NCBI GenBank assembly: GCA_037137755.1
Contig: JBAXJR010000005.1
Coordinates: 1-64,000 of the forward strand
DNA length: 64,000 nt
Origin: Methanomicrobiales archaeon
GTDB taxonomy: Archaea > Halobacteriota > Methanomicrobia > Methanomicrobiales > Methanospirillaceae
Reading direction: 5' to 3'
Shown here: piece after piece, positions 1 through 64,000 of the stretch
How the letters are laid out: each line of letters begins with the position of its first letter
How positions within the stretch are numbered: the stretch's first letter is position 1
Position numbers and translations under genes: made by a program
Notes under the pieces: model-generated
Told to the model about the DNA's origin: nothing
Seen by the model: only the letters and a program-made list of their open reading frames with translations
Databases searched by the model: none

Positions 1-153
1 AATCACTAAAAATAGCGATGGCTTTTTATGCGGAGATCCTAATTGGACAGGCTCAAAATAGCAACAAGAAAATACGAGTATGTAGTACTATGACGAGATT
101 AAAATCCCAAAATAAACCAAGGAAAATTATTGTGAAAGCATAACCTGCGTCGT

Positions 154-3100
154 TTAAATTTTGCAGAAATCAAACGCGTACCTGCCCCGGGGTACATGGA
201 TTTTGAATGTTGCTCCTTTCCCTGCTTCCCCTGTTTCCGAAATGGTGATCCCGGTGATGGAGAGGATCTCCCTGACAAGGAATAGTCCAAGTCCTGTATT
301 CTGCCCGACCCCCCGGTCAAAGATTCTCGATTTATCTTTTCTCGTAATCCCGATCCCGTCATCCTCGAAGATGATCACGAGCCCTGACTCATCCTCGCGT
401 GCGAGTAACTGGATCGTGGTCAGCGGTTCCCCTCCGTAGCGGAGAGCATTGTCGATAAGGTTATAGAACACTTTTTCGAGGAGCGGGTCTGCCAGTACCC
501 GCACGTTTCCTACATCGATGTCGATACTTATCCGCTCGTTATGCACCAGGGCGGAGGCCCGCCTGACGGTTTCTGCAAGGTCCTGCCAGGCAGGTTCACT
601 CACCCCGATATCCTGGTAATCTTTCGTGAAGGTTATCTGGCGTTCTATTGTCGATGTTGCCTCCTGTATCATTTTGATAAAAGGAGCCGCATGGTCCCCG
701 GGTGGTTCAGCGGTGAGAAGGTCAAGGGCTCCCTTCAGGATTGTGAACTGGTTTAAGAGGTCGTGCCGGGTAATACTGTTCAGGAGGTGCAGACGCTTGT
801 TCGCGAGCTCGATCATCTCCCGGTTTTTTCGCATATCAGATGTGTCGAGGATCGTCCCGGCAACATGGGCCGGTTTTCCCATCGCATCGTACCTGATCAC
901 CTTTCCCCGGAACAGAAGCCACTTATAGTTCCCGTCACTGCAGAGGAGCCGGTGTTCCTCGTTAAGGAGCGGGGTGGTGCCTGACAGGAAATTCGTAAGG
1001 CTGCTTAAGGCAGTTTCAAGGTCATCCGGGTGAACAATCCGTTCGAGGCAGGCAACCTCAACGGTTGAGGATCGTTCCTGGTATCCAAGGATATCCAGTA
1101 CTTTCTGGCTGACTTTCAGCTTCGGCCCGGGGGTTACATCGCATTCCCATGTACCTACATCCCCTCCTTCGATAGCAAGCTGGAGACGCTCCTCTTTTTC
1201 TCGGAGTTCTTCTTCGAGCTGCTTGTAGCGGGTGATGTTGAGACCCACCCCTGTTACCTGGGAAGGCTGACCCGTATCGTCCGCGATCACCCTGCCAATT
1301 GCACGCATCCATTCTATGTTTTCGCCAGGAAATACCAGGCGGAATTCGATTGCAAAATCAGGGTCAGACTGCCAGCCGGCTATGGCCCCTGATAGTGTTG
1401 ATTCAATGCGCTCCCGGTCGTCAGGGTGGACAAGATGTAAAAATTCCGCAAAATTTTCAGCAAATGCAGATCCCTGGTCAGGTGCACGCTCTTTCCCCGG
1501 GAGCTCACTGATGTGGTCGTCGATGATATTCCATTCCCAGAGTTCCATTTCGGAGATGGATAAGGCCATTTTCAGCTTTGCATAGGTCTCTTTGAGTTCG
1601 TCCTCTGCCGCTTTACGGTCTGTAATATTCCTGACATACTCGATTACCCCGTTCGATTCCCCGCTCTTCTCATCCATCAGGGGGAAACTATAGAGTTCAA
1701 ACCACCCGTCGATTTTACCGGTGGGACCTGTTTTCGGGATGGTCTCAACCCTTGGCTCCCCGGTGGACATCGTCAGGCTGGATGGACAATTTACACACGG
1801 TTCTTTCCTGAGGTGGTAGGCCTCGTAGCATTTCTTTCCTACCAGCGGCATCTGGTGAGCATACCATTCCTCCATCGCCGGGTTTACCCTGATGATCCGC
1901 AGCTCGTGATCAAGGATACTGATACCATCCATGATACTTGAGAAGATATTGTTGAGAAAACGCTCCCGCTCCTCAAGGGCAAAGGCATATGTTTTTTTAC
2001 TGGTGATATCCCGTCCGAAAATGGCTAGCTTCCTGACCTGGCGATCTGTTTCCCGTATGGGATTAATGGAATTCTCGATGATCCGGTTGCCGGTGGTAAA
2101 CTCAAACGAGGACGGAGTACCCCCGTGTATCGCTTTGCTGACCTCTTCTTTCAGTGCGGCTGCATAGTCCTCCGGGACGATCTGGTATAAATTAGTCTCC
2201 AGGATATCATCCATGTTCATGTGGAACCATTTCGCTGCTACCTCGTTGATCTTCAGGAGAACTCCTGTATCGGTAATCAGGACCGCAGCTTCATGGGTCG
2301 CATCCAGGAGTGCTCCTGTCGTTGTTTCGCTTTCCCGTAATATCTCTTCTATCTGGTGACGTTTCGATGTTTCAATGGCGAGCGAGATATAATCTGCAAC
2401 GGACGTTGCAAACTCCTGTTCCTTTTCGGTCCAGGTGTGTTGCTTCCCGACATGTTCGTGGCATATGATACCGGTTACATGGCCATTCAACCAGATGGGG
2501 ACGTCCATCATGGAGGTGATGCCATGTGGCCTGAGATAGTCCTCAAACAGTTCTTTCGTACAGAAATGTTCTTTCACGTCATCGGCAGTGATCAATCGCT
2601 GTTCCCCAAGTTCGTGGAAGTAAACCGGGTACCCGTGGGCATCGAGATGTCCGCCTTCCTCGTGCAAATTCGTGCTTTTTATATAGAGATCATGGCAGGT
2701 GATGCCGTTCCGGTCTTCATCACACATCCAGAGACTGACACGTTCAACGTCAAGTACCGCTGCATCTGTCTCAAGAAATTGCCGCACAGCGGGAATATAC
2801 AGGGTGAGATCGGTCCTTGCAAGGTCAAGGAGCGCCTGGTGATACCTCAGGTTCCAGTTCAACTGGGATTTGGCCAGTTCCTCGCTGTTCTTTTTTTCGG
2901 TGATATCCCGTGCAATCAGGAGGACTGCAGAACGACCCTGGAAACTGGTAATCCGTCCCCGCCCCTCTATCCATCGTTCTTCACCTGAAATGGTCTTCAT
3001 ACCGTACTCCCCGAGGAGGGGGTGCCCGTCCCTGACCTTTGCCAGCTGGTACCGGACCGTTGTAAGGCCTTCACCCGTCATAAATTCAAAGAGGTTCCTG

Positions 3101-4437
3101 CCGGTGCCCGATTGCCCCGGTGGCAGACCCGCCAGTTCTGCGGCATTCTGGTTCGCGAAAAGGACTGTCCCATCCCAGTCGAGAATTAATATGCCGTCTG
3201 GCATATTTTCTACCAGCGATTTGAAAAGCATCCAGCTTTCCCGTACTTCTTCTTCTGCCGCCCTGATCTCGCTGAGGTCGATGATGATCCCCCGGAGGCC
3301 GGAAATCACCCCGTTCTGGATAATCGGTGATGTAAATATCTGGATTGGGAATGTTGTCCCATCCTTGCGGGTCGCTGTATAGACGTCCCCCTGGTCCCCT
3401 GTGCCGTCGACAAGAGCCGCCATGCCCTTCGTGGCACGTTCATGCTCTTCGGGAATGAGCATTGTCAGAATATTGGCCCAGTCACCGAGTTCTCCACGGG
3501 GATACCCGAACATATCAAAGGTCCGCTGGTTTGCATACAGGATCTTCCCGGCGGTATCGATCTCAAACACGCTCTGGGGAAGCAACTCGGTAAGTTCCTG
3601 GAACCGGTCTTTTCCTTCAAGAATCGTCATTTCATACTGTTTAAGATCGGTGATATCCCGGATGCTCTCGATTGCACCGATCACATTCCCTTCATGGTCA
3701 TAGAATGGCGTGGCTTTCGCCCATATTATGGTGGGCTTCTTTTTTAATTCTGAAATTTCAGCTTCTGCAATCACACCGTGCCCGTCCCGTGTGATGTTGT
3801 GGTAATACCGGTTCCGGATCTGTTCGTCTTCTTCATAGAGCAGGTCTATCAGTATTTTCCGCCTTATCCCATAGAACGGGACAGAATACTCGAAATCCCC
3901 CTTTCCGAGCATATCCGATGCAGGGACCCCCGTCATATCCTCGATCGCCCGGTTCCAGGCGATAACCTTTCCGTCATGATCGATTGCAAAGGTCGCATCG
4001 GGAAGGAAGTTTATGATATCGTATAACTGGCGTTCTGAACGGACGTGGGCTTGTTCAGCTTCTTTCCGCTTGCAGGCTTGGTGGACCATGTTACGCAGTT
4101 CGGCGAACTGCGATTTCGGGTCCCCGCCTTTCTGGAGGTAAAAATCAGCCCCGTAGTTAAGCGCCTCGATGGCCACCTGCTCCCGCCCGCGTCCGGTGAA
4201 GATGATAAAGGGGGTCTTGTCCCCGTCTGACCTGATCTTTTTGAGGAACTCGACACCGTCCATGGCCGGCATCTCGTAATCAGAGATGATTACATCGAAC
4301 CGTTCCTGCCCTAATAACCGTAAGGCATCGAATGCAGAAGGGCAGGTTGTTGCCTTGAGCCCCTCATCTCGTTCGATAAAAATGCGGGCAATATCAAGAA
4401 GGGCCGGCTCATCGTCAACAAGAAGTATCCGGATCAT
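154..4437 (-). CDS. Hybrid sensor histidine kinase (REC, multiple PAS, GAF, HisKA, HATPase)
   Basis: N-terminal receiver (LLVDDE, ISDYEMP, LQKG); repeated PAS/PAC units; GAF (SMMDVPI); H-box ITRHDLLNQ, N-box YNLIDNA, G-boxes EDDGIG and NTGLGL. Confidence 0.95.
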   Translation of the reverse strand: MIRILLVDDEPALLDIARIFIERDEGLKATTCPSAFDALRLLGQERFDVIISDYEMPAMDGVEFLKKIRSDGDKTPFIIFTGRGREQVAIEALNYGADFYLQKGGDPKSQFAELRNMVHQACKRKEAEQAHVRSERQLYDIINFLPDATFAIDHDGKVIAWNRAIEDMTGVPASDMLGKGDFEYSVPFYGIRRKILIDLLYEEDEQIRNRYYHNITRDGHGVIAEAEISELKKKPTIIWAKATPFYDHEGNVIGAIESIRDITDLKQYEMTILEGKDRFQELTELLPQSVFEIDTAGKILYANQRTFDMFGYPRGELGDWANILTMLIPEEHERATKGMAALVDGTGDQGDVYTATRKDGTTFPIQIFTSPIIQNGVISGLRGIIIDLSEIRAAEEEVRESWMLFKSLVENMPDGILILDWDGTVLFANQNAAELAGLPPGQSGTGRNLFEFMTGEGLTTVRYQLAKVRDGHPLLGEYGMKTISGEERWIEGRGRITSFQGRSAVLLIARDITEKKNSEELAKSQLNWNLRYHQALLDLARTDLTLYIPAVRQFLETDAAVLDVERVSLWMCDEDRNGITCHDLYIKSTNLHEEGGHLDAHGYPVYFHELGEQRLITADDVKEHFCTKELFEDYLRPHGITSMMDVPIWLNGHVTGIICHEHVGKQHTWTEKEQEFATSVADYISLAIETSKRHQIEEILRESETTTGALLDATHEAAVLITDTGVLLKINEVAAKWFHMNMDDILETNLYQIVPEDYAAALKEEVSKAIHGGTPSSFEFTTGNRIIENSINPIRETDRQVRKLAIFGRDITSKKTYAFALEERERFLNNIFSSIMDGISILDHELRIIRVNPAMEEWYAHQMPLVGKKCYEAYHLRKEPCVNCPSSLTMSTGEPRVETIPKTGPTGKIDGWFELYSFPLMDEKSGESNGVIEYVRNITDRKAAEDELKETYAKLKMALSISEMELWEWNIIDDHISELPGKERAPDQGSAFAENFAEFLHLVHPDDRERIESTLSGAIAGWQSDPDFAIEFRLVFPGENIEWMRAIGRVIADDTGQPSQVTGVGLNITRYKQLEEELREKEERLQLAIEGGDVGTWECDVTPGPKLKVSQKVLDILGYQERSSTVEVACLERIVHPDDLETALSSLTNFLSGTTPLLNEEHRLLCSDGNYKWLLFRGKVIRYDAMGKPAHVAGTILDTSDMRKNREMIELANKRLHLLNSITRHDLLNQFTILKGALDLLTAEPPGDHAAPFIKMIQEATSTIERQITFTKDYQDIGVSEPAWQDLAETVRRASALVHNERISIDIDVGNVRVLADPLLEKVFYNLIDNALRYGGEPLTTIQLLAREDESGLVIIFEDDGIGITRKDKSRIFDRGVGQNTGLGLFLVREILSITGITISETGEAGKGATFKIHVPRGRYAFDFCKI

Positions 4438-4669
4438 TTGAAACTCGCATGACTCACTGTATCGCCCACAATACCTAGTAGTTACTTATTGGAAAATTTA
4501 AATAAAGGTAACTGTTAAAAAACGGTCGATGCAGATCAAAAACAGAAAATTCTGCACTTTTTTCGAACACGGGTCTTCGGTGTGTAGATGTCCGACTGGA
4601 TAGTTATATCCCTTTCTGGCCGGAACATGGCAGGTCCGGGGGTGCCAGGTCGACCCTCCTAATCTCCCG

Positions 4670-5377
4670 TCAGGGGATTGTTCTTACTATCCTTTCCTTG
4701 TCGAGGAACCGCGTCATGGCATTGACTGCCAGGAGCAGGGCGACCGTGACGGCGAGGGTGACTCCTTCTCCTGCCCATGAAATGGTAAACCCAGGTCCGA
4801 GGAGTTCACTGGAGAAGCTGATCAGGAAGATAAGGCCAAAGATCACTGCGATGTTGATGATCTGGTTCTCCCTCATTCCGAGCAGCAGCTGGATAAACCC
4901 GAGCACCCCGACCCCGCAGGCGATAAATGCGGGCACCACGGTAACAAGATGCAGGATTATCGGCCCTGAAGGGATGAGGGTCTCTCCCTTCAGGAAACCT
5001 GCAATGATGATCATCAGTGCCGTGGAGACAAGTGTCAGCACGTAGGCCGGGATGAGCACACCGATGACTTTTCCAAGCCAGATCTCCTTTACGGGAAGCG
5101 GTCCGGCAAGGAGGGTCTCGATTGTCCCGTCCTGTTTTTCACGAAGAAATGTCTGCCCGGATAGAATATACCCGATAAGAAGCCCGATCATCAACCCAAA
5201 TGTGAACAGCAGTGTATCAATCCCGATACCCGTGCCCGTTCCCCCGGTGGCCATCAGCGCCGGGCCTGATATTGCACCGAAAATAAGGGCCATGGCAAGT
5301 GCAGAGACCATCAGTTGCGTGTTATGCGTCAGCTGCCGGATTTCCTTTTTCGCAATAACGAAGACCCCGTTCATCAT
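4670..5377 (-). CDS. ABC-2 type exporter permease
   Basis: About 6 hydrophobic segments; REKQDGTIETLLAGP..GK motif; ATGA overlap with the ATPase gene. Confidence 0.9.
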   Translation of the reverse strand: MMNGVFVIAKKEIRQLTHNTQLMVSALAMALIFGAISGPALMATGGTGTGIGIDTLLFTFGLMIGLLIGYILSGQTFLREKQDGTIETLLAGPLPVKEIWLGKVIGVLIPAYVLTLVSTALMIIIAGFLKGETLIPSGPIILHLVTVVPAFIACGVGVLGFIQLLLGMRENQIINIAVIFGLIFLISFSSELLGPGFTISWAGEGVTLAVTVALLLAVNAMTRFLDKERIVRTIP

Positions 5378-6354
5378 GATGCACGTCCTTTCCCCGGGCC
5401 CGCAACCGGTACCGGGTTTTCCTGCATCCCTCCGGCCTCGCGGACAACATCAAGATAGATCTCCTCAAGTGTCCGCTTTCGCCGCATTGCCTCCTCCACA
5501 CCGAAGCCTTCTTTGATCAGCACTGCAAGCACCGGAGCCCCGCTTTGCCCGGAAAGTGTAACCTTAACACGACCGTGTTCATGCGAAGTCATGGTAACGC
5601 CAGGCAGCGTGTTAATGATGGCAACGGCCTGGTCCCCGAGGGTTGGGTCAGAGAGGGTGATTTCAAGCCCTGTACCTGATGGCTCTGCACTGAGCCGTTC
5701 GATTGAGTCATACGCCCTGATAGTCCCGTGGTGGAGGATTGCGACCTTCGAACAGACCCTGCTCACCTCGTCGAGGTTATGGGAATTTAAAAATATCGTC
5801 ATCTCTTCCCCGGAAAGACCAACGATCAGGTCATGGACCATTTTCTGACCTTCGGGGTCGAGCCCGGATGATGGCTCGTCAAGAAAGAGGATTTCTGGCT
5901 TGTGGAGGATCGCCCGGGCCAGGCCGAGCTTCCGTTTCATCCCGGTTGAGAATATGCCGACGAGGTCGTCCCCCCTGTCTGAAAGGCCTACATATTCCAG
6001 TAATTCCCCGGTTCGTTTATCCGGGTCCGGGACCTCGTAGAGCTCACCATAGTACATGAGATTTTCACGGGCTGTAAACCGGTCAATGAGGCCGTTATTT
6101 TCAAACAGTACCCCGACACGTTTTCGTACCGCATCAGCGGTGTCGAGGGATTCCCCGAGGACAAGGGCCTCCCCTGAGTCCGGCCTGAGCAGGCCGAGCA
6201 GTATCCGCAGGGTGGTTGTTTTTCCTGCACCATTCGGGCCGAGAAATCCAAAAACCTCCCCCCTTTCAACTGAAAAACTTATACCGTCAAGTACCCGTGA
6301 ACCCTGGAAATTCTTGGTTACCGAACGGACTTCAATACTATTATTATTACTCAT
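5374..6354 (-). CDS. ABC exporter ATP-binding protein
   Basis: Walker A GPNGAGKTT, signature FSTGM, Walker B LFLDEP, H-loop NSH. Confidence 0.95.
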   Translation of the reverse strand: MSNNNSIEVRSVTKNFQGSRVLDGISFSVERGEVFGFLGPNGAGKTTTLRILLGLLRPDSGEALVLGESLDTADAVRKRVGVLFENNGLIDRFTARENLMYYGELYEVPDPDKRTGELLEYVGLSDRGDDLVGIFSTGMKRKLGLARAILHKPEILFLDEPSSGLDPEGQKMVHDLIVGLSGEEMTIFLNSHNLDEVSRVCSKVAILHHGTIRAYDSIERLSAEPSGTGLEITLSDPTLGDQAVAIINTLPGVTMTSHEHGRVKVTLSGQSGAPVLAVLIKEGFGVEEAMRRKRTLEEIYLDVVREAGGMQENPVPVAGPGKGRAS

Positions 6355-6541
6355 CAGGCACCGGTCCTACTGGATTAGTCCCGGTAATAACCCCGGGAAC
6401 TATGAAAGGGGACTTCCTGCTCTGTCTATGTGCTGTCCATTTATTTAATACAAATATTTTTTCGCCCGCTTAAGAGTATTGTCCAGATACCAACCCCCAT
6501 ATAGGATGAGCGGGAAGGATTTCATCGAGGTAATGTGGGAG

Positions 6542-7039
6542 ATGACTGATGCTGCTACAGGGAAAGGGCTTAGGAAAGCGACGTTTGCCGCCGGGTGTTT
6601 CTGGGGTGTGGAAGCCGTATTCCGAAAAATGAAAGGGGTTATATCGACAAGGGTCGGCTACACCGGGGGACAACTGGAAAACCCGACATACCGTGATGTC
6701 TGTACGGGTACGACAGGACATGCCGAGGCCGTGGAGATCAGGTACGATCCGGCGATCGTGTCATTTGGGCAACTGCTTGCCGAGTTCTTCCGGATCCATG
6801 ACCCGACTACCCCTGACCGGCAGGGTCCGGATTATGGGAGTCAGTACCGTTCTGCGATTTTTTACCACGATGATTCACAACGGGAAGCTGCGGAGTCGTC
6901 AATTATTCAGGTGGAGAAGAGTGGCCGCTACCGGCAACCGGTTGTGACCCAGGTAATTCCGGCCCGGGAATTTTTCGAGGCCGAGGAGTATCACCAGCAG
7001 TACTTCGAGAAGAACAAGGGTGCACGGTGTCATATTTAA
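6542..7039 (+). CDS. msrA: Peptide-methionine (S)-S-oxide reductase
   Basis: GCFWG, TGHAE, QYRSAIF and AEEYHQQY motifs; start codon uncertain (6533 or 6542). Confidence 0.95.
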   Translation: MTDAATGKGLRKATFAAGCFWGVEAVFRKMKGVISTRVGYTGGQLENPTYRDVCTGTTGHAEAVEIRYDPAIVSFGQLLAEFFRIHDPTTPDRQGPDYGSQYRSAIFYHDDSQREAAESSIIQVEKSGRYRQPVVTQVIPAREFFEAEEYHQQYFEKNKGARCHI

Positions 7040-7215
7040 TAAGATGAGGTTCTGTTGATCTCCTCACAAAGTTATCTTCTGTAACAGGGTATTTCCAGGT
7101 TAATCCATGTTCCCTGGGCCCATGTCCAAAAGGTCCGGCGTATTTTCGGTAACGATAGAGACTGCTCGCAAATCCCTGAAACCTCATGTGGACCTACCTC
7201 CAAAATATCTTTCCC
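7040..7215 (-). pseudogene. Strongly decayed response-regulator receiver fragment
   Basis: Pieces in three frames read KDILE..HEVSGI / ASS / ENTPDLLDM.PGNMD / NLEIPC / RSTEPHLIK, in the order expected for a REC domain like that of the neighbouring gene. Confidence 0.4.
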
Positions 7216-7472
7216 GGATGAGGCAGGGGGATATTCATTCACCTGTTGTGCCAAATGGCGGCTGATTTGTGGCCGTTTTAAAAATCCACCAACCAGTAAC
7301 CATCATCACAATGATCCCTACCTGAATTATTACAATCTCCGTGTTGTAAAAAACAACGTTTTTTTACGCAGTCTTGTTTTTTCACCCGGGAATTAAAACG
7401 TATCATTCTTTATTTTTTCCCTGGCGAAGTAACAATCAGTAAATAAAATATCGGGTTTACTTCCCTGTCTTA

Positions 7473-8825
7473 TCACCTTTTATCACTACTACTATTCCCG
7501 TCTATTTCACTTCCGGCACCCATGACATGCTGGAAAACAAGTTTGTAGTCATTAAGTTTCTGGCGGATGTGGGTTTTTCCAGTTTCCGTAGGGCAATATA
7601 ATTTGGATTTTCCTGACATCCTGATCTCGAGGTACCCGTTGTCCATCAGATCGTGGAGGAGCGTATAAACCCGTGCCTGCGGAATAAGCACCTTGTACCT
7701 GCTATGGATCTCATGGACGATATCATACCCGGAAATTGGTTTAGACAGAAAAGAAAGTACCACCGGTTCCAGCGACTTTTTTACAACATCATCGATGGTT
7801 GACTGGGGTACAACGGAGACCGATTCGGTAGGGAATGTATGCTGGGCAAACGAAAGCGTCGTTTCTTTCCCGGTTGAAACAATGATCTTGGGAATACCCG
7901 TTGCCAAGGATTTTATCAGGCTATGATCAATTTTTCCGATATTCAGGGCAAAGATCCCGGATATGGGAAAACCCTTCTCCTTTTTTGAAAGAAGTAATTT
8001 TTTGATGGCCAGGATATCATCAAACTCTTCAGTTTCAGAAAAATCGAGAAGTATTTGCAGGGACGTCATCTGGTCTCCGTACAACAGGGATTCCGTGCAC
8101 TTTTCAAGGACCTGCAACAGGGAAAATACTTCGTTTCTTTTTAACCGGTGAGTGAAAAGTTCCTTTTTCCGGATCTCATTTGGAAAGTACTTCTGGAGTG
8201 TCGAATGGAAATAGGCAAAAAGGTTTCGTCCTCCCTTTTTCAAACCCTCTTCCAGTGCAAATTTAAATATCGGTTCTTTCGTGACCTGGTCAGTGTACAG
8301 GAAGAGAACAATATCGGTGAAAATATCTTTTAACAGGACTGTTTTGATTTCCGGCAGATCGAGATAGGCCAGGCCATCAGGGACCGGTTGTCCTCCTCCA
8401 ATCCCATGGAAATCTTTTTCCCATGCTTTTTTTCGCAGCTCCTGTTCTTCCAGCTCTGTTGCCCGCCGGAACAATGCCACTTCAATGGCGGCTTTTATTT
8501 CCAGTTCATTGAAGGGTTTTACAATATAACCGTAAGGCCTGACATGTTTTGCCTTTTCAATGATCGTATCATCCGCGTATGACGTGACAAAAACAACCGG
8601 TATATTCAGTTCCCCGGTAATGATTGTTGCTGCTTCGATGCCATTCATCTTTCCCGGCATCACGATATCCATCAGCACAAGGTCAGGCTGGAGACGCCGG
8701 GCCATGTCAATAGCGTCTTCGCCGGAAGCTGCCATGCCCACAACGGTATATTCCATTATAGTTAACCGTTTTTCCAGCTGCATGGAAATGATCGCTTCAT
8801 CATCAACAACGAGTATTTTCGACAT
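7473..8825 (-). CDS. Response regulator: REC + MEDS/RecA-like central domain + C-terminal PadR-type winged helix
   Basis: REC (VVDDE, LMDIVMP, IVKP); central LFLY..ALEEGLKKG..LFAY segment; PadR-like KPISGYDI..VYTLLHDL..GYL..KLY..TETG. Confidence 0.85.
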   Translation of the reverse strand: MSKILVVDDEAIISMQLEKRLTIMEYTVVGMAASGEDAIDMARRLQPDLVLMDIVMPGKMNGIEAATIITGELNIPVVFVTSYADDTIIEKAKHVRPYGYIVKPFNELEIKAAIEVALFRRATELEEQELRKKAWEKDFHGIGGGQPVPDGLAYLDLPEIKTVLLKDIFTDIVLFLYTDQVTKEPIFKFALEEGLKKGGRNLFAYFHSTLQKYFPNEIRKKELFTHRLKRNEVFSLLQVLEKCTESLLYGDQMTSLQILLDFSETEEFDDILAIKKLLLSKKEKGFPISGIFALNIGKIDHSLIKSLATGIPKIIVSTGKETTLSFAQHTFPTESVSVVPQSTIDDVVKKSLEPVVLSFLSKPISGYDIVHEIHSRYKVLIPQARVYTLLHDLMDNGYLEIRMSGKSKLYCPTETGKTHIRQKLNDYKLVFQHVMGAGSEIDGNSSSDKR

Positions 8826-8829
8826 AAGG

Positions 8830-9879
8830 TTATGGCTCCGTTAGCATCACTGGGAAATCTATAGAGACTTCCGTACCATTCCGGCTCTTAAATAATACTG
8901 AGCCCTTCAACTGGTGCTGCACAATGGTCCTGATCAGCGTGACGCCGAGACTGTTTGAACGGCCGATATCAAAATTTTCCGGTAATCCGATTCCGTTATC
9001 ACGGATGGTTATGTTGATCCGGTCGTTCTCCCGCATTACGGTGATATCAATGGTACCGTTATTCCGCCCTTTGAACGCATGTTTATACGCGTTCGAGAGG
9101 ATTTCATTAATCACCAGTGCGCAGGGCAGGGCCTGGTCTACCGGCAGAAATACTTCCCCCGGGTTAATGGTGCAGCTGATTTCATCCCCTGAATGAGAGA
9201 AAACATTTGATAATGCGGTTACCTGGTCCCTGCACTGGTCTGTTATGTCGATTTTCCCCATCTGTTTACTTTCATAAAGCCGGGTATGGATTTGTGCCAT
9301 GGTCTGTATTTTAAGCATGATATCGGTCAGAATACTGTTTGTCGATTCATCCGGAGAACCCATCCGGGTCATATCCAGCAGGCCGGATATCAGCTGGAGA
9401 TTGTTCTTGACACGGTGGTGGATCTCGCGAAGCAACGTCTCTTTCTCGGAGACCAGTGCCGCAAGAGAGTCGCGATTTTCTATCAGTTCTTTTTCGATCC
9501 TGCCCCGTTCGATAGCATAGCGCAGGGAGCGGGCAATTGACGGCCCGTTCATCTGACCTTTGACAAGATAGTCCTGTGCACCCTCTTTGAGTGCCGTCAG
9601 ACCGGTTTCTTCATTGTCGAGCATGGTCAGAACCACGATCGGTACTGACCCTGCCTGATCCCGCGCCCGGCGTAGCGTGTCGAGTCCCTGGCTGTCGGGA
9701 AGCCCAAGGTCCAGGAGAATAATATCGAATTCCCTCTTCTCAAAGCACGGTTTTGCAGCCGATAACCGGTCTCTCCAGACAATATCAAAAGACGATCCTT
9801 TTTGATCGGACAACATTTCACGTATCAACTCCACATCGGCGGGATTGTCCTCGATCAAAAGAATCGTCACGAGCTGCAC
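8830..9879 (-). CDS. REC-HisKA_2 histidine kinase
   Basis: Receiver LLDLGLPD; H-box EIHHRVKNNLQ; NEILSNAYKHAF; DNGIG; SLG. Confidence 0.92.
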   Translation of the reverse strand: MQLVTILLIEDNPADVELIREMLSDQKGSSFDIVWRDRLSAAKPCFEKREFDIILLDLGLPDSQGLDTLRRARDQAGSVPIVVLTMLDNEETGLTALKEGAQDYLVKGQMNGPSIARSLRYAIERGRIEKELIENRDSLAALVSEKETLLREIHHRVKNNLQLISGLLDMTRMGSPDESTNSILTDIMLKIQTMAQIHTRLYESKQMGKIDITDQCRDQVTALSNVFSHSGDEISCTINPGEVFLPVDQALPCALVINEILSNAYKHAFKGRNNGTIDITVMRENDRINITIRDNGIGLPENFDIGRSNSLGVTLIRTIVQHQLKGSVLFKSRNGTEVSIDFPVMLTEP

Positions 9880-9880
9880 C

Positions 9881-10342
9881 TTACTTTTTCGACGGGAGTG
9901 TTACAACCGAGAACCAGAAGTTCTCAAGCGACCTCACAACCTCAACGAATTCCGTAAATTTTACGGGCTTTTTTATATAGCAGTTCGCATGGAGCCGGTA
10001 TGATTCAAGGATATCCTTGTCGTCCTTTGAGACCGTCATGATGACGACAGGGATATATTTCAGCTCACTATCCGCCTTGATCTCTGCAAGGACTTCACGC
10101 CCATCTTTTTTTGGCATATTAAGGTCGAGCAGGATGATATCCGGTGTCGGGGCCGAGGCGTACCGCCCTTTCTTGCGGAGATAATCCATCGCTTCCACGC
10201 CATCATGCACTACATTCAGGACGTTGCAGAGTTTATTATCCTGAAATGCCTCCTGGGTAAGAGCGACATCTGCAGGATTGTCATCGACCAGCAGGATTTC
10301 GACCGGTCGTAACCACTGTAATATCTTTTCATTTTCATTCAT
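9881..10342 (-). CDS. Stand-alone receiver protein (Rcp1-like)
   Basis: ILLVDDNPADV, PDIILLDLNMPKKDG, ANCYIKKP, FWFSVVTLP; start taken as the ATG after an AAGGAGG-like SD. Confidence 0.92.
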   Translation of the reverse strand: MNENEKILQWLRPVEILLVDDNPADVALTQEAFQDNKLCNVLNVVHDGVEAMDYLRKKGRYASAPTPDIILLDLNMPKKDGREVLAEIKADSELKYIPVVIMTVSKDDKDILESYRLHANCYIKKPVKFTEFVEVVRSLENFWFSVVTLPSKK

Positions 10343-12449
10343 TGTTTGTCTCCTTCCTTCTTTTTGGAATGGTGAAATAAAATGTCGATCCCGAACCGGG
10401 GACCGGCTCGGTCCAGATCGTACCGCCATGTTGTTCTGCTATTCTCTTGCAGATTGCAAGGCCTATCCCTGTTCCGGGGTATTCGTCCCGGGTATGGAGG
10501 CGCTGGAAAATCTTAAAAATCCGTTCCGCATACTGTGGATCGATACCAATGCCGTTGTCAGAAACGGAAAAGATCCAGCTCTTCTCATCCTGTTTTGCCG
10601 ATATATGAATATTCGGAGTAACGCCGGGTTTATGGAATTTGATCGCATTGCCGACCAGGTTCTGGAACATCTTGGTGATCTGTTCCTGGTCTGCGTAAAT
10701 TAAGGGAAGAGGATCGCTTGTAATGACCGCATTGTGTTCTTTGGTGGCAACCTGGAGATCGCTGAGCGCCAGGTCAAGCGATGTATTACTATCAGTCATT
10801 ACATATTCGTGTACCTGCGTCTGGACACGGGAATAGGTTAACAGGTCCTGGATCATCTGCTGCATCCGCAGGGTTCCTTCGGTAATGAAGTCGAGATACT
10901 TGTCCGCCTTTTCGTCGATTTTTCCGTGATAACGTTTTACTAAGAGTTCGGTAAACCCGGATATTGCCCTGAGGGGTTCCTGCAGGTCATGGGAAGCGAC
11001 ATAGGCAAACTGCTGGAGTTCGATGTTGGACCGAGCTAGTTCTGCGGCTTTGAGGACGAGGTCCTCTTCCAGTTTCTTTCGAACAGTAATGTCCCGGATG
11101 TTGCACTGTATGACCTTCTTGTTGTTCACCGTATAGACGTTACTGAGGAACTCAACGGCTATCCGCTTCCCACCTGCGGTTTCGATCGGCATATCTTCGT
11201 ACCGCACGTATTCCTTGCGCTGTAGTTCTTCGAAGTTTTCTTTATTGGCAACGATGTCCTTGAACAGCCCGATCTCCCATATTTTCTTTCCAAGGAACTG
11301 GTCACGTGAGAATCCCAGCATGGTAATTAAAAACGGGTTTACTTCGACGATCTGCCCGGTATCAGCATCGAGAATGAGAATACCGTCCTGTGCTGTCTCA
11401 AAGAGACGACGGTACCGGATTTCTGAAGCCACCTGTGCTTCTTCTGCCAGTTTGCGCTCAGTATTGTTCCGGATGTTGCACTGTATAACCTTCTTATTAT
11501 TCACCATGTAGACGTTACTGAGGAACTCCACGTCAATCCGCCGCCCATCTGCAGTTTCCAGGGGCATATCTTCGTACCTGATATACTCCTGCAGTTTCAA
11601 TTGTTCGAAGTTTTCTTTGTTGGCAACGATGTCCTTGAACAGCCCGATCTCCCATATTTTCTTTCCAAGGAACTGGTCACGTGAGAATCCCAATAGGGCA
11701 ATCAAAAACGGATTTACGTCAGTGATCTGCCCGTCATCAGCATTGAGAATGAGAATGCCGTCCTGTGATGTCTCAAAGAGTCGCCGATACGGGATCTCAG
11801 AAGTAATTTTTGCCTCTTCTGACAGCCGTAAACGCTCCTCACCCGCTCGCAACGCCGTTTCTGCGGCTCTGATATCAGAAATGTCGCTGATTGCCACCCT
11901 GACCTTTACGTTACCATCGCCCGCGCCGGTGAGCCGGATACTCTCCAGCTGGGCAGGGAACGTTGCCCCGTCACCCCGTTTGAGCACCATGGTGGCACTG
12001 AGTCTCTCTTCGGACTGCATAAGATTCATGAAATACCGGTCCCATGTTTCAAGCTCTCCAGGAACGATCCATCTCCTGAACCGTGCATTATTGAGTTGGG
12101 TCCGGTCAACTCCAAGGAGCACCGCAACGGTGAGGTTCGCCCGTGAGATCATTGCCGTATCAGTCAGCGTTAGATAGCCAACCGGGGCGAATTCGTACAG
12201 GTCAAGGTACTCATCCCGTGATTCCGCAAGGGCGAGCTGCACCCTCATGAGCTCCTCAGCCTGTGCTTCAAGCTCGATCTGGTGTACCTGAAGGACATGG
12301 ATAAGTTCCTGAAAATCCTGTATTTTCGCACCGGGATTGACCGTATAGGGACCTTTTGGTTTCTTTTCAGCCGCATCATTCAATGAGATAATGCCGGGTG
12401 AAGCAACAGGTGATTTCTTTTTTTTCGTTTCTTTTGTATTGGCTGCCAT
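10335..12449 (-). CDS. Cytoplasmic PAS histidine kinase (Cph1-like HisKA)
   Basis: N-terminal HQIELEAQAEEL helix, three PAS domains (two near-identical), H-box ASHDLQEPLR, QNLVGNAIKF, FQRLH..GTGIGLA. Confidence 0.95.
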   Translation of the reverse strand: MAANTKETKKKKSPVASPGIISLNDAAEKKPKGPYTVNPGAKIQDFQELIHVLQVHQIELEAQAEELMRVQLALAESRDEYLDLYEFAPVGYLTLTDTAMISRANLTVAVLLGVDRTQLNNARFRRWIVPGELETWDRYFMNLMQSEERLSATMVLKRGDGATFPAQLESIRLTGAGDGNVKVRVAISDISDIRAAETALRAGEERLRLSEEAKITSEIPYRRLFETSQDGILILNADDGQITDVNPFLIALLGFSRDQFLGKKIWEIGLFKDIVANKENFEQLKLQEYIRYEDMPLETADGRRIDVEFLSNVYMVNNKKVIQCNIRNNTERKLAEEAQVASEIRYRRLFETAQDGILILDADTGQIVEVNPFLITMLGFSRDQFLGKKIWEIGLFKDIVANKENFEELQRKEYVRYEDMPIETAGGKRIAVEFLSNVYTVNNKKVIQCNIRDITVRKKLEEDLVLKAAELARSNIELQQFAYVASHDLQEPLRAISGFTELLVKRYHGKIDEKADKYLDFITEGTLRMQQMIQDLLTYSRVQTQVHEYVMTDSNTSLDLALSDLQVATKEHNAVITSDPLPLIYADQEQITKMFQNLVGNAIKFHKPGVTPNIHISAKQDEKSWIFSVSDNGIGIDPQYAERIFKIFQRLHTRDEYPGTGIGLAICKRIAEQHGGTIWTEPVPGSGSTFYFTIPKRRKETNNE

Positions 12450-12981
12450 TTCAGTTTCCCTCCCTGTTGCTGGTGCTTTGGGGGCGAGGCCGGTTATTTC
12501 TCCTTACTACACCAGGAGTTAAAGAAAATAGAGTGTACGTCTGTCCACTATACAGCATTGTTAAGGCGGTTCCTTTTATTATGGCTTTCCAGGAATTCTC
12601 TGGCCCTTTATCGTCTCTCTATTTTAGTTCTGTACAAACATTTCCCCTTTATAGACCGGATTTTACATATTTCCTGTATTTCATGCAGTTGCCGGTTAAT
12701 TTTTTGGGAGCATGGTTCTTATACAGAGGAGAATGTTATAAATTACCTGATAAGGGTTCTCCCAGTTTATAAATTTTGCAACGTTGGACCGGACATTAAA
12801 TCCTTGCAGATACGGTGAACTATTACAAAAAATTACCCGGTTACGTTTTTTTTACGATACTCAAGGAATTGTTAAAAGCCGGGTTGCGAAACCTGAATGG
12901 CATTTGTATATCTCGTGTTTAGTGTTATGGAACGGGTGTGTTCCAGCAAATTAAGACCGGAAATTTCGGATTTTAATTCAT

Positions 12982-13010
12982 ATTTTGCAACACCCGGGTA
13001 GTGGTATATA
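12982..13010 (+). promoter_or_regulatory. Shared promoter motif, copy 1 (ATTTTGCAA-CACC-CGGGTAGTGGTATATA)
   Basis: Matches copies at 17181, 18434 and 20195; ends in a TATA-like box about 100 bp before ATG 13113. Confidence 0.7.
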
Positions 13011-13112
13011 CTCACCCACTCCATGGTGTTTGTCTCTGATAAGATTATAAAAATCATATTATAAATAATAAAATATTTTTAAAGATCGTGTCAGGGAAAG
13101 GGAGTTTTTAAC

Positions 13113-13502
13113 ATGAAAGAAATAATCAAAGACGCACCAGGGAAGGTGCAGGTAACTGTATTAAATGAGACACCAGACCGGATGGTAAACACCGGAATTG
13201 CTGGTGCAGATCATCTGAAAATCCAGACTGCCGAAGCACTGGAAGATGCTGCCCGTAAGCTACGGATGTCTGATGTATCAGCCAGGGATGAGGACGTACA
13301 ACGAATCCTGCAGAATGTCGAAGACCGGGTAAACCAGTTCAAGGCAGATATTGGTACACAGTACCAGAACGTGGAAGCAGGGTATCATAAGACAGTAGAA
13401 CCGGTAGAAAACCTTATCATCGATCATCCAATTCCTTCTGTTCTGGTCGCAGCCGGTCTCGGTGTCATCCTGGGCATGTTCATATTCAAACCACGTGACT
13501 AA
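13113..13502 (+). CDS. DUF883/YqjD/ElaB-like tail-anchored membrane protein
   Basis: Charged helical body plus C-terminal HPIPSVLVAAGLGVILG transmembrane motif typical of DUF883_C. Confidence 0.75.
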   Translation: MKEIIKDAPGKVQVTVLNETPDRMVNTGIAGADHLKIQTAEALEDAARKLRMSDVSARDEDVQRILQNVEDRVNQFKADIGTQYQNVEAGYHKTVEPVENLIIDHPIPSVLVAAGLGVILGMFIFKPRD

Positions 13503-13513
13503 CGAGGGATTGT

Positions 13514-13882
13514 ATGCAAACCAGTGCCGGGATTGAAGAACAGACGATAGAATCAGAGTTAGCCAGGACAGTTAAATACATAGACCTCTACATGCAGCAG
13601 AAGATGGATCTGTTTCTGCAGCACTATGTATTTGAACCGGTAAACTTTCTGATCCGGCAGATCATGTACCTGTCGATCGTTGTTACCTTGCTGGTAGCTG
13701 GAATCGTCGTCCTGTTGATTGGTGTGATCCTTTACCTGGCAACGTTTGTCCCGCTCTGGACAGCACTGTTCATCACAGGTGCCATATTATTGGGAATGGG
13801 CGTAATTTCCTCCTACATACTCATATCAATGAAAATCGTCCTGAAAACCCCGATTGCCACGGAGGCGGTACTACATGAATAA
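13514..13882 (+). CDS. Two-TM membrane protein (YqjE / holin-superfamily-III-like)
   Basis: Two long hydrophobic helices with a PLW turn; position after the DUF883 gene mirrors yqjD-yqjE. Confidence 0.6.
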   Translation: MQTSAGIEEQTIESELARTVKYIDLYMQQKMDLFLQHYVFEPVNFLIRQIMYLSIVVTLLVAGIVVLLIGVILYLATFVPLWTALFITGAILLGMGVISSYILISMKIVLKTPIATEAVLHE

Positions 13883-14264
13883 ACGTAGGCAGGTCACTGA
13901 AGAAGACCTCCTCATCACGGAAGCGTTGATTTCGCAATCTTATAGTCAACTGAAACAGTCAGTCATCCAGGCTCCATCCAGGATGTACCAGTCAATAAGC
14001 CAGACTGCACGTGAGCACCCCTATGAAACTGCCGCTGCAGGTGTTGTTGCAGGGGTAGCCGTGGGTGGGATCATCAAAATGAAGTCATCTGGTGCCTCTG
14101 TACCGAGAGCACATGAACGAGTCAGGGTCACCATAGAGAAGGACACGAGCCGCCAGGATCTCATGCGTGAGATGCTGCCGATCATCATACCGCTTGTTGC
14201 CCCGTATCTCGAAGGCTTTATCCAGAAATATATTGGCGGGATCCCATCCGTGGAACGCGTATAA
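13875..14264 (+). CDS. Hypothetical protein with internal DUF883-like motif (YqjK-like position)
   Basis: GGAGG SD; 8-bp overlap with the upstream gene; EHPYETAAAGVVAGVAVG segment. Confidence 0.6.
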   Translation: MNKRRQVTEEDLLITEALISQSYSQLKQSVIQAPSRMYQSISQTAREHPYETAAAGVVAGVAVGGIIKMKSSGASVPRAHERVRVTIEKDTSRQDLMREMLPIIIPLVAPYLEGFIQKYIGGIPSVERV

Positions 14265-14559
14265 CGCGTAATCTTTCTGGTAGGAAATTGTATTTTATTT
14301 TTATACGCGGGACCTTGCTCCTTGCTTTCTCCAGCCGGACAGAGGGCTTGCGCAGAATAAAAATTTCTGCGTCTTCACCCTTGCACGTATCGCGTAGGGG
14401 AAATTACCCGCTATTTGTTGAATCGCGCGATGTATCTCCCAGTTCTGGTCGTCCGGTATTCGCAGACACAAATCATATGTAATTATATATCTCTTAATCT
14501 CCTCAACCCGATAGATGCTGTTGTATGAGCTGCAACAACACTGCAGCCCGGGAGAAATT

Positions 14560-15306
14560 ATGGCAAACAAAAGTCCATTAATTATCGTCCTGGCGGTATT
14601 TACACTCCTTCTGTTCGCAGGGGGAAATGTAATGGCCCAGACGATCACCATCAATGGTGATGTATCGCAGGAGGACTCGCTCGTATGGACAATCTCGAGC
14701 GACGCGTTAGACGGAGTACTCGTTCCAGGCGAAGTCCAGGCCACGACTACCTACGGTGAAAACACACACTCAACGGGTGGCAGCACGAGTTACATCAAGA
14801 ATTTCAACCTGAACACAGGAAATGTAGTTCTCGGCCAGAATAATGTCGACGTCCAAAAAATCATCACATTCGATGGTACCACCGCTCCGAACGGGAACGG
14901 TCGCATAGTTTCAGAAGAGTCAATCGGTATTGACACGATGGGCCTGCCTGGCAGTTCATCGACATGGCCAGCATTCCACAGCAATATTCAGGCCGGGGGC
15001 TCGTTCGATCTCCTGCGGGGTTCAGTCGCAACAGCAGCACAATCCCGCACCGTATCGGCAGATCCAAACACCCCTGTGAGCCTCAATTACTATATCAACC
15101 TGCATGGGACACCGACCCGCACAGGGGCATACCTGCCTGCAATCGGTTCAGTCAACTCGTTCATGAATGCTCACGGCGAGTATGCAAGGGGTAACAGCAC
15201 ACAGAAGTCATCTGACCTGGTCTACTCACACAGTTCCGGGGCAAGTGGCCTGATAACTTCCTTCACGGACAGCATAAAATATCAGTCAGGATTAACCCTG
15301 TTCTGA
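14560..15306 (+). CDS. Secreted beta-rich protein, Methanospirillum major sheath protein (MspA/SH)-like paralogue
   Basis: Signal peptide; Ser/Thr/Gly-rich; collinear with the 20820-21641 product (GEV..TT.Y.ENT, Y.K.F.L.TGN, QAG, K.SDL, YQSG end); family link is from recall. Confidence 0.6.
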   Translation: MANKSPLIIVLAVFTLLLFAGGNVMAQTITINGDVSQEDSLVWTISSDALDGVLVPGEVQATTTYGENTHSTGGSTSYIKNFNLNTGNVVLGQNNVDVQKIITFDGTTAPNGNGRIVSEESIGIDTMGLPGSSSTWPAFHSNIQAGGSFDLLRGSVATAAQSRTVSADPNTPVSLNYYINLHGTPTRTGAYLPAIGSVNSFMNAHGEYARGNSTQKSSDLVYSHSSGASGLITSFTDSIKYQSGLTLF

Positions 15307-15456
15307 TAACCAAAGAAGAATATTCCAATAATTTCTTTTTACGCCCTTTAACAAAAGAGATCTCATTTCCGATCAGGTGAATTCCTGGCTGCCAAACTCC
15401 TTTGTGGGAATATATGGTTTATTCCTGACAGAAAAAAGAAGATCCTGATCCCTGTA

Positions 15457-15975
15457 TCAGCTCGCTGCAGCGTCCAGCCCCTTTTTCAGGGCGGGCAAAA
15501 GCCCCACGGAAATGTTCACTTCGCTGGCAATATTTTTAGTCAGGCTCTGTTGCCGGGTCCGCTCTGCCGAAGTTAGTTCCCGTACATCCCCCAGCCGTTG
15601 AATCTCGAAGATCCGGTCCCGTTCCCGCTCCGCGATAAGAAGGTGATTGTAAAACGTTACGGTATCCTTTGCAATATTCCGGTCCATTTTAGGGATGTCC
15701 CGCTGGTAGGCGAAATACAGGCCATTGTCCGGATAGATCGGGGCGGCCTGGACAAAGATGTACTTATCATCGGGGTTCGCCACGAATCCCTGGTCTATTG
15801 ATATAAGATAGTCCTCCATCGTTGAAACATCGAGATAGAGTCCCTCGGCAGTGTCGCTCCGATCCTTGGCCAACGACGAGTTCCAGAGGAAAAGCGAGTT
15901 GGCAAGGTAACCGCTCGCACCGATAAGGACCCCGATGACGAGAATGATAATCTGGGTCTTAGTGTTTTCTTCCAT
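15457..15975 (-). CDS. Hypothetical protein with N-terminal membrane anchor
   Basis: 172-aa ORF with one N-terminal hydrophobic helix. Confidence 0.75.
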   Translation of the reverse strand: MEENTKTQIIILVIGVLIGASGYLANSLFLWNSSLAKDRSDTAEGLYLDVSTMEDYLISIDQGFVANPDDKYIFVQAAPIYPDNGLYFAYQRDIPKMDRNIAKDTVTFYNHLLIAERERDRIFEIQRLGDVRELTSAERTRQQSLTKNIASEVNISVGLLPALKKGLDAAAS

Positions 15976-16193
15976 GTGATTCACGTGCTTTGTTGTCCTT
16001 TCGGGGAACCTGATGTTTTGTCAAATAAAGGGAGGATTTCCCGGTGCCTCCAGGGTTACGATGCAGGGGTTTAGCAGGCTTATTCGAATCCCGCCTGTCG
16101 TCATAATTCTCCAGTTCGTGAGTTTTCCCAAGACTGAATAATAATCGATCGGGCAGTTGTCATACCGGATGGTTGTTTTCGTTATATGGTAAC

Positions 16194-16829
16194 TCACATT
16201 GGCCGGGCGTCTATCTCGCGTGGAATAAGTTTCTGTAGAAGCATATCCGGTATCTGCTTCGAGGTATGTACAGCCATATCGAAGTAAGCCTGGTTATCAC
16301 GGTCACCTTTATAGGTAAGGTCTATCTTGAAGATGGTATCCGTCAACCTGATTGATCCGAGTGAATTGACGGTTGCACGTCGCTCAGCAATTGTTCTGGT
16401 CTGCCCGTTAATGAGTTTTTGGCGGTCACCATCAATATCCGTGATGAGTTCACCCTGGTACGAGAGCACACTGACGTGAGAGTTCCCTATAGCTATTGCC
16501 TGGCCTTCGGGGAATGTAACGCTGTACATAGTAGTGTAGGGTAATACGTTCCCTGGCGTTACGTCCGTAACTGAAACAGACAGCGTCATGTAAGCCACAA
16601 CGACAACAAGGAGTGCAATGACAATGAGGGCGATTACGATGGTTAAACCCATGCCGGTCCCACCCTTTTTCTGTTCGCGTCCACGTTCCTCCTCCAGGCC
16701 CTTTTTCCGTCCTTTTTCCTGTTCCCGTTCGCGTTCCCGCTGTTCGTCCTGCTCTTTTTTCTTTCCTTGTTCCTGGGCAAGTTTCCGTTCCCGGGCCTGC
16801 TCATCATCCTGTGTTGATATATCAGTCAT
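16194..16829 (-). CDS. Hypothetical single-pass membrane protein with highly charged N-terminus
   Basis: E/R/K/Q-rich first 55 aa, one TM helix, beta-rich C-terminal domain; GGAG SD. Confidence 0.8.
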   Translation of the reverse strand: MTDISTQDDEQARERKLAQEQGKKKEQDEQREREREQEKGRKKGLEEERGREQKKGGTGMGLTIVIALIVIALLVVVVAYMTLSVSVTDVTPGNVLPYTTMYSVTFPEGQAIAIGNSHVSVLSYQGELITDIDGDRQKLINGQTRTIAERRATVNSLGSIRLTDTIFKIDLTYKGDRDNQAYFDMAVHTSKQIPDMLLQKLIPREIDARPM

Positions 16830-17180
16830 TTCATCTCTCCATATTTTTATGAATTATTTTCATCATTCTCGTAAATGCAGTTCATTGTTTATCAGATGTC
16901 ATTTTTTATCCAGAGGCATTATCCCGTGATGTCACCTGTGCCAACTGGCCACACGAGAACTGACCTTCATATAGGGCGGATGCATGTATACCTAACCCGA
17001 TATTCCAAAATTTGGAACTACGATGTTATCTTTATGAACTTTTCGTGCAGGTTGATTAAAGAAGGAAACGGGGTTTAAATCGGAAAATCCGGAATGAAAT
17101 GCAATCTTTCCCATGTCCTTTTTACAGGCTTTGAAGATTTTTTTTATTCTTCCCAATGACCTGAATTCCGGATGACTCAT

Positions 17181-17208
17181 ATTTTGCAACAACGGGTCAG
17201 GTATATAT
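17181..17208 (+). promoter_or_regulatory. Shared promoter motif, copy 2 (ATTTTGCAA-CAA-CGGGTCAGGTATATAT)
   Basis: Near-identical to the copy at 18434. Confidence 0.7.
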
Positions 17209-17243
17209 CGTCCCATGCGACATGGAGGCATAGAACTGGATCC

Positions 17244-17368
17244 GGATGAGCGATCATGACTGAAAAAATCCAGGTCGCTCATCCACGGGCTAACGTTTCG
17301 AATATGGAATACAATCGAGACATGGAGGGATTAATTATGAGATTGGCCTCATATCTTCCATGTTTCGA
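17244..17368 (+). other. Two-hairpin structured 5' leader or small RNA
   Basis: Stem GGATGAGCGAT(17244-54)/GTCGCTCATCC(17274-84); stem TCGAGACATGGAGG(17315-28)/CTTCCATGTTTCGA(17355-68) with inner TATGAG/CTCATA. Confidence 0.5.
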
Positions 17369-17393
17369 AATGTTACATGCAGAGGAAACAGGT

Positions 17394-18371
17394 ATGTTAA
17401 AATTATTAAAATTGTATGCAGTTATGGCGCTTCTTGGTACATTAGTCTTAGTGCTCCCGGCAAGTGGGGCTCTTTTTACGATCCCCCGGGGGGGCACAGC
17501 CTTCATAGGTGAACAGGGCCTTGATATCACCCAGACCGGGACAACAAGCAGCACGATGATCGGCTGGTTTGGGAACGGGAATAATGGTACGTACGGGGTA
17601 CCGGTAGCAACAACGTCCGTAGGTGATGCTAAAAATTTCTATATTGCACCTTCGGTTTTTAGTGGTAAAACCGGACCATGGTATAACCTTTCCAGTAAAG
17701 AGCTAGCATTTTACGTGGAAGATCCAAGCCTGACTATTAGGATTTTCGATGAGACTTCGAATTTTGAACTGACGGGTGCGAACATGTATGTGCCGAAAGG
17801 AGACCAGGTGGGTTACAGGGTTGATACCAACCTCGTTCCCATCGCGAACAGGCCCGGTATTACAATGTTTCCCATAACAATTCACGTCAGGACGCCCAAC
17901 GGAAACGAGCTTGCAGAGGTATCCAATTACCCGCTGAAAGATATCATGATCAGCTCATCACCATTTTCGACAGGCCCTGTATGGGATACAAGCACGTATG
18001 CCTCAGGCACCTACACGGTCTGGGCAGTTTGTAATGTAAATAGTATGAAGGATAATTACCCTGTTGATGGTAAGACCGAGACCCCTCAGACGGCCAATGT
18101 CCAGATTAGTAGTTCAAACCCACTCATCATATCATCGGTTACACCTACCCTGACAAGCGTGTTCAGTACGCCTCGACCCAGCCCGGTTGCAACAACAGAG
18201 ATGAAAACGGGTCCTGTAACAGAAATCAGGACCACGGTACCTCCGACGGCGGCCCTTACCTCTTCCCCGGCAAGCCTGCCTCCTGCAACCACCAAGGCCC
18301 CGGGACCGGATGTTGTCTTCATTATAGGTGTATTAGGGTTAGCCACTCTCGTTATGTGGGGACGGGATTAA
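17394..18371 (+). CDS. DUF3821 cell-surface protein with Thr/Pro linker and PGF-CTERM-like tail
   Basis: Signal peptide, GGTAFIGEQGLDIT motif, GTYTVWA.CNVN.MKDNY, T/P-rich linker, KAPG + TM + charged end. Confidence 0.8.
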   Translation: MLKLLKLYAVMALLGTLVLVLPASGALFTIPRGGTAFIGEQGLDITQTGTTSSTMIGWFGNGNNGTYGVPVATTSVGDAKNFYIAPSVFSGKTGPWYNLSSKELAFYVEDPSLTIRIFDETSNFELTGANMYVPKGDQVGYRVDTNLVPIANRPGITMFPITIHVRTPNGNELAEVSNYPLKDIMISSSPFSTGPVWDTSTYASGTYTVWAVCNVNSMKDNYPVDGKTETPQTANVQISSSNPLIISSVTPTLTSVFSTPRPSPVATTEMKTGPVTEIRTTVPPTAALTSSPASLPPATTKAPGPDVVFIIGVLGLATLVMWGRD

Positions 18372-18433
18372 CGCGGATAATATACATAAATATGGCCTAT
18401 TCCCACCAGAATTCTTTTTAAGGTTTGATCCAA

Positions 18434-18461
18434 ATTTTGCAACAGCGGGTCAGGTATATAT
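18434..18461 (+). promoter_or_regulatory. Shared promoter motif, copy 3 (ATTTTGCAA-CAG-CGGGTCAGGTATATAT)
   Basis: About 100 bp before ATG 18560; the downstream leader also resembles copies 1 and 4. Confidence 0.75.
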
Positions 18462-18559
18462 GGAACACTGCTATATTGTGATTATCTCTGGTAAGTTTAT
18501 ATAAAATATATTATAAAATGTATTTTTTAAAATACTGTCAGAGCAGGAGACAGAAAATA

Positions 18560-18913
18560 ATGACTAACACTGTAACATCAGAAACTGCAAAAGCCACCGG
18601 AGATGCCCGGGTTGCTGCACAAACCGCATATGACAATTCAAAGGTCCCCCACACCACACACAGCGATGTGGCCAAATCCATCCACCAGGTGAAAGATGCA
18701 GGGGTACAGGCCCACAAAGTATCAGACGACGCAAAATACGAGGCCCAGAAAGGCGCCCATGACGAAGTAAAGGTTACTGTTGCTACCCCGCACAAGGATG
18801 CAGACCTTACCTCTCATGCTCCATCACATAACCCAAAGAGCGATGTCCAAAAAGCTGCTCCTGGTGTTAAAGTCGGGGCAACCGATGTCGTACCGGCAAT
18901 GAATAAGAAATAA
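18560..18913 (+). CDS. Small hydrophilic LEA-like protein (diverged paralogue of 20318)
   Basis: AGGAG SD; A/K/D/H/V-rich with no Trp, Cys or Phe; N-terminus aligns with the 20318 product (KA..DA.VAA..AYD..KV). Confidence 0.7.
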   Translation: MTNTVTSETAKATGDARVAAQTAYDNSKVPHTTHSDVAKSIHQVKDAGVQAHKVSDDAKYEAQKGAHDEVKVTVATPHKDADLTSHAPSHNPKSDVQKAAPGVKVGATDVVPAMNKK

Positions 18914-18927
18914 TCGTGATGTAAAGA

Positions 18928-19104
18928 ATGACGGGTTTAATCTTGATCACGGTAATTTTTCTTGTCTATCTGCTATGGTTTTTCTATATCAGTGGTACAG
19001 GTAAAAGCCCGCTTCTCAATGGAACCTGCTCTATGACCCGGAGTCCTCCCCGGTATAAAAGTCATAATTACGTTCATATTGTAGCAGAATCCCTGGGAAA
19101 TTAA
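18928..19104 (+). pseudogene. Degenerate DUF1328 copy
   Basis: First ~75 nt align with 20550-20620 (LILITVIFLV..FFYI.G vs [15 protein letters not shown]); the second TM is lost. Confidence 0.55.
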
Positions 19105-19195
19105 AAAGCAGACGATAGGATCCTGGTGATGCAACGCATGAAAAGCCTGCATCTACCGTTAAACCCGTTTTTCCATTCGGACTAAAAACAGTACT

Positions 19196-19708
19196 ATGAC
19201 AAAAGAGATTTTACAATCGGAAATACAGTCTCCTATAGATAATGAAATGACTGAAATATCTCAAAGAATTATGATGGAACTTGAATCCGCAAGTTCTAAG
19301 GATTTGTCAGAAGCCAAATATGCAAAAAAGATATTGCAGTTATCAGATCTTAATTATACGAAAAATATATTCCACGAGATAGAGTGTGTTCCGTCCGGAG
19401 ATGAGCGCGTCATCGAAAAACGGGCGGTAATAAAGGCATTGTTGCTTTCTATGTGGTTGCAGAGACTTTATTTTATTATCAGGTCCGCTCTTATGTCGGT
19501 TCTGGCAGCGGTCGTCACATTCATTTACGTATCGTTTTTTGGCCAGATAGGCGTGGCTCTGGCACTTGCCATGGGCATGCTTATATTCATAATCGGGTTG
19601 ATTGTAACAAGATTATTTGATAAACAAACCGTCAGAGTAACAAAATATATCGTTATACGAATGGCCGACCATAAAAAGATCAGGGAATTTATTATGAATC
19701 ACCTCTAG
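19196..19708 (+). CDS. Hypothetical membrane protein (two C-terminal TM helices)
   Basis: 170-aa AT-rich ORF with a hydrophobic hairpin. Confidence 0.75.
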   Translation: MTKEILQSEIQSPIDNEMTEISQRIMMELESASSKDLSEAKYAKKILQLSDLNYTKNIFHEIECVPSGDERVIEKRAVIKALLLSMWLQRLYFIIRSALMSVLAAVVTFIYVSFFGQIGVALALAMGMLIFIIGLIVTRLFDKQTVRVTKYIVIRMADHKKIREFIMNHL

Positions 19709-19779
19709 GTAAACAGAAGGCCTGTAATTTCATCACATTTCCGACAGATCAATTATTTGCTCTTGATTTATCCGGGCGG

Positions 19780-20085
19780 GTAAGATGACGAAAGTTTCGC
19801 CAATACAATCTATTCGTTTATCATTGTCCAGATTTCCGCAGCCCTCATTGCATTCCTCCTCTACCTGATGTTTTATTATTTTCCGGGTGTAAATGATCCA
19901 CTCCTGCTCGAAACCCTGATTGGTGCTGCCATATGATCCTGTTCATCGGTGCCCGACTGGTAAAAACAGGTTGTGGTTGCGATTCACTTGGTCATGATGA
20001 TGATCGGCATCTTTGCCGGTGTCCAGTTTGGGCATTGCAGGTTTCATCATTGGCCTGATGCGTGTTGCGCTCGCAGTAACCGGAT
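19780..20085 (+). pseudogene. Fragment of AI-2E (PerM/UPF0118) family transporter
   Basis: ANTIYSFIIVQISAALIAFLL.. then stop and frameshifts, then IHLVMMMIGIFAGV.FG / IAGFIIGL..VALAVT, matching the IHP..G..GG...G..GF..GP C-terminal motif. Confidence 0.55.
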
Positions 20086-20194
20086 AAAAGAGGGGACGCA
20101 GTATCAGGTGCGATTTCGTGTGGATCCGTTAGACCGTGTTATGTACCAATGGTTGTTCCCGGACTAATAACCGGTAATAAAGGTTTTAAATCAA

Positions 20195-20226
20195 ATTTTG
20201 CAATACCGGGTCAGGTGTATATACTC
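20195..20226 (+). promoter_or_regulatory. Shared promoter motif, copy 4 (ATTTTGCAA-TAC-CGGGTCAGGTGTATATACTC)
   Basis: About 95 bp before ATG 20318. Confidence 0.75.
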
Positions 20227-20317
20227 CGATACTATATGTTGCTTATCTCTGGTAAAAATTAAAATTCTATGAAATATCCCATTGAAATTCATATCAGGGA
20301 AAGGAGTTGGAAATATC

Positions 20318-20530
20318 ATGACTGACAATTTAAAAGTAGAAGCCTACAAGGCCATAGATAACGCCAATGTTGCTGCACATGCAGCATATGATGATGCAAA
20401 GGTCGCTACGCATAACGTACTCAAAGATGCAGAAAGTGCATCGGATGATGCAAAAATCGGCGTTCATAAGGTAGTTTCTGATGCAAAAATCGCGGCCCAT
20501 GAAGCCGGATCAGAATTGAAGAAGAAATAA
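20318..20530 (+). CDS. Small LEA-like protein with 11-mer repeats
   Basis: AAGGAG SD; KVEAYKAIDNA-NVAAHAAYDDA-KVATHNVLKDA-(ESASDDA)-KIGVHKVVSDA-KIAAHEAGSEL. Confidence 0.8.
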   Translation: MTDNLKVEAYKAIDNANVAAHAAYDDAKVATHNVLKDAESASDDAKIGVHKVVSDAKIAAHEAGSELKKK

Positions 20531-20549
20531 CCAACGGAGGTGAAAGAAT

Positions 20550-20711
20550 ATGGATTTAATCTGGCTCGCGGTAGTATTCCTTATACTGGCACTCGTGTTC
20601 TACATTCTTGGTGCAAGAGGGATCGCCGGGTTCAGCATGGAAATAGCGAAGATCCTTGTAATTATCTTCATAATAATCGCGGTTATAACCTTCCTGTTTG
20701 GCCGCCTCTGA
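20550..20711 (+). CDS. DUF1328 / UPF0391 small membrane protein (missing from the ORF track)
   Basis: GGAGGTGA SD; [53 protein letters not shown], 53 aa. Confidence 0.9.
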
Positions 20712-20730
20712 ACCTTTTTAAAAAGGTTCA
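20709..20730. terminator. Perfect 22-bp palindrome between convergent genes
   Basis: TGAACCTTTTTAAAAAGGTTCA gives a T5 run on both strands. Confidence 0.5.
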
Positions 20731-20819
20731 CTTGTGCAACCTAAAAACAACAGATAAAAAACAAGAGGGTTTTTTCCCACGCTATTGGGGGAACTGGAAC
20801 TCCTTCCTGTTTTTTACTT

Positions 20820-21641
20820 TCACAGTAACCTTGCCCCTGACTGGTAGGTCATAGCCTTGGTGAATGACTTTATGTACCCGTTTGCTGTGGATTTTTCTTC
20901 ACTAGAGAGATCAGACGCCTTCGTCAGGCTGCTGCCACTTCCACCCTGCAGATGCAGTTTCATGTACGCCTGGACAAGTCCGTAAGCCGGAATAGTCCCG
21001 CTTGCGGTATTAACCCCGTGAGCATTCATGCTGTAAGCTAATGCGACCGGTATGTCCTGGGATGCCACGACCGTCCGGCTGGATGCCTGCGACGAGAGAG
21101 AGATTATGTTGCTGTCCACGTGGCTTCCCGCCTGCGCAATGTTACAGTATGCAGGAAGTGTGCTTATGCTGGACGCCCCGAACGGACAGAGGAACTGTCC
21201 TGCAGCTGATGTTGGCATGCCGACGGTATCGATAAGCAGGCTCTCATCAGAGACCATGTTTCCACCGTTGAGACCCTCAAAGGTTATCTGACGGTTTGAT
21301 TCAACATTACTCTGTGAGACGGCCTTGTTCCCGGTATCGAGAGCGAAGTCCTTCACATACACGGTGTGCCCGTTCATCGCATTGGTATTTTCGGAGTATA
21401 CCGTGGTCTGGACTACTTCCCCGTCGGATAACGGGGGGTTGTCCTGCATTGAGCCGCTGCTGGAAGTCCATGCAACGTCTGCTACGTTACTCGCGGACCC
21501 GATGACATCGATATAGGTCGTCGTTCTGATACCCTGGATTTCGGGTGTCTGGTTCACGCCATCTGCCGATACACTGATGCTGAGCGTTGTAAGCACCAGG
21601 ACGACAGACAGAATACAAAGTATTCTTTTTCCGATTTTCAT
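20820..21641 (-). CDS. Secreted beta-rich protein, major sheath protein (MspA/SH)-like
   Basis: AGGAGG SD, signal peptide, DGVNQTPEIQG start, NPPL..GE, LDTGNK, FLCPF..LPAYCNI, F.K.M.YQSG.R end, as recalled for the Methanospirillum sheath family. Confidence 0.65.
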   Translation of the reverse strand: MKIGKRILCILSVVLVLTTLSISVSADGVNQTPEIQGIRTTTYIDVIGSASNVADVAWTSSSGSMQDNPPLSDGEVVQTTVYSENTNAMNGHTVYVKDFALDTGNKAVSQSNVESNRQITFEGLNGGNMVSDESLLIDTVGMPTSAAGQFLCPFGASSISTLPAYCNIAQAGSHVDSNIISLSSQASSRTVVASQDIPVALAYSMNAHGVNTASGTIPAYGLVQAYMKLHLQGGSGSSLTKASDLSSEEKSTANGYIKSFTKAMTYQSGARLL

Positions 21642-22116
21642 TAACGCCTCCTGTTTTTTTGCTGATCAGCAAAGGTACGCTTTGAGATGGTGCATGAATA
21701 GGTTTCCATTAGTGACAGTATTTTCCCGCACGGAACGGCCCCGGATTACAATTTTTTTCAATCCGGTACACTGTTGTTCAAATAAAACAACACGGTAAGC
21801 GTGGATGGCTGGACGATATTCACGATAATTTCCCGGGTTCAGGGATAAACCCCACGTTTCGTCAAATTACTGTCTCCTGTGGTCGTTGTTCAACATCCGG
21901 GATCCCCCTATCGGACAGGTATAACCCGCACCATGGCAGACCTGCATCAGGGACGAAAAATATCGTGCAAAAAATGTAAATACTCTTACCAGCGAGCTTT
22001 TCGCTGGAGGCATCTCCGGTGCAGGCACGGACGTAAACGTGTTTTGGACCCGCCATTCCTCCATGGGGCACACCGGTGACGTGGTATCATCCTGACCTGT
22101 CCGGAAATCTCTTACC

Positions 22117-22401
22117 TCAGGTCCCGGCACAGGTCCGCCTGTTTGTTCCAGGACGGTTCAGGCAGTCAGGTTTCTTCTCTCCCCGTTTTGCACCGTCCGG
22201 GTCATCCTTGCGGTACCTGACCTGTCGTGCATCTTCAAAATTCCATTCTTCCGCGATAAGGCGGTTCTCCCGTAATTTCTGGATGGCATACCTGACCGTG
22301 CGGGGAGACAGCCCGGTCAGCGAGATAATCTCCTTGTTCGTGAAGGCCTTGCCTGCACTGAGCAGCGAGAGCACTATCCATGAGGAAGGTGGCAGTTTCA
22401 T
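22117..22401 (-). CDS. Small winged-helix transcriptional regulator
   Basis: LPPSS..VL..L, TGLSPRTVRYAIQKL helix-turn-helix, DARQ..Y wing. Confidence 0.85.
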   Translation of the reverse strand: MKLPPSSWIVLSLLSAGKAFTNKEIISLTGLSPRTVRYAIQKLRENRLIAEEWNFEDARQVRYRKDDPDGAKRGEKKPDCLNRPGTNRRTCAGT

Positions 22402-22666
22402 TCTTTCTTCTCCTCGGAATCCAGCCTCGTTACGGGACTTGCGGTATCCCGTAACCGTGGCGGTATTGTATGAATACTAAGAAGATCCCGGGTATAAAAA
22501 AATAAGAAGATATCAGGGGTTCATTCCTTGAACCCAGCGGTTATAGCCTGTTATATGCTCAACCATAAAGGATTTTAACACCTTTTACTTTCCTGTATTT
22601 CATGAAAAGGTACCGGGCGCATAGTCTGGTATCAACGTACACGGGCCGGCATGTAACCCGCATATC

Positions 22667-23917
22667 TTATACAGGAGTGGTCTGTTCATATTCAGGCCTT
22701 TCATGGACAGTAATTTCACCGTTAAGGGCGCTGATGACCTTAATCCGTTCGGTTGCCTGTGCAACCAGCTGGTCAAAATCAATCCTTTCTTCTGCAGCGA
22801 TTATTTCTGCAAGATTGGCCGCGGTAGATGGCATCGCGGGGACTGCCCTGCAGCAGAGGTCACCCGGCTTCTGGTTGAATGTCCCAATCCGGCGGGCGAT
22901 CGTGACGATCTCTCCTTTATCATAGGTCACGAGCGGCCTGATGACGGGAATATTCACCGCCTGCGAGATGACCGCAAGGTTGGACAATGTCTGCGAGGCG
23001 ACCTGGCCCAGGTTTTCCCCGGTAACAATCACCTCTGCATTCTCTCCGGGCATGAGTTTTGCAGCAACCCGGAACATGAACCTCTTACAGATGACACAGA
23101 TATACCGTTGCGGGACCCCTTTGGACATCGCGTCGTAGAGCGGGGACGAGTCCACGACGAGCATCCGGAGCGGGTATCCCTTCACCCAGAGCGAAAGGCG
23201 CCGGTGGTTTTCTACGGCCCCGGCAGCAGTCGCACAGCCTGCCCATCTTCCTGCATCCATGTTGAGGTGGACCATTCCGCACCCCCGTTTCATCATCATC
23301 CAGGACGCAACGGGAGAATCAATCCCTGCTGAAATCAGGCCCAGTGCATTTCCCTGCGTACCAAACGGGAGACCTCCCGGTGCGGGGATCCGGTGGTCGT
23401 AGACAAATCCCCCGTTTACGCGTGCTTCGATAAATACCTCGTATTCGGGGTGCGAAAGGTCAACCCGTGCCCCCGGCTGATCATCGAGCAGCACCCCGCC
23501 GATGACCCTCCCGAGCTCCTGGCTGTCAGGGCCACCCGACCCCTTCTCCCGTTTCGCCCTGACTGCAAACCTTATTCCCGCCTTTAAGTGTTTCTGTCCG
23601 AGTGTCCTGGCCACTCTGCCAAGTTCTTCCGGGGTATTATTGGTGATAGTTGCGACACTGACATCAACCACCCCGAATACCCTTGCGACCTCGGCCGCAA
23701 TCTTACGCGGATGGTCCCCGTAGATGAGTATTCTCCCCCGCGGGGTCTCATGCCGGAAGGACAGCCCGGCAGCGTCAAGTGACCGTTTAATGTTCCGTAT
23801 AAGGAGACCGATGAAATGTCGCTTGACCGGCTCACTTTTCAGAAAGAGTTCACCGTACCGGACCATTACCACCGTCTGTTCTTCCACTGATACCACAGTA
23901 TCCCGCCAGGGATTCAC
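22667..23917 (-). CDS. thiI: tRNA 4-thiouridine synthase (methanogen Fe-S type, no rhodanese domain)
   Basis: VRYGELFLKS, THUMP domain, GGLP.GTQG, PP-loop SAGIDS, CVICKR, GENLGQVASQT, C-terminal Cys. Confidence 0.93.
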   Translation of the reverse strand: MNPWRDTVVSVEEQTVVMVRYGELFLKSEPVKRHFIGLLIRNIKRSLDAAGLSFRHETPRGRILIYGDHPRKIAAEVARVFGVVDVSVATITNNTPEELGRVARTLGQKHLKAGIRFAVRAKREKGSGGPDSQELGRVIGGVLLDDQPGARVDLSHPEYEVFIEARVNGGFVYDHRIPAPGGLPFGTQGNALGLISAGIDSPVASWMMMKRGCGMVHLNMDAGRWAGCATAAGAVENHRRLSLWVKGYPLRMLVVDSSPLYDAMSKGVPQRYICVICKRFMFRVAAKLMPGENAEVIVTGENLGQVASQTLSNLAVISQAVNIPVIRPLVTYDKGEIVTIARRIGTFNQKPGDLCCRAVPAMPSTAANLAEIIAAEERIDFDQLVAQATERIKVISALNGEITVHERPEYEQTTPV

Positions 23918-24043
23918 CGTTCCCTGTCTTTGGGGATTGTATGTACCTTATCTGCCTTGTAAGTTTGTTCCGTGGGACAGGAAGTGGAAAGAAAATTTTT
24001 CAGGAGATGTTAACGTCCTGTGTATTTTAAAAGGAGAAGAAAT

Positions 24044-24211
24044 ACGTATGACAGGAGGGGATTTCACCCCCACTATTGCTCCACCCCCAAAAAAGATATT
24101 CTGTGGGCATGGGTCAACAGTCGGACTCCTGAAAATTTATGAGATTTAGACACCCTCCTGTATCCCAACCAGGGTCGCCAAATCGGCGGGGCGGAGCCCC
24201 GGGAGCGTGAT
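24044..24211 (+). repeat. Dispersed non-coding repeat, copy A
   Basis: Aligns with 31987-32119: TGACAGGA.GGG.TTTCACCCCC..CCACCCC..AAGATATT and CCAAC.AGGG..GAGCCC.GGG.GCGTGAT. Confidence 0.65.
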
Positions 24212-24426
24212 TACATTTTGGATTAATCATACATCGTTTAAGTAAATCCATGAGTCTTAATACAGAACCATTTCTGGTACCATATTATCCATAGGTTTGC
24301 ATCTGGCATCCCCATTCAGATCGACCCCTGGTTCCATCAGGATCATAAAAAATCCCGCCCGTTTCACCGGATTCTACCAGCTCTATACAGAAAATTCTTT
24401 AATTGGCGAGGATTAAATTGTACAGA

Positions 24427-25059
24427 ATGGCAAAAAAAGCAAAATCGGCGGCTGTACCGGAGCCGATGAAACTGTTCTATATATTCTATAACCAGGAACG
24501 CTGGGATAACTGGCTGAACCGCCTGAGAGAGTCTGATTTTGAGGTGGCTGAAGATGCCGAAGAGATGCCTGAAGGGTTCCGGGCGCTCTACAATTTTGGC
24601 CAGGATATCACGGTATCCGTCCTTAAAATCATAAAACTCTACCAGAATGGCCGCTTCCCAAAAGAAGAGACGCTTGAGAGGCTCGCCCAGGTGGAATCTG
24701 TCATCATGTCCGCGGCCCCCGAGGACCAGATTGAAGAGATCGTGGAATCACTGCAGCTCTCCATGCTCGCACTTTTCGCCTCCTGCCGGATGTTTATCGA
24801 GGGTGGGTACCCGACAGACATCAAGGTCCTCGTAAAGGAAGGCCGAAAAATGATCGACGAGGACATGGAGAAAGCCCTCGGGATTGCAGCAAATATCGGT
24901 GCCAACGTTATCAACGGGGCTGCCTGCTGCGGGAAGTATGTCAAGGACGATATAGAGCAGCCGACCCTGTTCGACGAATGGTTAATTGAGATCGAGACGA
25001 TGAACGAGGCGATGACCACCCTGAAGAACTTTGATGAGGATACCGGGGAAGAGAGTTGA
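24427..25059 (+). CDS. DUF2150 family protein
   Basis: FY.QERW.NW motif; acidic helical archaeal protein. Confidence 0.8.
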   Translation: MAKKAKSAAVPEPMKLFYIFYNQERWDNWLNRLRESDFEVAEDAEEMPEGFRALYNFGQDITVSVLKIIKLYQNGRFPKEETLERLAQVESVIMSAAPEDQIEEIVESLQLSMLALFASCRMFIEGGYPTDIKVLVKEGRKMIDEDMEKALGIAANIGANVINGAACCGKYVKDDIEQPTLFDEWLIEIETMNEAMTTLKNFDEDTGEES

Positions 25060-25508
25060 TTGCGGAAAAGGCACGGTTCAGAAGTGCAAAAAAGATCGAA
25101 CGCCTTGTGGGATACCGGCTGCCGATGTCTGCGTTTCATGGCACGACCCTTGAAGCGATCTCGGCCCGGTTAAACTTTGATTACCTTGACCCGTCTGTCA
25201 GGGACCAGCTCCTCTCATTTTTTGACGATTTTCTCAAGTGCGACTGTAAAGAGTCCCCGCTTTGTGACTGCCCTGCAAAAAAGTTTGCGACCCTTGTCAT
25301 TGAGCTCCGCGAAAGGGGCCTCGAGCACCGGCAGATAAGCAGTTATTTACTCGACGAATACGGGATTGATATGTATCCGACTGACCTCCTCTCTTTCCTT
25401 GAGGATTCGGTCCACGTTCTGGAAGCGGTCCGTGATATTGCGGGCCTCGATAAGCGGGTGGAACTTGAGAAGAAGGCTGACGAGCATATCGCCCTGATTG
25501 CCCGTTAA
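25056..25508 (+). CDS. DUF5814-like Cys-containing archaeal protein
   Basis: DFLKCDCKESPLCDC..KF, YGI..YP.D...FLE motifs; TTGA overlap with the upstream gene. Confidence 0.75.
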   Translation: MIAEKARFRSAKKIERLVGYRLPMSAFHGTTLEAISARLNFDYLDPSVRDQLLSFFDDFLKCDCKESPLCDCPAKKFATLVIELRERGLEHRQISSYLLDEYGIDMYPTDLLSFLEDSVHVLEAVRDIAGLDKRVELEKKADEHIALIAR

Positions 25509-25702
25509 CCCCTTTATTCCATCCCCTTCCCATTTTATTCATATTGTGTGCCGGCTCAAAGGCGGTCATTTCTATCGCCTTGTCCTTCCGGGGCAGGGTA
25601 CTACTGTACCTGGCAATCTGCCTGATTCGTCCTGCCACCGGTGCCTGAAACGATCAGCTCATCAGCCTTGCAGCAGATATGGAAGGAGGAGTACCGGGTG
25701 CC

Positions 25703-26044
25703 ATGGCACGTGAACTTGATGAGAGGGATATAGAGATCCTGCGTATCCTTGCGCCGGAATGCGAAGAGATGATCTGTTCAGGCTCGGGGGTTGAATTCCG
25801 CTCTATCCTGCCGCCTGTTGCCAACCACTATTCCAGGGATGAAGAGGATTTCAAACACCGCTTAATGAGGCTCACCGATGGTGACCTCTTATACCTGGTT
25901 GAAAAAATGAGGACTGGTGAGGAAAGTGTCGCGTGTGTACCACCGGAATATGCTGATATCCTGATCGGAGAGATCGTATCCCGTGTAGGAAAAGACGTCG
26001 CCGATGAAGTCCTCAACATCTATGAAACTGCTGATGAATGCTAG
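25703..26044 (+). CDS. Conserved-looking hypothetical protein
   Basis: AGGAGG upstream; acidic 113-aa ORF overlapping the next gene by 7 bp. Confidence 0.75.
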   Translation: MARELDERDIEILRILAPECEEMICSGSGVEFRSILPPVANHYSRDEEDFKHRLMRLTDGDLLYLVEKMRTGEESVACVPPEYADILIGEIVSRVGKDVADEVLNIYETADEC

Positions 26045-28593
26045 AAGTGAACGGAGATAAGGACGAAACCCTGTCCCCCGTGACGAACCGGATGAGGGAG
26101 GTCCTCGCACGGAATATTACTGCCCGGAACCACGGGCTTTCGCCCCTGCAGTTCAATGAAGCAGTTTCAACCCTCCTCTCTTCCCTCGTCGCCGCAAGGC
26201 TTCTTGAAGAGGCGGGTTGTATCCGTTATGGTTCGGTCGAAGAGGAGACCCTGAATAAAGGCCTTGCCAAAGGTTTGTCGTTCCTTTTTGAGAATAGTAC
26301 CCAGGGAGATGAAGGGGGTATCCCCCCCGGGCTGAATGGTACGGATACCGGGACCTGGCCGTTCGTTTCTGCCTGCACAACTATCTCAATTGACCCGGCA
26401 GTTACCAGCAGGCTGCTCTCGTTAACGCGGGAGAAAAAATTTTTCGATGAATGGGCTGATGCATGGTCTGATTCACACGAACGCTCCATGTTCGCCTTTC
26501 TTAACTATTCGGCACACCTTTCCCATGACGGGCGCATGGTCATTGGGGAACAGTACCCGTGCCATGCCGGTCCCGGTGTCCCCCTGATCCCTGCCGGGTT
26601 ACTACAAAAAATAGCGGGGGACCTGCTCCTCCCCAGGCTGGCAGGGAAGACCCCAAAAAACGCCGGGATAAAGGTTGTTGACCCGGCCTGCAGGACAGGC
26701 CGTATCCTCCTGGCAATGTACCAGGTCCTTGCCGGCTGGCACCTCTCGTGGTATACAAAACACCTGGTCCCGCTTCTTGCAGAAGGTCGTGACCCGGCTT
26801 CAAGAAAGGTGCAGGGACTGCTGCCGCCCGTGGTCTCCACCGCTAACCGTGCCGGATACCAGCGGTGTGGCACGCTCCCGCTTCCGGTGTACCAGCTGCC
26901 GGGTGGCCGCTGGGACCTTACCCGGGATGAAAAAGTCCGTATCATCGGGGAGTCCCTGTATGGTATTGACAGCGATCGGGCCTCAATTGAAGTCACCCGC
27001 TTGTCCCTCCTCTCGTATCTTCTGCATACGACGGGAGATGACGGTTCGGGTTCCACCAGTCCCGGGCTTTTACCGGGTATCGTATCACGAAACATCAGGT
27101 GTGGGAACATCCTGATCGGTAAGGACTACGAAGAGCAACCGTCATTGTCGCATGAACCCGGGGAAAAACATTCAGCCCCGGGTATTTTCATAGGGGATGA
27201 ATTTCCCGCAGTTGCATCCGGCGGCGGGTTCGGGGTGGTATGTTCCATGTTCCCATCCCTTCTCCCGTTCTCCGGAAAAAGTCTGCAGGACTATCTCTGC
27301 CGCCACTACCAGTCAGGGAAACCGGATGATGCTACCCCGTATTACCTCGAGTCCGGGCTCCTGCTGACCCGTCCCGGTGGGGTACTCTGCGGGGTTGTCA
27401 CCGGCGGCTGGCAACGGTCCCGCGGTGCGGCCCATTTTCGCGGGTGGCTTGCCGGCTACCAGGTTGAACGTGTCATCAGCCTTGGTAACCTCCAGTCCTT
27501 CGCCGGAATGAGTGACCCCGTGCTTATTACTATAACCAATCACCCCCCCGAACATCCCGTCAGCGTGACAGATGCGGTAGAACCTGGAATAGAGGGCCCG
27601 GGTAGTATATCGTTTCGTACCACCCGGTCAATTGACCCAACATCTCTCGGCAGCAGTCCCTGGATGTTCAAAGGGGTGCCGCCCGCTGAAGTGAGGAAGA
27701 AGATTGATTCAGCCGGCACACCACTGGCCCGCTATATCCTTGGGGAATATATGCTCGGGGAACAGGACAATACCCGGGGTTTTATCATCAGCAGGCAGGA
27801 ATATGACACTATCCTTCGAAAAGACCCTGTTATGGGGACGTTTATCCACCCGTATAGTACTCCCGGTGAGGTACGGCGATACAGCCCACCGGTGTATTCG
27901 TGGTATATTGTCCGGATACCGCCCGGGACTACCCGTGCACTGGCCGGCGATGTCCCCGATCTCCGCGAGTGGTTCCGTCACCATCACCATACCCTGTCAG
28001 TAACTCTCACGAAACATCGTCCGAAAACGGCGAAAACCCGCCCGGGTGATGGCTGCTGGTGGGAATGGCCGGGGCCCGCCACTCTGCTGTTCATGAAAGG
28101 ACCGTTACTCCTGACCCGGGCATCAGGGGTGTCAGGTGGCCCCGAATGGATGATCTCGTCCCGGGGCGTTTATCCCGGGACCGGCGTAATTGCCATCCGT
28201 TGCAATGATCCAGCGTTGCCCGGCATTCTGAATTCACACCTTGCAACATTCTATATCCTTTCGTCGGCCCGGAAAAAAGGGATGCCCGGATACCTCCTCC
28301 CGCACATCATGAAATTTCCCCTGCCGGTCCCTGATGCCGAGGATGCTTCAGATACCCGGCTCTTCAGAACTATCGCCCACCTCGTGGAGAAGCGGTGTGC
28401 GCTCAGCAAAGCAGGGGAAGCGGTCACATCAGGAGAGGAGGTCACCGCTACCAGTGAACGGGTACGGGGGTGTGATGAAGAGATTGACACCCTCGTGTAT
28501 GAGCTGTATGGCCTGTCAGACGGGGAGGCCGGGAGTATCGAAGAATGGTTGTCGCGTGAAGATGTGCCCGTAATTATACGGGAACCATCTTGA
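26038..28593 (+). CDS. Degenerate type IIG/Eco57I-like N6-adenine DNA methyltransferase with TaqI_C-like specificity region
   Basis: Motif I DPACRTG, LYGID...IEVTRLSL, NIRCGNILIG, GFGVVCSMFPS (NPPY absent), LTRPGG, GILNS, EEIDTLVYELYGLS. Confidence 0.75.
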   Translation: MLEVNGDKDETLSPVTNRMREVLARNITARNHGLSPLQFNEAVSTLLSSLVAARLLEEAGCIRYGSVEEETLNKGLAKGLSFLFENSTQGDEGGIPPGLNGTDTGTWPFVSACTTISIDPAVTSRLLSLTREKKFFDEWADAWSDSHERSMFAFLNYSAHLSHDGRMVIGEQYPCHAGPGVPLIPAGLLQKIAGDLLLPRLAGKTPKNAGIKVVDPACRTGRILLAMYQVLAGWHLSWYTKHLVPLLAEGRDPASRKVQGLLPPVVSTANRAGYQRCGTLPLPVYQLPGGRWDLTRDEKVRIIGESLYGIDSDRASIEVTRLSLLSYLLHTTGDDGSGSTSPGLLPGIVSRNIRCGNILIGKDYEEQPSLSHEPGEKHSAPGIFIGDEFPAVASGGGFGVVCSMFPSLLPFSGKSLQDYLCRHYQSGKPDDATPYYLESGLLLTRPGGVLCGVVTGGWQRSRGAAHFRGWLAGYQVERVISLGNLQSFAGMSDPVLITITNHPPEHPVSVTDAVEPGIEGPGSISFRTTRSIDPTSLGSSPWMFKGVPPAEVRKKIDSAGTPLARYILGEYMLGEQDNTRGFIISRQEYDTILRKDPVMGTFIHPYSTPGEVRRYSPPVYSWYIVRIPPGTTRALAGDVPDLREWFRHHHHTLSVTLTKHRPKTAKTRPGDGCWWEWPGPATLLFMKGPLLLTRASGVSGGPEWMISSRGVYPGTGVIAIRCNDPALPGILNSHLATFYILSSARKKGMPGYLLPHIMKFPLPVPDAEDASDTRLFRTIAHLVEKRCALSKAGEAVTSGEEVTATSERVRGCDEEIDTLVYELYGLSDGEAGSIEEWLSREDVPVIIREPS

Positions 28594-28794
28594 CGTACAA
28601 GGGTGCTGGGACCCTGGCTGAAATCTCCCTGGTTTCTTTGGTCCCCCCGGGAAACAGAACGTAGCAGAACTGTCAATTCAACAACTTTTTTAGCCGGGCA
28701 TTCCTTGTCATGTATGAGGGCCGTACCTGTTGAGTGAATACGTCAGAGGTACACGAACCTGGGAAGGATAGGTTATGAACCAGGATATTTCTCC

Positions 28795-29988
28795 ATGATC
28801 TCCGTTCTCCTCATTGAAGATGACAGTAACCTGCTCGCGATAACGAGGGATTACCTTGGAAAGAAGGGTACGATCTCGGTGCATACTGCGGTATCCGCGG
28901 TTGAGGCCATCCAACTGTTACGGACGAGAAATTACGATGCAATTGTCTCGGATTACCAGATGCCGGATATGGATGGGATAGAACTCCTCAAGTTCCTCCG
29001 CGCATCAGGAAATGAGATCCCGTTTATCATATTTACCGGTCGTTCACGTGAGCAGGTGGTCATCGAGGCGCTGAACAACGGGGCTGATTTTTACCTCCAG
29101 AAGGGCGATGAGCCGAAAGTCCAGTTTATTGAACTCGAGAATATGATTATCCAGGCGACGGCACGGAAGAGGGCTGAAGACTCTCTCCGGGAGTCGATCC
29201 GGAGACTCTCCGACATTATCAGTTTCTTACCCGATGCGACGCTGGCCATTGACCGGGGCGGTAGCCTGATCGCCTGGAACAGGGCGATGGAGGAACTGAC
29301 CGGGGTACCGGCACACCAGATGCTCGGGCGGAATGAACCCGATTATTCCCTGGCCTTTTACGGGAAGCGACGTCCCCTGTTGATCGACCTGATCTTTACC
29401 ACAAATGAAGAGGTGATGAACTATGGTTATACCGGGGTCAAACGAAAGGGTAAGGCGTTGATCGCGGAATGCACGGCCTCCCTGCCTTCTGGGAATAAAA
29501 CCCTGTGGGGGATTGCTACCCCGTTGTATGATGAAAAGGGTGAGGTGGCCGGGGCAATTGAATCAATACGGGATATCAGCGGGGTCCGGAAAGCAGAGGA
29601 AGCCTGCCTGCAGAGCGAAGTTAAATTCAGGGGGATCTTCGAACACTCGCCAGTGGCAATAGCGATATTCGATGAAAAGGGCTGGCTCCTGGAAGTGAAC
29701 AATCCATGCAGGGAGCTCGGGTTTCCGGGTACAGGGGCTGGCCGGTATAACCTGTTCACCTGCGCTATTCTCCCTCCCGGGAGACGTGAGGCATTAACCC
29801 GGGGTGAAGCGGTGAAATTTGAGCTCACTGCCCGGAGTGATACGTTTTTCCCGGTAACGCCATCCTGCCACCTGGACGTGCTTATCACCCCCCTATTTTC
29901 CCCCTACAACGAGTCTTCATCGGGATATATCATGCAGATCCGTGAGATACCGGAACATTCACAAAATGACCTCGTATTAGCCACGTAA
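28795..29988 (+). CDS. REC-PAS-PAS response regulator
   Basis: Receiver VSDYQMP..FYLQKG; PAS FLPDAT..AWNRA..GAIESIRDI paralogous to the N-terminus of the gene at 154-4437; no kinase domain. Confidence 0.9.
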   Translation: MISVLLIEDDSNLLAITRDYLGKKGTISVHTAVSAVEAIQLLRTRNYDAIVSDYQMPDMDGIELLKFLRASGNEIPFIIFTGRSREQVVIEALNNGADFYLQKGDEPKVQFIELENMIIQATARKRAEDSLRESIRRLSDIISFLPDATLAIDRGGSLIAWNRAMEELTGVPAHQMLGRNEPDYSLAFYGKRRPLLIDLIFTTNEEVMNYGYTGVKRKGKALIAECTASLPSGNKTLWGIATPLYDEKGEVAGAIESIRDISGVRKAEEACLQSEVKFRGIFEHSPVAIAIFDEKGWLLEVNNPCRELGFPGTGAGRYNLFTCAILPPGRREALTRGEAVKFELTARSDTFFPVTPSCHLDVLITPLFSPYNESSSGYIMQIREIPEHSQNDLVLAT

Positions 29989-30228
29989 GGTGGCCGTTCA
30001 TGATTTTTAAGGCTGAATCAACGATTATTACGGAGATTCCTGGACCCGCCTGATTGCAGACTGCGACTATCCCCCCTCGAGTTGGATCGATACCCGGTAT
30101 TCAGAATGCCCTGGTGTCTGGTATGAAATTCCGGTAATCCGGGATTGGCGGTTCTCTGGTAAAAATCGATACGTATATCACCTCATCGCCATAGGATAAT
30201 TATATCAGTACTAGCAACCGGGGGGTCT

Positions 30229-30540
30229 ATGACTATACTGAACCTTTCATCTGCACTCCATGAGAAACAACTAAAGCTGGCGACCGGGTATTGTTGCGAA
30301 TCGTGTGGGAGTATTGTTCCGCATACCATGCTTGAACTCCATCCTATACCGTCATCAGATATATGTAATGAAGCAGAGCCCTGTACCGTTGCATCGGATG
30401 TGCTGGTGCTTTGTACGCTCTGCCACACCCGTCTTCATGATGCGGTCATTCCCCATGAACTGCAGCGCTCTGTGATAAGGATACGCCCGCCGGACGTGAT
30501 GGATACTATTAATGGGATCCTTTCCGGGCCCTTCGCATAA
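30229..30540 (+). CDS. Small Zn-binding HNH-like protein
   Basis: CESC..LELHPI..LVLCTLCH...H pattern. Confidence 0.65.
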   Translation: MTILNLSSALHEKQLKLATGYCCESCGSIVPHTMLELHPIPSSDICNEAEPCTVASDVLVLCTLCHTRLHDAVIPHELQRSVIRIRPPDVMDTINGILSGPFA

Positions 30541-30746
30541 CATACCGGGTAACAACGGCCAGGTCCGGATATCTGAATACCTTTTTTCGTGAGTCCGATT
30601 ATCTTACCCCCTGTTTAATGGGTCATGAAGGGAAATTTATTCAAGGCTTAACCTTACGGACCAGGTTTCTCTTACCTCCTGTCGTACCTGGTAATAGAAA
30701 CCCTGATATCTGAAGTACCATCGAAACGATCCCCGGCTGAACAACC

Positions 30747-31850
30747 ATGGACCTTCCGAAACCAGTAACCGGACCCAGAGAGAGGATTATCCTCCATGTT
30801 GACATGGACGCATTTTTTGCTGCGGTCGAGATGCGGGAACACCCTGAGATTAGGGGACGCCCTGTTATCGTCGGGGCGGACCCAAAAGAAGGAAAAGGCC
30901 GTGGTGTGGTCAGCACCGCCTCCTACGAGGCACGGGTATTCGGGGTGCATTCTGCGATGCCTATCTCAAAGGCCTTTGAGCGTTGTCCCGGTGGTGTGTT
31001 TGTCCGTCCCCATTTTGACCTGTATACCCGGGCCTCGGAGGATGTGATGGAGATTGCAAAGCTTACATCCGAACGGTTTGAGCAGGTTAGTATCGACGAA
31101 GCATATCTCGATATCTCCCATGCCGGGGATTATGTCACGGCCCGTGCAACAGCTGCAGCCCTGAAAGCGGCCATCAGGAATACAACGGGGCTTACCTGTT
31201 CGATAGGGGTCGGCCCCACTAAGGTCGTGGCCAAGATTGCGTCAGACTACCGGAAACCTGACGGGCTCACCGTGGTGGATCCGGGAAGTGTGAGCGGGTT
31301 CTTATCTCCACTCCCGGTCGAAAAGATCCCCGGGATCGGAAGGAAGAGCCGTGAGATGCTGCACAACCGGGGTATCCGCACGATCGGGGACCTTGCCCGT
31401 ATCGATGTACAGGAGTTAATCGCACTCTTCGGGAAGTGGGGTGCCGTGATCCGTGACCTTGCAATGGGAACTGATGACCGTGAGGTGAGGCAGGAAGAGG
31501 GATATAAATCGATTTCCCGCGAGATTACCTTCGAAGACGATACCGATGACGAACAGGTACTAGTACGGATGCTCGATGAAATGGCAGGGGAACTCCATGA
31601 AGTTCTTGAGAACGAGCACCTCAGGTTCCGGACTATTACGGTGAAGTTACGTGATGAGCATTTCCATACCCGTACCCGGTCGAAGACAAATGAACGGTAC
31701 AGCGATGATCTCCGCCTGATACAATTGACTTCGTATGGACTTCTTCGGGGGTTTACGGAAGGCAGTAAAATCCGGCTGATTGGACTCAGGTTGTCCGGAT
31801 TTGAGCCGAAAGGGACCCGCCAGACGACAATCGCTGAGTTCACCGGTTAA
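30747..31850 (+). CDS. dinB: DNA polymerase IV (Y family)
   Basis: HVDMDAFFAAVE, STASYEAR.FGV.SAM, SIDEAYLD, AKIASD..KPDG, IPGIG. Confidence 0.96.
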   Translation: MDLPKPVTGPRERIILHVDMDAFFAAVEMREHPEIRGRPVIVGADPKEGKGRGVVSTASYEARVFGVHSAMPISKAFERCPGGVFVRPHFDLYTRASEDVMEIAKLTSERFEQVSIDEAYLDISHAGDYVTARATAAALKAAIRNTTGLTCSIGVGPTKVVAKIASDYRKPDGLTVVDPGSVSGFLSPLPVEKIPGIGRKSREMLHNRGIRTIGDLARIDVQELIALFGKWGAVIRDLAMGTDDREVRQEEGYKSISREITFEDDTDDEQVLVRMLDEMAGELHEVLENEHLRFRTITVKLRDEHFHTRTRSKTNERYSDDLRLIQLTSYGLLRGFTEGSKIRLIGLRLSGFEPKGTRQTTIAEFTG

Positions 31851-31986
31851 TTTGGGTCTTTTTACACCATCAAGAGGATGTAATTCTCTGAAAGAATACC
31901 AGTGGGTGAACAACCCATCCCGTTAATCGCACTTGCTATTCATCATGTTTCGCTCTTGTTTCCTTTGTTGAAACCCTGCATATTAA

Positions 31987-32119
31987 ACGTTGACAGGATG
32001 GGTTTCACCCCCTCCTTACCCCACCCCGACAAGATATTTCCCCGGCCGGACTTCATGGAATGCTCTTAATTTTGGAGAACCGGGGATACCAACAGGGCGA
32101 TTGAGCCCGGGTGCGTGAT
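31987..32119 (+). repeat. Dispersed non-coding repeat, copy B
   Basis: Shorter homologue of 24044-24211, located between convergent genes. Confidence 0.65.
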
Positions 32120-32247
32120 GAAATTATGTTTAACCCGGGATCTCCATGATAGATTAAAATAAAGTCAACGAGGTCCTTTTGCTTCTTACACACCACAGAG
32201 TTGAAAAGAAAAAGGACTGTTCTATTATTGCGTTTACCTGTCCGGGA

Positions 32248-33990
32248 TCATACTGCCGGCAGTTCAATTACGATGGAAATTCCACTCCCTTCTTTTTCGC
32301 AGGAGAAAAAACCCCCGGAGAGCTCGCACTCTTTAATCCGAAAACCAAGCCCTTCACCCGGAAAATTAATCTCCTCTCCGGAGAATTCTGCATCGATAGT
32401 CACGAAGCCGCAATTGGTCTCTTTTTTATCGGTGACCGTGATCTTCTTCCCACCAATACCGGCCAGTTCCTCGAGGATGCCAATGATTAAGTCTGTTAAT
32501 CTTTCCCTGTCAGCAACCACGCCAAATGGATATTCTGACGGGTCAAACGAGACCGGGTCCTCTTCAAAAACCGGCACATAGACAAGCCTTTTCACCAGTG
32601 CCTGCCGGTAAAGGGTTTCATCATCGGCAAGTGATATGAGGTCCTCATCGCTGCACGGGGGTGAAACGAGGGTCCCGATGCAATGGCCAACGAGAGTGTC
32701 CAGGTCAAATTCTTCCCTCTCGATCATTGGCCGGAACCCCCTGAAAAGGGTCATGTAATCTGAAAGAAGCCGTTCTGCACGTTTCACAAGGTGGGGGTCG
32801 ATGACCAGGTCAAGCTGGCCGGTCCGGTATACCGCCTCGAGTTTCGCCGTGATCTGCCCGGCTTTCAGGGCCAGGTGGACGTCACGCTGTTTTCCTGCAC
32901 GGTAGTCCTCGTTGAACCGGTGGAAATCGGCGAGGATCGAATCGATGGCATCCAGGCAGAGAAGGCCGGAAAGGTTCTCTGCTACCCCGGTCTCCTCTAG
33001 TTCCTCGAGGATATGGGCTGCACGGTAACACCTCCCTGCAATGATTGTGAAGGTCTCGGCTACACGGTTCATCAGGTCGTTTGCATACCTTGCAGTCTGC
33101 TTGGCCCATTCCGGATTGATCTCCTGGATCTCCGTGAGGAAATAGGTCTCCTTCTCCATTGTTGCAAAGATCGCTTCAGCAGTCGTGGAAGAGATCAGGC
33201 GTCCGTGTCCGGGACAGCAGATCCTGATGTCTTCGTGCTCCAGGATCCAGTGGACCTTGTGAAGCGATGCAAGGAGCTCCTGCTGGCTCCACCCCCGGAG
33301 GCCGGCAATCCCGGGACTTGCTGCAAATAACAGGTCGCCGATGAAAAGCAGGCCTCCGACCCGGATACAGATGCTGTCCTTACTGTGGCCCGGGAGATGG
33401 TACACCTCAATCCGGTCCTGAGGTCCGGAAACCACGACCTGGCGTTTCAGGACGAGGTTGTCCTGTATCTTCACGTCGCTTTCCTGGACCCGGACACAGG
33501 GTGCAATACGTGGGCAGATCTCAAAAAAATCAGTCTCCTGTTCGAGGTTCGGTGCGAACAGCTGCATTGGCACGTGCAGTGGTGTAAGCCTGATCTGGAA
33601 CAGGTCTGCCTGGGTGGTGGCGGTATCAGCTGTCCCGAGGTTTGTTGCCCCCGAGGCATGGGCGGCTATGATGGCCCCCTCCTGTCTCTTGAAGAACGGG
33701 TGAGACTGGATCACCACAAAATGGTCGACATGAGTATGGGTCAGGTACACAAATACCGGCCTTGGGTTCAGATTATGGATCCTCTCAATTTCAATTGCAA
33801 GCAGGTCCATCTGCCCTGATAAACCACCAGGATCGATAAGGATGATCTGGGCCGGGGTCGAAATAATATAAGAATTGGATGAGTTTGTATCTACTTTCCT
33901 GATGTAGGGAAAGATTTCTGCATGTTCATCACCGGGGACCGGCTGCCAGCGCTGGTTTTCGAGCAGGTCACTTCCATGCGTCAAGCGCAT
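32248..33990 (-). CDS. Metallo-beta-lactamase-fold protein fused to a degenerate histidine-kinase-like C-terminus
   Basis: IDPG, THTHVDH, PGHS.DS, GDLLF, PGHG; helical middle region; C-terminal VVADRERL..LI..ILE..ITVT HATPase-like remnant; start taken at ATG 33990 after GGAAGGGG. Confidence 0.8.
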   Translation of the reverse strand: MRLTHGSDLLENQRWQPVPGDEHAEIFPYIRKVDTNSSNSYIISTPAQIILIDPGGLSGQMDLLAIEIERIHNLNPRPVFVYLTHTHVDHFVVIQSHPFFKRQEGAIIAAHASGATNLGTADTATTQADLFQIRLTPLHVPMQLFAPNLEQETDFFEICPRIAPCVRVQESDVKIQDNLVLKRQVVVSGPQDRIEVYHLPGHSKDSICIRVGGLLFIGDLLFAASPGIAGLRGWSQQELLASLHKVHWILEHEDIRICCPGHGRLISSTTAEAIFATMEKETYFLTEIQEINPEWAKQTARYANDLMNRVAETFTIIAGRCYRAAHILEELEETGVAENLSGLLCLDAIDSILADFHRFNEDYRAGKQRDVHLALKAGQITAKLEAVYRTGQLDLVIDPHLVKRAERLLSDYMTLFRGFRPMIEREEFDLDTLVGHCIGTLVSPPCSDEDLISLADDETLYRQALVKRLVYVPVFEEDPVSFDPSEYPFGVVADRERLTDLIIGILEELAGIGGKKITVTDKKETNCGFVTIDAEFSGEEINFPGEGLGFRIKECELSGGFFSCEKEGSGISIVIELPAV

Positions 33991-34303
33991 CCCCTTCCGA
34001 GGAGAATATCGTGAAAATGGTGGTGAACCCTGCAAGTTTCAGGATTTTATTCACCTCCTGTGCAAGACTGCAGAGCCCGAACTTATCTCCCGGGTTCCGG
34101 AGCTTCTTTGCCGTGGACAGGAGCACCCGCAATCCACCGCTGCTGATATAGGTCACTTCTGAGAAATTCAGAAGAATTTTGCGTTTTCCTTCCCCCATCA
34201 GGGTATTCAGTTCTTTTTCCAGCTGCGGTGCTGCTGTGGTATCGATCCGCCCGAAGAGTGCAATGATGGCCACTCCCTCCTTGTGGCTTGTGGTGGTGTC
34301 CAT
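33968..34303 (-). CDS. STAS domain protein (RsbV/SpoIIAA-type antagonist)
   Basis: GRIDTTAA..LE, LLNFSEVTYISSGGLRVL containing the phosphorylatable Ser, KILKLAGF. Confidence 0.92.
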   Translation of the reverse strand: MDTTTSHKEGVAIIALFGRIDTTAAPQLEKELNTLMGEGKRKILLNFSEVTYISSGGLRVLLSTAKKLRNPGDKFGLCSLAQEVNKILKLAGFTTIFTIFSSEGDALDAWK

Positions 34304-34572
34304 TGGTCCCATCTCCTTGTAGTGACTATACCTTTGATCCGGTTCCTTATAAGTTAACCATAAGGTAACCCTGGCCTGATCTCCCCGGGGTTTAATCCAT
34401 GGCAAAATACCTGCCTTTTCACCCTGATAATGGCTGATAATCCCTGATTGTAGTTTGGTCCTTATAACCCTGGAGGTTGCCCTCTTCCTTAGGGCGGTCT
34501 TATGGCCGGAAAGTAATCGGACGTGTACTATTAGTGCGAATAATGCCTATTTTTTTATGGTAGTCCTCCTCT

Positions 34573-35964
34573 ATGGCGTTCTTCATGTTCAATGACCTGC
34601 TTGTCCTGGTCCAGATGATCTGTGTCATCGTCGTTGCAGCCTACCTCCTGACCCGGTGCCGCATCTTTACTGATGTTTTTGATGGCCATCCTACCATAAA
34701 AGCCCAGGTACTGCTTACGCTGATATTTGGTGCACTTTCTATCTACGGGACTATGTCGGGTATCACGGTACTGAATGCCCCGATCAATGTCCGTGACCTC
34801 GGGCCAATGGTCGCGGGCCTCACCTGTGGTCCCTTCGTCGGGCTTGGTGCCGGTCTTATCGGCGCAGCCTACCGGATGACGCTGGAAGGGTTTACGGTCT
34901 ATGCCTGTTCGCTTGCAACCGTGCTCGCGGGGCTGTTCGGTGGCCTGATCTGGCTTTTTAATAATAAAAAGTTTCCCGGGACCCGTATTGCAGTTGAATT
35001 TGCGGTCATGATGGAGGGGCTTCATATGCTCCTCGTCCTTGCTATCGCCACCCCGGTTGCCATGGCCCTTGCCCTGGTATCGGTTGTGGCCATCCCGATG
35101 ATTGTCGCCAATGCGTTAGGGATGTTCATCTTCTCATTCATCATCACAAATCTGCAGGATGAGCGAAGGACCAGGGCTGAACGTGACAATTACCTCCGGG
35201 ATATAGAGCGGAAAAATACAGAACTACAGATTGCTGCTGATATCCAGAAGAGTTTCCTGCCATCTAAAATCGGCCCGCTCGTTGGTTTTGACATTGCAGC
35301 CGTGAGCATCCCGGCAAAAGAGGTGGGCGGGGATTTCTTTGACGTGATACCGTTTGCCGTGGTCCCTTTTAAAGATCACAGGGCCGGCATTATGATTGCG
35401 GATGTCTCGGGAAAAGGGATCCCCGCTGCCCTGTTCATGGCGTTATCGCTGGTGATTATGCGGGTCAATTCACTCTGGCACCCCCATCCTGCAGATCTGC
35501 TCAGGGATTCGAATGCCATCATCTCGAGGGACACAAAAGAGACCGGGATGTTTGTCACACTCTTCTATGCAGTGATCGATTGTGAACTACGCCAGGTTAC
35601 CTTTGCGAATGCGGGCCATAACCCGCCGATGCTCTGCCGGGCCGGGAGCAGTGCGATCGAGGAGCTCGGGACAACGGGGATCGCGCTTGGTATTTTAGAT
35701 GCGGCAACCTACACGGAAGAGGTATGTGTTCTTTCCCCTGGTGACGTGTTACTCCTGTATACGGACGGTATTACTGAGGCCGATAATGAAGCGGAGGAGA
35801 TGTTTGGGGAAGAACGACTGCGGGAGGGGTTATTACGGTACCATGACCTTCCGGCCGGCGAAATAATGGACTCGGTCCTGCGGGACGTGCGGGCCTTTGC
35901 TGCGGGATCTCCCCAGTCGGACGATATAACGCTGATGGTAGTGAAGGCAGCAAAAGACAAATAA
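34573..35964 (+). CDS. 5TM-5TMR_LYT sensor fused to SpoIIE/RsbU-type PP2C phosphatase
   Basis: LytS-like NVRD.GPMVAGL..GP..G.GAGLIG; VGGDFFD, ADVSGKG, NAGH.PP, YTDGITE, DDIT. Confidence 0.93.
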   Translation: MAFFMFNDLLVLVQMICVIVVAAYLLTRCRIFTDVFDGHPTIKAQVLLTLIFGALSIYGTMSGITVLNAPINVRDLGPMVAGLTCGPFVGLGAGLIGAAYRMTLEGFTVYACSLATVLAGLFGGLIWLFNNKKFPGTRIAVEFAVMMEGLHMLLVLAIATPVAMALALVSVVAIPMIVANALGMFIFSFIITNLQDERRTRAERDNYLRDIERKNTELQIAADIQKSFLPSKIGPLVGFDIAAVSIPAKEVGGDFFDVIPFAVVPFKDHRAGIMIADVSGKGIPAALFMALSLVIMRVNSLWHPHPADLLRDSNAIISRDTKETGMFVTLFYAVIDCELRQVTFANAGHNPPMLCRAGSSAIEELGTTGIALGILDAATYTEEVCVLSPGDVLLLYTDGITEADNEAEEMFGEERLREGLLRYHDLPAGEIMDSVLRDVRAFAAGSPQSDDITLMVVKAAKDK

Positions 35965-35999
35965 GAACGGTGATAAGGGTCTGAAAGCATGGTTGTGTT

Positions 36000-36431
36000 A
36001 TGAAAGGCCGGACTGACCAGACGACCCCGGCAGATATGTCCGGGCTGAAGGAGATCCTTGACGGGATTGCGATACTGCTCGAGGAGCAGGGGTTTCCGAA
36101 TGACCTGATCAGCGATGTGCAACTGGCGACAGATGAGGCAGTAACGAACGCCATCCTTCACGGATATGACGGGAAAGAGGGCGAGGTCCGTGTTATTGCA
36201 GAGGCTGACGACCGGGAGGTGGTTATCATCGTTGAGGACAGGGCCCCGGAATTTGACCCGGTGACTTTTGTATCGCGGGACGTGTCGTTGGACGGGGATG
36301 ACCGGCCGATTGGTGGCCTCGGCCTGATACTTATCCGGAACGTCATGGACGAGGTCATGTACCGTCGCGAAGACGGGAAAAATATCTTCACGATGGTAAA
36401 GCGACAGGGTAGTGATACCCACGGGGAATAA
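36000..36431 (+). CDS. RsbW/SpoIIAB-type Ser kinase (HATPase_c_2)
   Basis: LATDEAVTNAILHGY, EDRAPEFDP, GGLGLILIR..MDEV. Confidence 0.92.
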   Translation: MKGRTDQTTPADMSGLKEILDGIAILLEEQGFPNDLISDVQLATDEAVTNAILHGYDGKEGEVRVIAEADDREVVIIVEDRAPEFDPVTFVSRDVSLDGDDRPIGGLGLILIRNVMDEVMYRREDGKNIFTMVKRQGSDTHGE

Positions 36432-36584
36432 GGGGACATTCCGGTTTTATTTTTTCATCTATTTTCAGTCCTGTATCTCTCCCCGGGGACACCTATTATC
36501 CGACAGAAAAACCCTGCCCGGACAGGTATATATACCATGTGTGGTGATTACAGACTTGTTCAGATAACAAGAGAGTGATGCACT

Positions 36585-38543
36585 ATGGCAGAAGAACCTA
36601 AACCAACGCTGATCCGGGAACGGCTCGATGTCTGCGAGCTCGACAGGGCACGAATGTCCCTGTTGAACCCGGTGTTAATCGAGCAGAAGAAGAATGAGCG
36701 TACGACCGATGAGAACGCCAAGCCGTTACTTGAACTGATGATGCGGGAAGGCATGGAGACCGTCTGGGACCGGTTCGAGATGCAGCAGCCACCCTGCAAA
36801 TACTGTGAGGCCGGCACATCCTGTTCGCGGTGTACCATGGGACCCTGCCGGATTATCCCGCCCCACCGTATCCGGGGGGTTTGCGGTGCTGATGCTGACC
36901 TGATCGTTTCCCGGAACCTGCTGGACATGATCGCGACCGGTGCGGCAGCTCACTCTGACCACGGCCGTGATATTGCCGAGACATTGTACCTCCTCGGCAC
37001 CGGAAAGGCACCGGATTATACAATCACCGATAAGGAAAAACTCCTCCGGATCTGCACGGAATACAATATTAAAACGGATGGGAAGAAACCTGAACAGCTT
37101 GCTGCTGAACTGGGCGGGGCCATGCTTGACGAGTATGGGATGAGGAAGAACACGCTCCAGTTCCTCAACCGGGCACCGAAAGCGACCCGGGAGATATGGA
37201 GCAAACTGGGTATTACCCCGCGGGGCATTGACCGCGAAGTGGTGGACTCGATGCACCGCGTGCAGATGGGTGTAGGCGCTGATTATGTGAATATCCTGCT
37301 CCAGGGACTCCGCACCTCGCTCTCGGATGGCTGGGGCGGATCGATGATCGGCACTGAGGTCTCTGATATCCTGTTTGGTACTCCCACGATCAACAGCTCG
37401 AAGATGAACCTGGCAGTGCTGAAAGAGGACCACGTGAACATCTCGGTGCACGGCCACAACCCGGTGCTCTCAGAAGTGATTGTTAAAGCAGTTGAGGACC
37501 CTGAACTGAAAGCACTTGCGCTGAAGAACGGTGCGAAGGGGATCAACCTTGTGGGGATGTGCTGTACCGGTAACGAGCTGCTCATGAGAAAGGGTATCCC
37601 GATGACGGGGAACCATCTCAACCAGGAACTGATCATCGCAACCGGTGCCCTTGAAGCGATGGTCGTTGACTACCAGTGCATCTTCCCTTCGCTCCCCCGG
37701 ACTGCCAGCTGCTACCATACCCAGATAATCTCCACGAGTTCGAAAGCCACGATACCAGGCTCGTATTTCTTTGATTTCCATGCGGAGGATGCATATCTTA
37801 CTGCAAAGGCGATCGTACGGATGGCGGTGGAGAACTACAAGAACAGGAACCATCAGCGTGTCCTGATCCCGGGAGAGCCTGTGCCGGTCATGGCGGGATT
37901 CTCCAACGAAGCGATAAAGAATGCACTCGGCGGCTCGTTCAAACCACTTATCGACCTGATTGCTGCCGGGAAGATCAGGGGTGCTGTCGGGATTGTCGGG
38001 TGTAACAACCCGCATGTGAAGCATGACTTCGGGCATGTGACACTGGCAAAGGAACTGATCAAGAGAAATATCCTCTGTGTCGAGACGGGTTGTGCCGCGA
38101 TTGCATCAGGGAAAGCCGGGCTCCTCCGGCCGGAAGCCGCATCGCTGGCAGGTGACGATCTTCGGGCAGTCTGTGAGTCCTTAAAGATCCCACCTGTGCT
38201 CCACATGGGCTCCTGTGTTGATAACTCCCGCATCCTCGTGCTTGCAGCGGAACTTGGCAATGCGCTCAATGTGCCGATCCACAAGCTGCCCATTGCCGGT
38301 GCAGCTCCCGAATGGTACTCGCAGAAGGCGGTCTCAATCGGGGCCTACTTCGTTGCATCCGGTGTTTACACGGTGCTCGGCGTTATGCCGCATATCACCG
38401 GAAGCCCAGCTACTGTTTCGCTCCTTACCGAGGGCCTGAAAGGTGTTGTGAATGCCAGTTTCTCGGTTGAACCCGACCCGGTAAAGGCATCAGTACTGAT
38501 ATCAGACCACATTGAAAGGAAACGGACAGAGCTTGGGATCTGA
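36585..38543 (+). CDS. cooS: Monofunctional [NiFe] carbon monoxide dehydrogenase catalytic subunit
   Basis: CKYC..G.SC..C.MGPC, GVCGA, AAHSDH, HGHNP, CCTGNE, DYQC, VGCNN, TGC, MGSCVDN, SQKA. Confidence 0.96.
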   Translation: MAEEPKPTLIRERLDVCELDRARMSLLNPVLIEQKKNERTTDENAKPLLELMMREGMETVWDRFEMQQPPCKYCEAGTSCSRCTMGPCRIIPPHRIRGVCGADADLIVSRNLLDMIATGAAAHSDHGRDIAETLYLLGTGKAPDYTITDKEKLLRICTEYNIKTDGKKPEQLAAELGGAMLDEYGMRKNTLQFLNRAPKATREIWSKLGITPRGIDREVVDSMHRVQMGVGADYVNILLQGLRTSLSDGWGGSMIGTEVSDILFGTPTINSSKMNLAVLKEDHVNISVHGHNPVLSEVIVKAVEDPELKALALKNGAKGINLVGMCCTGNELLMRKGIPMTGNHLNQELIIATGALEAMVVDYQCIFPSLPRTASCYHTQIISTSSKATIPGSYFFDFHAEDAYLTAKAIVRMAVENYKNRNHQRVLIPGEPVPVMAGFSNEAIKNALGGSFKPLIDLIAAGKIRGAVGIVGCNNPHVKHDFGHVTLAKELIKRNILCVETGCAAIASGKAGLLRPEAASLAGDDLRAVCESLKIPPVLHMGSCVDNSRILVLAAELGNALNVPIHKLPIAGAAPEWYSQKAVSIGAYFVASGVYTVLGVMPHITGSPATVSLLTEGLKGVVNASFSVEPDPVKASVLISDHIERKRTELGI

Positions 38544-38720
38544 GCCATATACAACCGTTTGATTACATAATATTTTTTACGGCACCATTCAAACGAGTGT
38601 TCGTTGGCAATACGGCACCATAAATTTTTTCTTAACGGATGGTATATAATTTCCAGGAATTTTTGATTCCTATGGAAGTTTAATCCCGGGTATGAGTCTA
38701 GTTAGTAGAGGAGACCTCAA

Positions 38721-39383
38721 TTGAGTGATAAACAACCAGACCAGGAATTAATGAGGCATTTAGAAGAACAACTAGGATTTTTACAGATAGCTGCTGCTGC
38801 CTATGATAAAGGGTATACCGGCGAAGCAAAACGAATGGCAACAACCATTCGTATATTGGTGCATGATACTCGTCAATCTACCTCGTTATTGACCTCGTTG
38901 GGAAAAAAAGATATACAATTTTACAGCACTGCCGCAACCATCGATAACGGCACAGCAATGCCAACATTCAGGTTGGTTGGTGTAAAACCACCCGTAAATC
39001 CGGGGACCTCAAAAAAATTATATTATGCACCATTAGATGACAGGCCCCCATATATTGACGTAAATAAAAAAATAGCCTTCCGCCAGTGGTGGAATGAAAT
39101 TATTATAATTGATACCATGAGAAACAGCTCCAGTCGAAAAGACCTGGTCCTTTCTGTGAGCAACAAAAAGGGTGGAGCCCACATGGACTCAGGATTAGAT
39201 GATGCCTACGCGGCATTGACAAGGTTTAATTCCCAAGCCTGGACTGCATGGGATCCAAAAGGAATTGACAGAAATCTGAAAGGTGCAGAACTGGCAAGTA
39301 TTCGCCAGATCTGTCATGAGGTGTTAAAGTCGCTAAAGGATGAATTTCCAGGATATTTTTCCTCAGCTGTTCAGTCAAAATAA
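38721..39383 (+). CDS. Hypothetical protein (AT-rich, probably acquired)
   Basis: GAGGAG SD, TTG start; EAKR.A..IR.L.HD, F..WW, R..LV..V.NK.GGAH.D motifs. Confidence 0.75.
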   Translation: MSDKQPDQELMRHLEEQLGFLQIAAAAYDKGYTGEAKRMATTIRILVHDTRQSTSLLTSLGKKDIQFYSTAATIDNGTAMPTFRLVGVKPPVNPGTSKKLYYAPLDDRPPYIDVNKKIAFRQWWNEIIIIDTMRNSSSRKDLVLSVSNKKGGAHMDSGLDDAYAALTRFNSQAWTAWDPKGIDRNLKGAELASIRQICHEVLKSLKDEFPGYFSSAVQSK

Positions 39384-39536
39384 ACCTGAAGTTGATTCTG
39401 AAGTGATAATTAGTACTAGTAAGATCGAAAGATCTTACTAATTTCCCCAAAGTAATTTTTTGCCAGATTTTTATCTCGTTTACTGGCATCATATCGCTCC
39501 GGGCCTCCCCTCAAAAAAAAACTCACACTTTTGTAT

Positions 39537-39878
39537 TCAGAGCAGTTTCGTCTCTTTTTCAGGTCTTGGGACTTTGACGACCAGGACCCGGAATATATGC
39601 CTGCTCTCGTTTATCCAGCAGTGGGGAATTCCTGCCGGGCTCTCGACGAGCATATCTTTTTGTATGGTCTCCCGTTCATCGCCGATCTCAATATCTGCCC
39701 TGCCTTCGAGGACATAAAAAAACACATCAACCGGGGTGATATGTTTCCTGAGCGATTCGCCAGGATTTAATGTTATGACTACCGCAACAGCATGGGGGGA
39801 ATCATATATTTTTCTTGCATCGACACCATGCGGGTTTGGCCCGGATACTACCTGGCTTACATCAGTTACCTGTATCAT
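39537..39878 (-). CDS. Cupin domain protein
   Basis: L.PGE....H.TP....FYVLEG...G.E, P...PH...N; GGAGG SD. Confidence 0.9.
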   Translation of the reverse strand: MIQVTDVSQVVSGPNPHGVDARKIYDSPHAVAVVITLNPGESLRKHITPVDVFFYVLEGRADIEIGDERETIQKDMLVESPAGIPHCWINESRHIFRVLVVKVPRPEKETKLL

Positions 39879-39954
39879 CCCTTGTTCCTCCGTGATTTTT
39901 GAAACAACCCTATATCAGGACTCACAATTGAAATAATTATCCTTTCACCCGTAT

Positions 39955-41550
39955 TCACTCATCGAACCCGGTTTCAGCAAGCACGTCGGCCGTAGGGCCC
40001 ATCCTGACAATCCTGCCCCCTCTTACCAGTGCAACCCGGTCGCACACATCCCTGACAAATTCCATGTCATGCGAGACCAGAATGAAGGTTTCATCCATCT
40101 CGTCCCGGGCGTGAAGAATGGAATGTTTCACGTCCATTTTTGTGATCGGGTCCATCGTCCCGGTTGGCTCATCGAGGATCACGATCCGTGGCTCCCGGAT
40201 CAGGACCTGTGCAAGTGCAACCCGGTGACGCTCCCCGTCTGACAGTTCACCCGGATAATGGTTGAGGACTTCCTTTGCCTTCATTTCAGAGAAACCCGCC
40301 ATTGCAAGGGTAATAAGGGCTTTCCGGATGGCCAGTTCCCGCGGAAATTCGAGGCCTATTGAATCGGTCAGGTTATCAAGGACCGTACGGTGCGGGAACA
40401 GGTCGTATTCCTGGTGCAGGAGCCCGATGTATTCCTTTGCCCTTCCCCGCTGGTCAATTCCGGGGGTTGTCATGTCGACCCAGTCATCCCCGATAAGAAT
40501 ATTCATCTCACCGCTGGTGGGTTCAATGATACCGGCAATAATCTGGGACAAGGTTGTTTTTCCAGCCCCGCTTTTTCCTATGATACCAAAAATCTCCTTC
40601 TTTGCGACATCAAAGGAGACCATGTTTACCGCCTTGACGACACCACGGTCGACCGAGATATAACGTTTGGTCACGTCCCGGGCAGACAGGATCTTTTCGC
40701 CGATTTCCGGGACCTCCACCGCTGCGGTGTCATCGTAGTCTTTTGTGAAGGACCGGATTACCGATGCCGGTGAACCAATCTCTGCAATCTTACCGTCCAC
40801 AAGGAGCAGGGCCCGGCTCGCCATGTCCTCGATGACATGGGGAAAATGCGAGGTGACCACCATGCCCATATTATTCGTTTTTGCCGCCTCGATAAGCATT
40901 GCATGGACTATTCTTGCGGTTTGCGGGTCGAGGGTGCCGGTCGGCTCGTCGGCGAACAACATCGCAGGGTCCTTTGCGAGCTGGCGTGCAAGTACCACCC
41001 GTTGTTTCTCCCCGCCTGAAAGGTCACGGGCAATATGCATCATCCGGTGCGAGAGGCGTACCTGGTCGATCAGGTCGGCAGCCCTGTTAATTGCCTTCTC
41101 CTGCGGGTAATTGATATCGTCGAGGGCATGGAGGACGTTCTCGATCACACGGTCGTCCCCGTACAGGGCAAATGTGCGCTGGAACATGATTGCCGTGCGG
41201 TGCATTACGCGGGACTTCAGTCCGTCTGTCCTTTCATCCCAGAGGTCGACATCCATTGCAGTAAGTTCCCCGGCGCACGAGGGGCAGCACGTACCCGCAG
41301 CGCTCTGCACATCGGTATGTTGGCACGTCGGGCAGGCCGCAATATGATAGATGACTGAACCCTCTGTCGGAGGTTGTTCGACACCCCGGAGAAGGTGCAT
41401 CAGCACGCTCTTCCCTGCACCGCTCCTCCCGATGATCCCGATGATCTCTCCTTCAGGGATCTCAAATGTTACATTATCCAGGACCCGTTTACCTTCAAAG
41501 TCCATGCAGAGGTCTTTTACTGTAATCATTGGCAACGTCAATGGTCTCAC
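39955..41550 (-). CDS. atwA: Methyl-coenzyme M reductase activation component A2 (twin ABC ATPase)
   Basis: Two ABC cassettes (GRSGAGKS, GKSGAGKT), Zn insert CPTC..CPSC, IMFQRTFALY, HRMMHIARDLSGGEKQR, SVDRGVVKAV. Confidence 0.92.
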   Translation of the reverse strand: MRPLTLPMITVKDLCMDFEGKRVLDNVTFEIPEGEIIGIIGRSGAGKSVLMHLLRGVEQPPTEGSVIYHIAACPTCQHTDVQSAAGTCCPSCAGELTAMDVDLWDERTDGLKSRVMHRTAIMFQRTFALYGDDRVIENVLHALDDINYPQEKAINRAADLIDQVRLSHRMMHIARDLSGGEKQRVVLARQLAKDPAMLFADEPTGTLDPQTARIVHAMLIEAAKTNNMGMVVTSHFPHVIEDMASRALLLVDGKIAEIGSPASVIRSFTKDYDDTAAVEVPEIGEKILSARDVTKRYISVDRGVVKAVNMVSFDVAKKEIFGIIGKSGAGKTTLSQIIAGIIEPTSGEMNILIGDDWVDMTTPGIDQRGRAKEYIGLLHQEYDLFPHRTVLDNLTDSIGLEFPRELAIRKALITLAMAGFSEMKAKEVLNHYPGELSDGERHRVALAQVLIREPRIVILDEPTGTMDPITKMDVKHSILHARDEMDETFILVSHDMEFVRDVCDRVALVRGGRIVRMGPTADVLAETGFDE

Positions 41551-41709
41551 CCGGGCTGTTGTTCAGCCATTGGTTTTCTCTTCTTCCGGTAGCCGGGGAC
41601 TAGTTTGATGTACGTCTGGCACCGGCACTGCTGTCCCTGAATGTGGCCAGGTCCCCGTCCTGTTGCACGCCCTCTTCCCAATGGACCGGCTCCATCAAAT
41701 CCGGCACAT
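41547..41709 (-). pseudogene. DUF5320-like small protein, frameshifted right after its ATG
   Basis: GGTGGTG SD, ATG + 1 extra base, then AGFDGAGPLGRGRATGRGPG..; no in-frame start; TGA overlaps the atwA GTG. Confidence 0.65.
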
Positions 41710-41739
41710 GCACCACCGATAGAAATGATTGTAATAGTA

Positions 41740-41755
41740 ACTCATATGCGCATAA
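41740..41755 (-). promoter_or_regulatory. Operator-like motif TTATGCGCATATGAGT just downstream of a TATA box
   Basis: 15/16 identical to 42584-42599; follows TTTAAGTA on the minus strand. Confidence 0.7.
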
Positions 41756-41821
41756 ATACTTAAAATTAGTGAAAGGTACCGGAAACCCGGCCCCATATAT
41801 CAGAGGACTGGTTTCCGGCAA

Positions 41822-42541
41822 TTATTTCTTTGAACCGGCTGCCCCGGTAATGATCCCGATTGACTGGGTAAAATCAGGGAGCATCTCGCCAGGTATCCCG
41901 ATGACCATCTCGGTGTCCGCGATACCTGAAAATTTCCTTGAACCGTCACAACCAAGTGAAAAATTGGGTTTGCCCGTCAGGTACGGCATTGCGCCCGCAT
42001 CTGAGCAGACCGACTGGATACCTGCGCATGAACCGGTGACCCGCCCGCCAAGCCTGAACAATGAAGATTGTGCGAGTTTCAGCATTGCCCAGGGGCTTGC
42101 CATTATGATAACAACATGTGGTGTGAACGGGGTTTTCTCCAGCGGGGCGTATATCGTGGCGTATGTTGACCCCGAAGGGAGGTGGGGGATCTGTTCAATA
42201 GTCCGTTTACATGCGGCGGGGGTGTTGAATTTTCCAAGCTTGTAATAGAAATCCCCGCTTTTCAGTGTCGGGGTGATTTCCCTGAGACCGAGAGCCCATG
42301 CACCCCCGTTACATTCATGCCTTGACGAAGTCGAATAGAATATCCGGCCTTCTGTTCTCGCAAGGTTCACCATGGTGCAATGCCTGATGGTCTTGTCGAG
42401 TTCTTCAATCCCGGGAGGGATCTCCTCCTTTGTCGCGGCAAATTTGACGGCAACCGGAGAACCTGTCATTTTCAGGGCATTTTTAAGGATTTCAGAGGAC
42501 TCAGCATAGTGTATCGGGATTTTCATGGCATCGTCGGTCAT
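41822..42541 (-). CDS. DUF169 family protein
   Basis: SPVAVK, RHC, C.GG..ALG, YAPL....F.P.VV, GIQSVC.D, SLGC.GSR. Confidence 0.88.
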   Translation of the reverse strand: MTDDAMKIPIHYAESSEILKNALKMTGSPVAVKFAATKEEIPPGIEELDKTIRHCTMVNLARTEGRIFYSTSSRHECNGGAWALGLREITPTLKSGDFYYKLGKFNTPAACKRTIEQIPHLPSGSTYATIYAPLEKTPFTPHVVIIMASPWAMLKLAQSSLFRLGGRVTGSCAGIQSVCSDAGAMPYLTGKPNFSLGCDGSRKFSGIADTEMVIGIPGEMLPDFTQSIGIITGAAGSKK

Positions 42542-42583
42542 TGGTACCTGGCTCCGTGACCCAATTGTTAGCGGGTCTTAATC

Positions 42584-42599
42584 ACTCATATGCGCGTAA
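42584..42599 (-). promoter_or_regulatory. Operator-like motif TTACGCGCATATGAGT abutting a TATA box
   Basis: Immediately follows TTTTATAA on the minus strand, upstream of the DUF169 gene. Confidence 0.7.
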
Positions 42600-42632
42600 T
42601 TATAAAAAAGGGTATCATCGTAACCCAGGCGG

Positions 42633-43034
42633 TTACCCGGTATCTGTCGTGTCCTGTTCCGGCTTCCGGGTAGTACCTGCACAGTTACACGGGCACTGTC
42701 CCCGGGCCGCTTTCTGGCACCCGGCTATTTCAATTCCTTTTCCGTTGACGAGTGCATCCGCAATTTTCCGTCGCACCTCCTGGAGGTCACGCCAGGCAGT
42801 CTTCCGCGAGACGCCGAGTTTTTGTGCGGCTTCTTCCTGTTCCAGCCCTTCGATATCGATGAGCCGGACGAGTTCAATCTCCTCCGGGTTCAGTGAGATC
42901 ACCGCCAGGTCTTCATCACCGGAACACCGTGGCTGGAAACACCGTGATTCAGGGCTTCCTGATATCATCCGGCGGACCCGGGGCCTCCCCCGGCGGTGAC
43001 ATACTTCCTCCGGGATTATTGGGTTATCAGCCAT
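42633..43034 (-). CDS. DUF134 (UPF0251) HTH DNA-binding protein
   Basis: RGRPR..R.I, F.P, EE.E..RL.D.EGL.QEEAA...GVSR.T, R.KIADAL..GK.I.I.G, Cys-rich tail. Confidence 0.92.
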   Translation of the reverse strand: MADNPIIPEEVCHRRGRPRVRRMISGSPESRCFQPRCSGDEDLAVISLNPEEIELVRLIDIEGLEQEEAAQKLGVSRKTAWRDLQEVRRKIADALVNGKGIEIAGCQKAARGQCPCNCAGTTRKPEQDTTDTG

Positions 43035-43064
43035 TATTGTATCCTCTTGAGCTCCGGGGCGTGT

Positions 43065-43097
43065 TGTTATCCTGATATATTTTGTCAGGTATTAACA
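43065..43097. promoter_or_regulatory. Inverted repeat upstream of the DUF134 gene
   Basis: TGTTA-T-CCTGA-N9-TCAGG-TAT-TAACA overlapping an AT-rich TATA-like core. Confidence 0.4.
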
Positions 43098-43367
43098 TGA
43101 GGCTTTCTGACTGTTGGGAACTCTTCCGGGGTATACCACTTTCACCAAGGCCTGTCATGGATTCCGGCAAGGCCCAGGAAAACTGTATACGGGACTGTAC
43201 CATTCCGGGCCATAATCCAGGGCATTGCTCTCCTCTCCGGGGTTATCCGGGAAAATATGGTTCCGGGACGTCCGGCATTGAATGGACAATTCAGATCCAA
43301 TTCGCCCCAATGCAAAAAGCCAATAAAAAGAAGGCCCGGATGGGCTGCTTCGTTGCCCCCTCCCGGA

Positions 43368-45641
43368 TCATGGCGCGAACCGGTAATCTTCTTTTGGTAC
43401 GGCAATCTCAAACCTGGCTCCCTTACCTGGTTCGCCGGTTTCTGTCATTGAAAACCCGGTGATTGAAAGTATCTCCTTCGAGAGGAATAATCCAAAACCG
43501 GTATGTTTTCCGTAGCCCCTTTCAAATATACGCTCTTTTTCATCAAAGCTGATGCCTACACCATTATCCTCATAGATCAGGTGCAGGGTCTCATCAACGG
43601 TAACATGGCAGGAAAACCGTATTGTGGTGACATGTATTCCATGCCGCAGGGCGTTCTCCATCAGCGTGAAAAAGGTCTTTTCCAGGAGGGGATCTGCATA
43701 GACCTCGAGATTGTCAAGGTTGATGGTAAGAGCGACTGCTCCCGGCAGGAGACCGGTTTTTGCTTTCCTGATCAGTCCCTCCACATTCTGCCATGTCGGG
43801 GCATGCACACCGATATCCTGGTACGTTTTTGTGAACAGGATCTCCTCCTCAATACTTTTTGCAGCCACCTGGGCCTTTCTGATGAATTCACGGACCTCCG
43901 GGTCAGAGGTAGTTGCCTGCATCTCAAAGAGTGAAAGGTACCCTTTCAGTACCGTGAGATGGTTCAGGATATCGTGGCGGGTCACCGAGTTTAACAGGTT
44001 GAGCTTGGTATTTGCCTGGCGATATGCTCCCTGTGCGGTCTCGAGCTCCGCAGTCCGCTCCGCGATCCGCGTTTCCAGTTCATGGTATAATGTACGGAGT
44101 TCCTCTTCCGCTTCCTTCCGGGAGGTGATGTCAACGATTGATCCTTCGACAATGTCCCCGTTATTTTTTAACCGGGCCGCTACCTCGCCCCAGAATACCT
44201 TCCCTGTTGCAGGGTTTCTGAACTGCATTTCATATCCATTGAAAAAACCATCCCGGGATAAGATTACCCGTACCTCCTCCATGTCCTGCCGGTTCGCATA
44301 ATCCGAAAAGATTGATGTTCCGATAACCCCTCCAAGGGACGGTGCACTGAACATGTCACACAACCGCTGATTCCCGGAAATAAGTGTATTGCTAGTCAGG
44401 TTTATCTCGAAAAGAGCGATACGGGCAGAAAGGTAGAGATCGCGGTATTTTTGTTCACTCTCACGGAGCGCTGTTTCACTCAGAAGGATTGTATCGAGCG
44501 CTTCCCGCAATGATGTCACCATGTGGTTAATACTCTGTTCGAGCACCTGGAACTCGGTTATTTCCATCGATGCAATCCTGCGATTATAATCACCTCTGGC
44601 AATCCGGTCCACATCAGAAACAATATCCCCGATAGGTTGTGACAATGCGCGGGAGAGGATCACCGCCAAACCTAAGCCAACAATTAATCCTAATAATGCG
44701 ATCAGGATAATACTGGGGAACTGGTGGGAAATGACCGAATCCAGCAGCGTTGTGTTGTAGGTAATTTCCACGACCCGGCTCACATCAGACCCGTATTCCA
44801 TATTTTTCAAATCAATGAAAAGATAGGTCACCGACTTCCCGGTCGCCGGTTGCGTAATGACCGTTCCTGATCTGTTGCTGATTACACCAGTGAGCGCCGC
44901 CTTCACACCATCGTCCGGGACATAGGTGGCATTCTCCACGAGGTGTCCCGTTATATCGAAAATACGGATGTTCTCTATGGAGGGGTTGTTTGAGGCAAGG
45001 GTATTGATGATATTCTGGTAGTCCAGCGCTTCCCTTTCTTTACTGAATGCAATCCCGCTCAACCCGAGTTCAAGGATATACCGGTGGTCCGGGGTGGGCA
45101 TGTAGGCGAATTTCCGGAGAGACCCGTCACCTCTTTTTTCATTGACAACACGGTCCGGGAAAAATCCGTCGGAATTCCGGATCCTGGTAAGGTACTCATA
45201 GAAATACGGGACTGCTTTAAAGTCGACCCCCAGTTCCGGTTGGTACGTGGTATATTCGATAACCCCTGACTCGTTAATAATGTAGATATCATACTGGTCT
45301 CCGAGCTCCTGCCTGACTGCACCAAGGTCCATCTTGGCAGGATCATTACCGGCACGCTGGTATTCCTGCATTACACGGTCGAGTCCACGATTCATTTCCT
45401 TGTTTAACGAGTTATCAAAAAGGGTAAAACCCGCATCGACCAGTCTCACCGCTGCGATGATATCCTGTTCAGTCTGGCCCTGTGTGTGGGCCGAATTTTC
45501 ATTGATCAGGTTCCTGGTGGTAAAAAAATTATTCATGCTCATGAGTCCCACGACAATTACCGTGAGCAGCACCATCGCTACGAGGAGATAGAAGAAGAAC
45601 GACCTGCTCCGGGGGGTTCTTTGGGAATTTGGGGACATCAC
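43368..45641 (-). CDS. Membrane sensor histidine kinase (extracellular domain, HAMP, PAS)
   Basis: Two TM helices, HAMP (LSQPI..IARGDY..EF..L..SINHM), PAS, VTRHDILNH, ENALRHG, HTGFGL. Confidence 0.93.
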   Translation of the reverse strand: MMSPNSQRTPRSRSFFFYLLVAMVLLTVIVVGLMSMNNFFTTRNLINENSAHTQGQTEQDIIAAVRLVDAGFTLFDNSLNKEMNRGLDRVMQEYQRAGNDPAKMDLGAVRQELGDQYDIYIINESGVIEYTTYQPELGVDFKAVPYFYEYLTRIRNSDGFFPDRVVNEKRGDGSLRKFAYMPTPDHRYILELGLSGIAFSKEREALDYQNIINTLASNNPSIENIRIFDITGHLVENATYVPDDGVKAALTGVISNRSGTVITQPATGKSVTYLFIDLKNMEYGSDVSRVVEITYNTTLLDSVISHQFPSIILIALLGLIVGLGLAVILSRALSQPIGDIVSDVDRIARGDYNRRIASMEITEFQVLEQSINHMVTSLREALDTILLSETALRESEQKYRDLYLSARIALFEINLTSNTLISGNQRLCDMFSAPSLGGVIGTSIFSDYANRQDMEEVRVILSRDGFFNGYEMQFRNPATGKVFWGEVAARLKNNGDIVEGSIVDITSRKEAEEELRTLYHELETRIAERTAELETAQGAYRQANTKLNLLNSVTRHDILNHLTVLKGYLSLFEMQATTSDPEVREFIRKAQVAAKSIEEEILFTKTYQDIGVHAPTWQNVEGLIRKAKTGLLPGAVALTINLDNLEVYADPLLEKTFFTLMENALRHGIHVTTIRFSCHVTVDETLHLIYEDNGVGISFDEKERIFERGYGKHTGFGLFLSKEILSITGFSMTETGEPGKGARFEIAVPKEDYRFAP

Positions 45642-45762
45642 GGTAATCCATGGATCACTATCTTTCCGGTTATATGGCCGGAAAGGGTATGTATAGTGTG
45701 AATTTTATGATGTCAGCTCTCTACACGATAACATTACCGAAAAAAATTTTGCTTTTCATCCA

Positions 45763-46818
45763 CTATGGTTCAACAAACCTGAATTCGCCTTCAGGTACTG
45801 ATATCTCGAACCTGGCCCCTTTCCCCGGTATGCCGTTCTCTTTTATCGATAATCCGGTTATACCAAGGATTTCCCGGCTCAAAAATAGACCAAAACCGGT
45901 GTTTTTCCCAAATCCTTTATGGAAGATCCGCTCCTTGTCCTCTGCAGACACCCCGGTCCCGTTGTCCTCATAGATGATACATAATTCTTTATTGGCGGAT
46001 TTCTGGTAAGAGAAGCTTATCTGGGTGACATGTTCTCCATGCCTGAGGGAATTGTCAACCAGGTTCCCGAACACCTTTTCAAGCATCGGGTCCCCGTACA
46101 CCTCAAGATTCCCCAGGTCATCCGTCAGCCGGATATCATGCAGGGGTATTAATGAGGTTATTTTTTCTACGTATCCAGCGATGTTCTGCCATTGCGGGGC
46201 CTGGACACCGATATCCTGGTAATCCTTGGTGAAGGCAATCTGGCGACCTATGGTATTCGCAGCGTTCTCGCTTTTCTCCAGAAAATTTATTACTTCGGTA
46301 TCTGAAATTCTCTCCCGTGCGAGGTCAAGATACCCGATAAGAACCGTCAGCTGGTTGAAAATATCATGCCTGGTAATGTTCGAGAGAAGGTTTAACTTTT
46401 TATTGGCAGTTTCAAATGCCCGCTGGGATGCATGCAATTCAGAATTACGGTCTACAACCTCAATGTGACAGTCATTCTTATAATCGGCAAGAGTGCCGAC
46501 CACTAATGCCACGATGAACAGCATTAAGGCCCGTATGAGCGATTCGAACGGAAATATCCCCGTGATGTAGCTTGCCACCACTACCTGGAGACCCCCGAAT
46601 AGTAGTGCAACCCAGATCGCCTTTTTCCCGTACCAGAGGCCGGCAACGACGACGATAAGGTAGAAAAACTGCGTATATACCACCGTGATATGGAGATAAA
46701 AATGGATGACAAGTTCAAGGAACAGTCCGGTCGCGACGAGGAGGGCAAAAACATAGGGCTGGGCGCTGCTCGTGCTGGTAAGCCATGATTCACCGGATGC
46801 CGGTCCCTGGTCTGTCAT
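45763..46818 (-). CDS. Four-TM sensor histidine kinase
   Basis: Four N-terminal TM helices, ITRHDIFNQ, NLVDNSLRHG, NTGFGL. Confidence 0.93.
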   Translation of the reverse strand: MTDQGPASGESWLTSTSSAQPYVFALLVATGLFLELVIHFYLHITVVYTQFFYLIVVVAGLWYGKKAIWVALLFGGLQVVVASYITGIFPFESLIRALMLFIVALVVGTLADYKNDCHIEVVDRNSELHASQRAFETANKKLNLLSNITRHDIFNQLTVLIGYLDLARERISDTEVINFLEKSENAANTIGRQIAFTKDYQDIGVQAPQWQNIAGYVEKITSLIPLHDIRLTDDLGNLEVYGDPMLEKVFGNLVDNSLRHGEHVTQISFSYQKSANKELCIIYEDNGTGVSAEDKERIFHKGFGKNTGFGLFLSREILGITGLSIKENGIPGKGARFEISVPEGEFRFVEP

Positions 46819-47033
46819 ATAGTTTCAATCGCCTGGTATTGCGGATAAAGCAGGATGTAGTAAAATGAGGATGGGTGATATTTATCCTTCACTGCCAAAT
46901 CCGGACATTGATTATTGGCAGGCTGGTTTCTGACTTTTTTTATCTTTTTCAAAAAACTATTCGCCAGGACCCAGATTCCAGGGAAGGGAATGGACCCATT
47001 GCGGTGGTCCGTTTAGCCCCCTTGGAATTTTGT

Positions 47034-47600
47034 TTATTCATTATCCTTTTTATTTATCCGATCATACGAGGAGATTAAATATTTTGAGCGTTCCGATAAT
47101 TTCCTGGTCTGCTCCGACACGCGTACCGGATCAATTGTGGCATCTATCAGGATATCAAAACTGATCTCGTTCATCCAGTTGGCCTTCTCGAACATACTCA
47201 TGAAACAGACCCCGATTACCGCTGAGTCCTTGTGGCGGGCGAGCATACGTTTTGCATCACCAACGGTCACCGGGACGTTCGGCATGGCGAGCCCCCCCAT
47301 GATGACCTGTGCACCGGGCATGAGCACCATGTGGTCTTGTGAGATCTGCATGCCAACCCCTTCCACGAATATTATTTTTTTTGCCTGTGCTTCCTTAAAA
47401 TACGGGACATAGACCTGTTCAAGGCCGAGCCCGCGGACTGCGAACGCCAGCAGTTCAATAAACGGGGTGCAGGTGCCGGGTACACCATAATACACGATCT
47501 GGTATCCTTTTCCAAACTTGTTCGTTTCAAGATACTGTTTGAAAGGGCGGAGTATTCCGGGGACTCCTTTATGAGGGCTCTGGTCACTCATTGTTGTCAC
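47034..47600 (-). CDS. DUF2124 family methanogen protein
   Basis: G..GTCTPF.EL.AF..R, GGLAMP, GVCFMSMF. Confidence 0.85.
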   Translation of the reverse strand: MTTMSDQSPHKGVPGILRPFKQYLETNKFGKGYQIVYYGVPGTCTPFIELLAFAVRGLGLEQVYVPYFKEAQAKKIIFVEGVGMQISQDHMVLMPGAQVIMGGLAMPNVPVTVGDAKRMLARHKDSAVIGVCFMSMFEKANWMNEISFDILIDATIDPVRVSEQTRKLSERSKYLISSYDRINKKDNE

Positions 47601-47695
47601 ACGAAAGAGAATCGCACTCGTCGGGACTTAATAATGGTGGTTGTACAATTGCCTACAACTAATACCATTCTATGGCCGTTCCGATACCGGTCTCC

Positions 47696-48020
47696 TTAAC
47701 AGGGCAATTTTAAGCGAGGAATATGTTTAGATGGCAGTGAGGTGCTATGACAGGCGTAGAGGGCACGTAACCAAAGATCATGCAAATACCTGCGTGTTTT
47801 TTCCAATGCGGGCCCATTGGGGGAGAGGAGGTGGTGCCCGCCGATAATGTCAACCACCCGTTCTTCCCGGCATACTGTTCGCGCTGTCTCTACCCTGTTG
47901 CAGATCCCTCTAATGGGTGCAGCTGGTACAAATAACGAGGCCGTCCCCCTGGTTTTCAGGGCAGGGGCAGAATCTTCCAGGATACGGTTATTACCGGTTC
48001 TGCCGTCGGGCAGGATTATG
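47696..48020 (-). pseudogene. C-terminal remnant of an MBL-fold hydrolase (COG1237-like)
   Basis: EDSA.A.KT, GICN.VE.AR, DIIGGHHL, ACHST versus consensus GC.H.GI.N / GGFHL / CHCT; N-terminal HxHxDH half absent. Confidence 0.6.
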
Positions 48021-48216
48021 ATTTCTGCATTATAGCGAATGATGCATGAGGGTCCATATCCTGGTTCATAAGCAGTTACGATTGTTTTTTTATCTCTCAA
48101 AACCCGGGGTTCCCCCAGGTAGACCGGGCATACCTCTCCCCATCGTTCCCGGGTCGTTCCTGCCGAACACGTATATACCGGGTATGACAGAAGATGATAC
48201 CTGAGGTGTAGTGAGA

Positions 48217-48357
48217 ATGGCTATTGATCCGATCTGTAAGATGACCGTGGATGAAAAAACCGCGAAATTAGTCAGCGAGTACAAGGGGAAGAACTATTAT
48301 TTCTGTGCCCCGGGCTGCAAGAAGAAATTTGACGCTGACCCGGAAAAGTATGCCTGA
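48217..48357 (+). CDS. YHS/TRASH domain metal-binding protein (missing from the ORF track)
   Basis: GAGGTG SD; MAIDPICKMTVDEKTAKLVSEYKGKNYYFCAPGCKKKFDADPEKYA. Confidence 0.92.
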   Translation: MAIDPICKMTVDEKTAKLVSEYKGKNYYFCAPGCKKKFDADPEKYA

Positions 48358-48458
48358 AGAGACGGGAATGTGGATCCCCGGCATACTAACCAGGGACAAT
48401 TCTTTTCTTTACTGGCTGGTATGAATATTCTGTCATGGAGTTATGTTGCTAACATGAG

Positions 48459-48995
48459 GTGGTCCAGATTCTTGAAATGTTAACCCAGGCGACATGGTCG
48501 CCATACGTGGCAGGGGCCGGCATCGGCATTCTCGTCTGTCTTGCCTTTCTTCTCTCGAACCGGCCGATAGGCTGTTCATCCGGTTTTGTCAAGGCTGATG
48601 GACTGATAGGAAAAACCATCAGTCCTTCGCATGTCGAAAAGAAAGAATATTACCGGGAGATTATCCCTGAAGTGGACTGGGCGTTCATGCTCATCCCGGG
48701 CATCGTGATCGGTGCCTTCATCTCGTCTATGCTTTCCGGCCAGTTCCATCTCATTATTGTCCCGGCAACATGGAGTGCTACATTTGGCAACACCCCGGTA
48801 CTCCGGATAATCGTTGCGATGCTTGGCGGGGCCCTCCTTGGCTTCGGTGCCCGCTGGGCCGGCGGATGCACGAGTGGTCACGGGATCAGCGGGTCCATCC
48901 AGCTCTCGCTTGCCAGCATGATCTCGGCTGCATGTTTCTTTGCCGGTGGGATCGGGATGGCCATGTTTCTGTTCTACGTGATCGGGGGTGCTTAA
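48459..48995 (+). CDS. YeeE/YedE sulfur-transport family protein, part 1
   Basis: WSPYVAG..IG, IGCSS, G...GAF.S, FGARWAGGCTSGHGISG. Confidence 0.9.
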   Translation: MVQILEMLTQATWSPYVAGAGIGILVCLAFLLSNRPIGCSSGFVKADGLIGKTISPSHVEKKEYYREIIPEVDWAFMLIPGIVIGAFISSMLSGQFHLIIVPATWSATFGNTPVLRIIVAMLGGALLGFGARWAGGCTSGHGISGSIQLSLASMISAACFFAGGIGMAMFLFYVIGGA

Positions 48996-49563
48996 ATTGG
49001 GCGAATTATTTACCGGCATTCACAGGGACCGGGGCCTCCAGGTAATCCTAGGTCTCCTGTTTGGGATCATGTTCGGGTTCCTGCTCCAGAAAGGCGGGGT
49101 GACGAGCTACAACGTGATTATTGCGCAGCTGCTCCTCACTGATTTCACCGTGATGAAAGTGATGCTCTCTGCTGTCATCGTGGGTATGATCGGCCTTGCA
49201 CTGCTGAAACATTTCGGGTATGTCCAGCCTCATCCTGCATCCGGGACCATTGGCTCGAACGTGGTCGGCGGGATTATATTCGGATTTGGGTTCGCTCTGC
49301 TTGGTTACTGCCCGGGAACGGTAGCAGGTGCGGTTGGGACGGGAGCTATTGATGCCCTGATCGGTGGTGTGGTAGGAATCCTGGCAGGTATCGCCGTCTT
49401 TGTCGAATTCTACCCGGATATTAAGGCACGGTTCCTTGTGAAAGGCCCACTTCCTGCTGTCACGCTGCCGGAATTTCTGAAGCTCCCTACATGGCTCACT
49501 ATTATCATCATGGAAGCCGCGATGATTGGGTTCCTGCTGCTGCTTGAATACCTTGGATATTGA
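48988..49563 (+). CDS. YeeE/YedE sulfur-transport family protein, part 2
   Basis: G..FGFLLQK, QL.L.DF...KVM, GG.IFG.GFAL.GYCPGT. Confidence 0.9.
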   Translation: MLKLGELFTGIHRDRGLQVILGLLFGIMFGFLLQKGGVTSYNVIIAQLLLTDFTVMKVMLSAVIVGMIGLALLKHFGYVQPHPASGTIGSNVVGGIIFGFGFALLGYCPGTVAGAVGTGAIDALIGGVVGILAGIAVFVEFYPDIKARFLVKGPLPAVTLPEFLKLPTWLTIIIMEAAMIGFLLLLEYLGY

Positions 49564-49743
49564 GTGTCGTTCGTAAGAAGGGTGAGGAAAAACCTCCACC
49601 TGTCGTTTTATTAATTCCTCTCCAACACCCCTTGTTCCATTCCGGGTTTGGGAATGCGTTTTATGATAGTTCTCTACCCCGATACGTTCTTTTTCAGACG
49701 ATTACGGTGACGATGAACCACCTCCCGGGATGGAAGGCGGTCG

Positions 49744-49977
49744 GTGAGAAAGGCCCTCCTGGATGATCTGAAACTGTTTCCCAGGGAGACTTATGATGAT
49801 GTTGTAAAACGCCTGGCTGAAATGGCGTATGATAATGAACCACTCACCAAAGAAGAACTTGAAGCGATTCAGGAAAGTGAGGAGGATATCAAAGCCGGAA
49901 GGGTCTATTCGATCGAGGAGGTTATGAAAGAACTTGGCGACGAGGACCACATCAGGAACATGAGGAAGAGGCGCTGA
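49744..49977 (+). CDS. Type II antitoxin (RHH-like; N-terminus possibly frameshifted)
   Basis: L..LK..PRETYDDV..RL, L..EEL..I..SEEDI.AGR....EE; TGATG coupling to the toxin. Confidence 0.7.
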   Translation: MRKALLDDLKLFPRETYDDVVKRLAEMAYDNEPLTKEELEAIQESEEDIKAGRVYSIEEVMKELGDEDHIRNMRKRR

Positions 49978-50246
49978 TGCTGAAGTACTCCATCTCCTTC
50001 ACCCGCCGGGCAAAGAAGAACTTAATGGACATCCCTGCTGAAGTGAGACATAAGATTGAGGGGGCCCTTTTTGCATTTGCATCCGATCCAGGTCCTCACC
50101 ATGATGTGAAGAAGATGCATGGATCTCATAAATCCCGTCCACTATACCGGCTATGCGTGGGTGAGTACCGGGTCCTCAAGTACTTGTATAATGGTACGCT
50201 CGTTGTTGAGGTTATCTCAGTATTAAAGCGCGAAATGGCATATTGA
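49977..50246 (+). CDS. RelE/ParE family toxin
   Basis: YSI.F...A.K.L, VKKM.G, YRL.VGEYRV, V.KR..AY. Confidence 0.8.
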   Translation: MLKYSISFTRRAKKNLMDIPAEVRHKIEGALFAFASDPGPHHDVKKMHGSHKSRPLYRLCVGEYRVLKYLYNGTLVVEVISVLKREMAY

Positions 50247-50399
50247 TCGTTAGATGAGATTCAGATTAACCGTGATGTCGGTTGGCATGTACGTGAAATC
50301 CCTTCAAAAATAATGATTGCCGTTATCTGGACCATTCAATGGTCTGTTATTACCCGCTTAGCGTAACCGTATTATTCCGGTGTATAACCAACCGCCCGG

Positions 50400-50720
50400 G
50401 CTTGCGTGCCCGGGGTGATCTCCACGAGAATATCTCGAAAATCCCCGGGAATGGCCGCATATCGTAATCGGCGATAGCTATCATTCGATTATTACTGGTC
50501 CCCAAGGAATTACCGACTTCTTCTGTGGACCGGATCTGCTGCGGGTTATCGGAATTGTTCCGGTATCCCGATATATTTTCAAAGGTTGGTCCACTCGTCT
50601 GCGGGTGATGTGCCGGATCTTTGCTGTCAGCCCGGAGGATTCTGGTCTCCCGTCCTGGCGTATTGCCCACAGAATCTTCATCCTGCTCAACTTCATCACC
50701 GGGTTGTGTTTAGGGCCCCA
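50400..50720 (-). mobile_element. Truncated IS481-like (ISA0963-type) transposase remnant
   Basis: ATG 50696: MKLSRMKILWAIRQ...ESSGL.AKIR.ITRRRVDQ..K.YRDTG.IP resembles the N-terminal HTH of archaeal IS481 transposases; no DDE core and no clear IRs. Confidence 0.55.
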
Positions 50721-50883
50721 CATTTGAATGAGCAAATACGTTCAGAACTCTGCACCCATTGAGACGTGATCTGTCAACCGATCGGGCAGAAATGTCCGTC
50801 TCCTCCAGCCCCGGGATCATGGTTCTAACATCACATACTATATATCCAATCAACCGAAACTGGGAACATACTGTGCGATACTC

Positions 50884-53800
50884 ATGAAACTCCAGAAAAA
50901 AACACTTCTTGTTTTTGTTATTCTGCTCATATCGGTCCTCGTAGTTATCAGCATATTTTTTTCCACCATCCTCCTGGCAAGTTACAGTGCCCTTGAAGAG
51001 CAGTATATAGAGAAAGACCTCGCCCAGGCGGTCAGCAAGCTCGACGATGAATTTTTTACCATGTCTTCTATCGCCTCTGACTGGGGACCCTGGGATGACA
51101 CGGTTGATTTTGTTAACGGGAATGATACGGAGTACCTCAACTCAAATCTCCAGCCGTATGGTTTCGATAATCTCAACCTGAACCTTATTGTCCTCACCAA
51201 CACGAAGGGAGAGGTCCTCTTTTCAGGTGCATATGATCTCGAGAATAAAGTGATGGCCCCGGTCCCGGCGTTCTTTTCAGGAAAACTGGACCTTAATAAC
51301 CCCCTGATGAACATGTCGGACCCCCACCAGGTAACAACGGGAGTTTTGATGCTGCCTGATGATCCTATGCTCGTTGTATCACAACCCATTGTCCATTCCG
51401 ATTTTTCCGGCCCACCCCAGGGAGTAGTGATCATGGGGCGGTACCTCAGCAGGGAGGAAATAGCGAGGCTGGCAAAACTCACGCAACCCAGTCTTGCCTT
51501 CACCCGTACCGACTCCCCGGTATTGACGCCAGACCTGCTCTCACATATCCGGGAGAACCGCGGGTCAGCACCGGGTATCATCCGGCAGCTGAACGGGAAT
51601 GAGATTGCCGGATATGCCCTTATCCCGGATATTTATGGGAATGACGCGCTTGTTCTCCAGATTACTGAAGCCCGCGATATCTACCACCAGGGATTAAATA
51701 CCACGATGCAGGTCCTCCTGATCATTATCCTGAGCGGGGTGTTCCTGGGACTTGTGGTAATTATCCTGCTGGACCGTTTCCTGCTGGAAAGAATGAACTC
51801 ACTGGCTATCCAGGTATATACGATCGGTAAATCAGGCAGTACAACGGAACATGTCACGATCGAAGGTGATGACGAACTCTCCGGGCTTGCGGCAGAAATA
51901 AACAGGATGCTGGATACGATCGAACAGACGCAGTCGAAGGTCCAGGCCAGCGAGGCACGGTTCAGGGGACTTGCGGAGAACCTGCCGCTGGTCATCTTCG
52001 AGATGGACACGATCGGGAGGCTCCTGTATGTTAATAAGACCGGCGTTGAAATATTCGGGATTACCGAGGAAAAGATCGCCCAGGGAATTAATATCCGGCA
52101 ATATTTATCCCCGGACAATATCGAACAGATGCAACGCGGACTCTCTGCCGTGATGTCGGGTTTGAAATCTCCCGGAGAGATCTACACCTTAACGCAACTC
52201 GACGGTAACCTGATGCGGGCCATTGTGTCGACATCACTTATCTATCGGGAAGGCAGTGTTACCGGGTTCAGGGGAATAGTTATCGATATCACCGAACGGA
52301 TCCGGCTCGAGGAAGCGCTCACCGAGAGCGAGGAATACCTCCAGTCGCTGATATGGTCAATCCGTGTTGGTATCATTGTCATTGACGTGGAGACCCACCG
52401 GATCATCGATGTAAACCCGGCGGCTCTTGAGATGATAGGTGCCACGAAAGATGCCGTTATCAACAAGCTATGCCACAACGTGATCTGTCCGGCAGAAATG
52501 GGAAGATGCCCGATAACCGATCTGAACCAGACGGTGGATAATGCCGAGCGTACTCTGCTGACACCGGATGGCAGGAAGATTTCGATCATAAAATATGTTG
52601 TTCCGGTTATGCTTCATGGCAAGCCCTGCCTGCTTGAAACATTTATTGATAACAGCTACCGGAAACAGATCGAACTGAAGCTGGCAGAGAGCGAGGAAAA
52701 ATACCGCTTTTTAATCGAGAACAGTCACAACATTATTTATATGCTTACCCTTGAGGGGGTATTCACCTTCGTCTCCCAGAGCTGGACTGCGCTCCTGGGC
52801 CAGCCGGTGAGTGAAGTGGTGGGAAGAGCATTCGGGCAATTTGTCCACCCGGATGATATCGCGGGATGCCTGGCATTCATGCAGAGTAAGATCGAGACAG
52901 GACAGGAACTAACCGGGGTCGAGTACCGCGTGCAACATGCCGATGGGTCCTGGCGCTGGCACACTTCCAACCTGGTCCTACTCAAGGACGAATCCGGTAC
53001 AACCGTTGCGTTCGAAGGCAGCGCCACCGACATCACCAAACGCAAACTGGCGGAAGAGGCGCTGCGGGAGAGCGAGCAGCGGTTCGACCAGTTGGCCGAG
53101 CAGAGCGGCACCATCGCATGGGAAGTGGATGCCAGCGGTCTTTATATCTATGTCAGCCACGTTTCCGAAGCTGTCTGGGGCTACCGCCCGGACGAACTAG
53201 TGGGCAGGATGCATTTCTACGACCTGCACCCGGAATCCGGACGCGAGGAGTTCAGGACGGTCGCCTTCGCTTTCTTCGGGCGGAAGGAATCGTTCTGGAA
53301 CCTGGAAAACGTTGTACAAGCCAAAGACGGCCACCAGGTAAATGTCTCCACCAACGGTATCCCGATCCTGAACCCTGACGGGACCCTGCGGGGCTATCGC
53401 GGTAGCGACACCGATATCACCGAACGCAAGAAGATAGAAGATGCCCTCGTGGAAAGCGAGGGAAAATACCGGGCGCTTACGGAAAACACCAGAGATATTC
53501 TCTTCTCCATAGATATGGCAAATATTTTCACGTATGTCTCACCGCAGATCAATAAATATGGTTTTCTTGCAGAGGAGATAATCGGAAAATCGCTTCGTGA
53601 TGTCATTCACCCGGAGGATATCGTCCGGGTTGAAGACGACCTGTCCCGGGACCTCGAAAAGGGTGCCCGGTTCCATTCCACGTTCAGGATCCTCGATAAA
53701 TGGGGAAATATCCACTGGTTTGACGAAGAAGGCACGTTACGGCTCGACCAGTATGGGATGCCCATCGGGATCTACGGGGTGCTCCGTGATGATTCTGAAC

Positions 53801-54486
53801 GCAAGCGTGCTGAAGATGCGATAGAACTTGCCAACAAAAAACTGAACCTGATGAACAACATCACGCGGCATGATATCCTCAATACCATCACCGGGTTGTT
53901 AGGTTGCGTGGATATGGCGAGCGCAACCTCTTCCCCTGAAGAAAAGACGCAACTGCTCGATGATATCAGGGACCTTACCCGCATCATCCAGCGACAGATT
54001 GCATTTACCAGGGAGTACCAGGAGGTCGGCGTCCACCTGCCGTTATGGCAGAACGTTCATGGAGTGATCGGGAAGGTTTTGCAGAATTTTGAAAAGACCG
54101 GCATTCACTTTGAGATAGATCCCGGGAATATGGAGATCTATGCGGACCCGCTGCTGGAGAAAGTGTTCTACAACCTGGTTGATAATGCAACGAGGTACGG
54201 GGAGACAATCACGACGATAAGGATATCCACCCAGACCTCCGGGAATCACGCCCTTCTGATTTTCGAGGATGATGGTGCAGGTATACCCGTTGATCAAAAA
54301 ACCCGGGTCTTCGAGCGGGGTGTGGGAAGGAATACTGGTATGGGTTTGTTCCTCACCCGGGAGATACTCGCCATTACAGGGATTTCCATCCGGGAAAACG
54401 GGGTGCCGGGCAAGGGGGCACGGTTCGAGCTGCTGGTCCCGTGGGGCACATTTCGGTCTGGCAGTGACACATTGCCAATGGGTTAA
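50884..54486 (+). CDS. CHASE4-HAMP-multi-PAS sensor histidine kinase
   Basis: TM, DWGPWDDT CHASE4 motif, G..IMGR, TM, HAMP GDDEL..LA.EINRML, five PAS, ITRHDILN, NTGMGL. Confidence 0.95.
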   Translation: MKLQKKTLLVFVILLISVLVVISIFFSTILLASYSALEEQYIEKDLAQAVSKLDDEFFTMSSIASDWGPWDDTVDFVNGNDTEYLNSNLQPYGFDNLNLNLIVLTNTKGEVLFSGAYDLENKVMAPVPAFFSGKLDLNNPLMNMSDPHQVTTGVLMLPDDPMLVVSQPIVHSDFSGPPQGVVIMGRYLSREEIARLAKLTQPSLAFTRTDSPVLTPDLLSHIRENRGSAPGIIRQLNGNEIAGYALIPDIYGNDALVLQITEARDIYHQGLNTTMQVLLIIILSGVFLGLVVIILLDRFLLERMNSLAIQVYTIGKSGSTTEHVTIEGDDELSGLAAEINRMLDTIEQTQSKVQASEARFRGLAENLPLVIFEMDTIGRLLYVNKTGVEIFGITEEKIAQGINIRQYLSPDNIEQMQRGLSAVMSGLKSPGEIYTLTQLDGNLMRAIVSTSLIYREGSVTGFRGIVIDITERIRLEEALTESEEYLQSLIWSIRVGIIVIDVETHRIIDVNPAALEMIGATKDAVINKLCHNVICPAEMGRCPITDLNQTVDNAERTLLTPDGRKISIIKYVVPVMLHGKPCLLETFIDNSYRKQIELKLAESEEKYRFLIENSHNIIYMLTLEGVFTFVSQSWTALLGQPVSEVVGRAFGQFVHPDDIAGCLAFMQSKIETGQELTGVEYRVQHADGSWRWHTSNLVLLKDESGTTVAFEGSATDITKRKLAEEALRESEQRFDQLAEQSGTIAWEVDASGLYIYVSHVSEAVWGYRPDELVGRMHFYDLHPESGREEFRTVAFAFFGRKESFWNLENVVQAKDGHQVNVSTNGIPILNPDGTLRGYRGSDTDITERKKIEDALVESEGKYRALTENTRDILFSIDMANIFTYVSPQINKYGFLAEEIIGKSLRDVIHPEDIVRVEDDLSRDLEKGARFHSTFRILDKWGNIHWFDEEGTLRLDQYGMPIGIYGVLRDDSERKRAEDAIELANKKLNLMNNITRHDILNTITGLLGCVDMASATSSPEEKTQLLDDIRDLTRIIQRQIAFTREYQEVGVHLPLWQNVHGVIGKVLQNFEKTGIHFEIDPGNMEIYADPLLEKVFYNLVDNATRYGETITTIRISTQTSGNHALLIFEDDGAGIPVDQKTRVFERGVGRNTGMGLFLTREILAITGISIRENGVPGKGARFELLVPWGTFRSGSDTLPMG

Positions 54487-54534
54487 AGATAAGATGTCGC
54501 CTGACAACATCATGTAATTTCATCCGGTGATACC

Positions 54535-54903
54535 ATGGTTGAAAAATCGATACTCCTTGTAGAAGATGACGATATTATCGCCCGGGTTGCTGACTGGCGG
54601 TTGAAAAATCTTGGATATAAGGTCTGCGGGCGTGCCACGACCGCGGCAGAGGCGATAGAACTGGTGGTGAAGCAAAAACCCGATCTCGTCCTGATGGACA
54701 TCAACATCAAAGGTGATATTGATGGGATCGAGACGGCCAAGATGATCAAGCAGGGTTTTAACATCCCCGTGATATTTGTGACGTCACATTCTGATGGTAT
54801 CACGCTGGAACGTGCTAAAGCAGCGAATCCTGACGGGTTTATTATCAAACCATTCGTTGACAATGACCTTCGTGTGGCAATTGAACTTGCCCTGAATAAA
54901 TAA
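54535..54903 (+). CDS. Stand-alone receiver domain response regulator
   Basis: LLVEDD, PDLVLMDI, IFVT, IIKPF. Confidence 0.93.
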   Translation: MVEKSILLVEDDDIIARVADWRLKNLGYKVCGRATTAAEAIELVVKQKPDLVLMDINIKGDIDGIETAKMIKQGFNIPVIFVTSHSDGITLERAKAANPDGFIIKPFVDNDLRVAIELALNK

Positions 54904-55058
54904 TCCCGCTCAAACCGGGACCAGGAATCATTACCCGGGAACCGTGCAACATACAGCGCATTGAGTGAGATGATGAAAAAAACCAAGAGGGCAGCCTTGA
55001 GTGATGCCGGCAGCACAACACCGGAACCTGCCGCTCCTGCAATTCCCGCCCCCCCTGA

Positions 55059-55245
55059 ACACCCACTCCTACACCAACTGTAACTTATACGCCAACCATA
55101 ACCCCGAAAACAACCCCTACTCCTACACCAGGATTATATGACCACATCATACTCTCTCCAGGCTGGAACTTTGTATCAACACCGAAGGTACTTGCGGCGG
55201 GATCTAATACGCTTCAATATTCAGTAATGTGAAAATGGTAACCCC
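55059..55245 (+). pseudogene. Fragment of a Thr/Pro-linker cell-surface protein gene
   Basis: TPTPTPTVTYTPTITPKTTPTPTPGLYDHIILSPGWNFVSTPKVLAAGSNT, then a frameshift to SIFSNV; no start codon. Confidence 0.6.
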
Positions 55246-55314
55246 GTTGAATAAGAACATTGGAAAAAAATTCACACTCTGAAAAACTGTTCTTAACCCA
55301 CAGCAAAGGCAGGA

Positions 55315-55500
55315 TTAGAATATCGTTGGCTTACAAACAATGAGGATCTGGCGTTTACAGTGCGGGCATTTTACTTCAATTTCAGCAGAGGGATTGATAG
55401 CAAACAAATCTTCTGAAATTATATTTGGTGTTACAATTCCATTACAAACAGGGCAATTGATGGTTGTAATGGGCCGATGAACGTTAACGGTGGGAAGCAT
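55315..55500 (-). CDS. Small zinc-ribbon protein
   Basis: CPVC and CPHC pairs; AT-rich; start uncertain (ORF is open to 55575). Confidence 0.5.
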   Translation of the reverse strand: MLPTVNVHRPITTINCPVCNGIVTPNIISEDLFAINPSAEIEVKCPHCKRQILIVCKPTIF

Positions 55501-55635
55501 GGCTTTTTTTGTCTCTCTGCGACAGTTAACAGGCATCCTCCTTGTGTAATAACTTTTGTGACAATGTGATCCCATAACAAAAATGTATCTACTATCAAAC
55601 CTACAAATGAAGTTAATGTCGGGTCAGGTCAGGTC

Positions 55636-58614
55636 ATGACTACATCGAAAAAAAAGACCCCTGCTAAGAAAAACGTCAGGGACAGCACGTCGGAACCACT
55701 ATTCCCCATAATCGGGATCGGCGCCTCTGCCGGAGGGCTTGAAGCATTTGAACTCTTTTTCAAGACGATACCGGCCGACAGCGGGATGGCATTTATGCTC
55801 GTCCCCCACCTCGACCCGGGCCATGCAAGCATGCTCTCCGAGATTCTCCAGCGGATCACCACGATGCCCGTTCACGAGGCAGAGGACCAGGCATTAATTC
55901 AGGTCGACCATGTCTATATTATCCCGCCTAACAAGGACATGTCGATCTTCCACGGCACAATCCACCTGAGCGTCCCCGAACAGGCACGGGGACTGCGCCT
56001 CCCCATTGACTTCTTCATCCGGTCGCTTGCCGAGGACCAGGGAGAACGAGCGATCTGTGTTATCCTTTCAGGGAATGGGTCGGACGGCACGCTCGGGCTC
56101 CGGGCAGTCCACGGTGCAGGAGGGGTCTCGTTCGTGCAGGAGCCATCAACTGCCAAGTACGATGGCATGCCCACAAGCGCTGTCCAGAGCGGTCTTGCCA
56201 CCTATGTGCTGCCGGTCGAGAAGATCGCGGATCAGCTGGTCACCTACGTTAAAACCATCGTTCTTACCGGTGTTCCCCTGGCGCTCCCTAACCCTGCCGC
56301 AACCGGTGCCATGACCCGTATCCTGATGCTCCTCCGTTCAAGGACCGGCAATGACTTTTCCCAGTACAAGAAGAGCACGATAACACGCCGTATCGAACGG
56401 AGGATGGTGGTACACGCCATCAGGGATATGGACGCATACGCCCGGTACCTCCGGGAAAACCCCGCCGAGGTCCAGGTCCTGTTCAAGGAACTGCTCATCA
56501 ACGTGACCAGCTTCTTCCGGGATACAGAAGCGTTCGCCGCACTGAAACGTGAGGTCCTGACCCGGATGTTTGACGATAAACCCGAGAACTATATCTTCCG
56601 GGTCTGGGTGCCGGGGTGCGCCTCCGGTGAAGAGGCTTACTCCCTTGCCATACTCTTCCGCGAGTACATGGACGAGATCAACCTGGACTTCAAGTTCCAG
56701 ATCTACGCGACCGATATCGATGACGATGCCATCGCAACCGCACGGGCAGGCATGTACCCTGAGAACATCTCCATCGATGTCTCATCCGGGCGGCTGCGGC
56801 GGTTCTTTGCAAAGGAGGAGAACGGCTACCGGATTAAGAAGGAGATCCGGGAGATGGTCATCTTTGCCATCCAGAACGTGATCACCGACCCCCCGTTTAC
56901 TAAAATGGACCTGATCAGCTGCCGGAACCTGCTGATCTACCTCGAAGCCGGTCCCCAGGAACGTATCATCCCGGCATTTCATTACGCCCTCCGGCCGGGT
57001 GGGGTACTATTCTTAAGCCCGTCCGAAGGCATCGGGAATTTTACCGATCTTTATGCACCGGTCGACAAAAAATGGAAGATCTATACCACGAAACCGTCTT
57101 CTGTATCTGCCAGGGCATTGGTGGCACAGCGCTTTGCATGGACCGGCGACAGGCCTGGACGGGAGACGGGTGAAGCCCCGGTTGCAATAAATAAGACAAA
57201 CTTCGCCGAACTGACAAAACGTGTGCTCCTCCAGTCCTACGCACCCCCGTCGGTCATCACGGACGAGAAAGGGAACATCGTCTACGTGCACGGCGATACC
57301 GGGAAGTACCTGCAGCCGGCACCCGGGCTGATAAGCACCAATGTCATCGATATGGCACGCGAAGGGCTCCAGCTCGACCTCCGGACCGCCATTATGACAG
57401 CAGCCCGGCAAAAGAAACCGGTTGTCGCAAAAGACCTGCCGGTCAGGACGAACGGCGGCATTCACGGGGTCGACCTGGCGGTACGGCCGCTTGCTGATAC
57501 GGAGGTAACCGGGGAACTGCTCCTGATCAGTTTCCAGGACGCCGGGCCGCACCCTCAGGAGAAAAACACCCGTGCGAAGCGTCCGCCTGTAAAAGGAGCC
57601 ACAAAGCGCTTTGAAGAGCTGGAACAGGAACTCGTGTTTACAAAAGAGAACCTGCAGGCGACAATCGAGGAGATGCAGGCGGCAAACGAGGAGCTCAAGT
57701 CCACGAACGAAGAACTCCAGTCGACCAACGAAGAACTCCAGTCGACCAACGAGGAACTCGAGACGTCGAAGGAGGAGATGCAGTCAGTGAATGAAGAGAT
57801 CGTGACCGTGAACTCAGAACTGCAGGCAAAGATCGCGCAGCTCACGGAGATCCAGAACGATATGAAAAACCTCCTCGAGAACGTCAATGTCGGCACCATA
57901 TTTCTGGATGACCGCCTTGCGATCAAACGGTTCACCCGCGAGGCAGTAAAGGTGTACCGGCTTGCCCCCTCGGATATGGGACGACCACTCGCCGATATCC
58001 GGTCAAATATCCCGGGAGAAGACCTGGTTGCCGATGCCAAAGGTGTACTTGACACCCTCATTCCGCTGGAGAAACCGGTCCGTACGACCGGTAACGAATG
58101 GTATAATGTCCGCATCATGCCGTACCGAACCTATGAGAACGTGATCGATGGTGTGGTGCTAACATTCTCCGATATCACCGTACTTAAAGCAGTCGAAGCA
58201 GAGTCCCGGGTTTCCCGCGACTATGCGCAGAGTATTGTGGACACGGTCCGGGAACCGTTGATCGTCCTGGACGGCAGGTTTGAGGTGGTCTCTGCCAGCC
58301 GGGCCTTCTACCAGAAATTCCAGGTGACCCCTGAAGAGACGCTGGGGCAGGTGTTGTATAAGCTCGGGAACAATCAGTGGGACATTCCCGGACTCCACGA
58401 ACTGCTGGAGACCGTGCTGACGAACAAGACCTCGTTTGAGAATTTCGAAGTTGGGCATGACTTCCCCGGAATAGGGAAGAGGAAGATGTTGTTAAACGCA
58501 CGCCGGATCCCTGGCGAAGCAGGAAGTACGCAACTTCTTCTCCTAGCAATTGAGGATATCACAGCGCCCGGCACCCCGGGTACATCCCGCAAACCCGGTG
58601 GGAAGGGGGAATGA
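55636..58614 (+). CDS. cheBR: CheB-CheR fusion with coiled coil and two PAS domains
   Basis: CheB triad GASAGG / HLDP / GSDG; CheR INVTSFFRD, PGCASGEEAYS, ATDID, CRNLLIY; NEELQST heptads; PAS_10 and PAS. Confidence 0.95.
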   Translation: MTTSKKKTPAKKNVRDSTSEPLFPIIGIGASAGGLEAFELFFKTIPADSGMAFMLVPHLDPGHASMLSEILQRITTMPVHEAEDQALIQVDHVYIIPPNKDMSIFHGTIHLSVPEQARGLRLPIDFFIRSLAEDQGERAICVILSGNGSDGTLGLRAVHGAGGVSFVQEPSTAKYDGMPTSAVQSGLATYVLPVEKIADQLVTYVKTIVLTGVPLALPNPAATGAMTRILMLLRSRTGNDFSQYKKSTITRRIERRMVVHAIRDMDAYARYLRENPAEVQVLFKELLINVTSFFRDTEAFAALKREVLTRMFDDKPENYIFRVWVPGCASGEEAYSLAILFREYMDEINLDFKFQIYATDIDDDAIATARAGMYPENISIDVSSGRLRRFFAKEENGYRIKKEIREMVIFAIQNVITDPPFTKMDLISCRNLLIYLEAGPQERIIPAFHYALRPGGVLFLSPSEGIGNFTDLYAPVDKKWKIYTTKPSSVSARALVAQRFAWTGDRPGRETGEAPVAINKTNFAELTKRVLLQSYAPPSVITDEKGNIVYVHGDTGKYLQPAPGLISTNVIDMAREGLQLDLRTAIMTAARQKKPVVAKDLPVRTNGGIHGVDLAVRPLADTEVTGELLLISFQDAGPHPQEKNTRAKRPPVKGATKRFEELEQELVFTKENLQATIEEMQAANEELKSTNEELQSTNEELQSTNEELETSKEEMQSVNEEIVTVNSELQAKIAQLTEIQNDMKNLLENVNVGTIFLDDRLAIKRFTREAVKVYRLAPSDMGRPLADIRSNIPGEDLVADAKGVLDTLIPLEKPVRTTGNEWYNVRIMPYRTYENVIDGVVLTFSDITVLKAVEAESRVSRDYAQSIVDTVREPLIVLDGRFEVVSASRAFYQKFQVTPEETLGQVLYKLGNNQWDIPGLHELLETVLTNKTSFENFEVGHDFPGIGKRKMLLNARRIPGEAGSTQLLLLAIEDITAPGTPGTSRKPGGKGE
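57685..57762 (+). repeat. 21-bp coding tandem repeat (NEELQST heptads)
   Basis: AACGAAGAACTCCAGTCGACC repeated with variants. Confidence 0.85.
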
Positions 58615-59886
58615 ATGGTGGCTGGGAAGAAGAAACCGGAAGGTCCAGGCAGCACCCATTTGTTGAGGGACGATGCAGAGGCGCAGCTCAAACGGTCCCC
58701 GGAACGTTCTCCTGGCATGGAAGGGCAGACCCCACAACAACTTATCCACGAACTCGAGGTTCACCAGGTCGAGCTCGAGATGCAGGCTGAAGAGCTCAGG
58801 AGAGCGTATATCGCACTCGAGGAGTCACGGGACAAGTACCTTGACCTCTACGAATTCGCTCCGACAGGTTACTTCACGCTGACGGATAAGGCACTCATAA
58901 CCGGAGTAAACCTCACCGGTGCGATACTGATGGGGGTTGAACGTGGAAACCTGCTTAATGCACCATTCAGTAAATTTGTTGCGGGACAAGATTCCGACCC
59001 GTGGCACCTGTATTTTATGCAAGTGCTGCAGAACGTGGAAAAACAGACCTGCACCCTGATTCTCAAACGGGGTGATGGCTCAGTATGGCCTGCCCGCCTG
59101 GAAAGTATCCGGCTCACCGGCTTATCAGATGAAGTAAAAACGGTCCGGGTGGCAGTCAGTGATGTTAGTGATATCAGAAAAATGGAGGCCGCCCTCCGTA
59201 CCACCAATAAAAAGCTCACCCTGCTCTCCAGCATTACCCGGCACGATATTAACAACCAGCTGATATCCGTCAACGGGTTTCTTGAGTTATTACACAGGAA
59301 AGTCCCTGATCCAGCACTTGAGGACTATTTCACCCGGATCACGAAGGCGAGTACACGGATCTCTGCAATGATCCAGTTCACGAAAGAATATGAGCAGATC
59401 GGTGTATATGCACCTGCATGGCAGGACTGCCGCACACTTGTGGATACAGCGGAAAAGGAAGCCCCACTCGGTCAGGTTGTGGTGAACAACGATCTCCCTG
59501 AAGGCATGGAAGTGTTTGCCGACTCGCTGCTTGTCAGGGTCTGTTACAACCTGATGGACAATGCGGTACGGTACGGGGGAAAGATCACTACCATCCGGTT
59601 CTCTGTTGAGGAACATGACGGTGACCATATCATTGTGTGCAAAGACGATGGCGTCGGTATACCGGCTGAAGAGAAGGAGAATATTTTCGACCGGGGGTTC
59701 GGAAAGAACACCGGGCTTGGCCTTTTCCTCTCCCGGGAAATTCTGGATATTACTGGCATAACCATTACTGAAACCGGGGAGCCAGGCAAAGGGGCTCGGT
59801 TTGAGATGGTTGTGCCGAAGGGGGCGTTGCGGATGGCAGTGAGGGGGATTGAAAATGACAGCGGGAAAGAAGAAGCCGGAACATAA
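58615..59886 (+). CDS. PAS histidine kinase 1 of the tandem triplet
   Basis: HELEVHQVELEMQAEEL helix, PAS, ITRHDINNQ, NTGLGL. Confidence 0.93.
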   Translation: MVAGKKKPEGPGSTHLLRDDAEAQLKRSPERSPGMEGQTPQQLIHELEVHQVELEMQAEELRRAYIALEESRDKYLDLYEFAPTGYFTLTDKALITGVNLTGAILMGVERGNLLNAPFSKFVAGQDSDPWHLYFMQVLQNVEKQTCTLILKRGDGSVWPARLESIRLTGLSDEVKTVRVAVSDVSDIRKMEAALRTTNKKLTLLSSITRHDINNQLISVNGFLELLHRKVPDPALEDYFTRITKASTRISAMIQFTKEYEQIGVYAPAWQDCRTLVDTAEKEAPLGQVVVNNDLPEGMEVFADSLLVRVCYNLMDNAVRYGGKITTIRFSVEEHDGDHIIVCKDDGVGIPAEEKENIFDRGFGKNTGLGLFLSREILDITGITITETGEPGKGARFEMVVPKGALRMAVRGIENDSGKEEAGT

Positions 59887-61513
59887 GGAACCTGAAACTC
59901 CGGGAATTGAACGAACGCTTCGCGATGTTGCAGAGGAGCAGCTCGCCCGCTCCCCGAAGCGTTCTCCTGGCATGGAAGGGCAGACACCGGAACAACTCGT
60001 CCACGAGCTCAGTGTGCACCAGATTGAACTTGAGATGCAGGCTGAAGCGCTCAGAAGTGCTCAAAATGCACTGGAGGAGTCACGGGAAAAGTTCCTTGAC
60101 CTCTACGAATTCGCCCCGCTTGGCTATTTCACGCTCACCGACAAGGCTCTGATTGCAGAGGTGAACCTCACCGGTGCGACACTCATCGGCGTAGAGCGGA
60201 AAAAACTACTTGTGGCACGGTTCAGAAAATTCGTAAGCCCCGGAGATTTTGAACAATGGGACCGGTATCTCATTCGCCTGCTGATGCAGGACAACAACCA
60301 GTCCTGCATCCTCACGCTCAAACGGGGGGACGGTTCAACGTTCCCCGCCCGGCTGGAAGGCATCCGGACTAACGGGTTCGATGGAATAATTAGCGTCCGC
60401 ATTGCGATCAGTGACATTACTGATATCTGGCAGATCGAGGCGCTGAAGGTGAGTGAGACCCGGTACCGGCGCCTCTTTGAGACTGCCCAGGACGGAATTC
60501 TCATCCTCGATGCCGGCAGCGGGCAGATCGTCGAGGTGAACCCATTTTTGATTGATATGCTGGGCTTCTCGCGTGAACAGTTCCTTGGAAAGAAAATATG
60601 GGAGATCGGGCTTTTCAAGGATATCGTTGCCAACAAGGAGAACTTCGAAGAACTGCAACGGCAGGAGTATATCCGTTACGAGGATATGCCGCTGGAAACA
60701 GCCGGTGGGCAACGGATCGCGGTGGAATTTATCAGTAATGTCTACATGGTGAGTAATAAGAAGGTCATCCAGTGTAACATCCGTGACATTACCGCACGAA
60801 AACGTGTGGAAGATGCACTGGCTCTTACAAGCAAAAAGCTGAACCTCCTGTCAGGTATCACCCGGCACGACATCAACAACCAGCTCACGATACTGCTGGG
60901 GTACCTCAAAATTCTCGAAAACAAGCAGTCCGATCCCACACTCATCGAGTATTTCCTGAAGGTTTCGAACGCTGCAAAACGGATCTCCGCCATGATCCGA
61001 TTTACCAAGGAATACGAGGAGATTGGTGTCCATGCTCCCACCTGGCAGGATACCCGTACTCTCATAGCTACTGCGGCAAAGCAAGCCCCTCTTGGGCAGG
61101 TTGTGGTGAAAAATGATCTCCCTGCCGGAGCAGAAGTGTTCGCTGACCCGCTGATGGTCAAGGTGTTTTACAACCTGATGGACAACGCTGCCCGGTACGG
61201 AGGAAAGATTACGACCATTCGTTTCTCTGCTCTGGACCGTGATGGGGATGATCATCTCATCGTATGCGAAGATGATGGCGAAGGTGTCCCGCAGGATGAG
61301 AAGGAACGGATCTTCGAGCGGGGCTTTGGGAAGAACACCGGTCTTGGTTTAGCCTTATCAAGGGAGATCCTCTCTATTACCGGCATCACCATCCGTGAGA
61401 CGGGTGAACCGGGCAAAGGTGCACGGTTCGAGATGGTCGTGCCGAAGGGAATGTGGCGTAATGCTGGTGAGGGGATTGAAAATGACAGCGGGAAAAAAGA
61501 AGCCGGAACATAA
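59855..61513 (+). CDS. PAS-PAS histidine kinase 2 of the tandem triplet
   Basis: Same N-terminal module, extra PAS, ITRHDINNQ, NTGLGL; 32-bp overlap with the upstream gene. Confidence 0.93.
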   Translation: MTAGKKKPEHKEPETPGIERTLRDVAEEQLARSPKRSPGMEGQTPEQLVHELSVHQIELEMQAEALRSAQNALEESREKFLDLYEFAPLGYFTLTDKALIAEVNLTGATLIGVERKKLLVARFRKFVSPGDFEQWDRYLIRLLMQDNNQSCILTLKRGDGSTFPARLEGIRTNGFDGIISVRIAISDITDIWQIEALKVSETRYRRLFETAQDGILILDAGSGQIVEVNPFLIDMLGFSREQFLGKKIWEIGLFKDIVANKENFEELQRQEYIRYEDMPLETAGGQRIAVEFISNVYMVSNKKVIQCNIRDITARKRVEDALALTSKKLNLLSGITRHDINNQLTILLGYLKILENKQSDPTLIEYFLKVSNAAKRISAMIRFTKEYEEIGVHAPTWQDTRTLIATAAKQAPLGQVVVKNDLPAGAEVFADPLMVKVFYNLMDNAARYGGKITTIRFSALDRDGDDHLIVCEDDGEGVPQDEKERIFERGFGKNTGLGLALSREILSITGITIRETGEPGKGARFEMVVPKGMWRNAGEGIENDSGKKEAGT

Positions 61514-63113
61514 GGAACCTGATACTCCGGATATTGAACGAACGCTCCGGGATGATGCAGAGGAGCAGCTCGTCCGCTCCCCGAAGCGTTCTGCTGACCT
61601 GAAAGGGCAGACACCCGAACAACTTATCCATGAACTCGAGGTGCACCAGGTCGAGCTCGAGATGCAGGCTGAAGAACTCAGTAGAGCGCATATCGCACTC
61701 GAGGAGTCGCGGGACAAGTACCTTGACCTGTATGACTTTGCCCCGATCGGCTATCTTTCCCTTACCGAAACGGCGCTGATCGTTGAGGTGAACCTCGCAG
61801 GGGCGACGCTCCTCGGTGCCGATCGGAAAAAACTGCTCAAGGCCCGGTTCAGGAGTTTCGTTGCTCAAAAAAATCTTGAACAATGGGACCGGTATTTTTT
61901 GACCTTGCTGGACCAGGGGGGAAAACAGACCTGCACCCTCACGCTTAAACGGAGTAATGGCTCAATGTTCCCTGCCCGTCTGGAAGGGGTCCGGACTTGC
62001 GGCAGCGATGGGGTGAGCACGGTCCGTATTACGTTCAGTGACATTTCCGATATCTGGGAGATTGAAGCACTCAAAGAGACTAATGATTATCTCAACAACC
62101 TGTTTGACTACGCCAACGCCCCGATCATTGTATGGGATCCGAAGTATGTGATCACCCGGTTCAACCATGCATTTGAGGATATGACCCTAAGATCTGAGCA
62201 GGAAGTCATCGGGCGGCGGCTTGATATCCTGTTCCCAAAAGAAAGTATGGATGCATCATTCCTACAGATAAAAAAAACCCTTGAGGGCAAATGGTGGGAG
62301 ACCGTTGAGATCCCAATTCTTGTCAAAGATGGCAGTGTCCGGACTGTACTCTGGAATTCGGCAAATATCCTTGATCCTGATGGCAGGTTAATTTCCACAA
62401 TCGCCCAGGGTGTTGACATCACCGAACGCAGACGGGCAGAGGAAGCGCTGCGCCGGGTAAACCAGAAGCTGAATATCCTCTCTGGACTTACAAGGAAAGA
62501 CCTAAGCTGCCAGATCCTCGTTCTGAACTCCTACCTTGAGCTTGCAAAGAAACATGCAGCCGGGCAGGACCAGGTCCTTTCGAGCATACAGAAAGGAAAG
62601 CGGGCGGCAGAGTTAATCAATGAGATTACGGAAGTTACCCGGGATTACCAGGACATGGGGGCAAAACCTCCGACATGGCAGAATGTGAAGATGGCGTTGT
62701 TGCTCGGGCTGTCCCATATATCCATTAGCGAAATTAAGCACAGCATAGAAACAGGAGACCTCGAGATCTTTGCTGATCCCCTGCTGGAAAAGGTATGCCA
62801 GCGCCTCTTCGAGAACTCACTCACGCACGGCGGCCATGTCACCCGGATCCGGGTCTCGCACACGACGACCCCTGCTGGGATCACGATCCTCTTTGAAGAC
62901 GATGGCAAAGGAATTCCGCAGGAGAAGAAAGAGCAGATCTTTTTGCGTGGTGACGACCTCACCCGTTTCTCGATGCGGAGTCTCATCTTTGTCCGGGAGA
63001 TCCTCGACATTACCGGCATTACGATTACCGAGACCGGAGAGCCGGGCAAGGGAGCGCGGTTCGAGATAATAGTACCGGAGGGGGCATGGCGGATGATAGG
63101 GGGGAGTGACTAA
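61482..63113 (+). CDS. PAS-PAS histidine kinase-like protein 3 (probable pseudokinase)
   Basis: H-box reads LTRKDLSCQ (His to Lys); G2 box reads DDLTRFSMRSL instead of FGKNTGLGL. Confidence 0.85.
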   Translation: MTAGKKKPEHKEPDTPDIERTLRDDAEEQLVRSPKRSADLKGQTPEQLIHELEVHQVELEMQAEELSRAHIALEESRDKYLDLYDFAPIGYLSLTETALIVEVNLAGATLLGADRKKLLKARFRSFVAQKNLEQWDRYFLTLLDQGGKQTCTLTLKRSNGSMFPARLEGVRTCGSDGVSTVRITFSDISDIWEIEALKETNDYLNNLFDYANAPIIVWDPKYVITRFNHAFEDMTLRSEQEVIGRRLDILFPKESMDASFLQIKKTLEGKWWETVEIPILVKDGSVRTVLWNSANILDPDGRLISTIAQGVDITERRRAEEALRRVNQKLNILSGLTRKDLSCQILVLNSYLELAKKHAAGQDQVLSSIQKGKRAAELINEITEVTRDYQDMGAKPPTWQNVKMALLLGLSHISISEIKHSIETGDLEIFADPLLEKVCQRLFENSLTHGGHVTRIRVSHTTTPAGITILFEDDGKGIPQEKKEQIFLRGDDLTRFSMRSLIFVREILDITGITITETGEPGKGARFEIIVPEGAWRMIGGSD

Positions 63114-63114
63114 C

Positions 63115-64000
63115 ATGTCAGCGGTTATCCGGGTCCTCTACGTTGATGACGAACCCGATCTTCTTGAGATCGGCAAATTATTCCTTGAGGAATCCGGCGA
63201 TCTCACTGTAACGACCGCGATAAGTGCACCTGATGCGATCCGGTTGCTCGAACTGGAACAGTTCGACGCCATCATCTCCGATTACCAGATGCCCGTTATG
63301 GATGGGATAGCGTTCCTTGAGGTAGTGCGGACCCGCTTTGGACGGATTCCGTTCATCCTTTTCACCGGACGTGGCAGGGAAGAGATAGTCATCCAGGCGA
63401 TCAATAGCGGAGCGGACTTCTATCTTCAGAAGGGAGGCGGTCCCAGCCCGCAATTTGCTGAACTTTCTCACAAGATCCGGCAGGCAACATCCCGGAAAAA
63501 GGCGGAGGATTCGCTCCGGAAGAGCGAGGATCAATACCGGCACTTAGTCGAATGCTCGGATGAGATAATCGTTGTAATACAGGACGGGATGCTCAGGCTG
63601 GTCAACCAGAGGGCAGTTGAACGCACCGGGTATTCGGAGCAGGAACTCTTGTCCATTCCGTTTCCTGTGCTTATTCACCCTGATGACCGTGCCAACGTAG
63701 TGGAGCGTTACCAGAAGCGGATGAAAGGAGAGGACACTCCGTCCTAGTATACGTTCCGGGTGGCAAGGAAGGACGGGCGTACCATCTGGGTCGAACTAAG
63801 CGTAATCGCTATCATATGGGAAGGACGGCCCGCCACGATTAATTTCCTGATTGATATCACCGACCGCAAGCGGGCGGAGGAAATGGTCATCCAGACCCGG
63901 CGTAATTATGAAGCATTTTTTAACACCATTAATGAGTTCCTCTTTGTCCTGGATGAACAGGGTTGCATCCTTCACACGAATGAAACGGTCACCCGCAGGC
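63115..64000 (+). CDS. REC-PAS-PAS signalling protein with in-frame TAG at 63745-63747, running off the window end
   Basis: After TAG the same frame continues YTFRVARKDGRTIWVELS..WEGRPATINFLIDITDRKRAEE..FFNTINEFLFVLDEQG, completing the PAS/PAC and starting another PAS. Confidence 0.8.

Follow-up and report, generated by a model that had tools for sequence, protein, structure and literature searches.

A dyad-bearing promoter module, probably a site of regulator binding, before stress-type genes in Methanoregulaceae

We propose with moderate confidence that each copy of a motif recurring in a 64,000-nucleotide stretch of Methanomicrobiales DNA (the window) is an archaeal promoter module that Methanoregulaceae reuse before stress-type genes, and that a factor acting at its dyad, for which a receiver–PadR protein is the best candidate, co-induces these genes as a regulon. 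Judged from sequence and placement, the dyad is probably a regulator-binding site upstream of a shared core promoter, and probably an activator site.

A sequence-only profile (R1) built from 11 sites matched four plus-strand copies in the window: copy 1 at 12944..13030 (66.2 bits, E = 1e-19; dyad ~12973–12993, TTTTGCAA 12983–12990, TATA box 13005–13011, −10 block ~13020–13028), copy 2 at 17147..17229 (62.8 bits; TTTTGCAA 17182–17189, TATA box 17202–17208), copy 3 at 18398..18483 (58.4 bits; TTTTGCAA 18435–18442, TATA box 18455–18461) and copy 4 at 20161..20244 (64.6 bits; TTTTGCAA 20196–20203, TATATAC 20218–20224). The four strings quoted in an earlier note on this DNA were found at 12982, 17181, 18434 and 20195, all on the plus strand, and the motif stands above background as a composite (TTTTGCAAYA-N2-3-GGGT, 4 in the window versus 0.01 expected; 0/100 shuffles reach 4), whereas the 10-mer ATTTTGCAAC alone is weak (≤1 mismatch, 10 versus 4.43 expected; 2/100 shuffles reach 10). 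Searching the genome for TTGCAA-N8-14-GGTRTATA yielded no site beyond the four window copies; two more genomic copies lie outside the window at C2:97893–97979 (−) and C12:37076–37157 (+). The fifth copy that the note had placed at 12773 is a partial match (12763..12782, plus strand; 7.8 bits, E = 0.17) in which the match at ATTTTGCAAC covers 23/90 model positions, all within the upstream block, and which lacks a TATA box at the fixed distance; a counterpart was sought in three related loci and none was found. A chance match is plausible there because ATTTTGCAA occurs 52 times in the 2.64-Mb genome. A full fifth copy, which the note missed, is at 16963–17024 on the minus strand (35.9 bits, E = 2.7e-10; TTTTGGAA variant at 17010..17003). 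This module, left out of R1 model building, is divergent from copy 2 and faces a gene at 16829..16194, and its syntenic counterpart in a same-genus genome also scores.

To describe the architecture, 62 distinct sites were collected, of which 57 were kept after five had been dropped (E > 1e-4 or more than one mismatch in TTTTGCAA); an ORF starts 44–400 nt downstream of 60 of the 62. Three regions have high information content over the 57 sites, namely positions −10 to +19 (approximately) relative to TTTTGCAA, the TATA box and the A–T of the −10 block. The start of TTTTGCAA lies exactly 22 bp from the GTATATAC (TATATAC) box in 47/57. An imperfect 21-bp dyad, TTGATTCAAA-T-TTTGCAACAA, occupies about −60 to −40 relative to the inferred start site; of 116 centres scored over the whole 85-nt stretch, the first T of TTTTGCAA ranks highest for symmetry (5.88/10, against a mean of 2.71 and s.d. 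of 0.65). The block described in the earlier note is the right half of this dyad. TTGCAA lies two helical turns from the TATA box (14 bp edge to edge, 21 bp centre to centre), not one turn as claimed. Downstream, the palindromic TATA box sits at about −29 to −22 with a purine/G-rich stretch on its 5′ side, followed by an A-T-G block at about −10. The start site would be the purine in TTA-TCTCTG. At that position a same-genus orthologue (L003) has its homology-fixed ATG, 20 nt after the TATA 8-mer, and its transcript should therefore be leaderless or nearly so. The only RNA library containing this DNA gave five short contigs within genes, none over a promoter, and may itself contain DNA.

R1 matches at E ≤ 0.01 occur in 40/151 family genomes and 12/19 genera, at 1–11 copies per genome; the relatives that bear names are Methanoregula or Methanoregulaceae metagenome-assembled genomes (MAGs). 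In an order-wide sample (E ≤ 0.001), 12/48 family genomes matched, against 2/102 from the five remaining families. Two genomes from a different genus, both 99% complete, lack the receiver–PadR regulator and gave no motif match; each of their three repeat-protein promoters has the TATA box, −10 block, start region and leader stem, and the TTGATTCAAATTTTGCAAC block is present in 0/3. Sequence comparison thus shows that the core promoter and the dyad are separable; the same core precedes orthologues in genomes without the dyad, which is therefore not needed for a promoter. Fixed spacing, dyad symmetry, cross-genus conservation and absence from orthologous promoters in genomes that lack the candidate regulator are what would be expected of a transcription-factor site upstream of BRE/TATA. 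The same separability can be read another way, with the dyad as the operator of a repressor or dual regulator, the core constitutively competent and the regulon held off until a signal arrives. Orthologues in dyad-less genomes carry the same core, which is for that reason probably sufficient, and the conserved sequence from the TATA box to the start might serve as another operator. We nevertheless judge this unlikely: the whole dyad is upstream of the TATA/BRE region, its near edge ~12 bp from the TATA box, and for archaeal regulators such as TrmBL1, SurR, Ptr2 and TFB-RF1, activation is associated with sites upstream of BRE/TATA and repression with sites that overlap or follow the TATA box. 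An A–T rich word also follows the TATA box by ~15–20 nt in several tRNA promoters of this genome, so the −10 block may belong to promoters in general rather than serve as an operator.

The earlier note had offered an activator site or the signature of an alternative TFB. Features typical of a transcription-factor site support the first part; the second finds no support in the basal-factor genes. That the module marks an alternative basal factor (a second TFB or TBP) in place of a gene-specific regulator is suggested by its GG-TATATAC, which differs from the AACC-TTTWTA of the same genome's tRNA promoters, where AACC replaces the purine/G-rich stretch, and by two TBP genes in the genome, one of them on the same contig just past the window. 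It is very unlikely, in our estimation. Two TFIIB repeats per genome mean one TFB gene, both here and in nearly every genome of the family, among them complete genomes in which the motif occurs several times, and with one TFB gene an alternative TFB is not supported. TBP copy number does not track the motif (2–3 in five motif-bearing genomes and 1–4 in five without the motif), and a basal factor would give no account of a dyad, 20 bp upstream, whose loss leaves the core in place.

Proteins of a few kinds recur behind the module. Copy 1 precedes an operon (13113..14264, plus strand) of P0001 (13113–13502), a tail-anchored DUF883_C-like protein scoring 14.1 bits, below the Pfam cut-off of 27, P0003 (13514–13882), a Holin-X/YqjE-like membrane protein (Phage_holin_3_6, 24 bits, likewise below its cut-off of 28.4), and P0007 (13854–14264), the third gene; their counterparts in a same-genus genome also follow the motif. 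Behind copy 2 is a DUF3821 surface protein (17256..18371, plus strand; PF12863, 165.6 bits versus a cut-off of 23) with a signal peptide and a C-terminal anchor, the true start of which is probably 17337 or 17394. The minus-strand module faces a 211-residue Lys/Glu-rich protein with one membrane helix (16194..16829, minus strand); no Pfam family matches it above cut-off, and its homologues lie behind motif sites in named MAGs (L100 and L103) and in L132. Copy 3 precedes P0004 (18560–18913, plus strand), a 117-residue hydrophilic paralogue of the small repeat protein, and copy 4 precedes P0005 (20318–20530, plus strand; 70 residues, 11-residue repeats mostly ending in His), which is followed by a DUF1328 membrane protein (20550–20711, plus strand; 45.8 bits versus a cut-off of 27). 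By pattern-based classification, motif sites are followed by 21 small repeat, 13 zinc-ribbon (with similar N-termini), 4 DUF883_C-like and 3 DUF3821 proteins and by 19 others, among them a pyridine-nucleotide-disulphide oxidoreductase, a chagasin-type inhibitor, an LTD protein and one more DUF883_C-like protein. DUF883_C fell below the Pfam cut-off in 4/4 proteins tested, and none of the LEA families matched.

The suspected duplication behind copies 3 and 4 holds, as their proteins are paralogues (42% identity, alignment A2), and most sites precede paralogous small proteins. Shared ancestry might then account for the similarity altogether, promoter and leader having been copied with duplicating genes and no common regulation being involved. 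We hold this to be highly improbable. The module precedes mutually dissimilar proteins (DUF883_C-like, DUF3821, oxidoreductase, chagasin-type inhibitor and the 211-residue protein), and the note's observation that the motif precedes unrelated genes extends across genera; its spacing stays fixed across the 12 genera that have it, despite divergence of the flanks, and it lies upstream of just 1/4 DUF3821 paralogues in this genome.

Promoter and leader (~75 nt in most copies) form a cassette of roughly 130 bases. The 5′ bases of the leader, CUCUGRUAU, are complementary to AUAUCAGRG directly before an unpaired AGGAG Shine–Dalgarno sequence. In copy 1 (13032..13112, plus strand), 5′ CUCUGAUAA pairs with GUGUCAGGG just before a GGGAG Shine–Dalgarno sequence across an AU-rich loop, and the leader, taken from the inferred start site, folds with a minimum free energy of −16 kcal/mol (z = −3.28; 0/200 shuffles as good). 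Copy 3 (18484–18559, plus strand) gives z = −2.17 (4/200 shuffles as good) and copy 4 (20245–20317, plus strand) has the same stem between the 5′ end and the pre-Shine–Dalgarno segment but z = +0.15, so that fold scores are mixed overall (−3.28, −2.17, +0.15, −2.03, −2.69 and −0.38). The leader blocks reported as common to copies 1, 3 and 4 are present in all three; copy 2 deviates, with a strong local hairpin and without the CUCUG/AU-rich leader, and short-leader variants retain a mini-hairpin. The leader is also common to genes without paralogy to those behind copies 3 and 4. Among leaders of ≥40 nt with the 5′ block present, the minimum-free-energy fold pairs that block with a segment ≤15 nt before a Shine–Dalgarno-like word in 22/29. 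Site-specific covariation in the stem was not significant (392/5000 and 1048/5000 permutations as good), and the putative stem rests on two conserved complementary blocks. Stem-loops of the ompA type at 5′ ends stabilize bacterial mRNAs; the module leader would resemble them in having its first transcript bases (as predicted) paired and the ribosome-binding site free. It differs in that the partner strand lies directly before the Shine–Dalgarno sequence, ~60 nt away across the AU-rich loop, and in that its structure is predicted from conserved complementarity alone.

A conserved stretch of ~130 nt with complementary blocks does resemble a structured RNA, and one might take it for a transcribed RNA element or a mobile cassette and not a promoter; we give this reading the least credence. 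No Rfam match was obtained at E ≤ 1 except two at chance level, pairing around the TATA box shows no excess (3.68 observed versus 3.84 expected), a gene always follows the module at a set distance, and the start codon of one orthologue falls 20 nt after the TATA box. Terminal repeats and target duplications, which would speak for a mobile cassette, were not seen on inspection of the printed flanks.

The best candidate for a regulator acting at the dyad is P0008 (7473..8825, minus strand), 4 kb upstream of the motif copies, which consists of a receiver domain (Response_reg, 85.4 bits), ~240 uncharacterized residues and a C-terminal PadR winged helix (31.1 bits), both domains being over their cut-offs. 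PadR proteins are a winged-helix family whose dimers bind dyads. Upstream of P0008 and in the same direction, Pfam identifies a REC–HisKA_2–HATPase kinase (8830–9879), a lone receiver (9881–10429) and a PAS–HisKA–HATPase kinase (10335–12449), all on the minus strand. A HisKA_2 kinase gene directly precedes the regulator gene, in the same orientation, in 8/8 regulator-bearing loci examined (L126–L133); these were picked for holding both motif and regulator, so this adjacency is the only independent observation that they provide. Regulator orthologues occur in 55/151 genomes, and the 707 homologues found all have automatic names only. Motif and regulator are associated (26 genomes with both, 14 motif only, 29 regulator only, 82 neither; odds ratio 5.3, Fisher P = 2e-5 ignoring kinship), although weakly at genus level (8, 4, 1 and 6, respectively; P = 0.057). 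The regulator is present in 14/14 genomes with three or more motif matches, and in 10 genomes, from 6 genera, a motif site is 1–20 kb away from it. At E ≤ 1e-10 it was not found in 14/40 motif-bearing genomes, which carry 1–2 motif matches each; five of these, rechecked at E ≤ 0.01, still gave none (four are 94–98% complete and one 83%). One of the 29 regulator-only genomes has a repeat-protein gene with an ordinary AACC-TTAATTA promoter.

Archaeal activators with upstream sites include Ptr2 of Methanocaldococcus jannaschii, TFB-RF1 of Pyrococcus furiosus and EarA at Methanococcus fla promoters. Their sites, like that of the module, adjoin BRE/TATA on its upstream side at constant spacing and serve several genes. 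The module differs in sequence and probably in protein family (receiver–PadR versus Lrp-like or other HTH), its site forms one unit with a core promoter and 5′ leader that are both conserved, and it is known from sequence alone. Two-component regulators with DNA-binding outputs are also found in Archaea (FilR1 of Methanothrix harundinacea and LtrR of Methanococcoides burtonii). P0008 resembles them as a methanogen receiver with a helix-turn-helix output encoded beside a kinase, and departs from them in its PadR output, its long unassigned middle region and a candidate site and regulon that can be proposed. Compared with the alphaproteobacterial PhyK–PhyR–NepR–EcfG system, the P0008 receiver scores best against PhyR (92.6 versus a cut-off of 240 bits) and the adjacent HisKA_2 kinase against PhyK (117.6 versus 750 bits), both matches being far below the family cut-offs and to single domains only; in place of an anti-anti-sigma domain, P0008 has a DNA-binding PadR domain as its output, and Archaea are not known to have sigma factors. 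YqjD and ElaB are sigma-S targets, and module targets, like the enterobacterial sigma-S small-protein set, include DUF1328 and DUF883_C-like tail-anchored proteins. By this analogy the genes behind the module would form a stress-type regulon; the likeness to the PhyR and sigma-S systems is one of wiring and gene set, and does not establish family membership.

We infer the sign of regulation, which protein the factor is and what the leader does. In the mechanism that we favour, the adjacent HisKA_2-type kinase would feed the receiver–PadR response regulator (7473–8825), the best candidate for a dimeric transcription factor that would occupy the dyad, on the upstream side of where TFB and TBP make contact. 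The bound factor may recruit or stabilize TFB/TBP and so co-induce the regulon. For these methanogens, the shared cassette would probably let one regulator switch small stress-type genes on together.

The module is repeated within the window. All four strings that the earlier note had quoted were found at the positions it stated, inside plus-strand copies at 12944-13030 (copy 1), 17147-17229 (copy 2), 18398-18483 (copy 3) and 20161-20244 (copy 4). The 10-mer taken alone proved weak (10 matches with at most one mismatch against 4.43 expected, equalled in 2 of 100 shuffles), whereas the longer composite was significant: TTTTGCAAYA-N2-3-GGGT occurred 4 times against 0.01 expected. Across the 2.64-Mb draft genome there are 52 occurrences of the string ATTTTGCAA, and TTGCAA-N8-14-GGTRTATA occurs genome-wide only at the four window sites. 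With filters switched off, a profile search recovered in the window a further full copy on the minus strand (16963-17024, E 2.7e-10), which is divergent from copy 2 and faces the gene at 16829..16194. The site at 12773 that had been counted as a fifth copy was reduced by this analysis to a fragment match (7.8 bits, E 0.17), partial or due to chance. Two additional copies are present on other contigs of the genome.

A sequence-only model, built from 11 aligned sites of this genome and three relatives, matched 40 of 151 Methanoregulaceae genomes, belonging to 12 of 19 genera and carrying 1-11 copies apiece. When the sample was widened to the order, the family had matches in 12 of 48 genomes and the other five families together in 2 of 102. 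The publicly named relatives, found with a single-protein query, are Methanoregula sp. and Methanoregulaceae metagenome-assembled genomes; they carry the same module on genes for repeat proteins, DUF883_C-like proteins, zinc-ribbon proteins, an oxidoreductase and Lys/Glu-rich proteins. The module is a real, family-wide cis-regulatory element. The exact pattern TTTTGCAA-N12-16-TATATA was discarded as a marker of it: it matched 36 of 201 genomes of the order, but the strings matched outside the family did not resemble the module, and one such strict match (locus L001) lies amid long open frames and is probably intragenic. A full-text literature search returned nothing on this motif, on receiver-PadR regulators or on promoters and regulons of Methanoregulaceae.

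We gathered 62 distinct sites and excluded five whose E exceeded 1e-4 or that mismatched TTTTGCAA at more than one position; the remaining 57 gave the consensus ...TTGATTCA(A/G)ATTTTGCAACAAC.GGTAAGAGGTATATACT(T/C)CCACGCTC.ATG.AGG.TATCTCTG(G/A)TAT... The spacing between TTTTGCAA and TATATAC was 22 bp in 47 of these sites; the remaining ten mostly read TATATAT, copies 2 and 3 among them, a string that lets the box shift by two bases in either direction. Dyad symmetry within the stretch peaks at the first T of TTTTGCAA, which scores 5.88 of 10 (mean 2.71, s.d. 0.65), and TTGCAA ranks second (5.26), so the palindrome TTGCAA singled out in the earlier note is the right arm of a larger element. This element is a 21-bp imperfect dyad, TTGATTCAAA-T-TTTGCAACAA, with consensus halves that agree at 8 of 10 positions. 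It has the dyad symmetry and the length of about 20 bp looked for in a PadR-type operator, and it ends approximately 12 bp before the TATA box. In this it shares with archaeal activator sites of the Ptr2 and TFB-RF1 type a constant spacing and a place directly before BRE/TATA. Further comparisons were drawn with EarA sites, with the two-component regulators FilR1 and LtrR, with YqjD/ElaB for the target proteins and with ompA-type stem-loops for the leader. A second, upstream dyad resembling CCGGAAATTCCGG was considered as part of the core; it is clear in some sites, but its strict form occurs in only 6 of 57, and it was therefore left out of the core module. Inverted repeats around the TATA box that had been suspected by eye showed no excess of pairing over column composition (3.68 versus 3.84).

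The TATA box was assigned because of a leaderless orthologue in a genome of the same genus (locus L003), in which the gene follows the module directly and homology to MTDNLKVK... sets the start codon. This ATG occupies the position of TTA|TCTCTG in the other copies, 20 nt after the TATA 8-mer. The arrangement fits GTATATAC as a TATA box centred near -25 and a predicted start at the purine before TCTCTG; on this numbering the dyad would lie at about -60 to -40. The same stretch can also be read by eye as a bacterial sigma-70 promoter, TTGCAA-N16-TATACT. We rejected that reading on two grounds: the host, an archaeon, has TBP and TFB, and the leaderless orthologue puts the start approximately 12 nt further downstream. 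Promoters of the 38 tRNA genes of this genome are of an AACC-TTTWTA type of BRE/TATA, located ~30-35 nt before the mature 5′ end, a pattern that is useful as a reference for the ordinary promoter of the genome. They often show an A-T word between TATA and start, so the -10 block of the module may be a general promoter element and not specific to the module. Two observations bear on whether the core promoter would be too weak to act without an activator: the flank of the TATA box differs between the module and the tRNA promoters, but orthologues in genomes that lack the dyad carry the same core promoter.

Between the predicted start and the coding sequence lies a leader with a median length of 76.5 nt. 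Its 5′ bases, CUCUGRUAU, form the complement of AUAUCAGRG, a segment that precedes AAAGGAG. Minimum free energy (MFE) folds of 22 of 29 suitable leaders formed this long-range stem with the Shine-Dalgarno sequence free, and short-leader variants retained a mini-hairpin. Fold z-scores of six leaders were -3.28, -2.17, +0.15, -2.03, -2.69 and -0.38. In two duplex-energy permutation tests for covariation, the 3′ partner of the same leader was not significantly better than that of another site (392/5000 and 1048/5000), and an ungapped arm test found nothing, with 3′ anchors that were wrong. The stem is a reasonable prediction and not a proven structure, because its support consists of two conserved complementary blocks and limited statistics; a role in mRNA protection or translation control is a guess. 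A thermometer that masks the Shine-Dalgarno sequence was rejected, given that this sequence was unpaired in the MFE folds of 6 of 6 leaders. A search of Rfam gave only two chance-level matches (E 0.74 and 0.88). In copy 2 (17220-17280, plus strand), a strong local hairpin, GGATGAGCGATC...GGTCGCTCATCC, replaces the shared AU-rich leader, and the whole leader folds at -32.9 kcal/mol.

Copy 1 precedes three plus-strand genes for small membrane proteins, with Pfam matches all below cut-off (DUF883_C at 14.1 bits for the first, Holin-X at 24 bits for the second and DUF883_C at 14.4 bits for the third). The minus-strand copy precedes a gene (16829..16194, minus strand) for a 211-amino-acid Lys/Glu-rich protein with one membrane helix. 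The plus-strand genes behind the other copies encode a DUF3821 surface protein (copy 2; 165.6 bits), a 117-amino-acid hydrophilic protein (copy 3) and a 70-amino-acid paralogue of the latter followed by a DUF1328 protein (copy 4). The last of these, at 20550-20711, belongs to DUF1328 (YtjA; 45.8 bits against a cut-off of 27). The first protein behind copy 1 scored below the gathering threshold for DUF883 (YqjD/ElaB/YgaM); DUF883_C was the top or near-top match in 4 of 4 proteins at 14.1-23.5 bits against a cut-off of 27, and 'DUF883_C-like' is used here as a description only, not as a family assignment. The small repeat proteins consist of 11-residue units, mostly ending in His, as read from the alignment consensus. 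They matched no Pfam (including LEA_4) or NCBIfam family, and a language-model atlas search gave LEA_4, YtxH, KIN2 and DUF883 clusters at 0.84-0.86 as weak leads only. A second protein family stands behind the motif at positions 97401-97799 (minus strand) of contig C2 and at 12 related loci; it combines a repeat-protein-like N terminus and a conserved, acidic PH(D/N)(R/M)(D/E)S-like stretch with a zinc ribbon of the CPxCG kind, for which all Pfam zinc-ribbon matches were below threshold. At the copy on contig C12 (37076-37157; locus L047), the DUF1328 gene needs a frame change and the preceding repeat protein is shortened to 50 amino acids, which may reflect decay of a paralogue or a fault in the assembly. 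The cluster in the window also contains two secreted paralogues, 263 and 273 amino acids long (14515-15306, plus strand; 20820-21641, minus strand) that matched no Pfam family and have no motif upstream; the former is syntenic in a genome of the same genus.

Two kinds of factor were considered for the module: a dedicated regulator acting at the dyad, and an alternative basal factor. The earlier note had raised an alternative TFB, a suggestion that is not borne out by the gene content: this genome and almost all genomes of the family encode one TFB (two TFIIB repeats), as do most genomes that bear the motif, complete ones with several module copies included. An alternative TBP was also rejected, from a comparison of ten genomes. 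Two TBP genes are present here (C1:77719-78240 and, on the minus strand, C5:67835-68353, the second ~3.8 kb past the end of the window on the same contig as the cluster), and of the ten genomes, five with the motif had 2-3 and five without it had 1-4. The dyad is most plausibly the site of a regulator, probably an activator, on a shared core promoter of stress-type genes with a conserved leader.

A candidate for this regulator is encoded close by. A dense run of two-component genes occupies 154-12449 on the minus strand and includes a 1,427-amino-acid protein with a receiver-like beginning (154-4437). Minus-strand signalling genes 4 kb upstream of copy 1 encode a PAS-HisKA kinase, a lone receiver, a REC-HisKA_2 kinase and P0008 (7473-8825), a 450-amino-acid protein with a receiver and a C-terminal PadR winged helix. 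Also among the signalling genes are an ABC transporter-like pair (4670-6354) and a probable MsrA-like gene (6479-7039), both labelled by eye. Orthologues of the receiver-PadR protein are present in 55 of 151 genomes. Motif and regulator occurred together in 26 genomes, the motif only in 14, the regulator only in 29 and neither in 82 (odds ratio 5.3, p 2e-5, with kinship ignored); counted by genus, the numbers were 8, 4, 1 and 6 (p 0.057). The regulator was present in all 14 genomes with at least three motif matches; 10 genomes, spread over 6 genera, have it at a distance of 1-20 kb from a motif site; and a HisKA_2 kinase gene stood immediately upstream on the same strand in 8 of 8 other loci examined. 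The most telling comparison comes from another genus, in which two 99%-complete genomes lack both the regulator and any motif match: their repeat-protein orthologues keep the TATA box, -10 block, start region and leader stem, and the dyad block is absent. On the other side, five genomes with 1-2 motif matches lacked the regulator even at E 0.01, and in one counter-example the repeat-protein gene of a regulator-bearing genome is preceded by an ordinary promoter. The 707 regulator homologues found carry automatic names only. From co-occurrence and neighbourhood, P0008 is a good lead, no more, for a factor that would recognize the dyad. Just past the cluster, a 94-amino-acid winged-helix (HTH_24/MarR_2-like) frame at 22117-22401 (minus strand) overlaps an opposite-strand frame.

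Among known systems, the P0008 receiver scored best against the PhyR model, but at 92.6 bits against a cut-off of 240 and over the receiver part only. PhyR has a sigma-like output domain, whereas the output of P0008 is PadR, and membership of the PhyR family is not supported. The HisKA_2 kinase likewise scored best against PhyK, at 117.6 bits versus an equivalog cut-off of 750. The trait shared with PhyR/PhyK is an HWE/HisKA_2-type kinase beside the regulator (HisKA_2 at 73.6 bits versus a cut-off of 22.3).

DNA of the window was nearly complete (0.80-1.00 of sampled words) in nine lake-water or freshwater metagenome runs, three of which are possibly its own source. One metatranscriptome run (X15) contained 0.09 of the sampled words and yielded five contigs of 173-229 nt with no differences from the window (13499-13674, 13970-14149, 15118-15290, 18091-18319 and 20578-20780), none of them over a promoter; this library may contain DNA, its contigs cannot show transcript ends, and promoters that it leaves uncovered are uninformative.

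As a tentative reading, which we regard as possible and rather doubtful, the module would mark a general-stress-type regulon of Methanoregulaceae. A phosphorelay with a kinase and receiver resembling alphaproteobacterial PhyK/PhyR would end in the receiver-PadR protein as a DNA-binding response regulator, which would bind the 21-bp dyad and activate 5-10 promoters per genome. These promoters would drive membrane-anchored and hydrophilic repeat proteins, like targets of bacterial sigma-S or EcfG, and the shared leader, with its 5′ end paired beside the ribosome-binding site, may prolong the life of these mRNAs or add a second layer of control after transcription. If true, the system would join the very small number of archaeal two-component systems whose binding site and regulon are defined, and would represent convergent or transferred stress wiring between domains. 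The module offers a concrete regulatory code, with a predicted binding site, fixed geometry, a target list, and a named candidate regulator and kinase. Archaeal response regulators with DNA-binding outputs are seldom tied to their targets, so binding in vitro could in this case connect an entire two-component pathway with its regulon. For genetic work in methanogens, the cassette could supply an inducible promoter part. The Methanoregulaceae, mostly known from metagenomes only, are major producers of methane in lakes, peat and wetlands, and the gene set behind the module suggests how these strict anaerobes may survive stress in oxic or drying freshwater habitats.
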